Source: a virus (taxonomy: Duplodnaviria > Heunggongvirae > Uroviricota > Caudoviricetes). Taken from it: a stretch of 64,000 bases of DNA. Of this stretch, positions 1 to 64,000 are shown piece after piece. Every line of letters starts with the position of its first letter. The stretch's first letter is position 1. The translations under genes and the position numbers were made by a program. The notes beneath the pieces were generated by a model that worked only from the letters and a program-made list of their open reading frames with translations, did not search any database and had not been told where the DNA came from. The stretch lies in IMG/VR virus record IMGVR_UViG_3300037042_007115, one strand, 5' to 3'.

Positions 1-201
1 TCAGTACCTGACTGTGATGTTCATATTGCTACAGGATATGCTTTTTCTTCTGGGTTGTGGTTTAGGCACACCTGGGTGGTAAATCCTGCAGATAAGACTT
101 TGTTAGAATGTACACCTACAAAGTTTGACGAGTATTATGGGGTTTGTCTCTCCCATAAAGAGTGTGGTGAATTCATAGAAATACTTGGGGAGGCATAAAC
201 T

Positions 202-468
202 ATGGTTGAGCGAGCTGGGTGTGTTACAGGACCCCGGGGTTTTGGGCCCCGTAAATTTAAGGGGATTATGTATGATCCCTATAAAGTCTACCTATCTAAA
301 CAATGCGACTCTTTCAATCATGAAATACAAAAGCAATATGATTTGGAGAGTCTTGCACAAGCAGAACAAGACCGAGCTACTTTGGTATCAGCAGGAAAGA
401 TAGCCAAACTTGTTAAGAAGAACTTAGGTTCTATCTTAGTTCTTTATATAAGGAGAGTTGAAGTATGA
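202..468 (+). CDS. hypothetical small protein
   Basis: 88-aa ORF from the six-frame track, leading a chain of co-directional, tightly abutting or overlapping ORFs; no recognisable motif. Confidence 0.3.
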   Translation: MVERAGCVTGPRGFGPRKFKGIMYDPYKVYLSKQCDSFNHEIQKQYDLESLAQAEQDRATLVSAGKIAKLVKKNLGSILVLYIRRVEV

Positions 469-875
469 TAGACTATGAAAAAGAACTTAAAAAACTGCCG
501 GAATATCAGGAGCAATATAAGGAACTTCAGAAAGAAATGAAGAAGCTAATAGGGCGGGCTACTAAACTTGAGGAAAAGATTATCGAACTTGAACGGATTT
601 CAGAAGTGTATCTTAAAGTGCCCTTGCATATTTCCTTCTCAAGTGATTATGCCCTTGATGTCGCCGACCTCAGCTACATCAGACATGCACATATCTATCA
701 TAATGCGACTGTACACTCTACCGTTGACAACTGGGGCCTTGAGATCGGAGCCAGAGAGGGGCTAGGACCTTTGGGAACGCACTGGTTGGGTACTGGTCAT
801 ACCAAAGTAGCAGCTATTAATATAGCTAAAGACTGGATTGCCCTGGGCACCTATCCTAAAGAACTTGATGATTAG
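465..875 (+). CDS. hypothetical protein with coiled-coil N-terminus
   Basis: 136-aa ORF; ATGA stop-start overlap with the upstream ORF; N-terminal KELKKLPEYQEQYKELQKEMKK heptad-like pattern. Confidence 0.4.
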   Translation: MIDYEKELKKLPEYQEQYKELQKEMKKLIGRATKLEEKIIELERISEVYLKVPLHISFSSDYALDVADLSYIRHAHIYHNATVHSTVDNWGLEIGAREGLGPLGTHWLGTGHTKVAAINIAKDWIALGTYPKELDD

Positions 876-923
876 CTAGCTTTATATGGTTTTACGCCAT
901 ATTTCTATGTATATAAAGGTGTC
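875..923 (+). promoter_or_regulatory. promoter-family copy A (TAGCTTTATATGG...TATGTATATAAAGGTG)
   Basis: One of five related ~40-50-bp elements immediately upstream of a start codon. TATA-like box plus AAGGTG Shine-Dalgarno. Confidence 0.5.
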
Positions 924-927
924 AAAA

Positions 928-1407
928 ATGGAGAATACAACCAACCCCTGCCCATATATCCCAGTTGATGGGATTGCGGCAGATAAAAACCACCCTGGTT
1001 TAGGAAGCTGCCGGACTTGTATAGGAATTTATGACTGCCCAACTCGCCTCCAGGAAACCTTCTATCCGAGGCCTAACCATACCTGGGAAGCCAAAGCTAC
1101 CTTTGAGTACGCTACCCTACTCTGGGTTAAAGAAATTCCGCCCATGAAAACACAGAGGGCCCGCTGGTGGCTCACTGTCTGGATAGGGGGCAGCGAGTTT
1201 GTAACAGACTGTGCAGAGAAAGAGGATGATTACAAGTGCGATGCTTCTGGCCGGTTTGCTGAGGAAGCAGCCAAGAAGCGGGCTCTTATGGATATGATAG
1301 AGGAATTATCCAGCTCGCTTATTGCTGCAGTATCTGTACCACACGGAATTAACTCGCTCACCTTGACAATTCTCAGGACAAAAGATGGTTCGGGAGCCTG
1401 GGGTTAA
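928..1407 (+). CDS. hypothetical Cys-rich protein (first gene behind promoter-family copy A)
   Basis: Track ORF is 886..1407. Start is placed at the ATG that follows the conserved AAAGGTGTCAAAAATG Shine-Dalgarno-like element shared with copy B. The protein has many Cys/His (CRTCIGIYDCP). Confidence 0.45.
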   Translation: MENTTNPCPYIPVDGIAADKNHPGLGSCRTCIGIYDCPTRLQETFYPRPNHTWEAKATFEYATLLWVKEIPPMKTQRARWWLTVWIGGSEFVTDCAEKEDDYKCDASGRFAEEAAKKRALMDMIEELSSSLIAAVSVPHGINSLTLTILRTKDGSGAWG

Positions 1408-1595
1408 TGTCAAACTCTGACAGCCCCAACTCTTGCCCCCAGTGTGGGAAAGCAGACCACATCAACTGGGTTGCCCCACTGGGCGACCTTTGGAGTGAGG
1501 TTCACAATCGCCGGGTCAACGCCCAGCTCTACCAGTGTGCCGACTGTAAATCCGTCTTCCCCTTCCCAGCTCTAGAGCCCTACGGGAGGTCTTAA
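1407..1595 (+). CDS. zinc-ribbon protein
   Basis: 62 aa with CPQCGK...CADCKS (two CxxC pairs); ATGA-type stop/start overlap. Confidence 0.4.
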   Translation: MSNSDSPNSCPQCGKADHINWVAPLGDLWSEVHNRRVNAQLYQCADCKSVFPFPALEPYGRS

Positions 1596-1597
1596 TC

Positions 1598-1837
1598 ATG
1601 GCTAAGAATTTTAGCCTAATGTTAAATGGGGAATCAATCCCAAGAATTTCTTATCTCCCAGTGGATGGTGTAGAGAAGATAGAGGCACTGATGGACAAGA
1701 TGGCTGAATTACTCCAGCAGGGAAAAATATTCCAGTTTACCCTTGTTCCACTCGACTACGGGAACCGCTCAACCCTTAAGATCCCCGGAGACTTCAATAG
1801 TACTCATGTTTGTATTACAGCAAGGGATGGTTATTAA
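1598..1837 (+). CDS. hypothetical protein
   Basis: 79-aa ORF with a GGAGG-like sequence upstream. Confidence 0.4.
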   Translation: MAKNFSLMLNGESIPRISYLPVDGVEKIEALMDKMAELLQQGKIFQFTLVPLDYGNRSTLKIPGDFNSTHVCITARDGY

Positions 1838-1839
1838 AT

Positions 1840-2115
1840 ATGGATATCTATAGGGAACTTGGTATACCTGCTCATCCGACCCAGAGGTATTTAACTGTGG
1901 TGGTTGAGCTAGGCTATTATGCCGTGATGGACATCCTTCAGCAACATGTTGCTCTGGATCATGGGATTAAAAAGAAGCAGGTTGAGGTTAATTCGATGGA
2001 TGGGAATGGCGGGAAAAGAACCCAGGTTCGTATCCCCCTATATTTGGCCGACTTTTCCGGGATAGGTAAAGTTCTCTATGACCTTGATGACAAGGAGGCT
2101 AATGACCCCCGTTGA
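1840..2115 (+). CDS. hypothetical protein
   Basis: Track ORF is 1810..2115. Internal ATG at 1840 (MDIYRELGIP...) is chosen because it lies just after the upstream stop. Confidence 0.35.
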   Translation: MDIYRELGIPAHPTQRYLTVVVELGYYAVMDILQQHVALDHGIKKKQVEVNSMDGNGGKRTQVRIPLYLADFSGIGKVLYDLDDKEANDPR

Positions 2116-2248
2116 AGAGACTAGAGCAGCTGCTTTGCAGGCAGCTTGCATTTGGTCTCAGGGTAAGCAAATTCCAGTAGAACTGGTTGTTGGTATTGCA
2201 GCAAAATATTTTTGGCCCTATATCAAGAATGGGAGTGTACAATAGATT

Positions 2249-2587
2249 ATGGTCCGTGACTTAGGCAGAATTACGCTAGGTGTATACCCCCGCAAGGTTG
2301 TGGGTAAAGATACATCTTTTGAATATGACTATGAAAATAAAGCCATTCTTCGTGGGCCCAAAAAGGGACGAATCTATCAGGAGAGAAAAAGGAATGGTAA
2401 GAAAACCATTTATCTTTATTTTGATGAGATTATTCCGGTTCTTCCCATAGGCAACCAAGATTATATTGCCCTTGACTCAGATGAGTATGAGTGCGAATTA
2501 ATTCACATCAAGAAAGGGACTACAATATTAGTTGGTATTGGTGAAACCCCAGGGGGACACCCGATAGTTGTTCATATAGGAGTATGA
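2249..2587 (+). CDS. hypothetical protein
   Basis: 112-aa ORF. Confidence 0.4.
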   Translation: MVRDLGRITLGVYPRKVVGKDTSFEYDYENKAILRGPKKGRIYQERKRNGKKTIYLYFDEIIPVLPIGNQDYIALDSDEYECELIHIKKGTTILVGIGETPGGHPIVVHIGV

Positions 2588-2664
2588 TCAATTACCCTGG
2601 GTTCTCCTTCATATAGTCTGACATCAATATTTTTTTAATTACCACCAATTGAGGTTTTCTTTAA

Positions 2665-3438
2665 ATGCAACCTTTTATCAATATGACCACACAAGATGGC
2701 CGCTGTATCCTAGGGGGTACTACTCGGGCTTGTATTGCAGATTGCATTGAGTGCAGTACTTACCAGCGGCATCTTAAAAAACTAGAGAAAACTCTAGTTT
2801 CTGAACAGCAAGATACAACTACTGTTGGAGATAAGATCTCTGGGGAACTTGTCTTTCGCTTTGATGCAATAGATATTACAGACTTTTTAAAATATCGTAG
2901 ATTAATCCGGGAGATTACTGGGTTCAAAGATAGAGTTAAGATGGCTTATTTTATGGTAGAAGAGCAAGCTCTTTTGAATTCTATACACCCAGAAAAGACT
3001 ATGCCTGCTCAAGGCTTAACCTTAGAAGAAAAGGAGGAAAAATTCCGGAAGCTTGTTCATCCAAACCCTAGTGGTAGTACGGGTAAGAAAATCAGTGTAG
3101 ATGTAACCTTCAGAAAAGACCGTTGTGATGATGGTAGGAGACTCCTTAGAGGCCAGCACCAAGAGCCTACCCTGGGAATTTATGGTGGACCAAAAGGTAA
3201 AGCTAGGACTTTCTGTATGACCTTCCCAGGCCCAGAGGAAGAAGTTATCAATGCTTATTTGAGAGCTTTTAAGTTGACCCGGGTTCCGCATCATGTTATC
3301 TTAGCAGGCTGGAAATTTTATCATCCATCCGTAATTATGCCTGGACAGATTGTCACGAAAGAGCCCGGGCAACAAGGGGGGATGGTAACTACCCCGGACC
3401 AGACTAATACCTCAACTAGAAAAGAATTTAAGGGATAA
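2665..3438 (+). CDS. hypothetical protein (257 aa)
   Basis: Long ORF preceded by an AT-rich region and GAGG; no recognisable domain. Confidence 0.5.
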   Translation: MQPFINMTTQDGRCILGGTTRACIADCIECSTYQRHLKKLEKTLVSEQQDTTTVGDKISGELVFRFDAIDITDFLKYRRLIREITGFKDRVKMAYFMVEEQALLNSIHPEKTMPAQGLTLEEKEEKFRKLVHPNPSGSTGKKISVDVTFRKDRCDDGRRLLRGQHQEPTLGIYGGPKGKARTFCMTFPGPEEEVINAYLRAFKLTRVPHHVILAGWKFYHPSVIMPGQIVTKEPGQQGGMVTTPDQTNTSTRKEFKG

Positions 3439-3458
3439 CTCCTCATTTTCTTTATATC

Positions 3459-3698
3459 ATGTCTGGCACACGCCGTATCTACAACCGGGCCAAGCAGTGG
3501 TTCAAAGTCCAGATCACTAGCTGGGCTGATGGGTATGAAGATGGAATGTTCAGCCTAAGGCACTGGGGTCTCCACCCATACAAGCAGTATGATACCTTTC
3601 ACTGCCATTGCAGTTGGTGCAGGCCTAAATCATATGAACACGGTTCACTGAGGGTACAGCACAAGGCTGAGATCCGCAGGGAATTGGCAAACCTCTAA
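3459..3698 (+). CDS. hypothetical protein with His/Cys cluster (HCHCSWC)
   Basis: 79-aa ORF. Confidence 0.4.
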   Translation: MSGTRRIYNRAKQWFKVQITSWADGYEDGMFSLRHWGLHPYKQYDTFHCHCSWCRPKSYEHGSLRVQHKAEIRRELANL

Positions 3699-3715
3699 TT
3701 TCTGCTTTTTTGGTT

Positions 3716-3753
3716 AGATATATATGTTTTAGCGTAGCATAGCTATGTATACA
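3716..3753 (+). promoter_or_regulatory. promoter-family copy B (ATATATGTTTTAGCGTAGCATAGCTATGTATACA)
   Basis: Shares GTTTWRCG...AGCATAG.TATGTATA...AAGGTG with copies A and C-E. Confidence 0.5.
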
Positions 3754-3764
3754 AAGGTGTCAAA

Positions 3765-3971
3765 ATGGAAAACTCACTCAACGTAAATAATAGCCGGGTC
3801 TTTGTCCCCTGTGTCTTACCCGGGTTCACTCCCTGTGACCACCGCTGTGTTGCTACTGGTAGGCCTTCAGAAAATGTAATGCGGGTTGAAGTCTGGTGTA
3901 TGTGCTGGCGAGAAAACCACTCAAAGGATAAGGTATTCCACCACTGCGAGAAGGAGTTTAAGGTTGGTTAA
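3765..3971 (+). CDS. hypothetical Cys-rich protein (behind promoter-family copy B)
   Basis: 68 aa. Starts right after the conserved CAAAGGTGTCAAAATG element. N-terminus MEN... resembles the copy-A gene. Confidence 0.45.
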   Translation: MENSLNVNNSRVFVPCVLPGFTPCDHRCVATGRPSENVMRVEVWCMCWRENHSKDKVFHHCEKEFKVG

Positions 3972-3974
3972 ACT

Positions 3975-4175
3975 ATGCGGAAAATAGTTCCCATGAGAAT
4001 AATCGCAACTCTCTACCCAGACAGGACAGAAGATTGTTCACGGGCTTGTTATCGGTATGACACTTGTAAGTGTTGTGATGCACCTACTTGTAAGTGCAGT
4101 GACCCCTCAACAAATCATTGTTATCATTGTGGGAAAGTATGTGGAACGTGTCCAATACGGACTAGAAGATGCTAG
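3975..4175 (+). CDS. Cys-rich small protein (about 12 Cys in 66 aa)
   Basis: CxxC, CKCC and CKCS clusters; metal-binding-like. Confidence 0.4.
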   Translation: MRKIVPMRIIATLYPDRTEDCSRACYRYDTCKCCDAPTCKCSDPSTNHCYHCGKVCGTCPIRTRRC

Positions 4176-4435
4176 GTGGAACTATAATGGATGAACGAGT
4201 ACAGGAATGGCTTAATACTCTTGAGGATGATGATAGGCTTCACCACCTGGGAGAGTTTTATACCCATTTAACAAAGAAAGCTTGGAGGACACCTCGGGGT
4301 AAGAAAACAAAAGCCTTTATGGTGTGGTATCACCGGGAGTTTCCTCAGCTCATAGATTACCCGCTTGTTCTTCCCGGGTTTATGATCATCCAAGACTGGG
4401 ACAGTACAGATTTTATCCAGAGAGTGAAATCATGA
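4169..4435 (+). CDS. hypothetical protein
   Basis: 88-aa ORF; overlapping start. Confidence 0.4.
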   Translation: MLGGTIMDERVQEWLNTLEDDDRLHHLGEFYTHLTKKAWRTPRGKKTKAFMVWYHREFPQLIDYPLVLPGFMIIQDWDSTDFIQRVKS

Positions 4436-4764
4436 ACAACCAAACTTTGAGAAAAGAGTGTCCCATTGCTTGGACAAAAGAAGATGGCCCATACCCTTGT
4501 GCCTTCTTCCAGGGGGGTAGGATATGCATCTGGCCCGCAGATGTAGTTAAGGGCCCATGTGTTCCGATGCACCTCCCTAAGTATCGCCATGCACAGACTA
4601 CTACCACTGTTCCCTGCTGTGAGTGCGGCGGACCAGCAGAGATACAGACAGGCCTCCTTGAAAGGTACCAAGCTACAGGCGGCTTAAAGGTTTGGTGCCG
4701 TGGATGTAGCAAGGTAGTTCTTGACGGTGAAGCTTTAGCTGCCCATATTAGAGGTGATTACTGA
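4432..4764 (+). CDS. hypothetical Cys-containing protein
   Basis: Track ORF is 4324..4764. Internal ATG at 4432 gives an ATGA overlap with the upstream stop. CCECGG motif present. Confidence 0.4.
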   Translation: MNNQTLRKECPIAWTKEDGPYPCAFFQGGRICIWPADVVKGPCVPMHLPKYRHAQTTTTVPCCECGGPAEIQTGLLERYQATGGLKVWCRGCSKVVLDGEALAAHIRGDY

Positions 4765-5165
4765 TGGTACGTGTTGAAAGATGGGAAATGTGCCCCGATA
4801 CTGTTCTGGTTTACCCAGAGTGCCCTTATGCAGGAAAATTTAGGCCTGCTTGGGGAGGAGAAACTGGCGGTGAATGCCCCTGTCACCATATAGATGCAGT
4901 TTGGCCTCATTGCGGCTTGAACTACGCCGAGGGTTGTCCCTTTGACCTTAAAGCAGAACTATCAAGTATGGTGCCACAGGGGTTTGCTGAAATAATAGTA
5001 ACCCGTAGGGAGAGAGATTTCCATGCTTGCTTGAAAGACCACCCAGGAATCTGGGGTTGTGGAAGATCTCACTATGAAGCGGTAGGAAATGTAATCTCCG
5101 CTCACTGGGAAATATTCAAAGTAAGGGTGAATCATCAGTGGGGTGTAGATGACTGTAAAGCATAA
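4764..5165 (+). CDS. hypothetical Cys/His-rich protein
   Basis: 133 aa with CPxC and CPCHH motifs. Confidence 0.4.
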   Translation: MVRVERWEMCPDTVLVYPECPYAGKFRPAWGGETGGECPCHHIDAVWPHCGLNYAEGCPFDLKAELSSMVPQGFAEIIVTRRERDFHACLKDHPGIWGCGRSHYEAVGNVISAHWEIFKVRVNHQWGVDDCKA

Positions 5166-5670
5166 GGCCCAAACTACCCAGTCTGGCTATGGGCTTAGGC
5201 ATATTAAGTATGGTAGGTTACTTACTTTTTCATGCCGGCCCACAGAGCGTGGGTGCGATGGTCCATCTGAGATTTATGAGCTCTCCTACTGTAGCGGGGG
5301 TTCCGAACCCATTTGGGTAGTCGAAGATAAATTATCCGCCTCCTTGGCCAGAGTTCATACTCCGGTGTGGTATGCTTGCTCATATGATGCCCCTATGAAT
5401 CCGTATAGTCCAGAAGAACTTGAGGTTGTTAAGGTAGAAATCCAAACTAATCTGGAAGAGCCCTCAGATATTCCAACAGAGCTTGAGTATTTAGCTCAGA
5501 GATATAATGACCCGCGACTCAGATCCTACCAGCCCCAACACTATGAGTATGTCTTATCAGAGATGGCAAAGTGGCCCCATAGGTATGAGAAGACCCACTA
5601 TTCCATAGGTGAACTCAAGATGCTGCGCTGGGACCAGGAAGCAGCAGATAAGGTGGACTATGACAAATAG
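5149..5670 (+). CDS. hypothetical protein
   Basis: 173-aa ORF. Confidence 0.4.
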   Translation: MTVKHKAQTTQSGYGLRHIKYGRLLTFSCRPTERGCDGPSEIYELSYCSGGSEPIWVVEDKLSASLARVHTPVWYACSYDAPMNPYSPEELEVVKVEIQTNLEEPSDIPTELEYLAQRYNDPRLRSYQPQHYEYVLSEMAKWPHRYEKTHYSIGELKMLRWDQEAADKVDYDK

Positions 5671-6178
5671 AATCCCACTAATCCGAGTTATTTCTGGGGG
5701 TCAGACCGGTGCTGATCAAGGCGGGCTTCAAGCAGCTTATGAGCTTAGCATTCCCACCGGGGGTTGGACAATTAAAAACTATGGTACAGAAGTAGGCCCA
5801 ATGCCTGAACTAGCCAAATACGGCTTACATTGTCTTGATACTAATAACTATGTGGCAAGAACTGCTCTTAATGCTCAGCAAGGTCACCTAACTATCTGGT
5901 TCGGCTCTATGGACTCAAGGGGATTTCAAGCTACTCGGAGGGAGTGTCAATTAGCTCATAAGCCTTTTGAGGTTATGACCAATAAAGCTAGGAGTATCAT
6001 AGAGACTAGAATCTTTTTATATTATAGGAATTGCAAAGACCCTGAGTTTATTTTGAATGTAGCCGGGAACCGTGAATCAAGCAGCCCGGGAATCCACCAG
6101 GAGGTTTATCAGTCTCTTCTGGCTGTTCTATCTTCTTTAGTTTTATTGCGGGATCAGGGCTGGGACACCATTAAGTAG
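5660..6178 (+). CDS. SLOG-superfamily protein (YpsA / molybdenum-cofactor-carrier-like Rossmann fold)
   Basis: N-terminal VISGGQTGADQGGLQAA matches the SGGQTG(A/V)D signature of the YpsA/MoCo-carrier SLOG family. Start is moved to the ATG at 5660, which overlaps the upstream stop. Confidence 0.5.
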   Translation: MTNRIPLIRVISGGQTGADQGGLQAAYELSIPTGGWTIKNYGTEVGPMPELAKYGLHCLDTNNYVARTALNAQQGHLTIWFGSMDSRGFQATRRECQLAHKPFEVMTNKARSIIETRIFLYYRNCKDPEFILNVAGNRESSSPGIHQEVYQSLLAVLSSLVLLRDQGWDTIK

Positions 6179-6237
6179 CATAACATGATATTTAGTTATA
6201 CCAACCGATTGATAAATAGGGCTGGTATGGAATAAGT

Positions 6238-6441
6238 ATGACAAAAACGACAACTAAAGTAAATAGGGCAGAATGCCGGATTGGCGATAATGTTTTCTGC
6301 TTAATTAGTACCGTGTATAACCAGATGTGCCGGGATGGCTTTGAGAAGGAGGCAAATGAGATGCAGAAGAAGATAGATTCTGATGCTGAATCCCCCGCTG
6401 ATGTACTCAAAATTTGTAAAGAGTATGTTACTTTCATCTAA
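6238..6441 (+). CDS. hypothetical small protein
   Basis: 67-aa ORF. Confidence 0.35.
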   Translation: MTKTTTKVNRAECRIGDNVFCLISTVYNQMCRDGFEKEANEMQKKIDSDAESPADVLKICKEYVTFI

Positions 6442-6450
6442 GGTGATAGA

Positions 6451-6801
6451 ATGCCAGCCGATGGGAAATGTTATTCGGATACTTGGAAGTTTTTGTTAGA
6501 GGGGTCAAAACAATTCCCCCATGACAAACTTTCTACCATGGACTATGTACGCGTAGTGCATGGTAAAGTTCTTGGTGGGTGTGGTAAGAGGATTGACCAT
6601 GCCTGGGTTGAGTTTGGTACTGGGCCATTCAAGTGGGTTTGGGAACCGCAGCTTGACTGTGTCTTTAACGCCGAGAAGTATTACACTGAGACTAGTGCTA
6701 TTCCGGCCTATCAGTTGACCTCGGATGAGCTCTTAAAGCTTAGTTTCCGATTCAAGAACTACGGGCCATTCTCAGTTAAAGAACGGTTGGTGTTAAAATG
6801 A
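6451..6801 (+). CDS. hypothetical protein
   Basis: 116-aa ORF with GGTGATAGAATG Shine-Dalgarno-like sequence. Confidence 0.4.
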   Translation: MPADGKCYSDTWKFLLEGSKQFPHDKLSTMDYVRVVHGKVLGGCGKRIDHAWVEFGTGPFKWVWEPQLDCVFNAEKYYTETSAIPAYQLTSDELLKLSFRFKNYGPFSVKERLVLK

Positions 6802-7009
6802 CCCTTTGTACTGAATGTGAATATGGTAGCTTGTGTTTAATGGCTCGAACAGTGGAGGATTATACTGCCAAAGATGGGCGGTTGCATCATATTATTGGTT
6901 GTACCGAGACAGAGATGCTTCATGGAGCCGAGTTAACCGCGGGTGAAGCATATGCGGCAATTAGGTGCCACAGGTAGGCACTAGATTACAAGAATATGGA
7001 GGTAAATGA

Positions 7010-7360
7010 ATGGCACTTGAAGCATATCAACATGAGATTGGTATTGTAAAAGCAAAGATTATCGAACAAAAGGTACCCACCAAGTATGCGAAGGGGTTAG
7101 CAATTTTGAGTGTCTTTGCTTGTAATTATGGCGGGGGAGATGCTCTGGCCGGAATATTTCTTGATACTGCTATGAGGCAGGATATGGAACTTGTACAGAT
7201 CTTTGAGATCGAGGCTGGACTAGAGCCTGGAGTAGGACTGGGGTGGAGCAGAATACGCGGGATTTGGGGGGCCTATAAGAAGGATTACCAGATTTTTAGG
7301 GCCCTTGATCTTGGTGCTGTTCAAGGTAACTTATTAAAAAGCATAAAGGATACGGAATAG
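7010..7360 (+). CDS. hypothetical protein
   Basis: 116 aa; GGAGGTAAATGAATG ribosome-binding site. Confidence 0.45.
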   Translation: MALEAYQHEIGIVKAKIIEQKVPTKYAKGLAILSVFACNYGGGDALAGIFLDTAMRQDMELVQIFEIEAGLEPGVGLGWSRIRGIWGAYKKDYQIFRALDLGAVQGNLLKSIKDTE

Positions 7361-7366
7361 GTCTTT

Positions 7367-7561
7367 ATGGACTACTACCCGCCCTTAGTTGGGAATAGAG
7401 AAAAGAAGATGTGTGGGGCCAAGAAGCGGCATCTTACCCATAAATCTGCTTTGGATGAGAGGAGTGCTCATATGAGTCAAGATTCTACTGCAGATATTCG
7501 TATCTATGAATGCCCTTATTGCCACTATTTCCATGTAGGTAGGCACAGGGATATGCCATGA
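7367..7561 (+). CDS. zinc-ribbon protein (CPYCHYFH)
   Basis: 64-aa ORF. Confidence 0.35.
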   Translation: MDYYPPLVGNREKKMCGAKKRHLTHKSALDERSAHMSQDSTADIRIYECPYCHYFHVGRHRDMP

Positions 7562-7712
7562 CTCTGGGTTGTACATTACTTCCCCAGCTAGGGAGTCCAT
7601 GTGATATCTGTAATTTTGCCAACTCCCACTGTTCTGTGTGTCCAATAGGGTTTAACAAGATTGCAGAAGAACCCTTTAAGTCTCAGAAATCTAATAAGAA
7701 TAATACACATAG

Positions 7713-8018
7713 TTGTGTTATCTATCGGAGATAAATATGTCTACAAAAACTATTAAATGTAATTGTTCCAACGAATACCAAGATGAGGTATATGGTGTGG
7801 GGAATAGAGCCGCCAATGAGACAAGCAATGGTCAGTATCGATGTACCGTCTGTGGAGTGGTAGTAGGATCTGCCCAAACTGTTACAGTATCTAAGAAAGA
7901 GGCAACTAAAGAGAGTCCTACTAAGGCTGGGCCTAGTAAGAGTAAAAAGGCGGAGAAGAAGGGGGAGAAGTCTACAAAGCTTTCAGCAAAGAAAAGTCTG
8001 AAAGGGGGAAAGAGGTAA
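7713..8018 (+). CDS. zinc-ribbon protein with histone-H1-like Lys-rich C-terminal tail
   Basis: CNCS...CTVCG ribbon followed by KSKKAEKKGEKSTKLSAKKSLKGGKR. Confidence 0.45.
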   Translation: MCYLSEINMSTKTIKCNCSNEYQDEVYGVGNRAANETSNGQYRCTVCGVVVGSAQTVTVSKKEATKESPTKAGPSKSKKAEKKGEKSTKLSAKKSLKGGKR

Positions 8019-8150
8019 AACTATGAATGTTGTTACTCTTTGTAGGTGGGAGTTTTTTTGTCCCTTCTGTAGAGAGCCAGAGGCTAAATTTCCCGGTGCA
8101 CCGTTAGTTTATTATTGCTGCCAGAAACCCTGTGAATACCCAGGCAGAAT

Positions 8151-8576
8151 GTGTATGTTTATCCAGAAGGGTGGGCAGCGACCATGATTATATATATTAT
8201 TGCCGGTATTATCATGTCCTCAGTACTCATGATAATTCTTTGTGCTGGAATTATTTCTTTTGGGAAATTAATTGCTATTACCCCGGATGGTAGAGAGTTG
8301 CGCGGTGAAGTTAGAGATATAGAAGCAAAGAAGCTATGGAGTTCACCTGAGCAAATGCCAAAATACTTTGCAGGGGGCCTGGGGATTATTTTTGTCTGTG
8401 GATGCGGGATATTGCTATCTGGGGGTTCGATAATACATTATATTTTTGGGGGCATGACAATTTTTACTTCCCTCTTTTTTGCAGGGGGTCTTATGGCTCA
8501 TGAATTGTTAATGTATAACCAGATGATATCTAACATTAAGAGTCAAAGGGATTATGCGGAGGCGATTAGGTCATGA
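8151..8576 (+). CDS. membrane protein (multiple TM helices)
   Basis: 141 aa, hydrophobic segments. Confidence 0.4.
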   Translation: MYVYPEGWAATMIIYIIAGIIMSSVLMIILCAGIISFGKLIAITPDGRELRGEVRDIEAKKLWSSPEQMPKYFAGGLGIIFVCGCGILLSGGSIIHYIFGGMTIFTSLFFAGGLMAHELLMYNQMISNIKSQRDYAEAIRS

Positions 8577-8755
8577 AGGGCCACCTTTTTTTAGTTACTA
8601 GGAAAGAGCTGATACCACACCCGATGCATATCCCAGAACCCCTCGAATATTTAATAGGGGGAATTTTGATTATAATCAGTATCCCAATATGGATTGCAAT
8701 AGTGACCTATGTGGTCATAAAAGCATTGATTAACAAAGGTGATTTTTATGCATGA
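8573..8755 (+). CDS. small membrane protein
   Basis: 60 aa with TM segment IGGILIIISIPIWIAIVTYVVI. Confidence 0.35.
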   Translation: MKGHLFLVTRKELIPHPMHIPEPLEYLIGGILIIISIPIWIAIVTYVVIKALINKGDFYA

Positions 8756-8948
8756 TTGTTTTAAAACAGATACCCCTCCAAATAGGAGAATTGCAGCGTG
8801 TTGTTATTCGTGTGCGAGTGGAGTATTTAATATAAAGTGTGGGTGGTATTGTGGATGCTATTGTACAAAATATGATAGTGAGATATCAGATACTTCGATA
8901 TGCGACGAATATGTAAGACGGAATATGAATGGAGGGAAGAGAGTGTGA
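8739..8948 (+). CDS. Cys-rich small protein
   Basis: 69 aa with CCYSC and CGWYCGCYC. Confidence 0.35.
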   Translation: MIFMHDCFKTDTPPNRRIAACCYSCASGVFNIKCGWYCGCYCTKYDSEISDTSICDEYVRRNMNGGKRV

Positions 8949-9112
8949 CGGAACTTGAAGATATTGTAATTGAACTGGACAAACGAATTATTAAGACGAA
9001 TAATCTTATTGCCGCAAAACCATCTCTACTGCGAGATGGGATGAAACTTGCATATCAAGATATACGGGAGTATATTCAATACAAGCGAAAAATAAAAGGA
9101 GAGTTGCCGTGA
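8900..9112 (+). CDS. hypothetical protein
   Basis: 70-aa ORF. Confidence 0.35.
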   Translation: MRRICKTEYEWREESVTELEDIVIELDKRIIKTNNLIAAKPSLLRDGMKLAYQDIREYIQYKRKIKGELP

Positions 9113-9297
9113 CGACTACTATCACATCACTTGTGCTATCAGTGCTAGGTGCTGTGATTATGCTATTGGCAGTTAAGGACGGTGTGGTTTTCGATATGAA
9201 ATTATTGATTATGGTTGTCGTTTCATCTACAGCAATTATTTGTTCGTGGTTGGCAAGAATTGAAGCGTCGATGGAGTATCACGGAAATGAACTTTGA
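9109..9297 (+). CDS. small membrane protein
   Basis: 62 aa, two hydrophobic helices. Confidence 0.35.
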   Translation: MTTTITSLVLSVLGAVIMLLAVKDGVVFDMKLLIMVVVSSTAIICSWLARIEASMEYHGNEL

Positions 9298-9475
9298 TTA
9301 TCTTATCGGTTGTGAATCTAAAGCAAAACACCTCTCAAAAAACGCTGCTTTAGTTGCAATGAAGAAATGCGTACCCAAAGAAGAATTGCCAACATTCGAT
9401 GTGTATCAATGCAAATGTTGTAATTTCTGGCATATAGGACACAAGAAGGGAACCCGCACCAAGGAGCAACCATGA
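9287..9475 (+). CDS. zinc-binding small protein ending ...RTKEQP
   Basis: Track ORF is 9215..9475. Start is set at the ATG at 9287, which overlaps the upstream stop. CKCCNFWH motif. The 3' end lies inside the 23-bp repeat. Confidence 0.4.
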   Translation: MNFDYLIGCESKAKHLSKNAALVAMKKCVPKEELPTFDVYQCKCCNFWHIGHKKGTRTKEQP

Positions 9476-9476
9476 C
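9454..9476 (+). repeat. 23-bp direct repeat CCGCACCAAGGAGCAACCATGAC, copy 1
   Basis: Encodes the ...RTKEQP* terminus of the upstream gene, an AAGGAG ribosome-binding site, and the ATG of the downstream gene. Confidence 0.6.
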
Positions 9477-10026
9477 ACCCCCACAAAAAGAATACATTGA
9501 GATTAAAAAAGATGATCTAATTGAGTTTATTAAATCCGTTGGTTTTAAGATTGAAGAACAAATCTCTGTAAATACTGGACAGCACACTTTAGAAGTAAGT
9601 GGATATCCAAACACAGGAGATATATTTTTATTTGATTATACCCGTTCCCGTTCCCACCCCGCCACCCCCCTTGCACTACAGAAAAATGAAAAGGTAATCA
9701 AAAATGCCAAACTCCGTATTCGTCAATTATTCCTTGATGATAGCAAATGCGAACTCTGTGAAAAGGTTACGGAAGAGGATGGTTATGATGGGAATAATGA
9801 AGGGTGTGAAAAAGGACTATGCATAGAATGTGCAATCCACAAATCGTTGGTAGAGTTATCAGCCACCATCCGCAACGCCACGCTGGATTTACTTAAACCC
9901 GCACTTCTGTGTTTTTGCCCTCACAATTATGGATACACCGGTAGATGTCTCAATGATAAGTTGCATTGCGACGAGTGCATAAAATTATGGGTGGAAGAAT
10001 CCCTCCGCACCAAGGAGCAACCATGA
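9472..10026 (+). CDS. Cys-rich protein ending ...RTKEQP
   Basis: 184 aa. CELCE, CEKGLCIEC, CFCPHNYGYTGRC and CDEC clusters. The 3' end lies inside the second copy of the 23-bp repeat. Confidence 0.45.
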   Translation: MTPPQKEYIEIKKDDLIEFIKSVGFKIEEQISVNTGQHTLEVSGYPNTGDIFLFDYTRSRSHPATPLALQKNEKVIKNAKLRIRQLFLDDSKCELCEKVTEEDGYDGNNEGCEKGLCIECAIHKSLVELSATIRNATLDLLKPALLCFCPHNYGYTGRCLNDKLHCDECIKLWVEESLRTKEQP

Positions 10027-10027
10027 C
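10005..10027 (+). repeat. 23-bp direct repeat CCGCACCAAGGAGCAACCATGAC, copy 2
   Basis: Exact second copy with the same coding arrangement. Confidence 0.6.
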
Positions 10028-10153
10028 TACTAAAATACGATTTGAAGTATTAATGGCAGTTAAAGATGGTAAGGACTTTAATAAAGTGTGTACTAAAGCA
10101 GAGGAACGACTTAAGAAAGTGGTTGGTGTAAAAGAAGTCACACTACTTGTTGC

Positions 10154-10453
10154 GTGGGGGAATGTCTGATGACTGACCAGAAGCCCAACTGCTCTGATTG
10201 CACAAACGACGACTGCCCGATTCACCCAAACGGATTACCATTTCCAGAGGAAGTACGGTATGAAATCAACGTCATACAAGAACACACAAAAGAGATGGGT
10301 TGCCTCTCTAATCCCGGTGCAAGGGAATGGTTGATGAAAGATGTGATCGAGGAACTGGAACGCCGGGGGAATGGGCATCCAACATCTAGTTATATCGAAG
10401 GGTTATTTGACGGATATGACGAGGCAATTCCCTTGATAAGAGGTGAGAAATGA
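10154..10453 (+). CDS. Cys-containing small protein (CSDCTNDDCP)
   Basis: 99-aa ORF. Confidence 0.4.
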   Translation: MGECLMTDQKPNCSDCTNDDCPIHPNGLPFPEEVRYEINVIQEHTKEMGCLSNPGAREWLMKDVIEELERRGNGHPTSSYIEGLFDGYDEAIPLIRGEK

Positions 10454-10704
10454 GCGCATTTAAAAAATGGGTCTACTGGCACCGCGTTATATGGGCTGAC
10501 AATGATAGTGAAAAAGGCGCGGAATTAAAACTCAGCTCTTTACTGGGATTAAACGGGAAAACTCCATCATGTGCTCGCATGGTCACAGATGACGTGAAGA
10601 AATCTATTGAACTCAAAGACTATGTTAAACTCCAGTATCTTGGCCGGCTGCTGCGTACTGCAACCGCTGAAGAGGTTGTTGCAGCATTCCCAAAGGAGAA
10701 ATGA
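10450..10704 (+). CDS. hypothetical protein
   Basis: 84-aa ORF; ATGA overlap. Confidence 0.4.
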   Translation: MSAFKKWVYWHRVIWADNDSEKGAELKLSSLLGLNGKTPSCARMVTDDVKKSIELKDYVKLQYLGRLLRTATAEEVVAAFPKEK

Positions 10705-10740
10705 TCTTGCAGATTATCCCCTCAATAACACGAATGGTAC

Positions 10741-11011
10741 AATGCCCCGAAAAATCAGAGAGCGTGAAAAAATGACAAAACACGGAGCAGACACAGTAGA
10801 ACAAGATTTTATACCACCAACTGCAGAAGAGAATAGGCTGGCACTACGCATACCAGAATATACTATCAATGAGTTGATAACGAAACTTTCAAGCCAATAT
10901 TCTGTCCGTGTGCTCACAGTGGATAAAAACGAGCCATATGTTATTGCCAGCAAAGAAAACCACTGTATTTTCGGAGAGGGGGCAGTAAAAATATTGGTGG
11001 TGAAAGAATGA
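10741..11011 (+). CDS. hypothetical protein
   Basis: Track ORF is 10607..11011. An in-frame ATG at 10741 is chosen to avoid a ~100-nt overlap. Confidence 0.35.
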
Positions 11012-11193
11012 GACTTTTTTCTACATATCTTTGCCGATACTGTAAAAAATACCTTCAATCGAGAGGTTGCGCCTACGAACTCAAATATGAAGAAACTGGA
11101 TTATGCGAAGGGTTTGAACAGAAGTTGGTGGGTGTTAAGATGCCAAAAGAAAAACCATATGACAAATCTACATGGTTGGGTGAGAAGGAATGA
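11008..11193 (+). CDS. Cys-containing small protein
   Basis: 61-aa ORF with CRYCKK. Confidence 0.35.
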   Translation: MRLFSTYLCRYCKKYLQSRGCAYELKYEETGLCEGFEQKLVGVKMPKEKPYDKSTWLGEKE

Positions 11194-11448
11194 TAACACG
11201 ACAAGGAGTATGCCCCATTGCGGCACAAAATCTATTGGAGCAAACCACCTTGTGTCCGGTATGCTGTCTGCGAGAAGTTAAGATGGACGGGGTGAAAGAA
11301 TGAACTTTGAACCAATTTACGCTGAGTGTAAAAAGGTTAAATTAACCTGGGAAACATGCAATGAAAAATACTGCTGTGATGAAGGAGAAGAATGTTGGTT
11401 CGCCTCCAAAGATTACTATAATGACTGCGGAAAAGGGAGTGTGAAGAA

Positions 11449-11700
11449 ATGACTTATAATGCAAGTGATCCTTTAGTTTATGAAAGAATACGGGGAGATA
11501 TGCAAGAAATTCGTGAAATTGCCGATTATATAAAGGCGGCTACAATTCAGGCAGAAAATCTATTACTTTCCTCAAAGATTGACTCTTATGAGTGGGAACG
11601 GCAGATGGGTAAGATCCACACTGCACGAAAAAGAATACGGTGGATAATCTGTGATAAACGTGGAAGATTTGATGAGAACAAATGGTTGGTGTTACTATGA
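11449..11700 (+). CDS. hypothetical protein
   Basis: 83-aa ORF. Confidence 0.4.
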   Translation: MTYNASDPLVYERIRGDMQEIREIADYIKAATIQAENLLLSSKIDSYEWERQMGKIHTARKRIRWIICDKRGRFDENKWLVLL

Positions 11701-11954
11701 GTAATTGTGATAAATGTGGTAAAGAGGTGGGTAATTTGTTTTGCGGGCATTGCAGGGCAGAAATACAGAACCGACATAATTTGGTTCCATTGCTATATTA
11801 TGACAAACTATCAAAGGGGTATCGTGCAGGATGTTCTTGTATCGAGTGTCCTAGCAATGAAAATCGAGTTTGTATAGCTGTAAATATGAGTATTGAACAA
11901 ATTGCATTTCATGAATATGATGGTGACAATTGTATTCGTCAAGTGTGTGGATGA
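11697..11954 (+). CDS. zinc-ribbon protein (CDKCGK...CGHC)
   Basis: Track ORF is 11682..11954. Start is set at the ATG at 11697, which overlaps the upstream stop. Confidence 0.4.
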   Translation: MSNCDKCGKEVGNLFCGHCRAEIQNRHNLVPLLYYDKLSKGYRAGCSCIECPSNENRVCIAVNMSIEQIAFHEYDGDNCIRQVCG

Positions 11955-11989
11955 TGCACCGAAACTATCACTTTAACACTACTTTAGTG

Positions 11990-12028
11990 AGCTTTATAAG
12001 GTTTAGCGCAGCATTGTAGAGTATAACA
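11990..12028 (+). promoter_or_regulatory. promoter-family copy C (AGCTTTATAAGGTTTAGCGCAGCATTGTAGAGTATAACA)
   Basis: Near-identical to copies D and E over about 35 nt. Confidence 0.55.
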
Positions 12029-12039
12029 GGTGAAACTCT

Positions 12040-12594
12040 ATGGCGGACATAACCTTTCAAGAGCAGTCCCTATCCCGGTTGAAAAAACTTAAGGCATTGG
12101 CCGAAAGGGGAGTAGGCGGAGAGAAAGAGAATGCACAGATGCTCCTTGAGCGGCTTTGTGACAAATACCAAATCTCACCAGATCAGGTTGAATCTTCAGA
12201 TGAGAAGAAACTGCGTTGGTTCCGCTATAGGAAGGGACCAGCTCTTAGGAAGCTTCTTGCGCAATGCATATTTAAAACTCTTGGGAAGGATAGTAAAACA
12301 TTTGGACATGCACATACCAGAGCTAGGGAGTTTGCTGCAGAGTGTACAGCAGCGGAAGGAATAGAAATAGAGCTGGACTATGATTTCTATGCTGATGCTT
12401 TACAGAAAGAGATGACTAGAATGTTAGAGATGTTCATCCAGAAAAATAGCATCTTTCCACCTAACGTAGATTTAGACAGCAGTGGGAAAGAGATTTCAGA
12501 AGAGGATATGCTCCTATACCGGAGTATCAAGAAGCAGACTCGGGTATTACGGATTGGTAACTCCCCGGAGGAAGTTATAGAGGAGAGAGAATAA
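12040..12594 (+). CDS. DUF2786-like protein (behind promoter-family copy C)
   Basis: N-terminal LKKLKALAERGVGGEKENAQMLLERL resembles the DUF2786 signature (LxKLLALAExxxxExEAxxAxxKAxxL), common in phage and plasmid proteins. Confidence 0.5.
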   Translation: MADITFQEQSLSRLKKLKALAERGVGGEKENAQMLLERLCDKYQISPDQVESSDEKKLRWFRYRKGPALRKLLAQCIFKTLGKDSKTFGHAHTRAREFAAECTAAEGIEIELDYDFYADALQKEMTRMLEMFIQKNSIFPPNVDLDSSGKEISEEDMLLYRSIKKQTRVLRIGNSPEEVIEERE

Positions 12595-12783
12595 TGGGCC
12601 AGCAAGAAGCCATAGATGCATTACGTGAAAAGCGTGATGAATGCGACAGAGAAATTAGTCATGAGATGGATGAAAACTTCCAGAAAAGCTGGAAGGATAA
12701 GAAAGAAGCATATCAGTACGCTCTTAAAGTGCTAGGGGCTATTTGATACACTGGCCAAATCTTGGCCTTATTCTCTTTTAGTA

Positions 12784-12821
12784 AGCTTTATAAGGTTTAA
12801 CGCAGCATAGTTGTATGTAAC
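12784..12821 (+). promoter_or_regulatory. promoter-family copy D (AGCTTTATAAGGTTTAACGCAGCATAGTTGTATGTAAC)
   Basis: Identical to copy E over 38 nt. The ATG follows directly. Confidence 0.55.
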
Positions 12822-13133
12822 ATGACGTACTCAGAGAATGGAAGAGATCAGTGGGACCAGGCAAGCTTACTTGCTCGTAAGAATTCAGAGCAGTTAGTTT
12901 CCCTTAGGGGCCGCTGGGAAGATGAGCAGGAATATGAAAACTTTGATGAATACATCAAGGTTATTACAGCCCTGTTTCCGGGCTTTGAACTTTTTGCCTT
13001 CAAGAAGTCGAAGTTTAGCTTTAAGATCAAGATGCCAAGGCCGGTCCCGGATATGATTGTTCGGGTAGGTTTGACTCAAGTTACTTGGAAAATGGACATT
13101 ACCAAGGAACAGCGAGCTAGCATCAAGAAATAA
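12822..13133 (+). CDS. hypothetical protein (behind promoter-family copy D, near-leaderless)
   Basis: 103 aa. The ATG directly abuts the conserved ...GTATGTAAC element with no Shine-Dalgarno sequence. Confidence 0.45.
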   Translation: MTYSENGRDQWDQASLLARKNSEQLVSLRGRWEDEQEYENFDEYIKVITALFPGFELFAFKKSKFSFKIKMPRPVPDMIVRVGLTQVTWKMDITKEQRASIKK

Positions 13134-13155
13134 CTCAATCCCTCTTCTTTTAACT

Positions 13156-13194
13156 AGCTTTATAAGGTTTAACGCAGCATAGTTGTATGTAACA
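13156..13194 (+). promoter_or_regulatory. promoter-family copy E (AGCTTTATAAGGTTTAACGCAGCATAGTTGTATGTAACA)
   Basis: Identical to copy D. Followed by AGGTG and an ATG. Confidence 0.55.
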
Positions 13195-13204
13195 AGGTGT
13201 TGAA

Positions 13205-13327
13205 ATGACCGAGGACAGTATGAAAGTTTGGAACCTATGTTGGAACGAGCCCCCAGTAGGGCTGGCGATATACATAACCTGTATGGTCTTGATTGTAACG
13301 GGTTTAACTTTTTGTGGGGTCATTTAA
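13205..13327 (+). CDS. 40-aa hydrophobic peptide (behind promoter-family copy E)
   Basis: ATG 11 nt after AAGGTG. The peptide is MTEDSMKVWNLCWNEPPVGLAIYITCMVLIVTGLTFCGVI. It is not in the ORF track (under 60 aa). Confidence 0.35.
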   Translation: MTEDSMKVWNLCWNEPPVGLAIYITCMVLIVTGLTFCGVI

Positions 13328-13329
13328 TT

Positions 13330-14295
13330 ATGACTGAGGACAACCAAACCCCCGAAGTAGTTCAGGTATTAACCCCTGAGCAGCTTGAGCAGGAAAAGAA
13401 AGACTTGCTCAGCAAGTATTGCCACCTGAATTCCAGGATGACCTATCCAGATGCAGAGGATATTCTCAAGGCGCAGGGTATCGACTACATCCGGAAGCGT
13501 ATCAAGAAGTTGGAAAAACGCCAGGCAAAGCCTAAGGTGCCTAAGGACCTCTCAATCCTTATCAAGGGGATTGCCACAGCCTACTACTTGAATGACCAGC
13601 CGGATATGCTTGATTTCATTATGAAGGACCTGCAGTACCTCGGATTCACCGACATTACCTGTGCTCCCAAGAAAGAGGGCGACTATATATTCGAGCATAT
13701 CATCACCTTCTCAGGCCGGCACTCAGACCCCGACATCCAGGCTGTCTTCGCAAAGACTCCCCGGACAGATGTACTGTACCAGTACAAACTCGCCTATGGT
13801 AAACTGCTCAGCATACCTTTCGGCTCTACCGGTCAGAAAGAAGCAGACTGCAAGAATATCCAGGGGATCAGCAACCTGGCCTACAAGATCTCCGGCAATG
13901 GCTCAAAGGACCATCCAACCTATCTCCAGAAGACTCTCGGAATTACCGAGGCAAAAGACCATGTTCGGGATACCTACCACTGGACACCCATCTGGGAAGC
14001 AGAAGATGTAGCCATCCAGCAGGCACAGCGGGAGGCAGATGAGCTTAAAGAAGCAAAGCGGGTACAGCAAAGCCGGGCAACAGAGGAACTTGACCGAGCA
14101 GCAGCAGCCATTATCTCATACCTAAGCAAAGCTCAAAGGTATTATGATGAGTTCAATGAAGAGATGCCAGTACAGAAAGGTCACTCAGGCGGATATTCAG
14201 TTGGGGTACCTATGCTCACACTTACCTCCACTGGGACGGTTCTGCCAACTCTTGCCTTGACTCTCAACGGCCAAGAATGTATCCCAGAAGAATAA
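13330..14295 (+). CDS. hypothetical protein (about 321 aa)
   Basis: Track ORF is 13228..14295. Start is moved to the ATG at 13330, immediately after the stop of the 40-aa peptide. It also begins MTED. No recognisable domain. Confidence 0.45.
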   Translation: MTEDNQTPEVVQVLTPEQLEQEKKDLLSKYCHLNSRMTYPDAEDILKAQGIDYIRKRIKKLEKRQAKPKVPKDLSILIKGIATAYYLNDQPDMLDFIMKDLQYLGFTDITCAPKKEGDYIFEHIITFSGRHSDPDIQAVFAKTPRTDVLYQYKLAYGKLLSIPFGSTGQKEADCKNIQGISNLAYKISGNGSKDHPTYLQKTLGITEAKDHVRDTYHWTPIWEAEDVAIQQAQREADELKEAKRVQQSRATEELDRAAAAIISYLSKAQRYYDEFNEEMPVQKGHSGGYSVGVPMLTLTSTGTVLPTLALTLNGQECIPEE

Positions 14296-14598
14296 CTTTT
14301 TTCTTTCATTTATTTAGACTACCGTTTTTAGACCCCCTAAACTCCGCCTATGGGTTTAGGCCTTGTGTGGGTATCTTTTTCCCAATAAGGGGCATCTACG
14401 CACTTCAGCTGGTAGGTAAAGCTCAACCCAAAGATGAAACGGGACGTTTTAAAACTTTCATGGGATTTTGCTCTTGTGCCGCTAGTCTGACCTATTCAAA
14501 AACAGTGAGTTCCGGTTATAATATATAACGGAGAAATTCTCTCTCAGGATGCAAGTCTTTACTCGGAGGGTGCAAGTGTGTCCGTGGGGTATTGGTCC

Positions 14599-14647
14599 CC
14601 GTTTGGGTGGATAACAGGAACGATTGATACCGTTCTCCACCAAACGG
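14599..14647. terminator. long imperfect hairpin at the convergent junction of the + and - transcription blocks
   Basis: CCGTTTGGGTGGA...GGAACG-attgatac-CGTTC...TCCACCAAACGG, with T-rich tracts on both sides. Candidate bidirectional terminator. Confidence 0.35.
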
Positions 14648-14693
14648 AGAAAGCTCAAAAAAAGCTAAGGAAAAAGCTATCGCTCTTTCAATT

Positions 14694-14891
14694 TTAAAGG
14701 TCTGGTTTTTCTTGGGTAAATTTTTCTTCTTTGCGGGGTTTGGCTCCGCTTTTGTTTTTGGGGAAAGTAAAGCAGAGGAAAATCAGCGCCATTATAGCCC
14801 AAGGGATACTTAGCCACCAAGTCCATCTTGCGTATAGAACTGCATTAAAGACATAGAGAAATACTAAGCCAAGTATCTGATAGTCTATCAT
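14694..14891 (-). CDS. small membrane protein
   Basis: 65 aa, two hydrophobic helices. Confidence 0.3.
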   Translation of the reverse strand: MIDYQILGLVFLYVFNAVLYARWTWWLSIPWAIMALIFLCFTFPKNKSGAKPRKEEKFTQEKPDL

Positions 14892-14903
14892 ATTTTGGGT
14901 ACC

Positions 14904-15698
14904 TCAACCAAGTTGATCCCACTTTGACTTTTGGGGCGGCATTTCTTCGACTTTAACCACAGCCTCTGCGCTGGGCTCCTGATCATGGGGGATTTCAGCG
15001 ATATACTCTAAGTGGTCTTGTATAGCTGATTTGAATTGTTCTTCTTTTAGCTCTGATATTTCTATCTTCTTATTCTTAGTAGGTTTGGTTCTACGATTTG
15101 ATTCTTTTATTTCCTCGATGTTGCTATCACGGCTAAAGAAAATTATAAAGGCATTATATACAAGGATACTTGCTATTGCAAAGGTTCCCCACCCGCCCAA
15201 ACTGGGGAGCCATCCAAAGTATGCTCCTAACCAGTAGAGTAGAACTGAGAGCATTAAGGCAGTATTCATTCTTATTCCTATGGCCCAGAGCATTAAAATT
15301 AAAAATATGGGGACCATCATTGGAACCGCAGCAGAAGTTATAATGGGGGGCGATATTGGATATTCCGGAAAATGAATTATGCTAGACTCTGCTTGTAGGT
15401 GTGGTAAGGCTTCCGGTATAGTGGGTATTACTACTGCAGATTCAGTAGTATAATTATTAATTACTATTCCTTCACCGCCTCCGCCTCCGGGATAATACCC
15501 ACTAGCACCGCTACCCCCACCCCCAGCAACAAGAACTACTTGTGTAATCCTCGCAGAAGAGGTATTCCACATTACTACTGTCCTTGAATCATTAGAGGTA
15601 GTCCATTGGGTTTCTCCTAATACCGGAATAATCAGTAAGCTTAGACACAATATGATTACAGATACAACTATTTTTAGCTTCATTATAAGGACTCCCAA
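14904..15698 (-). CDS. secreted/membrane protein with Gly-rich ectodomain
   Basis: N-terminal signal or TM segment, VAGGGGSGASGYYPGGGGGEG, several TM helices, then a charged cytoplasmic tail. Confidence 0.5.
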   Translation of the reverse strand: MGVLIMKLKIVVSVIILCLSLLIIPVLGETQWTTSNDSRTVVMWNTSSARITQVVLVAGGGGSGASGYYPGGGGGEGIVINNYTTESAVVIPTIPEALPHLQAESSIIHFPEYPISPPIITSAAVPMMVPIFLILMLWAIGIRMNTALMLSVLLYWLGAYFGWLPSLGGWGTFAIASILVYNAFIIFFSRDSNIEEIKESNRRTKPTKNKKIEISELKEEQFKSAIQDHLEYIAEIPHDQEPSAEAVVKVEEMPPQKSKWDQLG

Positions 15699-16171
15699 CG
15701 ACTTTTATATTCTTTTTCTTCTGCTTTGGTAGGGTCAGATTTTTTACCCATAGCAATTTGTACATCTTCTGGGGGATTAAAAGTTTTACATTTTAATGAT
15801 TCTAGTTTTGTGTACCTAGACTTAGTTTCCGGTGGTATATTTGTATAGTGTTCGAAGCCCGACACTATATTTAACTCTCTGGTTGCAATCCGCCTCTCAT
15901 TTTTTCGTTGATTAAGTAGGGATTCTTGTTCATTAGGAATACAACTAGCAATTTTAACTAAGACTGCCATACCAGAAAGGATAAACACTGTTGGTAATAC
16001 TAGAAGCATAAGATTTACAATGGTTTGGATCAGGGGGTAACCCCCAAAAACTATTAAATTTTTTCCAAAGAAAATAGTGGTTATATAAGGTAATACTGTT
16101 ACTACTAATAATGACCAGAGTAGGCCTATTCCAAATAATAAACTATAAGCAGCTAGGCGTTCAAATCGCAT
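15683..16171 (-). CDS. membrane protein
   Basis: 162 aa with four hydrophobic helices; overlaps the downstream gene by 16 nt. Confidence 0.45.
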   Translation of the reverse strand: MRFERLAAYSLLFGIGLLWSLLVVTVLPYITTIFFGKNLIVFGGYPLIQTIVNLMLLVLPTVFILSGMAVLVKIASCIPNEQESLLNQRKNERRIATRELNIVSGFEHYTNIPPETKSRYTKLESLKCKTFNPPEDVQIAMGKKSDPTKAEEKEYKSRWESL

Positions 16172-16376
16172 AATTACTCTCCAGGGGTAATTTTAACATT
16201 ATTTGTCTTTTACAAGACTTATTCAAGTTAGGCCATAAGCAGTAAGTTTTTCTAATAGTGGGTGCCATCTATCCCTCCAATAATTTGATCTCTCAAACTC
16301 TATATCTAATTTGGGGTATTTAAGCTATTAAACCTAGCTCGAGTCACCTTTATAATATAATACGCGGTATACTTAT

Positions 16377-17027
16377 GTGATGACATCAGTTACCTACAAA
16401 AAAGCTGGTATTCACAATCTCGGGATAACCAAACTCATAAGTAATCCCGAACTCCTCTTCGTATACTTAGGGGTCCCCATGTCCCTAGTTTTTATTTATC
16501 TCCTCCCTACCAGTATAAAGACACAGTTCTTCACTCTTCACTTAGAGAGCCCCACTGCCTTCTCACTTCTGACCAGTGCTTTCAGCCATAACCTCTACTC
16601 ACACCTCTCCAATAACCTCGTTTACTATCTGATAGCTATTACTGCCATCCTTATTATGGAGACTAACATCAGGAGGTTTAGGTATGTAATGCTGTTATCA
16701 TTTACCTTAGTCCCGGTAATAACTTCAGCAGCCTCCTTTGTTTACTTCAGCGGCGGAGTATACACTCAGATGCTTGGGTTCTCATGCATAGGAACGGCGT
16801 TAATAGGTTATGTGGTTTATCTTATCGTAGAGAAAATGTACCAAGTAACACCAGTAGCACGCCCGCATGCCTTCTTACTTTGGATTAGTGCAGCAGCAAC
16901 AATCGTATTCTTTGTAGGACTCAGCTTAGGTGCAATATCCATCTATCAGGCCGGTCACCTTTCAAACGGAGTAGGGCACTTAGTAGGATACATGCTAGGT
17001 TTAATTCTAGCATATCTTTTTAGGTAA
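16377..17027 (+). CDS. rhomboid-family intramembrane serine protease
   Basis: Six or seven TM helices. FSHNLYSHLSNNL matches the GlpG H..H..N TM2 motif. LGFSCIGTALIG matches the G-x-S-G catalytic Ser motif. AGHLSNGVGHLVGYMLGL matches the TM6 catalytic His AHxxGxxxG. GTG start. A TATA-like TTTATAATATA sits ~25 nt upstream. Confidence 0.6.
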   Translation: MMTSVTYKKAGIHNLGITKLISNPELLFVYLGVPMSLVFIYLLPTSIKTQFFTLHLESPTAFSLLTSAFSHNLYSHLSNNLVYYLIAITAILIMETNIRRFRYVMLLSFTLVPVITSAASFVYFSGGVYTQMLGFSCIGTALIGYVVYLIVEKMYQVTPVARPHAFLLWISAAATIVFFVGLSLGAISIYQAGHLSNGVGHLVGYMLGLILAYLFR

Positions 17028-17037
17028 GTTAAAAAAG

Positions 17038-17283
17038 TTAACTTCTAAAGCGATGTGGCTGTAAGGCCTTTCCATCCTCATCATAGAAGTCATCATGGAT
17101 TAAGAACTCCCGGGGTGAGTGACCACTTTTTAGGAGATTCTTGTACTGCTTTTTAGTTAGGCTAAGATTTACTAACTGACCCAAGCAATTTTGACAAAGC
17201 TTGTAAGGCTTATCCGGGTTTTTGCTAGCATCACTTAATACCACCTGGTTCTCGTGATCTTTGCATGCTTGACAAAGTACCAT
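17038..17283 (-). CDS. zinc-ribbon protein (CQAC...CQNC)
   Basis: 81-aa ORF. Confidence 0.4.
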   Translation of the reverse strand: MVLCQACKDHENQVVLSDASKNPDKPYKLCQNCLGQLVNLSLTKKQYKNLLKSGHSPREFLIHDDFYDEDGKALQPHRFRS

Positions 17284-17588
17284 TAGTGCCTCATCTCTTT
17301 AGTCCAAACCATGAGTCGGTAGATAACTCCACCATTCTTACTATTTTTGTGTTTTACAATTTTAGTTTGGTAGCCTTTTCTTTCCCAGGTTAAAGCACGC
17401 TTTTCTAGTGCTGCTATAGTGATAGGCTGATGCTTACCATAGGCCTGCCAGAAGAGTTTATGTAGTTTTTTATCTTCTGCGGATACTGCGATTTCACCAG
17501 TATTTGCAAAGACCTTTTGTCCAAATTTAATGGCATATACCCCATCATCAAGAGTATCCTTCCCCATGCTTGCAGAAATATGTTCCAT
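17283..17588 (-). CDS. hypothetical protein
   Basis: 101-aa ORF. Confidence 0.4.
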   Translation of the reverse strand: MEHISASMGKDTLDDGVYAIKFGQKVFANTGEIAVSAEDKKLHKLFWQAYGKHQPITIAALEKRALTWERKGYQTKIVKHKNSKNGGVIYRLMVWTKEMRH

Positions 17589-17608
17589 GTAAACTCCAAA
17601 AAGAGAAG

Positions 17609-17800
17609 TTATTTCCGGGCCTTCTTAGGGGCACCGCGCCAGAGAACCTTGAAACCTTTTTCAGTTTTCTCTGTCTTTACTTCTTTCCAGCCTTGTTTCT
17701 TCAGCTGTGTTCTCACTGTCTCTGCTTGACCACGAGTATTAACATTCTCGTAGTAGTATTTTTCTCCGTCTTTGACGTATCTCCAAACCATTTGACTCAA
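17609..17800 (-). CDS. hypothetical basic small protein
   Basis: 63-aa ORF. Confidence 0.35.
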   Translation of the reverse strand: MSQMVWRYVKDGEKYYYENVNTRGQAETVRTQLKKQGWKEVKTEKTEKGFKVLWRGAPKKARK

Positions 17801-17853
17801 CTCCTAGCTAGGTGTCCAACAGAATTTTTTTCTGTTATCATCCACAGAGCTAT

Positions 17854-18090
17854 TTAATCCTCAATCCAAACTTCAGTGGGCCATTGCCGCGGCCATCGGG
17901 AAACCCTTACCCAGAACCCCACTGCGGTTTCCCCACTTGGGTAGTGAGCAAGGGTAATACGGTAGGCATCGGGGCCTATTCCCCATCCAGCCAAGTCCTT
18001 CTTGATATTTTCCATATTTCCCGGGGTAGAAGAAATATAGGATCTGTATGAGATCCCGCCCAACCTTTTTACATCTTTAGATACATACAT
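17854..18090 (-). CDS. hypothetical protein
   Basis: 78-aa ORF. Confidence 0.35.
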   Translation of the reverse strand: MYVSKDVKRLGGISYRSYISSTPGNMENIKKDLAGWGIGPDAYRITLAHYPSGETAVGFWVRVSRWPRQWPTEVWIED

Positions 18091-18473
18091 TAGCTTCCCT
18101 CACGGTGTTTTCTGGGTACCAGTCGCTTTGTGCCATCATCAGAACTATAATACCCTAGCTTATAGTGGGCAGCAATTTTGTTAATAGCTTTTTCCCCAGT
18201 AAAATTGCTGCCAAATCTTGAGAAGCAGGCAATCTTATCTGGGTCTCCTTTGATTACCCCAGGGACCCCTTCTTGGAAAATATGTATAATGTTTCCACGT
18301 GGAACTTTCTTCTGGCCTTTAGGGAAGTAGCCAAGGCACTTACTAGCGACGCCGTCATATTCCGGTAGGGAAACCACTCCAGGGATCTTGCCCGCTTTAA
18401 TATCACGCATTAGCCGGGCTAAACCCGGCTGTCCTCTTCCTCTAAGGTGAAAGTTCTCTACCATTTTCATCAC
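18090..18473 (-). CDS. hypothetical protein
   Basis: 127-aa ORF. Confidence 0.4.
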   Translation of the reverse strand: MMKMVENFHLRGRGQPGLARLMRDIKAGKIPGVVSLPEYDGVASKCLGYFPKGQKKVPRGNIIHIFQEGVPGVIKGDPDKIACFSRFGSNFTGEKAINKIAAHYKLGYYSSDDGTKRLVPRKHREGS

Positions 18474-18482
18474 CGTAAATAC

Positions 18483-18731
18483 TTAATCCCAATCCCCAGT
18501 AGTTTCTGCATAAGCATAGATTTGTTTTACCAAATCTTTGCCAAGCAATTTTTCATCTAAGTAGGCATCAAGTTGATCTAGATCATCTGTCATATAATTA
18601 CTTATGACATTTAGGAGTCCCTTTAAAGTTTTTGGCTTTTTAGCTGCAACAATGCTACTTCGACACTGGGAAATAATTGCTTGGCGGATTATTTCTAATT
18701 TTCTTTCTGAAATTTCTGGTGCTTTTGCCAT
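18483..18731 (-). CDS. small paralogous protein (LKGLL motif), copy 1
   Basis: 82 aa. AGGAAG Shine-Dalgarno-like sequence. Preceded by the 47-bp conserved element. Confidence 0.45.
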   Translation of the reverse strand: MAKAPEISERKLEIIRQAIISQCRSSIVAAKKPKTLKGLLNVISNYMTDDLDQLDAYLDEKLLGKDLVKQIYAYAETTGDWD

Positions 18732-18751
18732 TTTTACTTCCTGCCTACTTA

Positions 18752-18798
18752 GGCATTCCCATTTCTGGAACTTAACCAGATCTCTTAAAAAGAATGGG
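18752..18798 (-). promoter_or_regulatory. 47-bp conserved element R1 upstream of LKGLL-paralog copy 1
   Basis: Gene-strand reading is CCCATTCTTTTTAAGAGATCTGGTTAAGTTCCAGAAATGGGAATGCC. The 47 bp are identical to R2. Inverted termini CCCATT/AATGGG flank a TTTTTAAGAG TATA-like core. Confidence 0.5.
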
Positions 18799-18803
18799 AT
18801 AAT

Positions 18804-19028
18804 TTAGCGGTAATTAGCCGGGTCTTGTGTGAGCCTACCTATTTTATTGGCGATAGCTTGGCCCGCTTTAGAAGGGCCCTTATATTTCATTGAGCCCATA
18901 ATCGGGAAGGTATCAAGTTCTTTTAGGAGCCCCTTGAGCTTGGAAAGTGCAGAAGGTTTCATCCCGTCATTCTTGGCCGCTTCATATATCTCTCTAGAGG
19001 TAACTGTATCTTTAAGTGGGTTTGACAT
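18804..19028 (-). CDS. small paralogous protein (LKGLL motif), copy 2
   Basis: Track ORF is 18804..19058. Start is set at the internal ATG (MSNPLKD) with GGAG 8 nt upstream, so the 47-bp element stays upstream and is not translated. Confidence 0.45.
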   Translation of the reverse strand: MSNPLKDTVTSREIYEAAKNDGMKPSALSKLKGLLKELDTFPIMGSMKYKGPSKAGQAIANKIGRLTQDPANYR

Positions 19029-19047
19029 AATTTTCTCCGCCCTTGTG

Positions 19048-19094
19048 GGCATTCCCATTTCTGGAACTTAACCAGATCTCTTAAAAAGAATGGG
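19048..19094 (-). promoter_or_regulatory. 47-bp conserved element R2 upstream of LKGLL-paralog copy 2
   Basis: Exact copy of R1, in the same position relative to the Shine-Dalgarno and ATG. Confidence 0.5.
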
Positions 19095-19481
19095 TTATTT
19101 CTTTGATTTCTTCTTCTTGTCTGATTTTTTTACGGGCCAAAGTTTGTCTTTTACTTTTTTAGGGAGCATAGCCATACCAATGGGCCCCGGGAGATTACTT
19201 ATACCCAGGCTAGATTGAAGACCATAAATGAAATCTTTCTTCTTGGGATTATAATCCTCATCATCATCACTAGCAGCTTCACAGAAGTCGTCCCAAAGCT
19301 CCTCATCCTTTTTAGCCTTTTCAAATATCTGCCATGCTTTAGTTATAGCCTTTGAGTCTCCATCATCCACTTTATCAATGAGAATTCTGGTAACGCCATA
19401 CTTCTCTTCTAGTCCATCATCAATGGCATCTTGGCTACCATCAGACCAAAATCTTCCTTTACCCATCTTCATTTGTCCCAT
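19095..19481 (-). CDS. acidic protein with poly-Lys C-terminal tail
   Basis: 128 aa, Asp/Glu-rich, ending KKSDKKKKSKK. Confidence 0.4.
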   Translation of the reverse strand: MGQMKMGKGRFWSDGSQDAIDDGLEEKYGVTRILIDKVDDGDSKAITKAWQIFEKAKKDEELWDDFCEAASDDDEDYNPKKKDFIYGLQSSLGISNLPGPIGMAMLPKKVKDKLWPVKKSDKKKKSKK

Positions 19482-19491
19482 TTTAAGCTCC

Positions 19492-19791
19492 TTAGGCTAC
19501 AGTTTTAAGGAAACCCGGCAGGTGGCTGATATTTCCTTCCTTGTAGCTCTCGTTGTGCTCTAAATACCTCTTTAAGAAGGCATTGTGAGCATCCCGCTTA
19601 TTCCGATAGGAGTAACCACCAAAGGTTGCGCCTGATTTATCTTGCCAGCGTACTGCGAACTCATCATATTTGGTATAACCAATAACCACAAGTCGCATGG
19701 GTTTTTCTCCGCGCCCGCCTTTGGACCAGCGGGTTGCAAAGTCAATCGTATATGAACTACTCTCATTAGGGTTAGTGTGTGTTTTAGGCAT
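19492..19791 (-). CDS. hypothetical protein
   Basis: 99-aa ORF. Confidence 0.4.
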   Translation of the reverse strand: MPKTHTNPNESSSYTIDFATRWSKGGRGEKPMRLVVIGYTKYDEFAVRWQDKSGATFGGYSYRNKRDAHNAFLKRYLEHNESYKEGNISHLPGFLKTVA

Positions 19792-19797
19792 AATATC

Positions 19798-20007
19798 TCA
19801 CTTTTTCCTGGCCCAGACTTCATTGTCTACAATTCTTACCAAATAGCCAAGGGCTCTGATCATCTCTGTTTTTTCTCGATCAGGGTATCCCGGCCGGCCG
19901 ACCCTACCAATAGAGTAGAAAGTCTTCTTATCAATCTTTCTTGTATTACCAAGCTCTTTAGACCCGGCAATAACTCTGTTTACATTTTTTCTGGTAACTG
20001 TTAACAT
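19798..20007 (-). CDS. small protein, tandem paralog X' (IRALGY motif)
   Basis: 69 aa. Shares IRALGY(L/Y)VR with the upstream gene. ATGTTAA start-stop overlap. Confidence 0.4.
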   Translation of the reverse strand: MLTVTRKNVNRVIAGSKELGNTRKIDKKTFYSIGRVGRPGYPDREKTEMIRALGYLVRIVDNEVWARKK

Positions 20008-20297
20008 CGGGACCTCACTTCTTCCTGGCCCAGACCGTGTGTCTTATACATAGGGACTTCATCCGTTCTGACATAATAGCCAAGGGCTCGGATCCTATTA
20101 AGCCGGCGAGTTACTGCTGGGCTTATGCCCTGGTAGACTGTTCCTATCCAGCCAAAAATGCGACCATCAAACTTTTTGGTCATCTTAGATTTTTTGGACC
20201 ACTCGATGGTTTCATCCAGACTTTTCTTAGTAACTTTAACTCCAGAGCCTTCTAAAATATCCTTAGTCATCTTCTTCCTCCAAAAACATATGAACAC
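20001..20297 (-). CDS. small protein, tandem paralog X (IRALGY motif)
   Basis: 98-aa ORF. Confidence 0.4.
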   Translation of the reverse strand: MFICFWRKKMTKDILEGSGVKVTKKSLDETIEWSKKSKMTKKFDGRIFGWIGTVYQGISPAVTRRLNRIRALGYYVRTDEVPMYKTHGLGQEEVRSRC

Positions 20298-20587
20298 AAC
20301 TGGAATGCAGCTCCGGGAGACATTGCGCCTTTGTATGCAACTAAGAGGCTGGGATCTTCAGAATGAGTACCCAGCCATCTCCAGCCAATACTTTCTGATT
20401 TAACCCGCCTCTTGGCCCAGAAACCCACAAAAGTCTTTGTTGCTGCCTTAGGGTATGTAAGACCCAGGATAGGCTTGATGTCTATAAGAGTAAATCCCTT
20501 ATAAAGCCCGTCTTGTTTGAGCCTTTCAATCATTGCTTGGGCAGCTACTGTAGGCCCAACCTGCACCATCTGTGTCACATAGATCAA
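20267..20587 (-). CDS. hypothetical protein
   Basis: 106-aa ORF. Confidence 0.35.
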   Translation of the reverse strand: MIYVTQMVQVGPTVAAQAMIERLKQDGLYKGFTLIDIKPILGLTYPKAATKTFVGFWAKRRVKSESIGWRWLGTHSEDPSLLVAYKGAMSPGAAFQLCSYVFGGRR

Positions 20588-20725
20588 ATAATATTACAGG
20601 TAGAAGTTATTAAAAGTTTCTATTTTAGTATTTAATGCATCTCAACCTGTTTCTAAGGAAATACTCTTAAGAAAACCTGATATAAATTAGTGGGTAGTTG
20701 AAAATAAAAATAGATTATTCTGGGG

Positions 20726-21877
20726 TCAGAATTTAATGCCTTTTTGCTTTCCTATCAATTTTGTAATCTTACCCGTAAGATCCTCGAGTGTTTGTTTTGT
20801 CTTTTGGCTACTCCGGGTTAAATTTATCATTTTTGGGCCTTGCATAGCTTTATTTAGGGCTTTTTGGAAATCATAGGGTTTTAGCAATTGCGTCTTTTTT
20901 TCTACTTGTTTCCCTTTATTCATCTTTTGTACGTCAGCTTTTACTGCTCCAAACTGCCCAAGCACCATGCCAGACATACTCCTCCCAACCGGCAGGCGTT
21001 GTGCCTCAGGGGGCATCTGACTCATTTGAGCCAAAGGTGTAAGAAGGGTAGTCTGCGAGATGGGTACGGGGTCTCTAGTAGGTCCTCTGGGCATCAGTGT
21101 TTCATACATACTAATATTTCTTGCATTTGGATTAAAAGTTGCCATTCCTACAGAAACTGTTCGGTCTAGTGTTGATTTAGAATTAAAATCATCGGGGCGT
21201 CTTGAGATATTTTGGTTGGATCTTTCTCCACTAATAACTGGGTTTATTGACATGGGTCCATTAGGAAGGTATCTGGGGTTTTCCTTAATAATAGGACTAA
21301 CAGGTGATATCATATTGGTAGAGGTTTTAGGCCGATATGGTATTTTACCTTCAACATTTGCTATATTAAGGTTGATTCTAAGCGCTTGTGTGGGTTTTAC
21401 AATATCTGGGGCCCGGGCCTTTATAGTGCTCACCTCGAGGGGTAGGGGCATTTTATTACCATATATTTCACCTCGGGGTCCATTGTAGGGCTGTTCTGTT
21501 TGCGCAGCATATTCTGATCTAATATCATATCCAAGCCCGCCGGGCTCTTGGTTTATCCAGTAAGCATAATCTAGTGTTTTTCTGGCATTTTCCCAGGCCT
21601 CCATTCTTGCGCGGTAGTCTTTCATGGCCGGAGTACCCTCTAGGTGTGAGATATCACCATAAATATCCACCCCCTTAATTCCTGGGGCAAAAACCTTATT
21701 CCCGCCATTGTCTAGGTAATATAGTCCAACATTGAGACCAGTCTTTCTGCTTTTTTCATGCAAGTCATTAAATTTTGATGGGTCACTATAATAATCTGTG
21801 TAATGTACGCTCCCAGGAATAATTGGTGCACTAATTTTCTTTCGATATAGCTTTATAATTTCGTCTTTTGTTACCAT
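20726..21877 (-). CDS. hypothetical protein (383 aa, Pro/Ser/Asn-rich low-complexity C-terminal half)
   Basis: Long ORF; no recognisable catalytic motif. Confidence 0.5.
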   Translation of the reverse strand: MVTKDEIIKLYRKKISAPIIPGSVHYTDYYSDPSKFNDLHEKSRKTGLNVGLYYLDNGGNKVFAPGIKGVDIYGDISHLEGTPAMKDYRARMEAWENARKTLDYAYWINQEPGGLGYDIRSEYAAQTEQPYNGPRGEIYGNKMPLPLEVSTIKARAPDIVKPTQALRINLNIANVEGKIPYRPKTSTNMISPVSPIIKENPRYLPNGPMSINPVISGERSNQNISRRPDDFNSKSTLDRTVSVGMATFNPNARNISMYETLMPRGPTRDPVPISQTTLLTPLAQMSQMPPEAQRLPVGRSMSGMVLGQFGAVKADVQKMNKGKQVEKKTQLLKPYDFQKALNKAMQGPKMINLTRSSQKTKQTLEDLTGKITKLIGKQKGIKF

Positions 21878-22237
21878 TTATCTGTCCCCCTGATAGGCTT
21901 CTGCGCAACCTAGCATCCAAGCCACTACTCTAAAGCCAGAGTCATGCTCTCCCGGTTGAACAATATGTGCTAACTCATGAGAAATAATGTTTTTTATTAC
22001 ATAGGCATTGTGCTTGTGTTTATTATAAAACTTAGCAGAGAAGAGTACAGCATAGGACCGGGGATATTTAATAAGTTCTGCATATGACTTTATATCTCTA
22101 TCTTCTATTTTAAGCAACACCCTTGCATAGGTAACCATTCTTGCTTTAGTTTTGGTATATTGTTCATATTCTTTGAGTAATGAATCTTGCTTAGCTTTTA
22201 TACTCATTTTTCCTCCGGAGGCCCGCCATTCTACCAA
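21878..22237 (-). CDS. YgjP/DUF45-like (SprT/WLM-type) zinc metallohydrolase
   Basis: IISHELAHIVQPGEHDSGF matches HExxH followed by a third metal-ligand region. Confidence 0.5.
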   Translation of the reverse strand: MVEWRASGGKMSIKAKQDSLLKEYEQYTKTKARMVTYARVLLKIEDRDIKSYAELIKYPRSYAVLFSAKFYNKHKHNAYVIKNIISHELAHIVQPGEHDSGFRVVAWMLGCAEAYQGDR

Positions 22238-22680
22238 GGTTTAATCTGTTTTATGGGCTTTCGAATTATCCCTGTTATTTTTTCAGTCATATTTTTTAGT
22301 TTAATCCGAGTTTGGGGATTATGGCTGAAAAATCCCTTAAGGTTGGGTCCTTTAGTTACCCGTTTAATTGAATATTTAAAATTGTACATTACAGGGGAGT
22401 TTTGGGGTCTTGCCAATACTGGGCTGGGTTTAGTCTTCCTATTTCCTAGAAATGTCTGGTCCATATTATGTCTGTCTTGTTGTTGAGTTTCAACCTGTAA
22501 CTGATTAAGTAGAGCTTGTGGTTGTAAAATACTTGTTTGAGTTGGGGGTACTGAGACCCACTTTGAACGACCAGGAACCAAGGCTGCATATACTGCTGCA
22601 GTCTTCTTATCAGGATTTTCTACCAATAAAAACCTATTTCTTGCTCGAATTTGGTCTTGTGTGTCCACTACTATCACCAC
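22231..22680 (-). CDS. hypothetical protein
   Basis: 149-aa ORF. Confidence 0.4.
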   Translation of the reverse strand: MVIVVDTQDQIRARNRFLLVENPDKKTAAVYAALVPGRSKWVSVPPTQTSILQPQALLNQLQVETQQQDRHNMDQTFLGNRKTKPSPVLARPQNSPVMYNFKYSIKRVTKGPNLKGFFSHNPQTRIKLKNMTEKITGIIRKPIKQIKPW

Positions 22681-22992
22681 TATAAAATTCCTCTAGGAAA
22701 ATTTTTAGATATATTATCTATGGGCCAGAAGATATTAAAGTTTGCTGTCATTATATTTATAGGTTTTCTAACTTAGAAAAGACTAAACCCGTGGTGAGGG
22801 GTGACTACCCCACCGTGCCCCTTTCTGTTAAACCCGGCAATTGAGAAGTCTGTATCAATCAGATTGATTCTAGTTTTTACTTGTCCGGGACAGCTTGGGA
22901 ATTTGGGTTATAATTTTATGTGGGGGATACCTGCTTAAATAAATTTCTATCACAGCAACCCATTTACTGAGAGGGGTTTCCCCACCGGAACC

Positions 22993-23256
22993 TTGATAAG
23001 TTTTAACCCCCTATATTCTTATATGTCTATCGGAGAGGGAATTAAGAGGAAAGCCGCGGGGCTCGCCGCTCGGGCAGTGGCTAAGGCTGAAGCAGCAAAG
23101 GGGGCTAATAAGGCAACTGATAATGATAAAATCATTGATATAGATAAAAAGATTGCTGCTCTTCAGGCACAGGGTGGGTTTGAGAGTACTATCAAGAGGC
23201 TTGAGGCACAAAAAGCGCAGATTAAAAACAAGCTTCGTAATGAAATGAGGAAATAG
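22993..23256 (+). CDS. coiled-coil Ala/Lys-rich protein
   Basis: 87-aa ORF. Confidence 0.35.
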   Translation: MISFNPLYSYMSIGEGIKRKAAGLAARAVAKAEAAKGANKATDNDKIIDIDKKIAALQAQGGFESTIKRLEAQKAQIKNKLRNEMRK

Positions 23257-23262
23257 ATCAAT

Positions 23263-23859
23263 ATGGACTGGTCCGTCTTAAAGCCAGAAAAGAGTACCTT
23301 AAAGTCTTTATCTTGTATGGTTAGGGTTACCAGAGACTTAATCTGGGAAGAGTTCGGACCGGAACTAGCACAACATACTCAAATTTCTTTTAGTAGGCGG
23401 ATGTATTTTACTCTTGGTCGCTGTTGGCCTGAAGAGAAGCGTATTTCCTTCAATCTGGCCTGGGTCGTACTAAACCGTAAGAACCCGGGATGCTTAAAGT
23501 CTTTGTTAGTACATGAGGTGGCACATCTACAGGACCCCACACACGGGATTATCTTTGAGTCTTTCTGTCTAAAGTATGGGGTGAATCCTATAGATATTCC
23601 CGGGTCAATAAGCCTTCCACCGGTAGCTTGGCTTTTATGTGTTACTTGCGGGGATGATCAGGGATTTCAATTTAGTACTCGTTTAACTTCTGAGGAAGTA
23701 CAGAAGAAATTTAGTGGTACTCTTTGTAGGACTTGTGGGAGTGAGGTCGAATACCGAGAACTATCCGATACCGGTCTTAGGCGAGTCTCTAGTAAAATTC
23801 GGAAACTCCGGCTTTCAGAGACGCGCACTTGGGAAAGTTTAAAGAGGAGTACATGCTAA
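23263..23859 (+). CDS. SprT/DUF45-like zinc metallohydrolase (paralog of 21878..22237)
   Basis: LLVHEVAHLQDPTHGIIFESF (HExxH...H), with C-terminal CxxC...CxxC zinc ribbons. Confidence 0.55.
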   Translation: MDWSVLKPEKSTLKSLSCMVRVTRDLIWEEFGPELAQHTQISFSRRMYFTLGRCWPEEKRISFNLAWVVLNRKNPGCLKSLLVHEVAHLQDPTHGIIFESFCLKYGVNPIDIPGSISLPPVAWLLCVTCGDDQGFQFSTRLTSEEVQKKFSGTLCRTCGSEVEYRELSDTGLRRVSSKIRKLRLSETRTWESLKRSTC

Positions 23860-23865
23860 TACTTA

Positions 23866-24249
23866 GTGAGGGAGATCTTCATGCGACTATTAGTTACTGC
23901 CCCGCTCAACTTAGACCCGAAAGTAATTGCTGAGAAGATTAAGGAATTTATGCCCCCGGCCCAGCATTTAATTATGACAGAGGAATTCCAGAAAGTTTAT
24001 GGTATTGAACTTCTTCCCCTTGTTGCTCCGGGTAACTGTCATGCTTTACCCCTTGAACTAAGAGATTTCGATTCCCGAGCAATTTCTATTCGGCAAATAG
24101 AGATGATTCACCTTTCAACCGCTATTTTGGTCATCTCCCCCACAGTTTCTCAAGATCGATTTGCTCCCCCGGAGCCTAATGTTAATCTCCCCGGACTAAT
24201 AAACCTGGCTAGCAAAAATCATCTTCATGCTCAGGTCATAGAAGTTTAA
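23866..24249 (+). CDS. hypothetical protein
   Basis: 127-aa ORF. Confidence 0.35.
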   Translation: MREIFMRLLVTAPLNLDPKVIAEKIKEFMPPAQHLIMTEEFQKVYGIELLPLVAPGNCHALPLELRDFDSRAISIRQIEMIHLSTAILVISPTVSQDRFAPPEPNVNLPGLINLASKNHLHAQVIEV

Positions 24250-24275
24250 TCAGAGCCCCCTCTTTTACTAAAAGG

Positions 24276-24509
24276 ATGACTGTTGCAACTTTTAAATATA
24301 CATCACAGGAATGTTTCCGGTGTGGCACCCGTGTGCCTAAGACCTTAAAGGAGCGGACACACAACTGTCCGGTCTGCGGATACATCGAAAACAGGGATTT
24401 GAATGCCGCCTTCAACATTAGAAAAAGAGCTTTCAACGTAGGGTGGGGTACACCCGAATTTACGCTTACGGAAACTTGCGCCTCTATTCCTCTCAACGTA
24501 TTGGAATAA
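24276..24509 (+). pseudogene. tnpB: TnpB (IS200/IS605 OrfB-like) C-terminal fragment: RuvC-III segment plus zinc finger only
   Basis: 77 aa: QECFRCGTRVPKTLKERTHNCPVCGYIENRDLNAAFNIRKRA matches the TnpB/Cas12 C-terminal CxxC...CxxC...RDxNAAxNI block. The N-terminal ~300 aa of a full TnpB are absent. Confidence 0.55.
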
Positions 24510-24589
24510 GCATAGGTCTATGAAGTAAGAATTTTCTTCACATAGAAAACTATCAAATATATATACTCCCCATAGAGATAAGATTTTTT

Positions 24590-25039
24590 ATGGTACTCTG
24601 GAATGATGCACAACTAGGGATTATTCAGGCGGTAAAGGAGAACCGTCTTGCCTCGCTGAATTTAGCTAAGCGATATAAATGCCATGTCTGTTACCACGTC
24701 AGGTATGAGGATGAGGTAGAACAATCTCCTACAGGTAAGCTTCTTTGTATAGTTTGCAAGTCGCCTGTTTTTGAGATGTGCCCACTAGATCATACCCACT
24801 GTTCTCATTCTATAGAATCCGGCTTAGCGTATTGTCCCATTTGTGGCGTCGCTGTGTGTCCCTCTTGTGGTAGTCATGACGTAGAGCAAGTTTCTCGTGT
24901 AACGGGGTACCTTGCTTCCGTAAACGGCTGGAATAATGCCAAAGCTCAGGAACTTAAAGATAGAGTCCGAAGTAATGTCGTAAACTCAGAGCCAGTCCTT
25001 GTGTCTGCCCTCAAAGGTTCTTATTATCCTCTAGGATAA
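24590..25039 (+). CDS. multi-zinc-finger protein
   Basis: 149 aa with CHVC, CIVC, CPIC and CPSCG pairs. Confidence 0.4.
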   Translation: MVLWNDAQLGIIQAVKENRLASLNLAKRYKCHVCYHVRYEDEVEQSPTGKLLCIVCKSPVFEMCPLDHTHCSHSIESGLAYCPICGVAVCPSCGSHDVEQVSRVTGYLASVNGWNNAKAQELKDRVRSNVVNSEPVLVSALKGSYYPLG

Positions 25040-25041
25040 TT

Positions 25042-25359
25042 ATGAAAGAATCTGCTTTAACTAAGAAGATTCGTCTTAAGCTTACAGAGAAGTTTGGTGG
25101 AGTCTGGGTGAAAGTACCCGGCGGGCCCTATTTAATAACCGGGTTTCCAGATTTAATCGGGGTTGTTGGGGGTTATATGATAGCGATAGAGGTTAAACTC
25201 CCGGGGAAGGAGAAGAATCTTACTGAAAGACAAGCATTAGTTTTAAAAACTTTAACAGAGAGGGGTAAATGCCTAGCCTTTATGACAACTTCCGCCGAAG
25301 ATGCTATAGATAGGGTCGGAGCCTATCTCAAACTTAAAACTGTACCTACCCGGGACTAA
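25042..25359 (+). CDS. VRR-NUC domain nuclease
   Basis: GFPDLIGVVGGYMIAIEVKLPGKEKNLTERQ matches the VRR-NUC PD-(D/E)xK core (GxPDL...IEVK...Q). Confidence 0.6.
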   Translation: MKESALTKKIRLKLTEKFGGVWVKVPGGPYLITGFPDLIGVVGGYMIAIEVKLPGKEKNLTERQALVLKTLTERGKCLAFMTTSAEDAIDRVGAYLKLKTVPTRD

Positions 25360-25371
25360 GCATTAAAAAAG

Positions 25372-25674
25372 TTATGCAGTATTGGCGGAGGCGGGTGATG
25401 GAGCTGTTTCCAGTTCAGTCGGCTCGGCCAATTTTTTCCTTGCTTTTCTCTCTCGATGTTCCTTGACTTCTTTAGCCATACGCCCCTGTACCAAGGTGAA
25501 GACAATTTGTGCTTCCCTCTTCAGCTTGTCAGTCCGGACACTGGCATGGAACTTGATCTTACCTGCAATACCAAGTGAAGCCACCTCATCTGGGTGTTGG
25601 CCCACATACTCCTTGACCTGTTGGATCAAGGGATCAATCGCAGTCTTCATCCTGCGTTCCTTTCGGGTTGACAT
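25372..25674 (-). CDS. basic small protein, possible DNA-binding
   Basis: 100 aa with KERRMK and RERKARKK patches. Confidence 0.4.
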   Translation of the reverse strand: MSTRKERRMKTAIDPLIQQVKEYVGQHPDEVASLGIAGKIKFHASVRTDKLKREAQIVFTLVQGRMAKEVKEHRERKARKKLAEPTELETAPSPASANTA

Positions 25675-26015
25675 CTGGTTCGTCTCCTTTATCTATGGCA
25701 AGCATAGTGGTCATATGCATTGCTCTCTTGGTTGATTCCAAGAGTAATATAATCTTTCGAGTATTTCTATAAAAGAGTTTTTATTTCACACACTACCAGG
25801 AATAACCCTAGTGCGGTAACAAATTTAAAAGAGAAACAACAAAATAAAGATATCCGGGAATGAGGCTACCCGGTTTTGGTTGGTGGATAAAACTTAGTGG
25901 GGATGTGCAAGTTAGGAGTTCATATTGTGCTAGTTTAGTTTCACCTCCAGTTGTTACATATAGCTATGGGCTGCTTCCGCTATTAAACATTGTGGTTTGA
26001 AAGAATTAAAAAAAG

Positions 26016-26045
26016 ATTTGGGTCTGGTTAAGACCTGTTTCACGA
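26016..26045 (-). terminator. hairpin plus T-run downstream of the 26076..26516 gene
   Basis: GGTCT-GGTTA-AGACC hairpin, followed on the - strand by CAAATCTTTTTTT. Confidence 0.4.
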
Positions 26046-26075
26046 GGGTATTGAAGTGAGCGCTCTTGAAAGAAG

Positions 26076-26516
26076 TTACGCCGGGGGGGCTGCAACTGCT
26101 GCTTTCTTCTCGGCTGCCGGTTTCTTCTCGGCTGCCGGTTTCTTCTCAGCTGCCGGTTTCTTCTCTGCACCCTCTACTGCGGGTTTCTTTGCTTTCTTCT
26201 TACGTGGGGCGCCTTCTCCAGGAACTGCGATTCCGAAGAATGTCATGATGTTAGTGACACGCACTGAGATGTTGTCTTTGCTGTAGTCAGCGAGGTGCTC
26301 ACAAATGTCCTTGAGGTCATTGAGTGCTGCCATCTCTTCTTGTGCCCGGCCGAGTTCAACGAGTTTAAGGTCGATGATCTTCGAGGTTTCAGTAATACGC
26401 TTCTGCGCAAGTGCTTCAACCTTTGCAAGTTTGTTCCCACGCTTTGCAGTCCGGAATTTCTTGCTGCTCAGTACTCTGAGGAGCATACCGATTTTCTTGA
26501 GAGTTTTGCGTTCCAT
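26076..26516 (-). CDS. histone-H1-like protein with (KKPAAE)n Lys/Ala/Pro-rich C-terminal tail
   Basis: 146 aa with a globular N-terminal part, then RKKKAKKPAVEGAEKKPAAEKKPAAEKKPAAEKKAAVAAPPA. The tail is encoded by about 3.3 tandem 18-bp repeats. Confidence 0.5.
   Translation of the reverse strand: MERKTLKKIGMLLRVLSSKKFRTAKRGNKLAKVEALAQKRITETSKIIDLKLVELGRAQEEMAALNDLKDICEHLADYSKDNISVRVTNIMTFFGIAVPGEGAPRKKKAKKPAVEGAEKKPAAEKKPAAEKKPAAEKKAAVAAPPA
26093..26166. repeat. tandem 18-bp repeat (CGGCTGCCGGTTTCTTCT, about 3.3 copies) inside the H1-like CDS
   Basis: Direct reading of the sequence. Copies differ by a single C/A substitution. Confidence 0.7.
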
Positions 26517-26894
26517 GATATGATTTCTCCAAATTGTTTTGTCACCCTTTTGCTTTGGGTATAATTAGTATGGATCACTTAAGTATATAATGCTTCCTGA
26601 GTTTGTAATGCCTTTCTCTCATAAATGTTTAAATTTAATTTAAAGTTGGGGCTAAAACACTTGAGATTGGTGACGATTATATTAAAAGATCCGTTTAATG
26701 TTTCCCTACCTAACAGGGATTGGCTTATTACGCCGAGTTTTTGTCTAGACTAATAATTGTTTGGTGGGTCTCATGGTTGTACTGGGGGGTATTCCCAGAA
26801 AATTTTTCCATAAATACAGAGAAGAAGAAGAGTAGTGTTTTAAGTTCAAAAACCTTTATGAGCCTATGCGCCCCACTCTATTATTGGTATAATT

Positions 26895-27088
26895 ACCCCT
26901 GTAGTGTAGCGGTCAATCATCTCGGACTTTGGGCGATGAAAAAATCTGTAACTCAAGATTAAGACTTGAAATCTAATCTTGTTACTGCCGTGGGCGTCAA
27001 CCCATCACAGTTATCGGACCTGTTTTCTTGACGGTCAGCAGGCATCGGAAGACATCCGGGGACGGCAGTTCAAATCTGTCCAGGGGGA
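26895..27088 (+). tRNA. tRNA-Gln(UUG)-like gene with a candidate ~121-nt intron at the canonical 37/38 position
   Basis: 5' half ACCCCTG-TA-GTGT-AGCGGTCAA-TCAT-C-TCGGA-CTTTGG gives acceptor, U8-A9, D arm with G18-G19, and anticodon stem-loop with C32-U33 and anticodon TTG. 3' half A-TCCGG-GGAC-GGCAG-TTCAAAT-CTGTC-CAGGGGG-A gives anticodon stem 3' strand, T arm with canonical TTCAAAT loop, and acceptor 3' strand. The two halves are separated by 121 nt (26933..27053). Position 1-72 is an A:G mismatch. Confidence 0.4.
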
Positions 27089-27387
27089 TTGCACGGACAG
27101 CTTCCATTTGGTATAGGGGAGTGGACCTCTACCCAGGCCGGTGTTTGGTAGGGTTATGTTCTTACGTGCGGTGCATAAGATGCCTAGAGGGCGCTGCAAC
27201 CCTCCAACATGCAGTAGGTTCTGTGGGAGCAAGACCCACCTTATGTATGAATTCTATGTTTAAGCCTAAAGAGTCTCGGGCCATCTCCAGACAACCTACG
27301 AGCAAGTATCCCGGCTCACCGAGGGTTCCTAGTTTATGGGAGAGATTTAAGTATTGGCTACACGGTCTTCTTTCATAAGGTGATTTT
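27089..27387 (+). ncRNA. candidate structured noncoding RNA or leader downstream of the tRNA
   Basis: About 300 nt that is GC-rich relative to its surroundings with no protein-like ORF. Several local and long-range complementarities: GGTATAGG...CCTCTACC, TTGGTAGGGTT...AACCCTCCAA, GTGGG...CCCAC. Confidence 0.3.
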
Positions 27388-28059
27388 ATGCGTTATATCT
27401 TTTTGTTTCTTTTGTTTATATCTGTTCTTTTTCCCCTAGCCTCTGCAAGTATTTATGTAATGCAGGGAGATACTCTTTACTGGGGCGATAATGCTGATTT
27501 AACCGGAGTCTATGGTTGGGAATGTACAGTTGCTTGGTGGAAAGGTGGAATTACAACTGCACAATGGCCAGATAGAACTGAAGAGGTTTGTTATCAGGCA
27601 CACAATATTGCTATTACACCAGAAAGATTCCCAGCAGGTACCTGGTATAAATGGAATGGTAAAGTAGAGGGGGCTGGAAATGATATAGCTTTCCATGTTG
27701 TGGGGGTATTACGCCCTATAGTCATTACACCTACCCCCAATACTACAGTAAATGTTACTAGTAATACAACTTTAGTCACCCGAGTACCCACAACTATAAT
27801 TACTAAGGCCCTAATAGCGCCTATTGCTCCCACACTTACAGCCCTACCCACAAGAATAGCTACACCTGTGCCTACTACCCAGGCTTCTTTTATACCGCAG
27901 ATTCCAACTCTTGCGCGTGTCCCCGTTGCTACTCCTACAGAAGAGGTTCCAGCAGAAGGAATTATTCCTCCAACTAAGTACCCGCCAATTCCAGTACTGA
28001 TTGTTGGCTTCTTTGGCATAGGATTAGTTGCATATTGGTGGGTACGCGGCAATTTTTAG
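27388..28059 (+). CDS. secreted Thr/Pro-rich glycoprotein-like protein with C-terminal TM anchor (PGF-CTERM-like)
   Basis: Signal peptide MRYIFLFLLFISVLFPLASA. Globular domain. Long Thr/Pro/Val-rich stalk. C-terminal hydrophobic helix PVLIVGFFGIGLVAYWWVRGNF. Confidence 0.55.
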   Translation: MRYIFLFLLFISVLFPLASASIYVMQGDTLYWGDNADLTGVYGWECTVAWWKGGITTAQWPDRTEEVCYQAHNIAITPERFPAGTWYKWNGKVEGAGNDIAFHVVGVLRPIVITPTPNTTVNVTSNTTLVTRVPTTIITKALIAPIAPTLTALPTRIATPVPTTQASFIPQIPTLARVPVATPTEEVPAEGIIPPTKYPPIPVLIVGFFGIGLVAYWWVRGNF

Positions 28060-28377
28060 GTGTTTACAGTGAGTCAGCTTGGTTTCATCACATATGACCC
28101 TCTGTCAATGGAACCTCGCGGCCCAGTTGTTAGGCTAGTTTTCTGGCTTGGGGGGCCACTACAACTTTTAGCTACTATTTTAACTGCTGTTGGTACATTT
28201 CTAGTAGCTCAGACTGATGCAAACTTAAGGTTTATAGGTTTTGGTGTTTGGTTCTGCAGCAATTTGCTTTGGATGGCTTGGGCAGCACGCACTAAAAATG
28301 CCGGGGGCATCCTAGTTACCTACTGCCTCAACTTCAGTTTGAATCTCCTGGGCATCTACAATAATTGGCCTTGGTGA
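28060..28377 (+). CDS. membrane protein
   Basis: 105 aa with three or four hydrophobic helices. Confidence 0.4.
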   Translation: MFTVSQLGFITYDPLSMEPRGPVVRLVFWLGGPLQLLATILTAVGTFLVAQTDANLRFIGFGVWFCSNLLWMAWAARTKNAGGILVTYCLNFSLNLLGIYNNWPW

Positions 28378-28415
28378 ATAGGTTAATTAGGTCCCACGAC
28401 CCATATTTAAATATC

Positions 28416-28498
28416 GGGAAGATTGTCGAACGGCTAAAGACATGTGGCCCAAGATCACATCTCGCAGGAGTTTGGGAGTTCAAATCTCCCTCTTCCCA
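28416..28498 (+). tRNA. tRNA-Leu(CAA)-like, class II with long variable arm
   Basis: Acceptor GGGAAGA/TCTTCCC pairs 7/7. D arm contains GG. Anticodon stem TGTGG/TCACA with loop CCCAAGA (anticodon CAA; position 33 is C, not U). Variable arm is 14 nt with a CTC/GAG stem. T arm is GGGAG-TTCAAAT-CTCCC. Discriminator is A. Confidence 0.55.
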
Positions 28499-28514
28499 TC
28501 CATTAAGGTGATTT

Positions 28515-28874
28515 ATGGTTATTTGTCCTAGGTGTACAAAAGAGACTCCAGATTTGGAGAAGTCCTGCCAGTGGTGCGGACATGTATTGACAGGTGTTCC
28601 TTCAGTTTCGTCTGAGGTAGACCCAAGAACTGGGGTTCCGTTATACCCAGAGTCCATTTTACAGCAACCTATGGCTGGCCCAAAAAGGCTTGTAGGTGGT
28701 ATCCCTATTAGAGTAGCCATGGCCGGAATTATCTTCACTGTCTTGCTGCCTGTATTAGGCTTCCTGATAGGCTATTTCCTCTACAATGGCTTAGTAGATG
28801 GACTCATCTGGCTTGGTTGGACCTTCATAGTCAGTTTCTTTACCGGAAGAGTAATTGGTTGGATGGTTAAATAA
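28515..28874 (+). CDS. zinc-ribbon membrane protein
   Basis: CPRC...CQWCG at the N-terminus, then two TM helices. Confidence 0.45.
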   Translation: MVICPRCTKETPDLEKSCQWCGHVLTGVPSVSSEVDPRTGVPLYPESILQQPMAGPKRLVGGIPIRVAMAGIIFTVLLPVLGFLIGYFLYNGLVDGLIWLGWTFIVSFFTGRVIGWMVK

Positions 28875-28893
28875 TCTCTTTTTAAAAAAGTTT

Positions 28894-29466
28894 TTATTTT
28901 TCTGGTAGAATCCAGTGGAGTTCTGGTGTACCAGTAAAGCCTTTCTCCCATAGGTACCATGAAAATGCCATTATGCTCACACCCTCTGCGGAGCAAGTTA
29001 CTCGCTTAGAGAATATATACACACGCTTGGGGGGAAATTTACTCCACAGAGCGTTATAGCGTTCCTGAGACTCAAGTAATTGTATCCTAGCAAACATCGC
29101 AATCTTTTCTACACTGGGTTCCTCCAGGGCGCGCAGAATAAACGGTAGTGCTAATTTGAATGGCGGGTTGGTAATAATGGATTTAGGATAGAAAGCGGGT
29201 ATACTATTCTGAAGGAAATCTACTCCAGGGTATTTTCCATAGGTATCTTCCCGAATATCCGAGCTTACTACTTCATACCCGTATTTCTCTAGGATTTTAG
29301 AGATAGCACCAGCACCACTGGCAGGTTCCCAGATTGGCCCAGGAAATTTCTCCCTTTTCAAGAGTTCTTCTATGGCTAAAGCTGGGGTTTCATAAAAGTC
29401 ATCTTTTTGCCTATTCTCTGGCTGAGAATACCCAACAGCCCTCTGAGCCCCTGTGCCTATTGGCAT
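28894..29466 (-). CDS. DNA methyltransferase (N6-adenine or N4-cytosine type, NPPF motif)
   Basis: DFYETP...WEPASGAGAI (motif I) and IITNPPF (motif IV). 190 aa with no obvious separate target-recognition domain. Confidence 0.65.
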   Translation of the reverse strand: MPIGTGAQRAVGYSQPENRQKDDFYETPALAIEELLKREKFPGPIWEPASGAGAISKILEKYGYEVVSSDIREDTYGKYPGVDFLQNSIPAFYPKSIITNPPFKLALPFILRALEEPSVEKIAMFARIQLLESQERYNALWSKFPPKRVYIFSKRVTCSAEGVSIMAFSWYLWEKGFTGTPELHWILPEK

Positions 29467-29468
29467 AT

Positions 29469-29903
29469 TTAATCCACCATTATATTGCGGGTTTTATTAC
29501 TAGCTAAGAACATTACAAAATTAGCCACATCCCCAGCTTCCATCCAGACCTCTTCTGAGGACTTTCCTTCTTTTATTACCTCAATGAATTCGCAGAGCTC
29601 ATTATTAAGCCTACGTATAGCATCTTCAGTAGAAAGGTATTTCCAAGTATCACCACGTGCTTTATCCTGGGTAGTGAGTTTCATCTCCATAGCAATAGCA
29701 AGCTGTAAAACTTCAGGTCTAATATAAGAGGCAAGTAACTCCAGAGACTGTTGGTGAAACTCAGACTTCAGTAATTGACCCGGCTTCATATTCATTATGG
29801 CATCCATTTCTTGGGCTAATGAGAAAGCTCTTGCAGAAATTTTTATGGGTGGCGAGCAGTGTATCCCATCAGCATCAGTGATATAAATGAATTTTTCCAG
29901 CAT
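29469..29903 (-). CDS. MazG-like NTP pyrophosphohydrolase (small all-alpha type)
   Basis: EEVWMEAGDVANFVMFLA matches the MazG EExxExxDxxxxxxxLA metal-binding helix. Confidence 0.5.
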   Translation of the reverse strand: MLEKFIYITDADGIHCSPPIKISARAFSLAQEMDAIMNMKPGQLLKSEFHQQSLELLASYIRPEVLQLAIAMEMKLTTQDKARGDTWKYLSTEDAIRRLNNELCEFIEVIKEGKSSEEVWMEAGDVANFVMFLASNKTRNIMVD

Positions 29904-30079
29904 GGTTCTTCATCTCAACAAATATAAATATATTTGGGGTTTCTGGGCATAAAAGGATATTTATTTTCGGAGTTTTTGCTCAGCCAGACGATCTCTTTCT
30001 CTCTTAAGAAAAGGCAGACAAAGGTTAGGCTGGCAAAGTTTAACCCGACAAGTTTCACACTCGGGTATTGGTTTAAGAA

Positions 30080-30367
30080 TCATAGTTCTTCCCTCACATC
30101 ATAAGTTTTCATATCTAGTTCTGCCCTCTTCCAAGTTATCCGGCAGTTTTTATATCTGTCACATTTGGATCCCACACACTTTCTACTAGTGGCTCTTGCC
30201 ATGCTTCTGTGGCAGATTTTTTCAAGGGGCGAAGGTGACTGAGCTCTTTCCATAATATGGTCTCTAAGCAGAGCAAGATCAAATACAACTACCCCAAGGT
30301 GTTGATACCGGTCAATAAGTTTTTCTATCTCAAGAATAATAGGGTCTTGTGGGTCCATGCTATTCAC
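30080..30367 (-). CDS. hypothetical protein
   Basis: 95-aa ORF. Confidence 0.35.
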   Translation of the reverse strand: MNSMDPQDPIILEIEKLIDRYQHLGVVVFDLALLRDHIMERAQSPSPLEKICHRSMARATSRKCVGSKCDRYKNCRITWKRAELDMKTYDVREEL

Positions 30368-31017
30368 CCACCTTTATGCTTCTTCATTACACTATGGAGA
30401 TCTTTCATCTCTTGGCGGATTTCCAAGATGTTTCCATTCATTGCTGAGATATTTGTATTTAGGTTTTTAACTCCGATAGAGATTTCTTTCAGTATTTTAA
30501 GCATCTCTTCAAATAGTTCATTTTTACTCGGGCCAGGAGATGGGACCCTTGATTCATTAGCTAGAATTACTGGAACTTCCTCAATGGGTTTAAGTGAATT
30601 CTTCCCGTAATATTCATCACTCACCTCTAGGAAAGATTTTCCTCTCTTTCTACACAGGTAGTAGGCCCGCGAGTAGCCAGGTGTACCTGCTTCAAAAGGT
30701 ATTTTTAATTTACTTTTTACTCCGGTCTTGGGGGAAAGGTCTGGTTCAGCAACTTTTTTCTTTTTAACTAGCTCAGCAGCCATCTGTGGGGTTATGGTCT
30801 CTGCATGGCCTGGGAAAATAACTGTGGGTAGTTCTTGTTTATGTGTTTCTACCTTGTTCTTTACTTCTTGTGAAGAAAGCATTGCTACTTGGCACCTTAC
30901 TTGATCTAGGCAGACTCTACAGAATAGTCCACCCTCCTTGTAGTTTCTTCCAAAATCCATACAAAGTTCTGTTGACCTATGGGAGTTTCTGTGTAAGAGG
31001 TTTTCCATCTCGTTCAC
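30364..31017 (-). CDS. hypothetical protein with N-terminal zinc ribbon
   Basis: 217 aa with CRVCLDQVRC; lies immediately upstream of the SPFH gene. Confidence 0.4.
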   Translation of the reverse strand: MNEMENLLHRNSHRSTELCMDFGRNYKEGGLFCRVCLDQVRCQVAMLSSQEVKNKVETHKQELPTVIFPGHAETITPQMAAELVKKKKVAEPDLSPKTGVKSKLKIPFEAGTPGYSRAYYLCRKRGKSFLEVSDEYYGKNSLKPIEEVPVILANESRVPSPGPSKNELFEEMLKILKEISIGVKNLNTNISAMNGNILEIRQEMKDLHSVMKKHKGG

Positions 31018-31082
31018 CTGAATTTTTACATTCAGATGTTAGGTGTTTAGGAATAATAAGCTTGCTAAAAAAGATTGTGAAT

Positions 31083-32873
31083 TTATTTTACCTGGGCTTC
31101 AGGTTTATTGCCCGGCATTTCTGCTAGAGTTTTTGCCATGAAGGCGTTGAACAGGTTGGCACTCTGTCCTTCTCCGTTACCCCCCTGGACGAGGAAGTTG
31201 GGAGTAATCTGAACATGGCCATCTGCTACCTTCTTCATCACTTCAATCATAGTGATAGAAGAGGAACCCAGGACCTGCTTTTGTGCCTCATAAGCCGCCG
31301 CTGCACCTTCACCTACTTTCTGGGCGGCATATGCATCACCATCTGCTTTAGCGATTGTTGCATCACGGATACCGGCTGCTTCTTTCCTAGCTGCTTCGGC
31401 TTTGTCAAAGGCAATGTCGATTGACAACTTTGCAGCAATGATATCTGTCTGTTTGTCTGCCCTTGCTGTTTTTTCTGCTACTTCAATACGGCTCTCTTGG
31501 GCTTTGGCTTCTTCACCATACTGCTGTTGCTGCTGGACCGCAATCTCTTTCTTGGTCTGGGTTTCGAGTAGAGCTGCTGGAGTCTGGATATATGCAATTA
31601 ACAGGCCCTGAACTTCTACATGGTACCGGCTGAATTCTTTACGGGCTGCTGCAAGTGCCTGTTCCTGAAGAAGTGTCCTACTCCTGACGAATTCAATTGC
31701 CTGCTTTTCACCTGCTGCATTCCTGAATGAGGAATCAATCAATGGATGAGCAACCTGTTCAATCAAGTTAGCCACTGTACCAAACCTAGCGATGACTGCT
31801 GATGCATTAGCCGGGGGAATACGAATGATAAGCCGGACATCAACTTCTAGACCAAAACCATCCTGAGAGGTAACTTTTAACTGGCTGAACTTATAGAACT
31901 CAGTAGATTTCTCTCCGGATGCTTTTCCTGTTTGGCTTTGGGTTGCAATATCAGTTTCCTTATTACCTGAGCTTGCTGCCCAATCAATAGTTACTGCACT
32001 GGTTGGTACAAGTACCGCTTTATAGCCCCTGGTATTCAAGTTATATTTACCTGCGGTTACCGGAGACTTCAAAATACCCCGCTGGGTTTCATCAGTGATA
32101 AGAACTACTTCCACATCCTCTACATTAGGCTGTTGTAGGCTTGGGGCCAGACTGATTCCTGGTGGAATAGCTCTCTTCTCTAGCTCTTTCCCGACACTAG
32201 AAATGATGACTGCTACATAACCCGGCGGAACTTGGGCGACATTCTCTGATTGTACCTCAAACAGTAATGGGTTAATGTAATATTCCCCGGGCTGCAGAGT
32301 TTCCAGTTGAATACCCCTATGTCCTCCTGAGACAATAAAAGCATTCCCATCTGCAAAGTGCTGAGTATTTGCAGCAGGAGCAGGAGCAATCATATATTCA
32401 GCAGACAGAGGAATACCATCCTGAGCCGTAAGAATTCCTATCTTGTCACCGGGGATAACTACCGCGGGTGAAACTTTCACTGTAAACATAGCCCGGTTGA
32501 TCCTATGCGTTCCTGGGAGCAATATCCCAACTTGTGGGCCCTTGCATCCCCCGGCCTGTACAAAGGCTTTCGCATCCTGGAACCCATTGCACTCTACCAC
32601 GTCTCCCAGCAACCTGCCTGCCGGAATAGGCTTTCCTTCAATAGACCCCACGACACCTACTTGCCCGGGTGGAATCTCAACTACCGATGCCTTACGCACG
32701 GAAAAGACAATCGGCATCCTCCAGTAGAGCCCAGGCACAAGTGTGTCAGCCTGGACGCCGACTTCACCGTGTAATGCAATAATTTGCCCGGGAGACATTG
32801 TAGCACCAAACATATTCTTGGTGACAAGGCCAACTTCGTTATCTCGTATGAGATTAAATCCAAAGAATGACAT
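31083..32873 (-). CDS. SPFH/band-7 (flotillin-like) protein
   Basis: 596 aa. N-terminal hydrophobic segment. SPFH core. Long Ala/Glu/Lys/Gln coiled-coil flotillin-type region. Confidence 0.7.
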   Translation of the reverse strand: MSFFGFNLIRDNEVGLVTKNMFGATMSPGQIIALHGEVGVQADTLVPGLYWRMPIVFSVRKASVVEIPPGQVGVVGSIEGKPIPAGRLLGDVVECNGFQDAKAFVQAGGCKGPQVGILLPGTHRINRAMFTVKVSPAVVIPGDKIGILTAQDGIPLSAEYMIAPAPAANTQHFADGNAFIVSGGHRGIQLETLQPGEYYINPLLFEVQSENVAQVPPGYVAVIISSVGKELEKRAIPPGISLAPSLQQPNVEDVEVVLITDETQRGILKSPVTAGKYNLNTRGYKAVLVPTSAVTIDWAASSGNKETDIATQSQTGKASGEKSTEFYKFSQLKVTSQDGFGLEVDVRLIIRIPPANASAVIARFGTVANLIEQVAHPLIDSSFRNAAGEKQAIEFVRSRTLLQEQALAAARKEFSRYHVEVQGLLIAYIQTPAALLETQTKKEIAVQQQQQYGEEAKAQESRIEVAEKTARADKQTDIIAAKLSIDIAFDKAEAARKEAAGIRDATIAKADGDAYAAQKVGEGAAAAYEAQKQVLGSSSITMIEVMKKVADGHVQITPNFLVQGGNGEGQSANLFNAFMAKTLAEMPGNKPEAQVK

Positions 32874-32958
32874 ATTTTCTCCGCCAGTATGAACTGGTAC
32901 CTTACAAGATGGGTTTTACTACCATTTAAAGGTTCTAGAAAAGGTTTGGGGTTTTGGG

Positions 32959-33582
32959 TTAGGTTTGGTGCAGGATTAAGTCGAGATCTTGTAGGACTTT
33001 ATCAAATACTTGAACGTGAGTAGAATTTTCGGTGCTAATTTGGATTACTATGTTAGTGAAAGCACATTCCCGGTAGAACTTTTGGTAGTTAGCTTCTACT
33101 TTTGCTAAGAAATTAGCCTTCTCATAATTATCAATTGTAGTCCTAGAGGCTGCTCGGATACGGGCTTCTGATGTTTCTGGCTTAGCTGTGAGGTGGATAA
33201 CTACATCAGGAGGCAGGATCCATGAGCCATTATAGATATTCCAGAGCCAGATATCCGGGTGCTCCATGTATCCTTCAAGCGTAGCAGTCTGATAGGCAAG
33301 ATGTGAGTGTAGATACCTATCAGTGATAACTATTTTTCCTTTAGCTAAGGCTGGTTTTACTACATTCTCAATATGGTGCCTATGGTCAGCTGCGAATAGC
33401 AAAGCAGAAAGAACCTCATCATTCTGGTTAATGCACTGTTTAATGAGGTTTCTGTACCCGGTATCTGAAGGCTCCCTGCTAAAGACTGCTTGGTTACCCC
33501 TTAAAGCATCTCTCAATAGCTCTACTAAGCCGGATTTGCCTGTTCCATCTACTCCTTCAATTGCAATAATTATTGAACTCAT
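32959..33582 (-). CDS. tmk: thymidylate (dNMP) kinase
   Basis: IAIEGVDGTGKSGL P-loop and overall dTMP-kinase layout, including an R-rich lid region. Confidence 0.7.
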   Translation of the reverse strand: MSSIIIAIEGVDGTGKSGLVELLRDALRGNQAVFSREPSDTGYRNLIKQCINQNDEVLSALLFAADHRHHIENVVKPALAKGKIVITDRYLHSHLAYQTATLEGYMEHPDIWLWNIYNGSWILPPDVVIHLTAKPETSEARIRAASRTTIDNYEKANFLAKVEANYQKFYRECAFTNIVIQISTENSTHVQVFDKVLQDLDLILHQT

Positions 33583-33737
33583 AAGTTTTCTCCTATCTTA
33601 AAGTAATTTTCTGCCCATTTGGAAGACGGATTGATTTTGGCAATCTTGAAATTTTCTTTTTGTGCTCATCTTCCTCTCTACTAGTAAGCATATTGATGGG
33701 CATCTCAGTTGTATATGTCATGGAGAAAGTTAACAGT

Positions 33738-34268
33738 TTAGGTAATGTCATTTTTATCACCTTTTAAGAGTCTTTCTTGCTCTTTTATGAGTGCATCATC
33801 ATATGCCGCATGAATTAGCTGATGGACAGCACGAGCAGTACTATCTGAAAACTTGATCATCTTCCGGTCTTTGCCAATGATTATTCTTTTTTCTAGCAAA
33901 GATAATACTTTAGACACTCGGGTTTGAGACATGCCTGTAGCAGTTATAATTTCTGCTTCAGAAACTGTATGGTTCAATGCATAAGGCACTAGTACTGACC
34001 AGACTTTTATCTCATCAGTATTTCCAAACAGTTCAGCAAGCGGTGATTTCAGTTTCTCTTCATCATTACACAGCCACTCCAGTACGGTATGAGAACGAAC
34101 ATCTTTGCATATCAATGCTGGGTAGTCATCTTGTTCAATTCCTCTGAGTTCTTTCTCAGTAATAACATAAGGTCCTTGGGGTTTTTTCATTTTTTCTTCT
34201 CCTGGATTGGGCATTCTCGGCATTTTTCTGTTGCTGGGGCAATACACCAGAACCCTTCTTTTATACAA
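33738..34268 (-). CDS. winged-helix (MarR/PadR-like) transcription regulator
   Basis: Helix-turn-helix GMSQTRVSKVLSLLEKRIIIG. Confidence 0.45.
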   Translation of the reverse strand: MYKRRVLVYCPSNRKMPRMPNPGEEKMKKPQGPYVITEKELRGIEQDDYPALICKDVRSHTVLEWLCNDEEKLKSPLAELFGNTDEIKVWSVLVPYALNHTVSEAEIITATGMSQTRVSKVLSLLEKRIIIGKDRKMIKFSDSTARAVHQLIHAAYDDALIKEQERLLKGDKNDIT

Positions 34269-34696
34269 GATACTTTACGGCAGGCACAACAGTCACTATG
34301 GATACCACTAAATGACATATCTTTAGCTGGGAACTCTTTAATATGCTTAATTTCCCCGCAGATCTTACATTTGCTAGTCTGTTGCTTAAGATCGGGTGAT
34401 CTATCCTCTATCCAAGGAAGGTGAAGGTTAGACTCCCTAAGGTATTCCATAATCTGTTTTGCAGTTACTGGATGTGCAGCTCTGAACTCAGCGACGGTTT
34501 GATAAATCTTAACACTGACTCCCTGACCTACTCTTTCCCTACTTACTCCTTGCCGCTTATAGGTCTCCTGTCTTACAAAGACTTTGCCATCTTGGTAGAT
34601 ATCCACAACGTCATATGTATGGTCTCCAAAATAAGAAGAGTAGCCGCGTGGTACTATAAGCCGTGTAGCTGATACAACAATTAAATCTTCTTCCAT
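34187..34696 (-). CDS. hypothetical protein with Cys-rich C-terminus
   Basis: 169 aa with CKICG...CCACRKVSC...CRECP. Confidence 0.4.
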   Translation of the reverse strand: MEEDLIVVSATRLIVPRGYSSYFGDHTYDVVDIYQDGKVFVRQETYKRQGVSRERVGQGVSVKIYQTVAEFRAAHPVTAKQIMEYLRESNLHLPWIEDRSPDLKQQTSKCKICGEIKHIKEFPAKDMSFSGIHSDCCACRKVSCIKEGFWCIAPATEKCRECPIQEKKK

Positions 34697-34697
34697 A

Positions 34698-35201
34698 TTA
34701 CGCCTCCACTGATTGTGATACTTGCTTTATGAGAATAGGGCACTGTAGGTAATCCTCTTCAAACAAAGCTCTAGCTAAATCATCCCGGTTTAATCTGCCA
34801 GATATACTTAAACTCCGGTATTTTGTGATAAACTCAAAACCCTCGGGGGAATGAGAAATCAAACCAGCCCGTGTGTCTAGGTCCCCTAAGATATCTACTG
34901 GGGGTATTAATTCGCGCTTCTTAGCCAGAGCCGAGAATTTAATCATAGGTACCCGGTAGATTGCAACAAAGTCCCTATATGTATGGTCAGTTGGAATGAG
35001 AGACCATTTACCGTAACAAGTAATCTGCAAAAATTCTTTATCTTTAATAGAGATTTTTTCAATAGTAGCAGAGCTTTCATATCCATCAGTATAGGTTGGT
35101 ATTGGGAGAATAGGAAGAATTTCACCTTTTCTGGCTCGCTTAAGGCGCCTACGCTCTTTTCGTCTCATATTTTCATTTACCGCCAGAGTTAGCATAAACA
35201 C
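34698..35201 (-). CDS. hypothetical protein
   Basis: 167 aa; basic N-terminus. Confidence 0.4.
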   Translation of the reverse strand: MFMLTLAVNENMRRKERRRLKRARKGEILPILPIPTYTDGYESSATIEKISIKDKEFLQITCYGKWSLIPTDHTYRDFVAIYRVPMIKFSALAKKRELIPPVDILGDLDTRAGLISHSPEGFEFITKYRSLSISGRLNRDDLARALFEEDYLQCPILIKQVSQSVEA

Positions 35202-35270
35202 TATGGGGTGTATGGGTATTTAAGGATGCTTAAAAATATAAAAGAGGGTTTTTTGATAGGTTAATACCTA

Positions 35271-35699
35271 CTATTTGCATTTTTTGATAACCACTACAGT
35301 AGTTGGGGTAAATGTTGCCTCAACCGTATATTCTCCATCTCCCCCCATCTTGTCCAGGACAAGAATACCTGTAGGGGGCTTGCGGAGGAAATCAGTTTCT
35401 TTGAGGATGCGATCCCATTCGCTATAATTTCGTATTACATAACAGGGGTCGCATACCAATACTTCACCAGAGGTAACATAAAGCTTACCTCTGCCACTTA
35501 CATTACCCCTCCAAGTATTAGCTATGCTCCAATCAACATTATACTTCCCAATGGGTAGGGTAATTTTCTTACCCAATTTGGAATAGTCTTCTGATACTCT
35601 ACCCTTGTATTCCCGATAGAAGTCTCTATCTGCAATAGCAATGATTCCGGCATCTACACCGATATGTGTAAAGGTTTTTTCAATACTTTTTGCTACCAT
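35271..35699 (-). CDS. hypothetical protein
   Basis: 142-aa ORF. Confidence 0.4.
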   Translation of the reverse strand: MVAKSIEKTFTHIGVDAGIIAIADRDFYREYKGRVSEDYSKLGKKITLPIGKYNVDWSIANTWRGNVSGRGKLYVTSGEVLVCDPCYVIRNYSEWDRILKETDFLRKPPTGILVLDKMGGDGEYTVEATFTPTTVVVIKKCK

Positions 35700-35715
35700 T
35701 TTTTACTCCATAACC

Positions 35716-36009
35716 TTAGATATGGCCCCGCCTTTTAAGTTCTGTGGTTAAAGTTGCTTGGTATTTTTTAAGTTGTGATGTTTGAAGTTCAAACTCTGAC
35801 CAACCCAGTAATGGGATGTATATTGGGGTTAACTTTGCTAGGTCTCCAAGACTGAGCGCATATAACATTAAGTATTTTGTTCCTACCTTTAGGAAAGTTG
35901 AATTCATACTGTTGAGAGGGGACACTCTTTTCAACTGTAGTTCCTTCTCGGCTTTCTCCCTGGGGGTAAGAAGGGTAAGTTTTACCCCATTTATAGTTAT
36001 TTTTTTCAT
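35716..36009 (-). CDS. hypothetical protein
   Basis: 97-aa ORF. Confidence 0.35.
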   Translation of the reverse strand: MKKITINGVKLTLLTPREKAEKELQLKRVSPLNSMNSTFLKVGTKYLMLYALSLGDLAKLTPIYIPLLGWSEFELQTSQLKKYQATLTTELKRRGHI

Positions 36010-36011
36010 GT

Positions 36012-36341
36012 TTATCTTCTGGGTTTTAATCCGCCCATAAATCCTCGCTGGAAAGCACTGTTGACGGTGTACTTTTTCTCATTCAGGTATTGTTTAATAC
36101 CCAAGAAAAGGCCAACTTGATACTTTTCCATAACGCTTGCGGGCATCATGAGGTAGTCTCTATCTTCTCTCAAGGCTAGTGTGTAGCATTTCCCAATGAA
36201 ATTGTCAACACTTACTGCTGCAGCAACAGATCTTCCTGAAATTAATTTGTTGGACTTGTGCTGGTCTTTTGCAACTAGGTACCCAAGTTTCTGGCCCTGT
36301 TCTTTTGCTAGTATTTCTTTAGTAGTTACCATGATTATCAC
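36012..36341 (-). CDS. hypothetical protein
   Basis: 109-aa ORF. Confidence 0.4.
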   Translation of the reverse strand: MIIMVTTKEILAKEQGQKLGYLVAKDQHKSNKLISGRSVAAAVSVDNFIGKCYTLALREDRDYLMMPASVMEKYQVGLFLGIKQYLNEKKYTVNSAFQRGFMGGLKPRR

Positions 36342-36637
36342 CCGCAGGGAGGGATATCCCGCATTTCATCACATCGTGCACGGCGCATTGGGCTACATTT
36401 CTTTTGAGCATTGCATTCTTTGCACTCTTCTTCGCGGTGAGCTTTTTCCATCCGCAGGCAATGTACATGATATTTGCGGATTTCAATAATCTTGTCGCGA
36501 GCCCACTGGGGTAATGTATTGAGTGACCCAAGACGCGGTTCTTTTCCTTCAATACCACCAGTAATAATAAATAGCCTTGCCCACTTTGGCAGGGTATTTT
36601 CATTATGGTGTGTTCTTTTTGTGCCGTAGTTTACCAT
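36338..36637 (-). CDS. hypothetical His/Cys-containing protein
   Basis: 99 aa with HCLRMEKAHREEECKECN; could be HNH-like. Confidence 0.3.
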   Translation of the reverse strand: MVNYGTKRTHHNENTLPKWARLFIITGGIEGKEPRLGSLNTLPQWARDKIIEIRKYHVHCLRMEKAHREEECKECNAQKKCSPMRRARCDEMRDIPPCG

Positions 36638-36640
36638 AAT

Positions 36641-37036
36641 CTAGTCCTCATACTTAATAATTTTTGGCTTGTAGTCGAAATCCTTTACTCCACCCTTTAG
36701 GATCCTTCTAAATGCTGCTGTAGCAGTCTTCTTTTTAGTAAGATCATAGCCTGCGTATGGATACCACCGCCAGGATTTTCTAAAGTCTTCTTCTTTCGAA
36801 GCTGGAGCTGACCAGGAGCCATAGATGATAGTGAGTCTACCCTCAGCTTCTGCTAAGATCAAGTAGCCCCAGCCCTGATTCCACGGTGTTCCATGATAAT
36901 TAAAGGTAGGCTTTAATACAGTTGCTTCAGCCGTCATTAGAATTTTCTTAGGGCTAAATCGGCCACCAGAGCCAGCTTTTAGATCTTTAATAACTGTTTT
37001 TAATTCGCTTTTTAAACTTGAGATAGAATAACCCAT
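36641..37036 (-). CDS. hypothetical protein
   Basis: 131-aa ORF. Confidence 0.4.
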   Translation of the reverse strand: MGYSISSLKSELKTVIKDLKAGSGGRFSPKKILMTAEATVLKPTFNYHGTPWNQGWGYLILAEAEGRLTIIYGSWSAPASKEEDFRKSWRWYPYAGYDLTKKKTATAAFRRILKGGVKDFDYKPKIIKYED

Positions 37037-37039
37037 AAC

Positions 37040-37327
37040 TTACCATCCAATTTGTAATAACTTCTCAAGTTGAATACTTTTACCCTTCCAGTTGATCCAT
37101 ATGGGTGAGAAGTTTCCCATCATTCTTATGTCTCCAACCCTTTTCATTATTTTACCTTGGGGTACTTGAGTAAACTGCGTGGGATGAGCTCGTTCTCTAA
37201 TGAGTACGGTGCATGTAGCCCGGCTCTGTTCCTGGTTAAGATACTTAATATCATTCTTAACCACAACCTCATATATACCACCCCTAGTTTCCCAAGGAAG
37301 ATTAGCATATTTGTCAATTTCTTTCAT
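37040..37327 (-). CDS. hypothetical protein
   Basis: 95-aa ORF. Confidence 0.35.
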   Translation of the reverse strand: MKEIDKYANLPWETRGGIYEVVVKNDIKYLNQEQSRATCTVLIRERAHPTQFTQVPQGKIMKRVGDIRMMGNFSPIWINWKGKSIQLEKLLQIGW

Positions 37328-37335
37328 CAGTTACC

Positions 37336-37608
37336 TCACTTTTTCTTAACCCAGATCTCAGCTAGGCATCTACCCCTATCATCTGCTCTAATCTCTACCA
37401 GATAAGGAAAATGGTTAGAAATATAGTTGCCCCTTTCCTCCGCATTTTTCCAGGTGAGGTTTGATGTCTCACCCTGGGTATGGGTAAAAAGGAAATACTT
37501 CTTTCCACCTATCATTCTGGTCTTGCTAAATCGGTTATGAGTAGTTGCCTCTTTGAGGTGTTCAGCGATTTCGTCTCTGTATTGTCGAGCTTGTGCGAGT
37601 TTTTGCAA
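37336..37608 (-). CDS. hypothetical protein
   Basis: 90-aa ORF. Confidence 0.35.
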   Translation of the reverse strand: MQKLAQARQYRDEIAEHLKEATTHNRFSKTRMIGGKKYFLFTHTQGETSNLTWKNAEERGNYISNHFPYLVEIRADDRGRCLAEIWVKKK

Positions 37609-37611
37609 GTT

Positions 37612-37899
37612 TCACTTCCTGGAAGTCTTTTTAACCTGGGCTGCTGGGTGATAGCCATAGACTACATTCACCTCTAGAGCCCCCAGCCGCTTGTATGCCG
37701 TAAGCCTGTGTCTGCCATCTTGTAAGTAACCCGATGGGCTTACTAGAATCGGTGGCATCTTTTCTCCCCGCTCTATTGCTGCCTGTATTTCTCGAACGTC
37801 CTTGTGGCCCTGGGCACCAAAGTCCATATCTTGGAATTCTACATTAATATCTTTAACTTTCATTTTGCCAAGGGTACCAATTTTGGGCAGTCTTATCAT
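37612..37899 (-). CDS. ParB-like nuclease domain protein
   Basis: ILVSPSGYLQDGRHRLTAYKRLG matches the ParB/Srx GxxRxxA box. Confidence 0.55.
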   Translation of the reverse strand: MIRLPKIGTLGKMKVKDINVEFQDMDFGAQGHKDVREIQAAIERGEKMPPILVSPSGYLQDGRHRLTAYKRLGALEVNVVYGYHPAAQVKKTSRK

Positions 37900-37911
37900 A
37901 CGGATTTCTCC

Positions 37912-38172
37912 TTAAAATAACTGCTCTATAGTAGAATCAAACTTGTCCCACACCAAGGATTTGTTGGGCCGGGCCCAGATAGAGTAGTTATTTGGGAGCC
38001 CCACTACCTTATAAGAGTGTTTTACTATATGGACTTTGATTGTTCCAACCTTTTCCAGGCGGATTTTTAATGCTTCTGCTTTTTCTTCTGATGATCGGAA
38101 TGCTATACACTTGTACTTTTTACCATAAAAAGTATAAAATTTTCCAATTGAGACTTCTTTATTATCTTTCAT
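37912..38172 (-). CDS. hypothetical protein
   Basis: 86-aa ORF. Confidence 0.35.
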   Translation of the reverse strand: MKDNKEVSIGKFYTFYGKKYKCIAFRSSEEKAEALKIRLEKVGTIKVHIVKHSYKVVGLPNNYSIWARPNKSLVWDKFDSTIEQLF

Positions 38173-38181
38173 AGTTTTACT

Positions 38182-38373
38182 TCACTTCCGGCTCTTTATT
38201 TTTTCATAAATAATATTGGGGGAAGCTTTGTACTTGTTGGTAGTAATAATTTGGGATTCCCCGGTAGATCCACATACTGCATAAGCTTTTCCTTCTGTAC
38301 TTCGATCCTTACTTCCCATCTCTACGATTTCATAGAAAAGGCCCTTGATAATTACAGCATCCCCTTCTTTCAT
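38182..38373 (-). CDS. hypothetical small protein
   Basis: 63-aa ORF. Confidence 0.3.
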   Translation of the reverse strand: MKEGDAVIIKGLFYEIVEMGSKDRSTEGKAYAVCGSTGESQIITTNKYKASPNIIYEKIKSRK

Positions 38374-38876
38374 AAGTACCTCACTACAGTATATTTTTCT
38401 GTATTTTCAGGATTAATAACTTCATCCCAGTTAGAGATATTCTTTGGCAAATAATCACTGGGGAACTGATTCTTGGTCTTTTTATTTGCTCCTCTCTTGA
38501 CCACCCGGATTACGGTATAGTCTTCTCCGTAGAGACGAGCTTTATCCCCAATTTTTGCCGATTTTTCTAATATAAGGCCTAGTTCTTCTTCGCCTACTTG
38601 TGCTTTGGTGAGCCTTTTAACTGTAAGGTCTAGGGCATTTACTTGTGCAGCGGTGAGTGCATGTTCCCCATAACTTCTCCGGTAATCAGTAAATAGACGC
38701 TTTGCTTGTTTTAATGCACTTTCCTGGTCTTGGGCTGGAACAAAGAATCCAATATTTCTACTTTCTCCATAAAACCCGGGAATTGTACCAGGTATAACTC
38801 CGGCTATATATTTCTTCGGGCGTTTATACGTTATTCCATACCATACAGTTTTTGTTGACTCCCCTATAAGGCTCAT
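38370..38876 (-). CDS. hypothetical protein
   Basis: 168-aa ORF. Confidence 0.4.
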   Translation of the reverse strand: MSLIGESTKTVWYGITYKRPKKYIAGVIPGTIPGFYGESRNIGFFVPAQDQESALKQAKRLFTDYRRSYGEHALTAAQVNALDLTVKRLTKAQVGEEELGLILEKSAKIGDKARLYGEDYTVIRVVKRGANKKTKNQFPSDYLPKNISNWDEVINPENTEKYTVVRYL

Positions 38877-39217
38877 TCTGCAGTCTCCTTAAGATTATAC
38901 TTTTTTGTAAAGGTTAAGAGGTCTTTTCTGTCATGGAAGTAGAGTGTCTCACCTTTTACAGTTTTTGTTTTTGCATCCCGGGGGTGGCCTAATAGTACCC
39001 AATGTCCGGGACTGCAATTACAGTGTCCCATTCCACAGCCCCCATGGGGTGCAGACATCGTAATAGCGGCTTTTACTCTAACTGCTCCAAGCTCTTTGTA
39101 GAAAGTTCCATCGGGTTTTACTCCGCGGTTAGTGAAGCGTTCAATATTCAGTACCTTGTCTTCAGGGGTTACTTTGATATTCTTGTTTCCCCACTTTAAA
39201 GTTGCATTGTGTATCAT
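38873..39217 (-). CDS. hypothetical zinc-binding protein
   Basis: 114 aa with HGGCGMGHCNCSPGH. Confidence 0.4.
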   Translation of the reverse strand: MIHNATLKWGNKNIKVTPEDKVLNIERFTNRGVKPDGTFYKELGAVRVKAAITMSAPHGGCGMGHCNCSPGHWVLLGHPRDAKTKTVKGETLYFHDRKDLLTFTKKYNLKETAE

Positions 39218-39225
39218 TTTTTCAC

Positions 39226-39495
39226 CTATCTAGAACAGAATTTTCTTAGGCTGTTTTTAGATGTTCCCCAGACTACATATCTTGGGCCAAATCCAGGACC
39301 CTCACCATAATTCTCTGTACTTACATTTGTGGGCCAAGGTAAGATTCTATAAGAACCTTTTGGTGAGCCAGCTTTAAATCTGTCTGCCTGTTCTTGTGCA
39401 ATTGTCTTGTTCTGTGCTATGGCCCACCAGGTGTATGTTTTACCATCAATAACCTTGGTTGCCGGTAATTTTTTTAAAAACTTTGCCATATTCAC
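39226..39495 (-). CDS. hypothetical protein
   Basis: 89-aa ORF. Confidence 0.35.
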   Translation of the reverse strand: MNMAKFLKKLPATKVIDGKTYTWWAIAQNKTIAQEQADRFKAGSPKGSYRILPWPTNVSTENYGEGPGFGPRYVVWGTSKNSLRKFCSR

Positions 39496-39770
39496 TTCCT
39501 CCGTTTTCCATTATGTACTTCTTTCTTCGGGATTGATTCTGGAGCGTCTAAAGTTACGGTGTCCATATTCACATGTGTAATTTCACCCTTTTCATACAGA
39601 CCACGCTTTACAGGGATCCTAAACTCTTCCGGGCGTGTCTTCCAGAACTGGATCCTGCCACTCTGCTTATAATTCATCGGACTTCCATCTGCATTGTAAT
39701 GATTAATCACATAGATAGTCTCTCGACCAGTCATTTTTTTTACTTGTGCCACTGTTAATGCTTTTACCAT
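39492..39770 (-). CDS. hypothetical protein
   Basis: 92-aa ORF. Confidence 0.35.
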   Translation of the reverse strand: MVKALTVAQVKKMTGRETIYVINHYNADGSPMNYKQSGRIQFWKTRPEEFRIPVKRGLYEKGEITHVNMDTVTLDAPESIPKKEVHNGKRRK

Positions 39771-39843
39771 GTTACTTCACCTCTTTGATATTTACAACTC
39801 TTTTTTCAATGCTGCTTCACTGGGTTATTTTTACTCATTTTAC

Positions 39844-40311
39844 TCACTCCGAGATTAGGTGGTTACCTTTAGGTTTATTTCGCTTAGCTGACATGAAGGA
39901 GGTATAGGTAATACCCGTTTTAGTAGCAGACCAGGATGCAATAGGTTCTATTCTATTTGTTCTGGCAGACTTCGGCATCATAAGGATCTCAATTCTGCCC
40001 CAAGTCTCCCACCTAGTGTCTCTGGTATCTGGCCTTATTGTGATATCCACCCGGAGGATAGCTTCCTTTAAATCTTTAGCTAAGATACCCAAGTGGTTTG
40101 CAATGGGTCCAGTTGAAAAAGAGCCAGAAAGTACTCCTGGTTTGTCATCATCGTAGGCCCTAGTTTGATAATTGTATCCACGTTGATATGATAATTTTGT
40201 TTGGTTCAGTTTCAACCCACTAATACCAAAGAAGCGAATGATTTCTTTCTCAAGTTCCTTCCTATTTTGCTCAGCCCAGGCTCTTAATTGCTTTTCACTA
40301 AGTAGTTCCAT
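39844..40311 (-). CDS. hypothetical protein
   Basis: 155-aa ORF. Confidence 0.4.
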   Translation of the reverse strand: MELLSEKQLRAWAEQNRKELEKEIIRFFGISGLKLNQTKLSYQRGYNYQTRAYDDDKPGVLSGSFSTGPIANHLGILAKDLKEAILRVDITIRPDTRDTRWETWGRIEILMMPKSARTNRIEPIASWSATKTGITYTSFMSAKRNKPKGNHLISE

Positions 40312-40313
40312 AA

Positions 40314-40523
40314 TTATACCCTCTTGAAGATTGGTGGAATGTCATCACCAACAACTTTCAGTGCGACTTTCAGCATGTCTTTTACTCCTCGGATTGCTCC
40401 GCCCCAGTAAGCCATGCCCTCTTTATCCTTGTTCCGCTTTGCATCATTGTACTGCTCTTTAAGATGCTGAATAAGTGGTTGAGCATCTCCCTTTAAAATC
40501 GGTTTGTATTCAAATACTGCCAT
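40314..40523 (-). CDS. hypothetical small protein
   Basis: 69-aa ORF. Confidence 0.35.
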   Translation of the reverse strand: MAVFEYKPILKGDAQPLIQHLKEQYNDAKRNKDKEGMAYWGGAIRGVKDMLKVALKVVGDDIPPIFKRV

Positions 40524-40525
40524 AG

Positions 40526-41254
40526 TTACATCTCCTTCTTCAGATTAATTTCACTTGCTGGCTTAATAGCTGTTCCATTAGCTTTGAAGGCATTGTGAAA
40601 GGTAGTGGGGAACTGCCAGAAGCGTTTTCCTTTGGGTGACATCTTCCAGACTATCTGAGTCTTCATCAGGAATTTAGACCCATCTTCAAGAACAAAATCA
40701 AAAGTTCCCTCTAAGTTAGCATAGACCCGGCTCTTAACATGTACTTTACGGCCTTTTAAGATGCCGTTTACTTTTTCTGTTTGCTTCAGGATAAAACTTT
40801 CGAACATACTTCTAAGGTCATCTTCTACGACCTGCCCAATTATTCTCTTGATTTCCGCTGCGGGCTTTAAACTTGTTATCCCAGACATAAAACTATCATT
40901 AGAAAAGTTGAGCAATCGGTACTGAAACCGGGTAACATCATTACTATAGTATCCACCACCCCACCTAAGTCCATAAGTCTTATCGAGTAAGTATGTGGCT
41001 TTATCATGCGTGAGGCCTTCTACTATCTTAGCTCCTTCTGCTAGTTTAGTATAGTGATGAGTAAGGTTAGTCTCTGCTTCCTTTCTCATGCCGGCTAGGA
41101 CCTCTTCAAAGACCTTTCTCACCGACGCCCCCTCTTTACCCTTAAGGCCTAGGGCATCGGGCCTCTGTGCCTCCTTACGCGCCTGGCGACGAGTACGCTT
41201 TGCTTCCCACTGGGCGAGTAAAGTTGGGTTTCCAATTATATCAGCTTTCCGCAT
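40526..41254 (-). CDS. hypothetical protein (242 aa)
   Basis: Long ORF; basic N-terminus. Confidence 0.45.
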   Translation of the reverse strand: MRKADIIGNPTLLAQWEAKRTRRQARKEAQRPDALGLKGKEGASVRKVFEEVLAGMRKEAETNLTHHYTKLAEGAKIVEGLTHDKATYLLDKTYGLRWGGGYYSNDVTRFQYRLLNFSNDSFMSGITSLKPAAEIKRIIGQVVEDDLRSMFESFILKQTEKVNGILKGRKVHVKSRVYANLEGTFDFVLEDGSKFLMKTQIVWKMSPKGKRFWQFPTTFHNAFKANGTAIKPASEINLKKEM

Positions 41255-41420
41255 GAGTCTAATCTACCTCTTTTCCTTTTTTATTCACAATTCTTACTGA
41301 CCCACAGTCACAAAGATACTCAAAATGAGTAGTGATTTTCTTTCCGGTATCAAAAGGATAAGATGCTACACATTCCATACGTTTCCCGCACTTACATTTC
41401 TGCATGTTGGTTCCTCACAT

Positions 41421-41774
41421 TTACTCGTTCCAATTAGTTCCTCGGAAATATGCAACGCGGATTTCCAATCTATGGAGGGTAACAGTGGGATTAGTATACT
41501 TAAGAGGCTGGTATTTTAGTTTGAATCCCGCCGATTTTAGTGTTTTAGCTATTTTGGTAGCATTGGTCTTGTCTTTACAAAGAAGGTATACATATGATTC
41601 ATCACCATAGGTTTCTTCATCGAATCCATACTCCTTTACGATCGGGAGTCGCAATCCAGACTGTATATCTCCAACACCAAACTCTTCTGTTGCAATCCCT
41701 AGTTTTACCAGTTCTTTGGACAGGGACCTTACTGTTTTAATTTTTTGTATCATTTTAGCTCCTTTTCTGTTCAA
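41421..41774 (-). CDS. hypothetical protein
   Basis: 117-aa ORF. Confidence 0.4.
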   Translation of the reverse strand: MNRKGAKMIQKIKTVRSLSKELVKLGIATEEFGVGDIQSGLRLPIVKEYGFDEETYGDESYVYLLCKDKTNATKIAKTLKSAGFKLKYQPLKYTNPTVTLHRLEIRVAYFRGTNWNE

Positions 41775-41937
41775 TTAGTTCTCCGCCACACTTTCGGCAG
41801 GTTTTAGGGATGCGTCCATAATGCCCCTCTAGGGTATTTTTACACTTAGGGTTAGTGCATTTGAGCTTTACAAAGGTTGACACATCACAGCCAGTCATAT
41901 AATGCTTGCCGTAGTTTTTTCCCCCACTTCTGCTCAT
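41755..41937 (-). CDS. zinc-ribbon small protein
   Basis: 60 aa with CTNPKC...CRKCGG. Confidence 0.35.
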   Translation of the reverse strand: MSRSGGKNYGKHYMTGCDVSTFVKLKCTNPKCKNTLEGHYGRIPKTCRKCGGELIEQKRS

Positions 41938-41940
41938 ATT

Positions 41941-42180
41941 TTACTCCTTATTGTACGGTTGCTTCTTGGACTTCTGGGCTTCTATATACCAGGCGGTTCC
42001 AACCCTATCTTCCTTGATCCGGGTAGCACAGCCGAAGTTTTTATTTATCCAGTGGGCTTTTCGCTTGGCTACAAGTTGTATAGGTGACCCGCCTACTACA
42101 GCCCACTCTCCAGGTTTTGCTACCTGCAGTTGTTCCGCCAGTATAACCGCAAAAGTTTGAACTTTTTCCCTGTCTTCCAT
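41941..42180 (-). CDS. hypothetical protein
   Basis: 79-aa ORF. Confidence 0.35.
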   Translation of the reverse strand: MEDREKVQTFAVILAEQLQVAKPGEWAVVGGSPIQLVAKRKAHWINKNFGCATRIKEDRVGTAWYIEAQKSKKQPYNKE

Positions 42181-42288
42181 AAGTCACTACCTCACAATTA
42201 ATAATATCATTTATATCCCCAGAGTATATAAATTTTTCTAGCTGTGATTTTTAGAGAAAACTTGAGATCAAGAAAAAAGAAAAAGTGA

Positions 42289-42576
42289 TTAGTTTGCTTT
42301 ACCGAAGTCCGGGTCTGTCATCCACTTCTTGTGGTCATCCCAGTGGTGAAGGTGCGGAATTACCAATTCTCTTGCACGCTTCTTCGTGGTTGCTCTTTCC
42401 ATCTTTTGTGGAATGACAATACCATTGTACCCGGGGTGGGTATGATAAATAAAGTATGAGGCATTCACAGGATCATGCGACTTCAATATTTTAACAACCA
42501 TATTAGGGTTGAACTTATGTGCATAAGTTGTCTCCTTCTTGTTGGCTGTCCAGTTCTTTTTCCAGAATTCTGACAT
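42289..42576 (-). CDS. hypothetical protein
   Basis: 95-aa ORF. Confidence 0.35.
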   Translation of the reverse strand: MSEFWKKNWTANKKETTYAHKFNPNMVVKILKSHDPVNASYFIYHTHPGYNGIVIPQKMERATTKKRARELVIPHLHHWDDHKKWMTDPDFGKAN

Positions 42577-42660
42577 AGCTGTTCTCCCATTTAATATTAT
42601 TTTATTATTGCACGGGCAAATAAAGGTTTTTAATGGAGAGAAAAAAGAGAGTGATGAAAG

Positions 42661-44859
42661 TTAGAAGAGGGAGTTATTCTTTAAAGTGTCAACAAGAAGT
42701 GTCGCCACATCTTTCTTATCTTTGAGCGCCTTTAAAACAACCTCGTCAATTGTGCCAGCAGCCAAAATGTGGATGTAGTTAACTTTGTTAACCTGGCCAA
42801 TGCGGTGGGCACGGGCTCTTACCTGATCATACCCAGCAAAGGAGTAGTCTAAGGAGAAAAAAACCATCGTAGAGGCCCTGTGTAGAGTAATACCTGTGCC
42901 CCCCGTTGCTATCTGCAAAATTAATACATTGGGGTTGTCTTCCTCTTGGAATTTCCTAACCAACTCACCGCGATTCTGCGTTGCTCCGTAAAATGTTGCT
43001 GCTGTGCGTCCTGCTTCTTCACATACCTTTTTAATTGCTAACAATTCGGGAACAAAGCGGGCTACGATAATTAATTTCTTGTCTTTTGGGAAATCTTCTA
43101 CGAGTTCCTTGAGTACCTTAAGTTTTTCACTTCCTACTTCTACCGGGTTGCCGGTTTCCTGAGGTAAAAAGCCCCCTGTAATTTGACTCAACCTCAGTAA
43201 TTGTGTTAAAACAATAGGTGCTGTTACTGAGTCGCCACCTTTGATGGTAGCTACCATGTTTTTTTCCATTTCATCATATATCTTCTGTGATTCATCAAGG
43301 TAGGCATAGAGGTTTTGGTCAGTTGTCTCGGGTAAGTCAAGTGCTTCCGCTTTGGTCATTCGATAAGACACAGAATGAGCTTTGGCTGTAAGTGTTTCTA
43401 AGTTTTTGAACCCTACTACAGAGTGATTCATGTACCCGCCCATAATTGCATACTGGTCGCGGTATTTCGGAAAGCTTTTCCCAAAAATTCGGCTATCTAA
43501 AAATCGAAATTGGCTAAAAAAGTCCATCGGGCCTTGTGAGATAGGAGTTCCTGTAAGGATAAGTCTGTATTTGGCTACTGCACCAATAGCTGTGCATCCC
43601 CTGGACTGGTTAGCCTGCCCATTTTTAAGGTTCTGGCTTTCATCGGCTAGCATAAGGTCCGGGGCCCAGTGGATTAACTCAGGTTGAAGTCTCCAAGCTG
43701 ATGCATAGTTAATGATCATAACAATTAATGCCCCATCTGGTGAACTTGCTTCGAGGATAGCTTCTTTTTTCAGAGACATTTTCCGCTGGTCCATAGTAAT
43801 AGTCCTGAAGGGGAAGTCTGCAAATTTTTCAAACTCCGCTTTCCAGACTGGGAGAACACTCTTGGGGCAGACTATGAGTACTTTTTTAACCTGGCCATCT
43901 AAATATCTCTTTCCTATCACAGCAATACTTGCTGCAGTTTTCCCGCAGCCCATTTCAAGTAAGAGGGCGGAGTGGTCTAAGGTGGTGCTTAGTGCAAATG
44001 CTTTGCGCTGGTGGTCAAATAACTTAATCTTGAGTGGTACCGGGATGTCAGGTACTGCGCCTTCTTTGATGGCTTTGGCCTGGCGTTTCTGGTCCTGTTG
44101 AGCAAGGGCGTCTTTAGCCATCTTGTTGAAGAAGGTCCTTGCTGCTGGAGTGAGCTGGACATCATTGTTGTCCATCACTTTATTCCAGGCATCTACAACT
44201 TCTGCCACAGGTAAATATTTCCATTGCTTTGTTTCTGGCACCCAGCGCCTGTTGGGGATTGATTTTGCCTGCTCTTTGAATTCGAACGGAGAGGTGAGGA
44301 GTAAGTGCTCACCGTTGTAGTCTAACTCTACGGTGTTGTTCCTGACCTGGGGGGTGGGGAGAACTGTGTCGATGTTTATTGCATTGAGTACTTCTGCTGC
44401 TTTTGGCTCGATGTCTACAACGTTTGCTTCCTGAAGTCCTTTGATGGCTGCTACTGCAGCTATTGTCGGCTGTACTTCCCACTGCTTGATTTGCCCATTG
44501 AATCTTGCTGTAGGTATTGCCCTGAGATTTTCCCTATGGTCATAATGCGCGCGTATTTGGAACAGCTTGACTGTTGGGTTCCAGTCTACTAAGGGCTTTC
44601 CAGTTGATTCTACCGGTTTGGGTGGCTCCTGTATTGAGTCATAGTCAATGCCGAAGTTTGTAAGCTGCCTCTTGTACTTGCGAATCATAATATAAGCAGC
44701 CGATAGTTGGGCATCTGTCCAAGCTGGTTGACAGTGTAAAGTTCTTGCCCAACCAGTATCTCTACCATTAAAGCCCTGCCCATCCTCTGTTACTGCCCCA
44801 TCACATACCGAAAGGAGTGAAGAGATTGCTTCCCTAACTTGGTCTTCAGTTTTTGACAC
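42661..44859 (-). CDS. SNF2-family (DEAD/DEAH-like) helicase with N-terminal extension
   Basis: Motif I LLEMGCGKTAASIA. Motif II LMLADESQNLKN. C-terminal helicase domain with LHRASTMVFFSLDYSFAGYDQVRARAHRIGQ. Likely start is a GTG (VSKTEDQ...) with GGGGAG 8 nt upstream. The track's first ATG would extend the gene to 44919. Confidence 0.75.
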   Translation of the reverse strand: MSKTEDQVREAISSLLSVCDGAVTEDGQGFNGRDTGWARTLHCQPAWTDAQLSAAYIMIRKYKRQLTNFGIDYDSIQEPPKPVESTGKPLVDWNPTVKLFQIRAHYDHRENLRAIPTARFNGQIKQWEVQPTIAAVAAIKGLQEANVVDIEPKAAEVLNAINIDTVLPTPQVRNNTVELDYNGEHLLLTSPFEFKEQAKSIPNRRWVPETKQWKYLPVAEVVDAWNKVMDNNDVQLTPAARTFFNKMAKDALAQQDQKRQAKAIKEGAVPDIPVPLKIKLFDHQRKAFALSTTLDHSALLLEMGCGKTAASIAVIGKRYLDGQVKKVLIVCPKSVLPVWKAEFEKFADFPFRTITMDQRKMSLKKEAILEASSPDGALIVMIINYASAWRLQPELIHWAPDLMLADESQNLKNGQANQSRGCTAIGAVAKYRLILTGTPISQGPMDFFSQFRFLDSRIFGKSFPKYRDQYAIMGGYMNHSVVGFKNLETLTAKAHSVSYRMTKAEALDLPETTDQNLYAYLDESQKIYDEMEKNMVATIKGGDSVTAPIVLTQLLRLSQITGGFLPQETGNPVEVGSEKLKVLKELVEDFPKDKKLIIVARFVPELLAIKKVCEEAGRTAATFYGATQNRGELVRKFQEEDNPNVLILQIATGGTGITLHRASTMVFFSLDYSFAGYDQVRARAHRIGQVNKVNYIHILAAGTIDEVVLKALKDKKDVATLLVDTLKNNSLF

Positions 44860-44970
44860 GATAAGTTCTCCCCTGTAAATTTGTACTAGGTTATAGTGAT
44901 ATTTGCTGTGGATGCACATATACTTAGCCCCTTAGTGAGGCTTATTTGGTTTGGGGGTATATATACATTA

Positions 44971-45438
44971 ATGACAACTGAGGAGAAGACTGAGAGTTAT
45001 TTACCCGGGGTATTTGTCGCTATAGTTCTGATAGTTCCCACCATGCTAATCCTGGCCATTGTTGCTTGGGGCATATATTCTCCTATTCCCTTTATGGCTG
45101 AGTTTAACAAATTAACATATGTAAATACCACAGCCCTTGTGCCAGACACCCAGATTACTTATAGTATATCAGAGGATTATCCTAGCGGATTTTTTTCTAA
45201 GGTTTTAGCTATCTCGGACTCTAATCGCCATGAGTATTATTCAGTGCGAGTTGTTGAGGGCCCAGATTTTGGGAGTATGCTCCCTATTCCGCCAAAAGAA
45301 GTAGTTAATCAATCTGGGGGTTCAGAATCTATTGTTTTACATCATCATTTGAACCCATGTACTTTTACTCGCCTTGTTATTACTACAGAAGCTAGTTATT
45401 TTATCAAGGATTTTCCACAAACTGCTGTGTGTGGGTAA
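44971..45438 (+). CDS. membrane protein (short + strand island)
   Basis: Track ORF is 44896..45438. Start is moved to the ATG at 44971 (MTTEEK...) to avoid overlap with the SNF2 start. One TM helix. Confidence 0.3.
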   Translation: MTTEEKTESYLPGVFVAIVLIVPTMLILAIVAWGIYSPIPFMAEFNKLTYVNTTALVPDTQITYSISEDYPSGFFSKVLAISDSNRHEYYSVRVVEGPDFGSMLPIPPKEVVNQSGGSESIVLHHHLNPCTFTRLVITTEASYFIKDFPQTAVCG

Positions 45439-45441
45439 GTA

Positions 45442-45993
45442 TCAATTCTTGAGCTTGGTCATTTCTGCTGACTTGCTGACCCTGGTGTGGATTTCATTCA
45501 GCTCATTAAGCTCTTTGGTAAGACCTTCAATAATGCCTATCCGGCTCTGGGAAGTATCATTCAGCATTTCAATGATCTGTTCCTGCTTGTGTTCAATACT
45601 AGCCATAATAAGGCAAGCTTCATGGTGGTTCACAGCAATGAGTGGTAGCCGAATAAGCTCAACAAGTTCATCTGCCCACCACTTAACTTCATGGAGACCA
45701 GAACTGTGGCCATTTTCCCAGGCAATCCGGTATAAGATATCCCGCATTGGGTGGTTCTCAATATTTAACTCTTTGAACAACTGTTCTTTGAAGCGTTTTT
45801 CTTCCTCAGCTTCAAGTTTGCGGGCTTCAATAAGAGCGGCCCTTTCTTCTTCAGTAAGTTTTCTCATAATTTCACCTGTTATACCTAACAGTGTGCTGTG
45901 AAACCAATTAAATATAGTTAAAACAGAGAAAAAGAGATTAGATGTCGGTTTCTGGGTCTTGTGGATCAACTGCTGCAGGGGTAGGTGCCCCAT
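45442..45993 (-). CDS. hypothetical coiled-coil protein
   Basis: 183-aa ORF. Confidence 0.4.
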   Translation of the reverse strand: MGHLPLQQLIHKTQKPTSNLFFSVLTIFNWFHSTLLGITGEIMRKLTEEERAALIEARKLEAEEEKRFKEQLFKELNIENHPMRDILYRIAWENGHSSGLHEVKWWADELVELIRLPLIAVNHHEACLIMASIEHKQEQIIEMLNDTSQSRIGIIEGLTKELNELNEIHTRVSKSAEMTKLKN

Positions 45994-46444
45994 CTACCTC
46001 AGCTGCACCCTCCGGTGATTCATCATAGTGAATCGGTGCCTGGTCTACAACTTTAGCTTTGATAGTGCCGTTGTACTCCTCATGGTCTACTTCAACATTC
46101 ATCTGGGCCCCAGCCAGCTTTTTGAGGTCTACCTGCATTGAACTTGTTGGAACCTTGACGCCTAGTGCTTCCAATGACTTTCTAAATCCGAAGAGAGCGT
46201 GTGGCTGCAGGGAATTGTTCAAGTAGAGACGCCGGCCCATGAATTCACCGTTGAGAATTTCAAAGGTAAAGACAACCATCGGCTGATTTGCAGCACTCAT
46301 CTTTGCTACGGCTGACACAACCTTGACCTGGTAGATACCTTTCTCTACAAGACCTGAGTTGCTAGTCTGGCCGAAATCAACCTTGACTACACTTCCAGAA
46401 ATGGTTGATGGGGCCGGTTCTGCCCCTTTCTGTGTTGGGCTCAT
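45938..46444 (-). CDS. putative ssDNA-binding protein (DUF669-like), partner of the Sak4-like ATPase
   Basis: 168 aa, beta-rich with an acidic C-terminal tail. Lies directly downstream of the Sak4-like gene, as in phage DUF669-Sak4-Cas4 modules. Confidence 0.4.
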   Translation of the reverse strand: MSPTQKGAEPAPSTISGSVVKVDFGQTSNSGLVEKGIYQVKVVSAVAKMSAANQPMVVFTFEILNGEFMGRRLYLNNSLQPHALFGFRKSLEALGVKVPTSSMQVDLKKLAGAQMNVEVDHEEYNGTIKAKVVDQAPIHYDESPEGAAEVDGAPTPAAVDPQDPETDI

Positions 46445-46755
46445 TCTAGTTTCTCCCCGGGGGCCTCATCTACATCTGTCCAGAGAGTGAAGTGCATTGC
46501 AATACCCACGATGAATACCATCCACATTACGGCAATCTGGGTAAGATACATATTACGAGTTACAAGATCCGTGATACTGGGGAGAGTATTTAAGTAGATA
46601 GTCGTCATTCCAGTAGCGATAAGACCTACTCCAATTAGGAGTACAGTTGGGGTCAGGATATTGAAGAGTTTTCTTGCAAGACCCTTAACCGTCTTAGTAG
46701 TTTTCTTGATCATGGTTTCCTCCAAAGAAGCTCTGTTGTGCCATGGGCACCCCAT
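46441..46755 (-). CDS. membrane protein
   Basis: 104 aa, two TM helices. Confidence 0.4.
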   Translation of the reverse strand: MGCPWHNRASLEETMIKKTTKTVKGLARKLFNILTPTVLLIGVGLIATGMTTIYLNTLPSITDLVTRNMYLTQIAVMWMVFIVGIAMHFTLWTDVDEAPGEKLE

Positions 46756-46796
46756 TCTTCATAACAATATGGTTCCCCGAACCTAATAAAGGTTCT

Positions 46797-47672
46797 TTAA
46801 TTAGTTGGGGGGTTATTCACATGCGGTTCTTCTAATACCGGGATAGGAGCTTTAGGCGATATGGCCTTCATCAGCTTGTCATAGGTTGGGTCATTGATAG
46901 AGTTCGGTAAAATTATGCTTTTTGCCTTTCTAACTTTAGTTAAATACAGCGCATGAGGACCGATTCTGAGTCTAAAGCTGTAAATCTTCTCAGTTTTACC
47001 ATCAGAAGTTACTTTTACAAACTCTTTGATATAGGTGTTGCCTATGATTTTGACCGCGGCAGTGAGAGATGCTGCGACACTAGGGCTTAGCCTGGGGCCA
47101 ACTTCCTGAATTACCTGGTCTTCATTTGCATTTTCCTCTTCATCAGTGCTTCTATCTTGAGCTGTGAAGACAGTGTGCATGGGTAAGTCTCGATAATTAA
47201 TGAGCCAGGCACTTAAGAGGTGAGCAACCTGACCCCAGAGGCTTCGGTTCATTACTCCATTTTTTTCCTTACCATTCTGCTCTAGGATATACTCCCGGGC
47301 AAACTTCTGCAGCATGGTTACGGTATCCACAACCACTGTTTTATACGGGTGATTGCCGGCACGCAGGAACCAGTACATAGTTTCAAAGTCTTCCCAGTTC
47401 TCTACCCGGAAACCCTTCCCTCCTACAACATCTGAGACAGAGGAGGTCCCCTTCTCTGCTATATCTAGGAAGATTACCGGTCCCGGGAAGGTACCAGCAA
47501 TTGTAGTTTTACCCGTACCAGACCGGCCATAAAGGAGGACAGATTGAGGTCCATCCATGTCAGCTAGTGACTGGATCCGAGATTCTATATCTTTCATTCT
47601 CTCAGGATTACTGAGCGAGAGTATTGGATCTTCAACTTTGGTCTTCATCATCTGAACCTTCCTGGATTTCAA
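46797..47672 (-). CDS. RecA-fold ATPase, Sak4-like
   Basis: Walker A VLLYGRSGTGKTT. Walker B-like hhhhD at VVVDTV. Confidence 0.65.
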   Translation of the reverse strand: MKSRKVQMMKTKVEDPILSLSNPERMKDIESRIQSLADMDGPQSVLLYGRSGTGKTTIAGTFPGPVIFLDIAEKGTSSVSDVVGGKGFRVENWEDFETMYWFLRAGNHPYKTVVVDTVTMLQKFAREYILEQNGKEKNGVMNRSLWGQVAHLLSAWLINYRDLPMHTVFTAQDRSTDEEENANEDQVIQEVGPRLSPSVAASLTAAVKIIGNTYIKEFVKVTSDGKTEKIYSFRLRIGPHALYLTKVRKAKSIILPNSINDPTYDKLMKAISPKAPIPVLEEPHVNNPPTN

Positions 47673-48720
47673 CTAGCTCTTCTTTAGCACCCTTGAGTTT
47701 ATAATCTCTGCTGATGATAAATTCAGCATCTAAGTCAAAGAGCTCTGCCCGGCAAAGAGATGCAAATGAGCAACCCTTACAGGTGAAGGGAGATAGGGCC
47801 CTTGTCTTCTTTGTTCTACCTTGCTCCACAATTTCATGGGCAGATTCTAGGAAGTCACTCACCACTTCATTAATAACATGCTGTGATGGTGCTGGGAAAT
47901 ATACCCGCTTATAGAAGTTATCTTGCTTTACCCTAAGGCTATTTAAGATATCTTGGTAGTCTTCTTGCTGTAAGCCCAGCCGGTTAATCTCTCCTAGGTA
48001 AACATGGTAGGTAGAGTCAATGTTCTTTCTCTTTGTTAAACCGCCGTTCTTAAGTTGCTCAGGTACCGTCGGTGCTTTGGTCCTTAAATAGTCCCAACAG
48101 ATGCCAGCAGGCTTAGGGTAGCCAGCTTTGGGTAAGGCCCAAACGTATAAGATGGCCTGGAGGGCCGAGAGTCTTACCTCATCATCTGGTATTTTCTTAG
48201 CGGTCTTATGCTCAACAACCCAGATGTTTCCTTGGGTGTCTTCTGCTGGAGCATCCATAAAACCCTTGAACTTCGCTCCTGGAAATAGCTCGAACTCGAG
48301 AGGTAACTCACTGTGTCTAAGAACATCAATCGTGGTACCATCTTCCTGTTTCTCTTTAACAGTGAATGGAAGATATTTGATTCTGTCGTTTTCATACTTT
48401 CTACAGTATCCATCAAAGATTTTCCTGATATCACCGGGGATATCACCGAATTCTTCTTGCTCTTCACTGAAGAGTTTTGCATACTCTTTTTCATACTTGA
48501 GTATTATGGGCTCTGTAGGCTGCTTTTCAATCCTAGCTTCCATAAGTTCATGTATGATTTTACCTCTTACCAGGGGTATAGGCTGGGATTTTTTCTCCAG
48601 CTTCATAACCCATTTGTAAAAGTGTTCCCGGGGGCAACGTCTCCAGACTTTTACTCGACTATAGGAGATGTTCTCAACGTGGATATCTCCTTCTTTTCGC
48701 ACGGGCGCTACTAATTCCAT
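47632..48720 (-). CDS. Cas4-like PD-(D/E)xK exonuclease with Fe-S cysteines
   Basis: N-terminal Cys (WRRCPREH), C-terminal CKGCSFASLC four-Cys pattern, and a central D...EhK core (WVVEHKTAKK). Confidence 0.65.
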   Translation of the reverse strand: MELVAPVRKEGDIHVENISYSRVKVWRRCPREHFYKWVMKLEKKSQPIPLVRGKIIHELMEARIEKQPTEPIILKYEKEYAKLFSEEQEEFGDIPGDIRKIFDGYCRKYENDRIKYLPFTVKEKQEDGTTIDVLRHSELPLEFELFPGAKFKGFMDAPAEDTQGNIWVVEHKTAKKIPDDEVRLSALQAILYVWALPKAGYPKPAGICWDYLRTKAPTVPEQLKNGGLTKRKNIDSTYHVYLGEINRLGLQQEDYQDILNSLRVKQDNFYKRVYFPAPSQHVINEVVSDFLESAHEIVEQGRTKKTRALSPFTCKGCSFASLCRAELFDLDAEFIISRDYKLKGAKEELVEIQEGSDDEDQS

Positions 48721-48767
48721 AAAGGGTCTCCCCTATAAATACAAAATGAAATGGGCAGTATTAAATA

Positions 48768-49427
48768 TTAAAGGTCACTTCTGACTGAATTTTTCCCGAA
48801 GAAAGATTGTATGTAGACCTCCCCCGGCCCAGTGAGGTGTGTGGTGAATAAACCTCTTCCGCTGAAGAGGATATTGTTAACTGTTTTTACGAATTTAACA
48901 TCTAGTGTGATAGTGGTACTGAAAGCTAGTAAGCGACTGCTAGTTACTTCCAACTCTTCCCCGGGGCCTAATATTTTCTTATGAAGTTCCCCCCAGCCGT
49001 GGAGCACTACTTTACCGTTTCCAGATAGTCTCTCTAGGACCAAACCTTCACCACTGAATACTGCCATCCTAATTCGCTTCATAAAAGCTATGTCAAGGTC
49101 AACCCCGGGTTCAGCACATAGGTAAGCCGCCCTGTCACATAGGTAGTTGTGGTCCTTGTCTATTTCAAGAATCAGCATATTACCACAGACCCTATCAGCA
49201 AGGGAGATTACTTGCCCATCTTCTAATGCCGTGAAGGTGGTCATATATAGCGAATCACCTCCGGCAAGCCTTCTTACTGCTTTAAGCATTCCCCCATAGA
49301 TTTCAGTTTCCATCTCTACCTCTTTGGTCATAGAGAGGAGAGCATTGGTTTGCGCTATTAGTTGTTCACCCTTGTTTAGCTCAATTGAAACAATGGGGTA
49401 TAAGTTTCCATCAATAATATACTTCAT
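48768..49427 (-). CDS. AIM24/TIGR00266-family protein
   Basis: 219 aa, Gly-rich beta-strand repeats typical of the family (GEGLVLERLSGNGKVVLHGWGEL...LLAF). Confidence 0.45.
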   Translation of the reverse strand: MKYIIDGNLYPIVSIELNKGEQLIAQTNALLSMTKEVEMETEIYGGMLKAVRRLAGGDSLYMTTFTALEDGQVISLADRVCGNMLILEIDKDHNYLCDRAAYLCAEPGVDLDIAFMKRIRMAVFSGEGLVLERLSGNGKVVLHGWGELHKKILGPGEELEVTSSRLLAFSTTITLDVKFVKTVNNILFSGRGLFTTHLTGPGEVYIQSFFGKNSVRSDL

Positions 49428-49428
49428 G

Positions 49429-50073
49429 TTACACCGCGTAATTTAATATACTTAGATCTAGAGAGGCATTTCCTATAGTTATTGGGTCTACTGTTGTGGT
49501 ATTCATTTTAAAGAATGTGGCCATAGCTAAATTGGGCCCAATTATAAGGCATATGGATAGAATGATAACTACTATGATTAAGATATACATCCATATTTTT
49601 CCCTTAGCTTCATCCGAGGTGATTAACATCATGGAATTCTCTTCCAGGCCCCTCAGCTTATAGTACCCCCACAGCATTACTATTAAAATGTCACCAAAAA
49701 CCCGCCTAAAATGTACCCAAGAGACTTTTACCAGTTTATACAGCTTAGTTACAATAACACACCCTAGGAAAAATAGGACCACATCTGCTGGTGATATCGG
49801 GCGGCTTAATATATCCACTTGTGGGGAGAAAAACCAAGTATAAATCCAGAAATCTTCATTGATTAGTTTATGTATCAGCGTACTCACCAGGAGTCCTGCA
49901 TTAAAATCATAGAGGTATAACCCTACAAGGATTATGGCTCCTGACCAGAACATCGTTGCATTATCTAAGATAAATAGCCAAAATGGGATAATAAAGGTCT
50001 TAAATGGGTAGATGATAAGTATAAACACAGCTAATGATATGAAATATTTTAGTTCTTCAATGTAGTTTACCAT
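49429..50073 (-). CDS. membrane protein (five or six TM helices)
   Basis: 214 aa, hydrophobic. Confidence 0.45.
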   Translation of the reverse strand: MVNYIEELKYFISLAVFILIIYPFKTFIIPFWLFILDNATMFWSGAIILVGLYLYDFNAGLLVSTLIHKLINEDFWIYTWFFSPQVDILSRPISPADVVLFFLGCVIVTKLYKLVKVSWVHFRRVFGDILIVMLWGYYKLRGLEENSMMLITSDEAKGKIWMYILIIVVIILSICLIIGPNLAMATFFKMNTTTVDPITIGNASLDLSILNYAV

Positions 50074-50177
50074 ATTTCTCCTAAAAATTAAAGCTTAAGA
50101 CTCCTGGGAAATAAACCATAACTAAATAGAGAGCACTGATGATGATGATAGCAATAATCACTAGTAATTTTTCATCC

Positions 50178-50393
50178 TCAGGGTGCATGTGTGTCAGCTT
50201 CCGCGGTGGTTCGATAAGTGTCATTCTTATACCAGGCGCGAAGTTTGGTAGAATAGACTGCACCTTCTTCAATTTTTTTCTTGCTCATATTAATTCCATG
50301 GTGACAGCCACAGTTTGGGCACCACGCGTCTTTTCTACTTTTTGTATACTGGTGCCCACATAAAAGGCATTCAGTTTTGTGTTTGGGCTCCAT
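50178..50393 (-). CDS. zinc-ribbon small protein
   Basis: 71 aa with CLLCGH...CPNCGCHHG. Confidence 0.35.
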   Translation of the reverse strand: MEPKHKTECLLCGHQYTKSRKDAWCPNCGCHHGINMSKKKIEEGAVYSTKLRAWYKNDTYRTTAEADTHAP

Positions 50394-50700
50394 CCTTCAC
50401 CCCTTTAAGCTGTTCAATCTTCTTTGCTAAGTAGTCACCATGACACCGTTCGGGAGAGCACCAACATCCAAGTCTTTTAGCATTAAGTAGGTCACTGATA
50501 TTTACTTCCCCCATATCTATTCGTTGTTCTATGTAGATTTCATACTTATCAAGTACTGTATCTCTACTTTCTCGACTAGAAATATGGAAGGGGTTAGCCC
50601 AAGCACTTCCTGGGAAGTTTCTAAACTCTCTTCCAATGTAAATATCACCAATTCTCTTTCCAAAATCTTTGCAGCGTGAAATGTTTATTACTTCTATCAT
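50371..50700 (-). CDS. DUF4326-family protein
   Basis: ANPFHI...GCWCSPERCHGDYL matches the conserved CWC.P..CH.D block of DUF4326. Confidence 0.5.
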   Translation of the reverse strand: MIEVINISRCKDFGKRIGDIYIGREFRNFPGSAWANPFHISSRESRDTVLDKYEIYIEQRIDMGEVNISDLLNAKRLGCWCSPERCHGDYLAKKIEQLKGVKDGAQTQN

Positions 50701-50859
50701 AATTTATCCCCAAAATTGCTAGTATCACCAAGAAAATCCCCAACGATAAAAACTATACTTAGTACAAAAAGCCCTAAAGTTATAGGGACTACCGATATCG
50801 GATAGAGTAAATGTAACAGTATAGAGCTTATCAACAAAATAACGCCTATTACGGCTGTT

Positions 50860-51132
50860 TTATGTTCCATCATTCACCAGTTTTTTAGTTTCAAATAGCT
50901 TTGTGTGGTAGTGCTTAATTAAAATTTTTAGAGTATCTTCTTCTAGGTCACCAAAAATAGCCAAAGTGGTTAGAAATCCATTAATAATTAATAGTTTTGC
51001 ACCAGCTTCTAGTTTGTAATTCTTGGGAAATAAGTCTTTTGGAAGTAAGGAGTCTTCTAGGACAGTATCTGCTACCAGTCCACACCTTTCCATAATTTCA
51101 TCCATGGTGAGAGTCATTTTATTAGTCCCCAA
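50860..51132 (-). CDS. hypothetical protein
   Basis: 90-aa ORF. Confidence 0.35.
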   Translation of the reverse strand: MGTNKMTLTMDEIMERCGLVADTVLEDSLLPKDLFPKNYKLEAGAKLLIINGFLTTLAIFGDLEEDTLKILIKHYHTKLFETKKLVNDGT

Positions 51133-51428
51133 AATATAAAAACCATACCAAGTATTACAAAACTTACTGCTGGGCCGCCGAAACCTCTAGTTATCGGGTA
51201 GAGCTTCATTAAGAGACCGAGTATTAATCCTAAAGATAATAGTGCAATACCCAAGCTTATTTGTTTATTAATGGTGGGTATAAGTTTCTTCCAAGTAGTT
51301 TCTTGTTTATGATCTAAATATATGACACACTCTGAACAGTTTCCAGCCGGGGGTGAGCAGGCTTTGCTATCTATTAGGCAAGAGCCATCAGAGTTATACA
51401 TTTTAATAGTTGCATTTGGGTCCATCAT
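51114..51428 (-). CDS. small membrane protein
   Basis: 104 aa, two TM helices. Confidence 0.4.
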   Translation of the reverse strand: MMDPNATIKMYNSDGSCLIDSKACSPPAGNCSECVIYLDHKQETTWKKLIPTINKQISLGIALLSLGLILGLLMKLYPITRGFGGPAVSFVILGMVFIFWGLIK

Positions 51429-51546
51429 TTTGCCTCATTTATTATCTTTCGTAGATCATTGCATACACAGGCGAGTGTAGCAGCTGTACCAATTAATTCT
51501 CCAAGCAGAAAAAGCATAAATAGTAGAGTGAAAGAAGGCCAGTCCA

Positions 51547-54500
51547 TCATTCACTCCCCCAATCCCCGAAGTGTGTATCTGTTACAATGGGTACTGTAAG
51601 ATTCACCCCCAACTTGGCCAATAGTGGCGGACACTCTATGAGCTTCTTTATCTCGGGTAGAAGTTTATCTGCTATATCATCACGTATTTCCATAAGGATA
51701 GCATCATGAATAGTTCCTACGATGTTTAATACATCCTTTCCATAGGTCGTACTTAGTGCAACCACAGCCATCATCGTCATATCACTTGCAAATCCCTGAA
51801 CAGGCGCGTTTATTGAGTTGCGTTCTGCCTGTGCACGTACTCCCTCATCGGGTGACATAATCTCCGGCAGGTGTCTAATACGCCCATCAAGGCATTTTAC
51901 CTGTCCATACTGCCTTACCATCACTTTTTGCCGCTGGTGCCACTTTGGAAGCTCAGAATAGGTTTCAAAGAACCTCTGTCTAAATGCGGTAGCTTCCTCT
52001 ATTGTGAGGTCCGTTTCATATTTATCCCGGGCGTATTCCTGGAACTTCTTCTCCCGCATGCCGTAAAGGAACCCAAAATTACAGTTTCCCTGTATTCCCA
52101 CTTTATTGTCTCTTCTTATAACGATATTTTCTGCCTGGACTTGTACACAATATGCCATATGACTGCCGGGTATCTTTTGGAAGCTTAGGTGTGTTCTCGA
52201 GTCGAGTCGTCCGCCGGGCCTATAGGTAATTTTGTACCCCTCAGTTCTTTTCTTATCTCTAGGGGGCATAACATATAGTACTGCTCGTGTCCCAGAAGTA
52301 CAGGCCATAGCTTGCATTATATCCGCACTTTGTCGAACATGTGTAGTAAATTTTGTATATTTTTGAGCAAATTTTTCACTTGACCAAGAGTCCCAGTAAG
52401 CTGCTTCATCGAGATAAACTATTGCCGGGATGTCTGTTAGGCAGGACCAGGAGAGATTTTTATTATCATCAAGATACGGCTTTATCATCCCCATAATTTT
52501 CGGTGAGTTCATTTCAAAGATAGTTGCTCCATCAGCCCTTGTTCTACGGGTATAACTTACCCCATAGGCATCTAGAAGTTGTTTACATCTGTCTATTTTG
52601 TGCTGCTTTTTAAACCCAAATCTAAGGCGGGTGTGGTCTTTAAATGACCCATCAGCTGCGATCATAGCTAAGATTCGAGTTTCAGTTTCTGTTAGTTTAT
52701 ACTCCGTTCTTTTAAGGAGCCCAGCAGAGAATAGATAAGTATTTTGAGGAACTGAATCTGCGCGCCTCTTCTCTACACGTTCCGTGTTCCTATTGAAATA
52801 CAAAATTTCGTGATCTGCTGTTACTAATAGATCATTATTTCTATCTATGAAACTATACAGCTCTCTATTATTTTGGGATTGAAAAGCTATAGGCTTAGTA
52901 AACGATATTTCTTGCGTTTCTTGGAAATACTGCGCTACTTCATCTGTGCCATTATATTTATCAAATCTTACCCAACCGGCTTTTGTGAGTATTTCAGTAT
53001 CCCCTGAGAAGCATGCCTTGGCTTTCTTTCGCTCATCCTTAGTAATTAGCTCAGGGGGTTTTCCAGTGATAAGGGAAGCTGTCTTCCGGTGTATGTCGCC
53101 CTTCGGGTCATTGAAGATACCTATCATTGTTGGGTCCCCGCTTACCATAGCTGCTATCCTAAGCTCAACTTGGGAGTAATCACACTCTAATAGTCTCCAT
53201 CCTGGTGGGGCGCCTATAAGAGTTCTAATCTTTTTGTCACGTGGAACCTGCTGGAGGTTAGGGTCACTACATGAATTATGAACACAGAGCTCATTTGCTA
53301 TAAAATTATGCGTATCTTCTACCTCTATATCATACACAGGGAAGATTCCCGGTAGTTTCTCCACATAAGTAATCATATGATTCTGGGGCTTGGGCTTGGC
53401 GTTATCTGGTAGTTTGGCCAGTGTTCGGGTCCTACCATAAACTACTCTAGCTTCCTTAGTTTTACTTACAGTTTCCCCAGTAAAATGTAAATAGTTATAA
53501 TCACCGCGTGACCTATGCAGGGCCATAACATGCTCCCCATGATGATATCGTTTTCTCCATTTGATATATTTTCCCCCCGCTAGATCTTCTACTTTGATAT
53601 AACTTCCGGAGGTTAACCGAATTGGGTGGTTCCCTGTAGCATCCAGAAAACCCTCAGTATGCCCCCCTTGCCCCACCCAATGCACTCTATAACAGGGCTT
53701 GCTGCCCGTAAGCCCAGAACTCTTGACTTTTTTCAAAGTTAACTTTAATTCATCATCAAACGAATATACTAAGTCTCCCGTCTTTATATCTTGGATGGGC
53801 CTAGTTCCACCCGGTATCATGACTTCTGTACCTTCTCTTAAGCAGAGTCTGCCAGTAACGGTCCCGTGCAGCTTAAAGTTAGGATGTAGTCTTTCGTGCG
53901 GACCTAAGAATTTCTTCCACCCCTCAATAAAGCTCGATACCTGCTTAGCCAGCTCCCTATGTTTGAGTAATAAATCAATTCCTTCGTGTTGACCTTTCAG
54001 TCGTTGAAGAATACCTTCTGCAGTAGAGGGTGCACCAGACTTAGTAAGTTCTAATGGTACCAACTTCCAATCCTCGAATAAGATCTTACCAACCTGCTTA
54101 GGACTGTTCCAGTTTACCCCAGGAGCCATAGCCTCTAGTTTATCATGTACCTCAGCGAGTTCAGCTTTAAGGACAATTTCCAGTGCGGCTAGACGCTCTT
54201 TATGGACGAATACGCCATGACACTCAATATCTTCAAAGGCTTCAAACGCCGGCATAATAAGGAACTTAAAAAGCTTAAGGAGATCAGCATTCTTCATTAA
54301 CTGACCACGCTGCATTTTATATAACCTGAGAGTGTACAAAACATCATAGCCACAATACTCATACATCTTCTCTAGGTCTGGGCCTTGTCCTCTTTTATCT
54401 TCAGATGAGATATCATAAGCTGGAGCATTAAGATGAACCTTAGCCAGATACTTTAGGCCACATGGCTCATTCTCATTCAAGATATGGGCTGCCATCATGG

Positions 54501-55419
54501 TATCAAAAGTAATTGGGAACCTAATATCATAGTGTACCCGGAGCCACCTATTATCAAACTTCCCATTCTGAGTGACAATCTTCTTGCCTTTCATCATAAG
54601 TAAGATTTCTTGGAGGCCTTCCTTCATGCCACCTTTAGTCTTGAAGATAAGATTCTCACCAGACATAGGCAGCACCCACTGTCTCTCCTGTGTCAGCTCA
54701 TTATCCGCATATCTGGAGATGCCCAAACAGTTAATATCTGCGCCTTCTTCTCTCGGGTCTAAACAAGTGGTTTCTAAGTCAAAGCCAATTACTGGGCAGT
54801 CTTTGAGGTCATGCAGCATTTCTTTGAACTGCTCTACATTTCTTATGATAGTAAGGTTTAAGCCGGTACTAGGCTTCCAGGTACCATTGATTATTTCAAA
54901 GAACTTTTTCATATCTGATTTAAGCGGGGCTTCTTTCTTTGGATCCCGGAGTGCTGCAGCTGGATGAAATGCAGGTAAGTATGTTATACCCTCTTTTTCA
55001 ATAGGAACCCCATGAATATCCATAATCCCGCTGGCTCCTTTGCCTAAGACGCCTTTTAAGGCTACCGCACCCATAACAATGATGAATTTAGGTTTAACCT
55101 CATCTATTTCTCTTTGAAGATGCACCTTACATGCTTTAATTTCAGCTTGTGTAGGAGATTCATTTTCAGGTGCAGAACAGTGAATTAAATGAGTCAAATA
55201 AAGGGTATCTCTACTTACTCCATTCTCCATCAAAATTCGGTCTAGGAGTCGCCCGGCATTTCCGGGGAAGGGTTTTGTAAGCTCTGATTTATAATTAGTG
55301 GGTGCCTCCCCTATTATCATAACATTACAGGGGGTAGGGCCCTGGCCCATAACGCATACTAACGGGGAACTTGCATACCGGGTGCAAAGTTTGCAACTTG
55401 AATCTCCAAAAACAGGCAT
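51547..55419 (-). CDS. family-A DNA polymerase with N-terminal family-4 UDG-like domain and 3'-5' exonuclease domain, interrupted by two inteins
   Basis: UDG-like region: CKLC Fe-S Cys pair, GEAPT (GE[AG]PG-like motif A), F.GNAGRLL, HPAAALR (HPSxxLR-like motif B). Exonuclease motif I IGFDLETT. PolA pre-motif A TGRL//SCSDPNLQQVP. Motif A CDYSQVELRIAA. Motif B RKKAKA//CNFGFLYG. Motif C IHDAIL (HDA rather than HDE). Confidence 0.9.
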   Translation of the reverse strand: MPVFGDSSCKLCTRYASSPLVCVMGQGPTPCNVMIIGEAPTNYKSELTKPFPGNAGRLLDRILMENGVSRDTLYLTHLIHCSAPENESPTQAEIKACKVHLQREIDEVKPKFIIVMGAVALKGVLGKGASGIMDIHGVPIEKEGITYLPAFHPAAALRDPKKEAPLKSDMKKFFEIINGTWKPSTGLNLTIIRNVEQFKEMLHDLKDCPVIGFDLETTCLDPREEGADINCLGISRYADNELTQERQWVLPMSGENLIFKTKGGMKEGLQEILLMMKGKKIVTQNGKFDNRWLRVHYDIRFPITFDTMMAAHILNENEPCGLKYLAKVHLNAPAYDISSEDKRGQGPDLEKMYEYCGYDVLYTLRLYKMQRGQLMKNADLLKLFKFLIMPAFEAFEDIECHGVFVHKERLAALEIVLKAELAEVHDKLEAMAPGVNWNSPKQVGKILFEDWKLVPLELTKSGAPSTAEGILQRLKGQHEGIDLLLKHRELAKQVSSFIEGWKKFLGPHERLHPNFKLHGTVTGRLCLREGTEVMIPGGTRPIQDIKTGDLVYSFDDELKLTLKKVKSSGLTGSKPCYRVHWVGQGGHTEGFLDATGNHPIRLTSGSYIKVEDLAGGKYIKWRKRYHHGEHVMALHRSRGDYNYLHFTGETVSKTKEARVVYGRTRTLAKLPDNAKPKPQNHMITYVEKLPGIFPVYDIEVEDTHNFIANELCVHNSCSDPNLQQVPRDKKIRTLIGAPPGWRLLECDYSQVELRIAAMVSGDPTMIGIFNDPKGDIHRKTASLITGKPPELITKDERKKAKACFSGDTEILTKAGWVRFDKYNGTDEVAQYFQETQEISFTKPIAFQSQNNRELYSFIDRNNDLLVTADHEILYFNRNTERVEKRRADSVPQNTYLFSAGLLKRTEYKLTETETRILAMIAADGSFKDHTRLRFGFKKQHKIDRCKQLLDAYGVSYTRRTRADGATIFEMNSPKIMGMIKPYLDDNKNLSWSCLTDIPAIVYLDEAAYWDSWSSEKFAQKYTKFTTHVRQSADIMQAMACTSGTRAVLYVMPPRDKKRTEGYKITYRPGGRLDSRTHLSFQKIPGSHMAYCVQVQAENIVIRRDNKVGIQGNCNFGFLYGMREKKFQEYARDKYETDLTIEEATAFRQRFFETYSELPKWHQRQKVMVRQYGQVKCLDGRIRHLPEIMSPDEGVRAQAERNSINAPVQGFASDMTMMAVVALSTTYGKDVLNIVGTIHDAILMEIRDDIADKLLPEIKKLIECPPLLAKLGVNLTVPIVTDTHFGDWGSE
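52084..53013 (-). mobile_element. intein 2 (310 aa) with LAGLIDADG-type homing-endonuclease domain, inserted in PolA motif B
   Basis: Residues 803-1112: N-terminal CFSGDTEILTKAG (block A), ILAMIAADGSF (LAGLIDADG), C-terminal ...VGIQGN, with +1 Cys. Removing it restores RKKAKACNFGFLYG. Codon-level check: the Cys-1 codon TGC lies at 53011..53013 on the - strand. Confidence 0.7.
53275..53844 (-). mobile_element. mini-intein 1 (190 aa) inserted within the PolA TGRL|SS motif
   Basis: Residues 526-715: N-terminal CLREGTEVMIPGG (block A), GFLDATGNHPI (block B, T..H), C-terminal VYDIEVEDTHNFIANELCVHN, with +1 Ser. No endonuclease domain. Removing it restores TGRLSCSDPNLQQVP. Confidence 0.75.
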
Positions 55420-55547
55420 AAATTATCCTATTAATGTTCGGATTACGGGATAATAAAGGTCACTAAATTTTTAGTGAGAGAAGGAGTAGGACAGTATATG
55501 GGAGTAAAAATCTATGGGGGTAGTCATGACTATCCCCATCTGTTGCT

Positions 55548-55832
55548 TTATTCAGGCTCTTCACCAGAGGTATCAACTATTTTGACAACCAAGCAAGAAC
55601 TATTAGCTTTAACTACTTCTACGGAAATACATAATTTATTTCCTCTGAAGCATACATTTCCTTCCTCAATATGGGCAGTATGTGCCCCGAAATAGGCCAG
55701 TATCACCCCGATATCTTCATACTCTTTAGAGTGGTGAGTTTCACCATCCATATCAACCGGAGTAATAAAGGCTTTCCCATTTAATCGGCTGATTAAAACT
55801 TCTTTCATTGTTCTTGGCCAAGTTTTTAACAT
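55548..55832 (-). CDS. hypothetical protein
   Basis: 94-aa ORF. Confidence 0.35.
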   Translation of the reverse strand: MLKTWPRTMKEVLISRLNGKAFITPVDMDGETHHSKEYEDIGVILAYFGAHTAHIEEGNVCFRGNKLCISVEVVKANSSCLVVKIVDTSGEEPE

Positions 55833-55841
55833 TTTAATTCC

Positions 55842-56102
55842 TCATCTGTAACTATTCATCATAGTTTCAATTAGTAAACAGCCTTTTTTGTTTAATATAA
55901 TATGTTGATGGATGACTGCAACTAATCCAATTTCCAGAAGATCTGTTACTAGTGAGGGTAATACCCCCGTACAGTCATCACCCAGATACAAGTCTTCTCT
56001 AAGTTCTTTGTAGGTACAGGTACCCGAATAAAAAAGAAGAAGTAGTACCTCTATAGCACATGTTTTGTTTACTAAGTATTGAGAAGTTTCATAGTTGTCC
56101 AT
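55842..56102 (-). CDS. possible winged-helix small protein
   Basis: 86-aa ORF. Confidence 0.3.
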   Translation of the reverse strand: MDNYETSQYLVNKTCAIEVLLLLFYSGTCTYKELREDLYLGDDCTGVLPSLVTDLLEIGLVAVIHQHIILNKKGCLLIETMMNSYR

Positions 56103-56118
56103 AGTTAAGTACCTATAT

Positions 56119-56391
56119 TTAGTCTCCTACTGCCTCTATTACTAAATTTCCGTCTAGTTTTCCTTTCGGAAATATAGTATTTGATTCATAGAAAAAGATT
56201 TTATCTCCATCTACAATCTGTAGCACGGGAGCTTCTACAGCAAAACAGCCCTCTACTCGAAGATCAGTGATAGCTGCCGGTTCTTCCATGTTAGCCTCTG
56301 TGAAGGCCATTTCAGCACCACCTAAGAAGCTCTTCAGTTCATCACACCTTGGGCAGCAGGGCAAGGAATAAACAGTAATTTTTCTTATCAT
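56119..56391 (-). CDS. glutaredoxin/NrdH-like thioredoxin-fold protein
   Basis: ITVYSLPCCPRCDELKSFL carries a CPxC redox motif in thioredoxin-fold context. Confidence 0.5.
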   Translation of the reverse strand: MIRKITVYSLPCCPRCDELKSFLGGAEMAFTEANMEEPAAITDLRVEGCFAVEAPVLQIVDGDKIFFYESNTIFPKGKLDGNLVIEAVGD

Positions 56392-57575
56392 GATCCACCT
56401 GAACCGTTGATTTCTCCACTAGGGATTAAAAATCCCCCCGTTTGGATAGTGGGGTAGGGGTCAAGCAGGAGTTTCCACTTATCAGTCTTATACCCTAAGG
56501 TACTGGCGATAAGTGTCCCGGGAAAATAAGCTGTAGCTCCCATATATTCACGAACAGCTAAATTATACTCTGCCCGTATATAGGGGTTTTCAGGATCTTG
56601 GGCAAGCTGACTTGCTACCTTAAGTACTTCCGCATCTTTAGCATAGATAGTATCATAGGTATAGATGAAACTCATACCTATAACAAGCAGTAGTGCTGCA
56701 ATTATTACCATTGCTAAATATGATCGGTTACTAGCACTAATGTTTACCATGATCCTACCCATACCGGGGAATTCACAGTTTTCAATTTCAGAGGCAGCAT
56801 CAGACAGATCTTGGGCTAGTTGCTCAAGCTCATCAGCAAAGCTATTGAGGTCTTTCCCATCATATTCCGGGAATGAGAGGTTATCCAGGGTGCTCACGGC
56901 ATTCTCAAGTGTGTCTGCTGTCTCACTTACCGTCTGCATTTTGTCGGTGTTCTCAAGGTTGGTGCCCTGAACATTGTCACTCCAGCTTCTCATCTCATCC
57001 GCAAGGTCCTGGACCTCACTGGTAGAGAAGGCTTCATCGAAGAGTGTGCTGATTCGTGAGATTTCCTCATCAATATCCTCAGCAAGTTGTTCAAAGTCTG
57101 CTCCGTCCTCTTCATCTTGAGAGTCAGCTTCCGGCTCAGTTGCTGGCACAGTTTCAGGTTTTACTTCTGGTTCTGGTTCCTCTTCTGTTTCTTCATCTTC
57201 AAGTTGCTTTGCAAGTTCTCGAAGCGTAGAAACTGCTCCATCTAGTTCTTCCCCAAGCATTGTGAGGGCGCCTGCTGCATCTGCTGCGCGTGAAGCACGG
57301 CTGTGGCTTTTCTTTTTCCGTCGCTTCCTCTTCTTTTTCTCCTCAGATACTGGAGCTTCTTGGGTTATTAGTTCCGGGGTAGCTTCTGGCCTCGGGGGTT
57401 TGACATATCCTAAAGCATCTAGCTTATCCCGTACTGTGTTTAGTTCATCCAAGATTGCCTCTTCATTTTCCTGCATCTGGGGCGTTCCGGCATTCTGGTT
57501 CACATTAAGTTTAAAGGCGGCGACTAGTTCGGCCTCTAACTTTAAGAGTTCTTCAATTGTGTTTGGTAGTTCCAT
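56388..57575 (-). CDS. acidic coiled-coil protein with polybasic patch and one TM helix
   Basis: 395 aa. EEKKKRKRRKKKSHSR patch, long Asp/Glu-rich region, TM helix YLAMVIIAALLLVIGMSFIY. Confidence 0.45.
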   Translation of the reverse strand: MELPNTIEELLKLEAELVAAFKLNVNQNAGTPQMQENEEAILDELNTVRDKLDALGYVKPPRPEATPELITQEAPVSEEKKKRKRRKKKSHSRASRAADAAGALTMLGEELDGAVSTLRELAKQLEDEETEEEPEPEVKPETVPATEPEADSQDEEDGADFEQLAEDIDEEISRISTLFDEAFSTSEVQDLADEMRSWSDNVQGTNLENTDKMQTVSETADTLENAVSTLDNLSFPEYDGKDLNSFADELEQLAQDLSDAASEIENCEFPGMGRIMVNISASNRSYLAMVIIAALLLVIGMSFIYTYDTIYAKDAEVLKVASQLAQDPENPYIRAEYNLAVREYMGATAYFPGTLIASTLGYKTDKWKLLLDPYPTIQTGGFLIPSGEINGSGGS

Positions 57576-57658
57576 AATTATTCCTCAAATTTGAATTCAA
57601 TACCTAGTTCCCTTTCTTAAACTCTTTCAAGATGATGTTTCTCATCGGGGTTTCTAGG

Positions 57659-57880
57659 TCATTTCTTAGTCTCTTGCACCTCATAGGTCGCAATTGTATC
57701 CGGATCTTCAATCAGAAAGTAAACCATATCATTTTCAGCCTTGAGTCCAGCAACATCCATGGCTTTTACTTCCTCGAGTGTTTTGCAGTTTTCATATGCT
57801 TCCCCGAGATCATCCAGATCCACTTCATAGGGCTTACCCAGGAGTGTTACTTTAGCCTGAAGCATTACCTTGTGGGTCAT
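57659..57880 (-). CDS. hypothetical small protein
   Basis: 73-aa ORF. Confidence 0.3.
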   Translation of the reverse strand: MTHKVMLQAKVTLLGKPYEVDLDDLGEAYENCKTLEEVKAMDVAGLKAENDMVYFLIEDPDTIATYEVQETKK

Positions 57881-58102
57881 CTATTACTCCTAAGATGCTG
57901 GACATATTCATTGAATGGCTCACAAGGACCGGGCTCGGGTCCAAGACTTGCAGGATTGCGGCTTTTAGCCAAAATATTCCGGCTTCCCCGGCAAAGGGTA
58001 GGTGTTTTACATTCTAAACAGGGGTGCTCCATAATGTTCCTCGTTATACTTTAATATGGAGGACGATTCTATTTAAGTATTCCTGATCCTGAGAAAAGAT
58101 AG

Positions 58103-58327
58103 TTATGGCCAGAGCCGGGGTTCTGAAATAGGTATTAAGCCGAAGGTTTTACTGGGAGTTTTAGAGTCTGGCTTGTTGATTTCTAGGAGTTTTATTCCTA
58201 TGACCCTGAGTACACAACCACCGGGGATATTTACCCATACTGTATATTCACCTTTGTCATTTCTGGTACTGATTTCAACCTGTACAGCTTCTGCTGTTAT
58301 ATCTCTTAGGAGTCCTTTGTCTGCCAT
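58103..58327 (-). CDS. hypothetical small protein
   Basis: 74-aa ORF. Confidence 0.3.
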   Translation of the reverse strand: MADKGLLRDITAEAVQVEISTRNDKGEYTVWVNIPGGCVLRVIGIKLLEINKPDSKTPSKTFGLIPISEPRLWP

Positions 58328-58328
58328 A

Positions 58329-58790
58329 CTACTCCACCGCTATCAGGGCTAATTCTTTAAGCATAAGAATATGCTCTTCATATGTTTTAATTACCCAGTG
58401 AGATTCAGAGATCTTTTCTTCAAGGTCTTTTTTGCCTGTTATTTTGAGCTGCAGTTGACCTAGAGTAACTAGCAGATTCCTAGTAGGAACAACAAGTTTA
58501 ACTTTATTCCCATCACCCGGGAGGAGGCGGGAACCATACTCTACCGGGTAGTTTTCCCAGATATGAAGATTCTTTACAACCTCGGGGAAAGCCCGGGTAG
58601 ACTCAAACATAATAGAGTCTTGGTGGGGCATAGCCAGTACAAGCTGCCAACTACCCTTTTTCCAGAACTTTGACTCAATGATATTTTGTAACTTGCGTCT
58701 TTTAAGCGCCTCTTCCCGCTTTTCCAACTCCAGTGCACACTGGTGTACAAGTTTTTCAATTTCTTCTTGGGTTTTATTTTTAAGTTCCAT
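58329..58790 (-). CDS. hypothetical protein
   Basis: 153-aa ORF. Confidence 0.4.
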   Translation of the reverse strand: MELKNKTQEEIEKLVHQCALELEKREEALKRRKLQNIIESKFWKKGSWQLVLAMPHQDSIMFESTRAFPEVVKNLHIWENYPVEYGSRLLPGDGNKVKLVVPTRNLLVTLGQLQLKITGKKDLEEKISESHWVIKTYEEHILMLKELALIAVE

Positions 58791-58816
58791 GATTTGCTCC
58801 TCTTGTTGCTAGTAAG

Positions 58817-59101
58817 TTACCAGTCCGTAAATGTGCCTTGAAAGCGTTTCACATCATATTCAAGTGCCAACTCGACCCAATCTTTTTCTGGTACCTCAAT
58901 GAGTACCAGCTCAACTGGGCTTCCAGGCTTAAGATTCCACCAGATATATAATTCTCCAGCATAGAAATGATAATACCTGTGGATGTTTCCAAAGCAGTCA
59001 TGCACCGATAGGCGGTCATCCCTCACCTGGTGTGTCTTCTTCCCCACGTATCCAGTTTCGGGGATTTCGAATCCAGGTATTTCTAGCATCCCTTTTACCA
59101 T
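58817..59101 (-). CDS. hypothetical protein
   Basis: 94-aa ORF. Confidence 0.35.
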   Translation of the reverse strand: MVKGMLEIPGFEIPETGYVGKKTHQVRDDRLSVHDCFGNIHRYYHFYAGELYIWWNLKPGSPVELVLIEVPEKDWVELALEYDVKRFQGTFTDW

Positions 59102-59103
59102 TT

Positions 59104-59742
59104 TTAATCATCTCCTTTTTTGATTTCAATAACGGGTCCCGTCTCAATCACCGGTACATACCCCCGTTCTCTAACCTTAGCTAGGAATTTTTCATCAGAA
59201 GCTTGGGCGGCAGTTAATACCTGCTGGATTTCTTGTACCATAAATGCATAGACAATACGTTCTGGGTGGTCAATATCAAACTCATTTGCATTTGGATGGG
59301 CTAAGAATACCCAAGATCCCGGAGCAATTCCCTTAGGCACAGATGGAATACGTTTTGATACTCCTGTTTGTATAGCTTCCCTGATGAAGTCTTTGGGTGT
59401 TGGATAGAACCTTTCTCCTATCCACATTAAACCCGCTGAATTAGGCGGGTAACATACTGGACAACTTGTATCACACTCACAGGTTTGTTCTGGAAGAACC
59501 GGAATATCCGCTTCCTCGGCTTCTTCAGCAAGGTGGATTCCAAACATCTTCATTGGGTCAAAGATACGGACACTTCTAAGAGACCGTATTGTTTCCCCAC
59601 AGCAAGGACAGACTGGTATTTTCATAGGGAGCCTGTCGCACTTAGTAGATACCCCCATACCGAAAAGGTACAGTCCTGGGTATCTAAATCCGCATCCCCT
59701 CTTGACTCGGGGAATTTCTTTTACTTCGGCTTCAGTATTCAT
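59104..59742 (-). CDS. zinc-finger protein
   Basis: 212 aa with CPCCGE and CECDTSCPVC. Confidence 0.4.
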   Translation of the reverse strand: MNTEAEVKEIPRVKRGCGFRYPGLYLFGMGVSTKCDRLPMKIPVCPCCGETIRSLRSVRIFDPMKMFGIHLAEEAEEADIPVLPEQTCECDTSCPVCYPPNSAGLMWIGERFYPTPKDFIREAIQTGVSKRIPSVPKGIAPGSWVFLAHPNANEFDIDHPERIVYAFMVQEIQQVLTAAQASDEKFLAKVRERGYVPVIETGPVIEIKKGDD

Positions 59743-60074
59743 TCATGCCTCCATGATTACATCATAATGGCATGCAGGACCATATTAAGGTTACTCTAAA
59801 AAGGCTAGAGATCTAGCAAAAACCGAGAAAATTAAGCGTATTTGGATAGTGGGGTAAGGGTCAACGTACCCAAGCTTCTAAAGTTCTTTGATCAAAAGGG
59901 CGGATCTGCAGTTTGCAGGCTGAGGGTTTCTTCTTTTTCTGTTCACCTAAAAATTTAGGGGTAATTTCTATGAGTTTAGGTTTAGCGTCTGTCATAAAAT
60001 CATCACCAAAGGATAAAATTATATGGGGAGTTTAAATACTTAAAGGTTTTTGGCCCCCGGGGCCGGCCGGAGAG

Positions 60075-60509
60075 TTATTCCGGTAAAGGTGCCTTTTTAG
60101 TTCTTTTAATAAATTCTACAAGTTTAGGATGAAGTTTTCTAAGGACTACTAAAAACTGTGCGTCAGACTTATAGTAATGTACAGGTTTATAGGAGAGCGT
60201 AGTGTACTCGGGTCTCATCTTAAAATACTCCAGGGCCCCCATAGGTAGTCCTTTCTGGGTCGGAGGTATATAGTCCCAAATAAGGGTAGCATATTCCCCG
60301 GAGCTTCCTGGAGTGGGCTCAGCAAAGAACCTGATCTCATAGACGCTGCGACCAAACTCAGCATAAAAATCTCTTGATGGGTAGAAGCCTAAGAGGTCGC
60401 CCTCCAAGTGTGTCTGTCGAGAGTCTAGGAATTTTTGGAACCTATCCCAGATAACTTGAGATTTATGGTTTAGGTTCAAAAATAGTAAATTATTGTCTAT
60501 TTCGAGCAT
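60075..60509 (-). CDS. hypothetical protein
   Basis: 144-aa ORF. Confidence 0.4.
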   Translation of the reverse strand: MLEIDNNLLFLNLNHKSQVIWDRFQKFLDSRQTHLEGDLLGFYPSRDFYAEFGRSVYEIRFFAEPTPGSSGEYATLIWDYIPPTQKGLPMGALEYFKMRPEYTTLSYKPVHYYKSDAQFLVVLRKLHPKLVEFIKRTKKAPLPE

Positions 60510-61066
60510 GAGATAATACGATTCGGTGTGTAAAGATATACTTTGATACCCGCTTCTATTAGTAACTCTATGCCATCAGTTTTTCGGTACTTTTCCAAGA
60601 AGTATACTGACGAGATACCAGAATTAATTAGTAATTTTGCACAATCGAGGCATGGGGATAGACTACACCACAACTCTGCTCCTTCTACAGAGATACCATG
60701 TCGGGATGAAAAAGCTATTGCATTGCTTTCTGCATGTATTGTTCTGATACATCCACCATTTTCTCCAATTTTACACCCCACATCTATGCAGTGAGGTAAT
60801 CCACTAGGAGATCCACCATAGCCCATAGAGATGATTCGATTTTCTCTTACTATTAAAGCAGAGACTTGGGCTCTTGTGCAAGTAGACCTCTTTTTTACTA
60901 CTTCAAGGATCCCTACAAACATTTCTGCTCGAGATAGGCGAGTTTTTCTTGTAAGGTCAGTTTCAGGTTCATTATTGTGGTTGCATGGGGTTGTTATAGA
61001 GCATGAGCAAAGGTCCCGTTTAAACACTGGTGGATGACGGGCTGCTGCTTTTTTAGCCATAACCAT
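60497..61066 (-). CDS. dCMP deaminase (cytidine/deoxycytidylate deaminase family)
   Basis: HAESNAI (zinc-binding H/CAE) and SPCLDCAKLL (PCxxC). Confidence 0.7.
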   Translation of the reverse strand: MVMAKKAAARHPPVFKRDLCSCSITTPCNHNNEPETDLTRKTRLSRAEMFVGILEVVKKRSTCTRAQVSALIVRENRIISMGYGGSPSGLPHCIDVGCKIGENGGCIRTIHAESNAIAFSSRHGISVEGAELWCSLSPCLDCAKLLINSGISSVYFLEKYRKTDGIELLIEAGIKVYLYTPNRIISCSK

Positions 61067-61545
61067 TATTCATCATCCTCTGGGTCTACCCCTTCATTTT
61101 CAAAATCTTCTGCCTCTGTTTCGGGTTCTGATAATTTTCCTGGACTTGTAGTGGGCCGAGGAGCAGCCGCTTCAGCTTGAGCTTTTTTAGCCTTTCGTAC
61201 CAATCTCCTTTCCTTCCTGCGGCGTTTCTTCTCTTGTTCCTTGTCTTCATCTAATTCTTGTGTTTCTGCTACAGCTTTTGGAATTGGCTCACTTAATACT
61301 TGTGGTACTGCGGGAGTTACTGGAGCAGGTATAGATATATTTGCTTCTTCTGGAATTTCTTCACCTTCATCTGGTTTTACATTAAGAGGTAGTGTTCCTG
61401 TTACATGGGGCTTTCCAGACCGAGTTTGTTTAATTCGGGCTAGGGCAGTATCCCAACTGCCCACTACCGTATGGCTACTTCTGGGGAATGGATAATGGAG
61501 GGAAATATTTTCTGTCTGCTGGAAGACCTCTTGGGGTTGTTCCAT
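61066..61545 (-). CDS. low-complexity acidic/basic protein
   Basis: 159 aa with KKRRRKERRLVRKAKKAQAE patch and acidic termini. Confidence 0.35.
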   Translation of the reverse strand: MEQPQEVFQQTENISLHYPFPRSSHTVVGSWDTALARIKQTRSGKPHVTGTLPLNVKPDEGEEIPEEANISIPAPVTPAVPQVLSEPIPKAVAETQELDEDKEQEKKRRRKERRLVRKAKKAQAEAAAPRPTTSPGKLSEPETEAEDFENEGVDPEDDE

Positions 61546-62228
61546 TAGAATACACCTTTCCCATCCTTCTTGAAAAGGTGCAGACTCATTACGAAATGAG
61601 TAAAGCGGCCAACTCTATAACCTGTCTTTTCTGCGATGTATCTTTGCATCATCACCGCCAGATAAACATCATTGTTGTAGTGGGTTGCAAAGTCACAAGA
61701 CCTTTGAATATAGGTCAAGTGAAGTAGTCCGCTACGAATCTGGATTTGATAGCCAATGGTACAGGGTATACGAGACACTCCGCCCATATACTGAATGTCA
61801 CTGGGTTGATACACTGCTAAAAAGAGCTGCCTGGAGTCTGGATCTACTTTAATTCTTTTGATGATACGTTCAATCTGGTCATACTGTGCAAATCTTTCCG
61901 GGTAGTTATAACCAAACTTCCCATCAGCACATCTAAATTCAGTCCAGACTTCCTTCCTGAGTTCCCAGGCCTCTCCGGGGTTTACCGGGGGTCTAGTAAT
62001 TCTTTCCCTGAATTCCGCATCGGCCCAAGGCTGTGTCGGAGTGAGATCCTCTGTACGCGGGTTTATAACCGTATAGGTATAATTCTGGATCTCAAGAGTG
62101 TCAAACGCCGGGTCATGCTCGACTATTTTGTCCTGATAAGATTTGGGGTGGATTTTTATCCCCATCTCAACCAGGTCTCTTTTGATTTCGCCAAGTGCTT
62201 CCTTTTTGAAATCAACATAAATTCGCAT
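61545..62228 (-). CDS. thymidylate-synthase-family (ThyA fold) pyrimidine-dNMP C5-methylase or hydroxymethylase
   Basis: IPCTIGYQIQIRSGLLHLTYIQRSCDF aligns residue-for-residue with ThyA [26 protein letters not shown] (catalytic Cys, RSxD phosphate-binding). Downstream HYNNDVYLAVMMQRY aligns with ThyA PFNIASYALLVHMM. No ThyX RHRxxS motif. Confidence 0.65.
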   Translation of the reverse strand: MRIYVDFKKEALGEIKRDLVEMGIKIHPKSYQDKIVEHDPAFDTLEIQNYTYTVINPRTEDLTPTQPWADAEFRERITRPPVNPGEAWELRKEVWTEFRCADGKFGYNYPERFAQYDQIERIIKRIKVDPDSRQLFLAVYQPSDIQYMGGVSRIPCTIGYQIQIRSGLLHLTYIQRSCDFATHYNNDVYLAVMMQRYIAEKTGYRVGRFTHFVMSLHLFKKDGKGVF

Positions 62229-62232
62229 TAAA

Positions 62233-62640
62233 TTACTCCCCCTTGGGGATTATGGGTTTTTTCTTTTTATTCATTACACCCCGGCTTAGATTTTCTACTG
62301 ATAAAATATGTCTTATCATTTGATCCGGGTCACTTTTTGATACAGATCGGAATGTATTAGAAGTATCATCTTCTTTAATTTTAGAATAGGAAATAATTAC
62401 TTGGTCTCCTACCATAAACATACTTATAATTCCAGAAGAAGCAAAAAATCTTTTTCCATTCTCTAGATAGACTAGGCCACCCTTGGTATCAACTAGGTAT
62501 TTTTCTATTACTACGCCTATAGTAATTCCATATTTCTTTTTGGTGCTTGGTCGGAGGATGTAAAATAAGCACGTTCCAGCTAATATAGATCCACATATTA
62601 GAAAGGCGAGTGCTACCGGGCTAATTAACAGTTCTTGCAT
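62233..62640 (-). CDS. membrane-anchored hypothetical protein
   Basis: 135 aa with an N-terminal TM helix. Confidence 0.4.
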   Translation of the reverse strand: MQELLISPVALAFLICGSILAGTCLFYILRPSTKKKYGITIGVVIEKYLVDTKGGLVYLENGKRFFASSGIISMFMVGDQVIISYSKIKEDDTSNTFRSVSKSDPDQMIRHILSVENLSRGVMNKKKKPIIPKGE

Positions 62641-62647
62641 ACTTACC

Positions 62648-63418
62648 TCAGTAATTACTTGTTTGTCTGAATTGATTTACTTTGTTCTTACGGAAATACA
62701 GGTCATCCAGGCGGGCCGCATCAATATCATAGGCAATACAAAGAATGAAAAAGTTCTCCCAAGTATAGTAGAGATGCTGTTTGAAAAGATTTTCATCTGT
62801 AACCATGTGGGTATTTTTCCATACCTTATTCTTTAAGGTGTTACACATAAGACCTAAAGAAGTAATTGTTCTTGACATTGCCTCATGCAAATCTCTCCGG
62901 GGCTTTCGGGCATGTACCCGTTCATGTGTGAGTAAATAAAAGATAGTTCCAAGAGGATCTTCCTGTTTCTCAGTACTAGACCCGCTCATAATACCATTAT
63001 ACACCTGTTCTGGAGTAACTCCGGCAAGAATAGTCAGTTCTGTTAAGAAGTGTAATGCATCTGCTACTTCTTCATGGACGTGGTCTAGTAATTCTGGGTG
63101 GATATCATATGCTTCCCGGGCCTCTGCAAGTTCTTCAGTTATACGCCATGCAAAGTCTTTTAATCTAGCTTGCCCAAAGCGGCAATGTAGACTAACAGGT
63201 ATATCTTTAGTTTGGAGGAGTCCATTTTTTTCCTCGATTTCTTCATACTTTTCCATAAGAAGTCTTTGCTTAGTGAATATTTCACGTAGTCGGTCTTCTG
63301 ATGCCGTGGTTTTTGAATCAAAATCTTGGACGTTCATGCTATCAGCTCCACAACTTTTTGCGGGTGTATATAACATGAGGTTTCCATCTATATATGTTTC
63401 ACTTTTTTCCCCGGCCAA
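62648..63418 (-). CDS. MazG-like / dimeric-dUTPase-like all-alpha NTP pyrophosphohydrolase
   Basis: EELAEAREAY and HEEVADALHFLTEL acidic helix motifs. Confidence 0.5.
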   Translation of the reverse strand: MAGEKSETYIDGNLMLYTPAKSCGADSMNVQDFDSKTTASEDRLREIFTKQRLLMEKYEEIEEKNGLLQTKDIPVSLHCRFGQARLKDFAWRITEELAEAREAYDIHPELLDHVHEEVADALHFLTELTILAGVTPEQVYNGIMSGSSTEKQEDPLGTIFYLLTHERVHARKPRRDLHEAMSRTITSLGLMCNTLKNKVWKNTHMVTDENLFKQHLYYTWENFFILCIAYDIDAARLDDLYFRKNKVNQFRQTSNY

Positions 63419-63537
63419 TTTTTACTCCGAGATCCCATGATATATTAATGCGTTTTATGGTCAGGCCCCAGAGAGCTATCTTTATTAGGTTAGGGAGTAT
63501 TATTAGTATATATAATTTTATAATTGGAGTTTGAACC

Positions 63538-63693
63538 ATGGCGAAGAGAAAAGAACAAACCTATGGCGGAATGTCAATTAAACAGGATGCCGGACGCATT
63601 CAGTTTCCAGTAGGGCCAGATGGAAGAGTAAGTATCTGTGGGAAGAAGAAACGGCTTTCCATGAACGATGATGTAAAGAAATTTAGGCAGTAA
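63538..63693 (+). CDS. small basic protein (51 aa)
   Basis: GGAGTTTGAACCATG ribosome-binding site. First gene after the divergent region at 63419..63537. Not in the ORF track (under 60 aa). Confidence 0.3.
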   Translation: MAKRKEQTYGGMSIKQDAGRIQFPVGPDGRVSICGKKKRLSMNDDVKKFRQ

Positions 63694-63724
63694 GTCTGCC
63701 CTTTTACTTATAAGAGGTGATAAC

Positions 63725-64000
63725 TATGTCAAAAAATAGGATGAAAAAGCCCTTGGGGCCCACTAAAGTATGTCCTTATTGTAGCTACGGCGCAGGTATT
63801 GTAGGAGACATTGATCATGGAGTTTGGAATACCCGGGTCCCAGACCCCAAAGAGTGTCCCCGATGCAAAAGGTATTTGAGGAAGAAAGCTCTTACAGTTA
63901 TTTTGCCTCCGCGGATTGAACCAGTAGATGTCATGAGATACTCTGGTCCTCCTGGACCTATTATCGCGGCATTGCTGAATAATGATGCACGGGAAATTCT
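63725..64000 (+). CDS. zinc-ribbon protein, runs past the window end (partial)
   Basis: AGAGGTGATAACTATG ribosome-binding site; CPYCSYG...CPRCK. Confidence 0.35.

What the first reader, a model, noticed from the sequence alone, without database searches (positions are those of the whole stretch)
60497..63418. Possible DNA-hypermodification gene set: MazG-like NTPase, ThyA-fold enzyme with Asp at the substrate-specifying position, and dCMP deaminase
The gene order MazG-like, TM protein, thymidylate-synthase-family enzyme, acidic protein, dCMP deaminase parallels phage pathways that make 5-hydroxymethyl pyrimidines. The known components of those pathways are a dNTP pyrophosphatase to deplete the canonical dNTP, a ThyA-fold hydroxymethylase and a kinase. 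In a by-eye alignment to E. coli ThyA (RSCD-VFLGLPFNIASYALL versus RSCD-FATHYNNDVYLAVMM), the Asn that specifies uracil falls on an Asp. That is the signature of dCMP hydroxymethylase-type enzymes. The enzyme is also shorter than ThyA, at 227 aa, and has PCT instead of PCH. A dNMP kinase, a second MazG and a DNA methyltransferase lie at 28.9-33.6 kb. This suggests the virion DNA carries modified cytosine or uracil bases.
Basis: partly seen in the sequence, partly recalled or inferred. Interest (0 to 1): 0.7.

Follow-up and report, generated by a model that had tools for sequence, protein, structure and literature searches.

The report
Phage cytosine-replacement nucleotide gene module
This phage carries a gene set that most likely replaces the cytosine in its DNA with a 5-modified cytosine before replication; it is a real example of a pathway type already known from phages T4 and Xp12, and sequence alone does not show which chemical group is added.

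Summary
On the minus strand at 60497-63418 lie five genes in the stated order. They are a T4 gp56-like all-alpha NTP pyrophosphatase, a small membrane protein, a 227-aa thymidylate-synthase-fold enzyme, an acidic protein and a dCMP-deaminase-family enzyme.

Every alignment method puts Asp187 on E. coli ThyA Asn177. This Asp is invariant in 120 close homologues and in 142 of 143 aligned representatives. His147 is Thr, Asp169 is kept and the C-terminal lid is missing.

The pyrophosphatase and the TS-like gene sit together in all 10 related loci examined, and the deaminase in 9. In relatives the module usually lies directly upstream of a UDG-exo-PolA polymerase, often with a dTMP-kinase-like gene.

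This is the T4/Xp12 style of pre-replicative cytosine replacement. Loci of this type have already been mined from metaviromes.

The product is unresolved. The enzyme fails the T4 hydroxymethylase signature because it has Arg, not Asp or Glu, three residues before the catalytic Cys. It also fails the 5-hydroxycytosine signature (D169N) and lacks the C-terminal lid of the Xp12 methylase. I lean towards 5-hydroxymethyl-dCMP, with 5-methyl-dCMP a close rival.

No post-replicative hypermodification enzymes were found. Verdict: new member of a known kind, of moderate interest.

The parts
62648..63337 (-). T4 gp56-like all-alpha NTP pyrophosphatase of the dUTPase_2 family. Its inferred role is to convert dCTP (and dUTP) to the monophosphate. 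The listed ORF runs to a TTG at 63418, but the likely start is the ATG at 63337.
   Evidence: Pfam dUTPase_2 5e-10 and phrog_12184 3e-28. It is 35-45% identical to the orthologue in every related locus and in C. perfringens phage CPD4, and all of those align from residue 28. Invariant motifs are TEE..E, EE..D..HF and the C-terminal Y..K..VN..R....Y, which match the C-terminus of T4 gp56. GGAG lies 9 nt before the ATG at 63337.
62233..62640 (-). 135-aa protein with an N-terminal hydrophobic segment. It is probably not part of the pathway.
   Evidence: No Pfam or PHROG match. No homologue in any related locus, and it is absent between the pyrophosphatase and TS-like genes in L014.
61545..62228 (-). 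TS-fold enzyme of 227 aa, inferred to be a dCMP-specific, folate-dependent C5 one-carbon transferase. Key residues in E. coli numbering: Cys156 = C146, Thr157 = H147, Arg153 = L143, Asp179 = D169, His183 = G173, Asp187 = N177. It has no C-terminal lid.
   Evidence: Thymidylat_synt 4.5e-20. Alignments. AlphaFold2 model with pLDDT 94. The best structural match is the CMP hydroxymethylase MilA, TM 0.82. The signature is conserved in 124 of 150 representatives at 50% identity.
61066..61545 (-). Acidic 159-aa protein of unknown function, translationally coupled to both neighbours.
   Evidence: TAATG one-base overlaps at both ends. It is 43% identical to the ORF in the same position in L014. The basic motif EKK..RRLARK recurs in the two ORFs at this position in L013. 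No family match.
60497..61066 (-). dCMP-deaminase-family zinc deaminase with the HAE and PCxxC motifs present. Its inferred role is dCMP to dUMP for dTMP supply. Deamination of the modified C nucleotide is the alternative.
   Evidence: dCMP_cyt_deam_1 7e-19 and phrog_174 2e-49. The closest solved relatives are S. mutans dCMP deaminase 9e-28, cyanophage S-TIM5 9e-24 and T4 Cd 3.5e-21. PBCV-1 dCMP/dCTP deaminase scores only 7e-13, and the Xp12 deaminase gives only 26% identity over 84 aa.
60075..60509 (-). 144-aa protein of unknown function, conserved downstream of the deaminase in the closest relatives.
   Evidence: 42% identity to L014 10830-11234 and 25% to L013 11228-11761. No family match.
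59104..59742 (-). 212-aa Cys-rich protein of unknown function, conserved in the same operon.
   Evidence: 51% identity to L013 13408-14028. No family match.
51547..55419 (-). Replicative DNA polymerase: a UDG-like domain, a 3'-5' exonuclease and PolA, interrupted by an intein. In relatives this polymerase lies directly after the deaminase.
   Evidence: Pfam DNA_pol_A 7e-75, UDG 5.5e-24, DNA_pol_A_exo1 2.5e-18 and Intein_splicing 5e-10. Neighbourhoods.
32959..33582 (-). dTMP-kinase-family kinase. Its inferred role is to phosphorylate the 5-substituted dCMP (and dTMP).
   Evidence: Thymidylate_kin 3.7e-33, TIGR00041 123.9 bits (cut-off 83.25) and phrog_761 6e-33. In relatives a phrog_761 kinase lies directly upstream of the pyrophosphatase.
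29469..29903 (-). Its link to the pathway is unproven.
   Evidence: NCBIfam YabN MazG part at E 9e-4, and the motif EAGDVANF. No Pfam or PHROG match.
28894..29466 (-). DNA amino-methyltransferase (N6-adenine or N4-cytosine type). It is not part of the C5 pathway.
   Evidence: phrog_799 1e-53. Motifs FYETP, EPASGAGAI and NPPF.

Best explanation
This is a T4-style module that replaces cytosine before replication.

**Shown**
- The operon encodes three enzymes:
  - a gp56-family all-alpha NTP pyrophosphatase;
  - a TS-fold enzyme with the catalytic Cys, the folate-activating Asp169 and the cytosine-specifying Asp at position 177;
  - a canonical-looking dCMP deaminase.
- A dTMP-kinase-family gene lies elsewhere in the window.
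- In relatives all four genes sit together in front of the phage PolA.

**Inferred pathway**
1. The pyrophosphatase hydrolyses dCTP to dCMP. This depletes canonical dCTP and feeds the next step.
2. The TS-fold enzyme attacks C6 of dCMP with Cys156 and transfers the one-carbon unit of methylene-tetrahydrofolate to C5.
3. The enzyme has no C-terminal lid to seal the site for hydride transfer, and the C5 pocket is polar (Arg153, Thr157, His183, Asn186). The exocyclic methylene is therefore most likely trapped by water. This gives 5-hydroxymethyl-dCMP and tetrahydrofolate.
4. The kinase and host NDP kinase raise the product to the triphosphate, and the phage PolA incorporates it in place of C.
5. 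The deaminase diverts part of the dCMP to dUMP for dTMP synthesis. That synthesis uses host ThyA here and a phage ThyX in several relatives.

**How likely**
- Some C5-modified cytosine replaces C in the virion DNA: about 0.75.
- That modification is specifically hydroxymethyl: about 0.42.
For: **Residue mapping**
- All alignments place Asp187 on Asn177 and keep Cys146, Arg166, Ser167, Asp169, His207 and Trp80.
- Asp187 is invariant in 120 of 120 close homologues and in 142 of 143 aligned representatives.
- Asn-to-Asp at this position switches TS to dCMP (Liu and Santi 1992, Hardy and Nalivaika 1992, Graves et al. 1992, as cited in PMC8670742 and PMC13326640).
- Position 147 is Thr or Ser, as in T4 gp42 and MilA. 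Positions 177 and 147 are the two positions that best separate C-modified from unmodified metavirome contigs (PMC8670742).

**Fold and cofactor**
- The AlphaFold2 model is confident (pLDDT 94). Its best PDB match is the CMP hydroxymethylase MilA (TM 0.82), against about 0.75 for TS.
- There is no C-terminal tail. In TS that tail seals the site for hydride transfer, and T4 dCH lacks it (PMC6400193).
- Asp169 is retained, so the folate-independent 5-hydroxycytosine type is excluded by the D169N rule (PMC13326640).

**The pyrophosphatase and deaminase**
- The pyrophosphatase is in the same Pfam family as T4 gp56 and shares its C-terminal motif.
- The deaminase is closest to canonical dCMP deaminases, including T4 Cd.

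**Gene neighbourhood**
- The pyrophosphatase and TS-like gene co-occur in 10 of 10 related loci, with the deaminase in 9 of 10.
- Three loci add ThyX, and none has DHFR within about 9 kb. This fits a folate economy that never makes dihydrofolate.
- Xp12, a true dCMP methylase phage, has DHFR next to its TS and deaminase.
- In C-modified metavirome contigs, 70% of dCMP deaminase genes lie within 3 kb of a TS homologue. Most of those TS homologues carry Asp177, and a MazG-type pyrophosphatase and PolA lie nearby (bioRxiv 10.1101/2024.12.05.627091).
Against: - The T4-type hydroxymethylase signature is not met. The residue three before the catalytic Cys is an invariant Arg (147 of 150 representatives), not Asp or Glu. 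T4 D145N is inactive (PMC6400193).
- There is no Ser/Thr-x-Tyr motif in either plausible alignment register.
- The Trp83 equivalent stays aromatic (Phe98).
- The family profile scores E. coli ThyA (53.7 bits) and Xp12 TS (47.4) above T4 gp42 (38.6).
- The TS-like gene and the deaminase are tightly coupled. In several relatives they overlap by one base, exactly as in Xp12.
- No enzyme that decorates a hydroxymethyl group was found.
- Nothing here measures DNA composition or enzyme activity.
- No member of this clade with a tested product turned up in the literature I could search.
Confidence: 0.42

Rival explanations
1. Xp12-style 5-methylcytosine pathway. The TS-fold enzyme is a dCMP methyltransferase that makes 5-methyl-dCMP and dihydrofolate. 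The coupled deaminase converts part of the 5-methyl-dC nucleotide pool (mono- or triphosphate) into dTMP or dTTP. The virion DNA then carries 5mC in place of C.
For: - Asp177 is also present in the Xp12 enzyme.
- There is no acidic residue three before the Cys. Acidic residues at that position correlate with hydroxymethyl products (PMC13326640, PMC6400193).
- Phe98 keeps the bulky residue at the Trp83 position.
- The order TS then deaminase, with overlapping stop and start, matches Xp12.
- Five of seven deaminase-linked metavirome TS homologues that were tested made 5-methyl-dC. Their deaminases acted on 5-substituted cytosine nucleotides: all seven converted 5hmdC in vivo, and the purified one preferred 5-methyl-dCTP (bioRxiv 10.1101/2024.12.05.627091).
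Against: - The roughly 45-residue C-terminal region is missing. It seals the site for hydride transfer, and Xp12 TS (289 aa) retains it.
- Residue 147 is Thr or Ser, as in hydroxymethylases. Xp12 has Pro.
- There is no DHFR in any of 10 loci, whereas Xp12 has one adjacent.
- ThyX in three relatives would be redundant if thymidine came from 5-methyl-dC.
- The deaminase resembles canonical dCMP deaminases far more than the Xp12 or PBCV-1 types.
Confidence: 0.33
2. The clade makes a different C5 product, or uses a different way of resolving the methylene intermediate, from any characterised TS-fold enzyme. The invariant Arg at Cys-3 and His at position 173 would take part. In relatives a second, cryptic TS-fold protein (X) may also be involved.
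For: - The combination Arg(Cys-3), His173 and Asp177 occurs in 124 of 150 representatives and in none of the characterised enzymes compared: E. coli ThyA, T4 gp42, Xp12 TS, MilA and 9iqu.
- Both positions lie within 6 A of C5 in E. coli ThyA (PMC13326640).
- The clade fails the published signatures for hydroxymethylase, hydroxylase and canonical TS.
- TS homologues have recently been shown to do unexpected chemistry, namely flavin-dependent hydroxylation (PMC13326640; 9iqu and 9iqc).
- Protein X sits next to the TS-like gene in 7 loci and looks like a divergent TS fold.
Against: - Asp169, Glu72 (the likely Glu58 equivalent), Trp95 and the nucleotide-binding Arg and Ser residues are conserved. 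This fits ordinary methylene-folate chemistry.
- X is absent from this window.
- No unusual cofactor-binding domain is present.
Confidence: 0.12
3. The pathway ends in modified uracil. 5-hydroxymethyl-dCMP is made and then deaminated by the adjacent deaminase to 5-hydroxymethyl-dUMP, so the DNA carries 5hmU, possibly further modified.
For: - The TS-like gene and the deaminase are tightly coupled.
- Seven metavirome deaminases converted 5hmdC to 5hmdU in vivo (bioRxiv 10.1101/2024.12.05.627091).
Against: - I found no 5-hmdU DNA kinase or pyrophosphorylase-type genes in the ORFs scanned.
- ThyX in relatives points to ordinary dTMP synthesis.
- The deaminase resembles canonical dCMP deaminases.
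- C. perfringens phage CPD4 has the pyrophosphatase, kinase and TS-like genes but no deaminase.
Confidence: 0.05
4. This is ordinary nucleotide salvage with no base modification. The TS-fold enzyme makes dTMP, the deaminase supplies dUMP and the pyrophosphatase is a plain dUTPase.
For: - All three families also occur in phages with canonical DNA.
- The automatic annotation is 'thymidylate synthase'.
Against: - Asn177 is Asp and His147 is Thr or Ser, and both are invariant.
- All NCBIfam thymidylate-synthase equivalogs score far below their cut-offs.
- The C-terminal lid is absent.
- Three relatives carry ThyX beside this gene, so a second dTMP synthase would be redundant.
Confidence: 0.05

Closest known systems
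Phage T4 hydroxymethylcytosine pathway: gp56 dCTPase/dUTPase, gp42 dCMP hydroxymethylase, Cd dCMP deaminase, gp1 dNMP kinase
   Same: - The four enzyme roles are the same.
- The pyrophosphatase is in the same Pfam family (dUTPase_2) and shares a C-terminal motif with gp56.
- The TS fold has the catalytic Cys, Thr at position 147, Asp at 177 and no C-terminal lid.
- The deaminase matches T4 Cd at 3.5e-21.
   Different: - Arg replaces the essential Asp145, and there is no Ser94-x-Tyr96 motif.
- The family profile scores gp42 lower than ordinary TS.
- The kinase is dTMP-kinase-like, not gp1-like.
- The genes are clustered and translationally coupled, whereas in T4 they are scattered.
- No glucosyltransferase is found.
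Xanthomonas phage Xp12 5-methylcytosine pathway: TS-homologue dCMP methylase, adjacent deaminase, DHFR
   Same: - Asp sits at position 177.
- The TS-like gene is followed by a dCMP-deaminase-family gene with overlapping stop and start.
- The setting is a PolA-type replication module.
   Different: - Xp12 TS is 289 aa with a full C-terminal region, Pro at position 147 and Asn at Cys-3.
- DHFR is adjacent in Xp12 and absent here.
- The two deaminases are only 26% identical over 84 aa.
Deaminase-plus-TS(Asp177) clusters of C-modified metavirome contigs (MetaGPA; PMC8670742 and bioRxiv 10.1101/2024.12.05.627091)
   Same: - The neighbourhood is the same: TS homologue with Asp177, dCMP_cyt_deam_1/MafB19 deaminase, an NTP pyrophosphatase, and DNA_pol_A with its exonuclease.
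- This window would pass the published IMG/VR filter (PF00383 plus PF00303 with Asp at N177).
   Different: - Those papers name PRA-PH/MazG as the pyrophosphatase. Here it is a dUTPase_2/gp56-type protein.
- Whether any tested enzyme belongs to this Arg(Cys-3)/His173 clade could not be checked, because the supplements are not held.
MilA, CMP 5-hydroxymethylase of mildiomycin biosynthesis (PDB 5jnh, 5b6d)
   Same: - It is the best structural match (TM 0.82, rmsd 2.5 A).
- It has Asp at position 177 and Thr after the catalytic Cys.
   Different: - MilA has Asp at Cys-3.
- It is about 320 aa.
- It acts on the ribonucleotide in an antibiotic pathway.
Flavin-dependent dCMP hydroxylases / 5-hydroxy-dCMP synthases (phage HY126 AfhB, PDB 9iqu/9iqc; RB69 gp48, DLP3 gp80)
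   Same: - It is the best profile match among solved structures (3.6e-20).
- It is similarly short (234 aa), with Pro-Cys-Thr and Asp177.
   Different: - Those enzymes have Asn at position 169 (RSQN), the diagnostic change for 5hoC synthesis (PMC13326640).
- This clade keeps Asp169 in 141 of 143 aligned representatives.

Membership tests
Thymidylate synthase / pyrimidine hydroxymethylase superfamily (PF00303) | Profile match above the curated cut-off, and the TS fold | tested here: met
   72.3 bits against a cut-off of 24.3. AlphaFold2 model pLDDT 94, with Foldseek probability 1.0 to MilA and to many TS structures.
Thymidylate synthase / pyrimidine hydroxymethylase superfamily (PF00303) | Catalytic Cys146 and the nucleotide-binding residues Arg166, Ser167 and Arg126' | tested here: met
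   Cys156, Arg176, Ser177 and Arg133 are invariant in 120 homologues. Arg127' is Gln134.
Canonical ThyA (dUMP to dTMP) | Asn177, which specifies uracil | tested here: not met
   Asp187 in every alignment.
Canonical ThyA (dUMP to dTMP) | C-terminal lid that seals the folate site, and His147 | tested here: not met
   The protein ends 10 residues after the His207 equivalent. Thr157 replaces His147. All NCBIfam thymidylate-synthase equivalogs score far below their cut-offs.
T4-type dCMP hydroxymethylase (gp42) | Asp179 (cytosine specificity) and Cys148 | tested here: met
   Asp187 and Cys156.
T4-type dCMP hydroxymethylase (gp42) | Asp or Glu three residues before the catalytic Cys, which activates the substrate water (PMC6400193) | tested here: not met
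   Arg153. Arg occupies this position in 147 of 150 representatives.
T4-type dCMP hydroxymethylase (gp42) | Ser/Thr two residues before the catalytic Tyr (Ser94-x-Tyr96) | tested here: not met
   The sequence is Phe105-Gly-Tyr107-Asn-Tyr109. Neither Tyr has Ser or Thr at -2.
T4-type dCMP hydroxymethylase (gp42) | Product is 5-hydroxymethyl-dCMP, with tetrahydrofolate released | not testable with these tools
   Needs an enzyme assay or LC-MS.
Xp12-type dCMP methyltransferase | Asp at position 177 on a full-length TS scaffold that can carry out hydride transfer | tested here: inconclusive
   Asp is present. The C-terminal region that Xp12 TS (289 aa) retains is missing here. No published signature for this class was available.
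5-hydroxy-dCMP synthase / flavin-dependent dCMP hydroxylase | Asn at position 169 (D169N; PMC13326640) | tested here: not met
   Asp179, kept in 141 of 143 aligned representatives. 9iqu has RSQN.
All-alpha NTP pyrophosphatase, dUTPase_2 / T4 gp56 family | Profile match above the cut-off, and acidic metal-binding helices | tested here: met
   40.3 bits against 22.9. TEE..E and EE..D..HF are invariant in 7 orthologues, with colinear matches to gp56.
All-alpha NTP pyrophosphatase, dUTPase_2 / T4 gp56 family | dCTP as a substrate | not testable with these tools
   Inferred only from context.
dCMP deaminase (PF00383) | Profile match, and the zinc motifs HAE and PCxxC | tested here: met
   68 bits against a cut-off of 25. 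IHAES and SPCLDC align with T4 Cd and S. mutans dCMP deaminase.
5-methylcytosine-selective deaminase (mSCD type) | Preference for 5-methyl-dCTP or 5-hydroxymethyl-dCTP | not testable with these tools
   The trait is reported as polyphyletic, with no sequence signature (bioRxiv 10.1101/2024.12.05.627091). The similarity pattern here favours the canonical type.
dTMP kinase (TIGR00041) | Equivalog score above the cut-off | tested here: met
   123.9 bits against 83.25 for 32959-33582.

The most novel reading that the evidence does not exclude
The enzyme belongs to a large, uncharacterised clade of TS-fold proteins.
- The clade has at least 232 clusters at 50% identity.
- It is defined by an invariant Arg three residues before the catalytic Cys, His at position 173, Asp at position 177 and no C-terminal lid.

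In the novel reading, this clade resolves the C5-methylene intermediate differently from both T4 gp42 and Xp12 TS, or it makes a C5 substituent not yet described. In most relatives it would work beside a cryptic second TS-fold protein (X) that current annotation misses.
Probability: 0.12. Interest if true: 0.65.

Novelty: new member of a known kind. Interest (0 to 1): 0.35.

Why it matters
- **If the inference holds:** this roughly 178-kb uncultured phage and a wide set of relatives package DNA in which every cytosine is C5-modified. Some relatives are cultured, including phages of Pseudomonas, Serratia and Clostridium perfringens.
- **Consequences:**
  - sensitivity to restriction and to type IV systems changes;
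  - cytosine-conversion sequencing (bisulfite or enzymatic) and restriction-based analysis would misread this DNA;
  - phage-therapy candidates may behave differently.
- **Why the kind is not new:** the pathway type is textbook (T4, Xp12), and such loci have already been mined from metaviromes.
- **What is useful here:** the TS-fold clade fails every published product signature. It is therefore a well-defined, abundant target for a simple product assay.

Tried and rejected
- **DNA similarity.** Nucleotide search of the region against 50,697 phage records found nothing.
- **Stop-codon recoding.** I tested it because long ORFs are sparse in the first 40 kb. Removing any one stop codon raised ORF coverage about as expected for the base composition, so there is no clear signal.
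- **Promoter and terminator scan of 58.7-64 kb.** Promoter-like matches were fewer, and terminator-like matches no more, than in shuffled sequence. This is uninformative.
- **Companion genes.** tblastn for ThyX, DHFR and T4 beta-glucosyltransferase in the window and in the 10 kb beyond it found none.
- **Transferase hunt.** I scanned about 45 further ORFs of the window and the flank for glycosyl-, carbamoyl- or amino-transferases. None was found, but many small ORFs were not scanned.
- **Literature.**
  - A search by PDB code for 9IQU returned nothing relevant. Its identity as the phage HY126 dCMP hydroxylase came from the fold search.
  - I found no paper on base composition of C. perfringens phages CPD4, CP3 or CPAS-15, or of Pseudomonas phage PMBT14.
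  - The supplement of the 5mC-deaminase preprint is not held. I could not check whether a tested TS belongs to this clade.
- **Model coordinates.** They are not exposed to scripts. I could not measure distances from Arg153 or His183 to the catalytic Cys.
- **Rejected: a 5-hydroxycytosine synthase.** Asp169 is retained.
- **Rejected: the 596-aa ORF at 31083-32873 as a methyltransferase.** It is an SPFH/Band 7 protein.
- **Caution on 'pyrimidine hmase'.** That label in MW202777 is uncharacterised automatic-looking annotation, not evidence of product.

Full report
**1. What is in the sequence**

Two more conserved ORFs follow on the same strand, at 60075-60509 and 59104-59742.

| Coordinates | Length | Match |
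|---|---|---|
| 62648-63418 | 256 aa | dUTPase_2 5e-10 (40.3 bits, cut-off 22.9); phrog_12184 'nucleotide pyrophosphohydrolase' 3e-28 |
| 62233-62640 | 135 aa | none |
| 61545-62228 | 227 aa | Thymidylat_synt 4.5e-20; phrog_160 8e-35 |
| 61066-61545 | 159 aa | none |
| 60497-61066 | 189 aa | dCMP_cyt_deam_1 7e-19; phrog_174 2e-49 |

- The TS-like, acidic and deaminase genes overlap by one base (TAATG) at both junctions. They are therefore translationally coupled.
- Orthologues of the pyrophosphatase all align from its residue 28. An ATG with GGAG 9 nt upstream lies at 63337, so that is the likely start.
- No related nucleotide sequence exists among deposited phage genomes.
- An exact copy of the TS-like protein is on record on a 178-kb contig.

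**2. The Asn177 question**

- phmmer against solved structures aligns QRSCDFATHYNNDVYL with QRSADVFLGVPFNIAS of E. faecalis TS, without gaps.
- MAFFT with E. coli ThyA, T4 gp42 and Xp12 TS gives the same register. So does a 41-sequence family profile against PDB sequences and against the references.
It is therefore correct.

Mapping to E. coli numbering:

| E. coli ThyA | This protein | Comment |
|---|---|---|
| Cys146 | Cys156 | catalytic Cys kept |
| His147 | Thr157 | changed |
| Leu143 | Arg153 | changed |
| Arg166 / Ser167 | Arg176 / Ser177 | kept |
| Asp169 | Asp179 | kept |
| Gly173 | His183 | changed |
| Asn177 | Asp187 | changed |
| His207 | His217 | kept |
| Trp80 | Trp95 | kept |
| Trp83 | Phe98 | still aromatic |

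The chain ends 10 residues after His217, so the C-terminal lid of TS is missing. Asp187 is invariant in 120 homologues.

**3. What Asp177 does and does not say**

- Mutagenesis cited in PMC8670742 and PMC13326640 shows that Asn-to-Asp at this position switches TS from dUMP to dCMP. Asp187 is therefore good evidence for a cytosine substrate.
- It does not identify the product. Three product classes share Asp177:
  - T4 gp42 and MilA, which hydroxymethylate;
  - Xp12 TS, which methylates;
  - the flavin-dependent dCMP hydroxylases. 9iqu is 'phage HY126 dCMP hydroxylase AfhB' and carries RSQN...D.
- Published signatures separate these classes:
  - D169N marks 5-hydroxy-dCMP synthases (PMC13326640). 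This protein keeps Asp179, so that class is excluded.
  - T4-type hydroxymethylases have Asp or Glu three residues before the Cys, and T4 D145N is dead. They also have Ser/Thr-x-Tyr (PMC6400193). Here the first position is Arg153, and neither invariant Tyr (107, 109) has Ser or Thr at -2.
- The enzyme is therefore not a member of the gp42 family in the strict sense.
- It also lacks the roughly 45-residue C-terminal region that Xp12 TS and all canonical TS keep. In TS that region seals the site for hydride transfer (PMC6400193).

**4. The clade**

- A word-indexed search found 783 homologues, mostly 225-235 aa.
- An exhaustive profile search of 1.84 billion representatives found 232 clusters at E <= 1e-30.
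- Counts among the best 150 representatives:

| Feature (E. coli numbering) | Count |
|---|---|
| Arg at Cys-3 | 147 of 150 |
| Ser or Thr at position 147 | 143 of 150 |
| Asp169 | 141 of 143 aligned |
| His173 | 127 of 143 aligned |
| Asp177 | 142 of 143 aligned |
| Full pattern Arg / Cys / Ser-or-Thr / Asp / His / Asp | 124 of 150 |

- The AlphaFold2 model is confident (pLDDT 94, pTM 0.91). Its best structural match is MilA (TM 0.82, rmsd 2.5 A). Canonical TS follows at about 0.75, and 9iqu/9iqc at 0.71-0.74.
- By profile score the clade is about as far from E. coli ThyA (53.7 bits) as from Xp12 TS (47.4), and further from T4 gp42 (38.6).
- This is a distinct, large clade. I could find no tested product for it.

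**5. Gene neighbourhood**

I examined nine independent related loci as well as the window itself, ten loci in all.

- All ten have the gp56-like pyrophosphatase next to the TS-like gene. It is 35-45% identical to the window's copy wherever this was compared.
- Nine have a dCMP-deaminase-family gene. C. perfringens phage CPD4 lacks it.
- In relatives with genomes of about 40-70 kb the order is:
  1. dTMP-kinase-like gene (phrog_761);
  2. pyrophosphatase;
  3. an unknown protein X of about 260-280 aa;
  4. TS-like gene;
  5. deaminase;
  6. UDG-exo-PolA, then a Cas4-like nuclease, AAA_24 and an SNF2 helicase.
- The window has the same replication genes, but its kinase lies 27 kb away.
- Three loci also carry ThyX.
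- None carries DHFR, and none is found in the window. Xp12 has DHFR next to its TS and deaminase.
- Cultured carriers of the clade include Pseudomonas phage PMBT14, with the signature GRKPCT...RSCDLANHFRDD. Others are Serratia phages Serbin, Tlacuache and Opt-155, and the C. perfringens phages CPD4, CP3 and CPAS-15, at 48.6% identity.

**6. The other enzymes**

- *Pyrophosphatase.* It has invariant acidic motifs (TEE..E and EE..D..HF). Its C-terminal motif aligns with the C-terminus of T4 gp56. gp56 is the dCTPase/dUTPase of the T4 pathway (annotation).
- *Deaminase.* It has the HAE and PCxxC zinc motifs.
  - It is closest to S. mutans dCMP deaminase (9e-28), cyanophage S-TIM5 (9e-24) and T4 Cd (3.5e-21).
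  - It is far from PBCV-1 dCMP/dCTP deaminase (7e-13) and from the Xp12 deaminase (26% identity over 84 aa).
- *Membrane protein.* It has no homologue in any relative, so it is probably not part of the pathway.
- *Conserved unknowns.* The acidic protein, the 144-aa protein and the Cys-rich 212-aa protein are conserved in the closest relatives. Their functions are unknown.

**7. Mechanism**

The best-supported reading is a pre-replicative cytosine-replacement pathway.

1. dCTP is hydrolysed to dCMP.
2. The TS-fold enzyme adds a one-carbon unit from methylene-tetrahydrofolate to C5 of dCMP.
3. The kinase and host NDP kinase make the triphosphate.
4. The phage PolA incorporates it.
5. The deaminase supplies dUMP for dTMP.

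The presence, integrity and co-occurrence of the genes are shown. The substrates and the flow between the enzymes are inferred.

For the product I weigh the evidence as follows.

| Favours hydroxymethyl | Favours methyl |
|---|---|
| No C-terminal lid | No acidic residue at Cys-3 |
| Thr/Ser at position 147, as in gp42 and MilA | Aromatic residue kept at the Trp83 position |
| Polar C5 pocket | TS-like gene and deaminase coupled as in Xp12 |
| MilA is the best structural match | Five of seven deaminase-linked metavirome TS homologues tested made 5-methyl-dC (bioRxiv 10.1101/2024.12.05.627091) |
| ThyX present and DHFR absent across relatives | |
| Canonical-type deaminase | |

My estimates:

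| Outcome | Probability |
|---|---|
| 5-hydroxymethylcytosine | about 0.42 |
| 5-methylcytosine | about 0.33 |
| Another product or mechanism | about 0.12 |
| Modified uracil through deamination | about 0.05 |
| No modification | about 0.05 |

**8. Comparison with what is known, and novelty**

- The pathway type is that of T4 and Xp12.
- The MetaGPA papers already reported the key points:
  - positions 177 and 147 of TS homologues best distinguish C-modified contigs (PMC8670742);
  - 70% of dCMP deaminase genes in such contigs lie within 3 kb of a TS homologue, alongside an NTP pyrophosphatase and PolA (bioRxiv 10.1101/2024.12.05.627091).
- This window would pass their IMG/VR filter. The finding is therefore a new member of a known kind.
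- One point remains open and modestly interesting. This abundant clade fails every published product signature.
- 'Hypermodification' is not supported, because no transferase that would decorate the base was found.

**9. Limits**

- No composition or activity data exist for this phage.
- I found no such data for its cultured relatives in the literature I could search.
- Only 74 kb of a 178-kb genome was visible.
- Many small ORFs were not scanned.

Noticed in passing
L007 7177-8016; L005 4447-5292; L010 8209-9000; L011 8201-9004 and 9712-10482; L012 9693-10475; L001 5208-5957 (CPD4_74); L015 5207-5995 (PMBT14): A protein 'X' of about 250-280 aa and unknown function (phrog_34294) sits beside the TS-like gene in most relatives, but is absent from this window. 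It has invariant Gly-Tyr, Cys, Arg..Glu and Asp residues. hhalign places these colinearly on Tyr94, Cys146, Arg166, Asp169 and Asp177 of the TS-like family, though only at E 0.022. The PMBT14 copy (262 aa) was hit by Foldseek with the TS-like model (E 4e-5, TM 0.47). It may be a cryptic second TS-fold protein.
   Followed up: partly
window 51547-55419 (-): The replicative PolA carries an N-terminal UDG-superfamily domain and an intein (Hint and Intein_splicing) inside the polymerase. Relatives have the same UDG-exo-PolA fusion without the intein, at about 800 aa.
   Followed up: no
P0166, P0178, P0180, P0205 (representative search): Some members of the TS-like clade are 579-648 aa and match the profile in two separated stretches. 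This looks like intein or other insertions within the gene.
   Followed up: no
window 61066-61545 (-); L014 9682-10266; L013 9682-10393: The acidic protein between the TS-like gene and the deaminase ends in a conserved basic motif (EKK..RRLARK). The motif recurs in both ORFs at the same position in L013. Its function is unknown.
   Followed up: partly
window 28894-29903 (-): A compact DNA amino-methyltransferase (FYETP, EPASGAGAI, NPPF; phrog_799 1e-53, no Pfam hit) lies directly downstream of a small, weakly MazG-like ORF.
   Followed up: partly
window 5609-6178 (+); also L014 14236-14697: A circularly permuted YpsA SLOG-family protein (cpYpsA 2.9e-26), a nucleotide-binding family of unclear role, is present here and in a close relative.
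   Followed up: no
window 48768-49427 (-) and 31083-32873 (-): The window encodes an AIM24-family protein (6.5e-55) and a 596-aa SPFH/Band 7 protein (1e-18). Both are unusual for a phage replication region.
   Followed up: no
window 1-40000: Long ORFs cover only 35-48% of this part under the standard code, against 66-76% in 40-64 kb. A stop-codon recoding test gave no clear signal, so the region may simply hold many small genes.
   Followed up: partly
L003 1-10000 (the 10 kb beyond the window end): A block diverges from the module: an ATP-dependent DNA ligase, two small SAM-methyltransferase-like ORFs, an integrase-like 209-aa ORF and a 469-aa unknown. The ligase, integrase-like and 470-aa genes recur in the same arrangement in L014.
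   Followed up: partly
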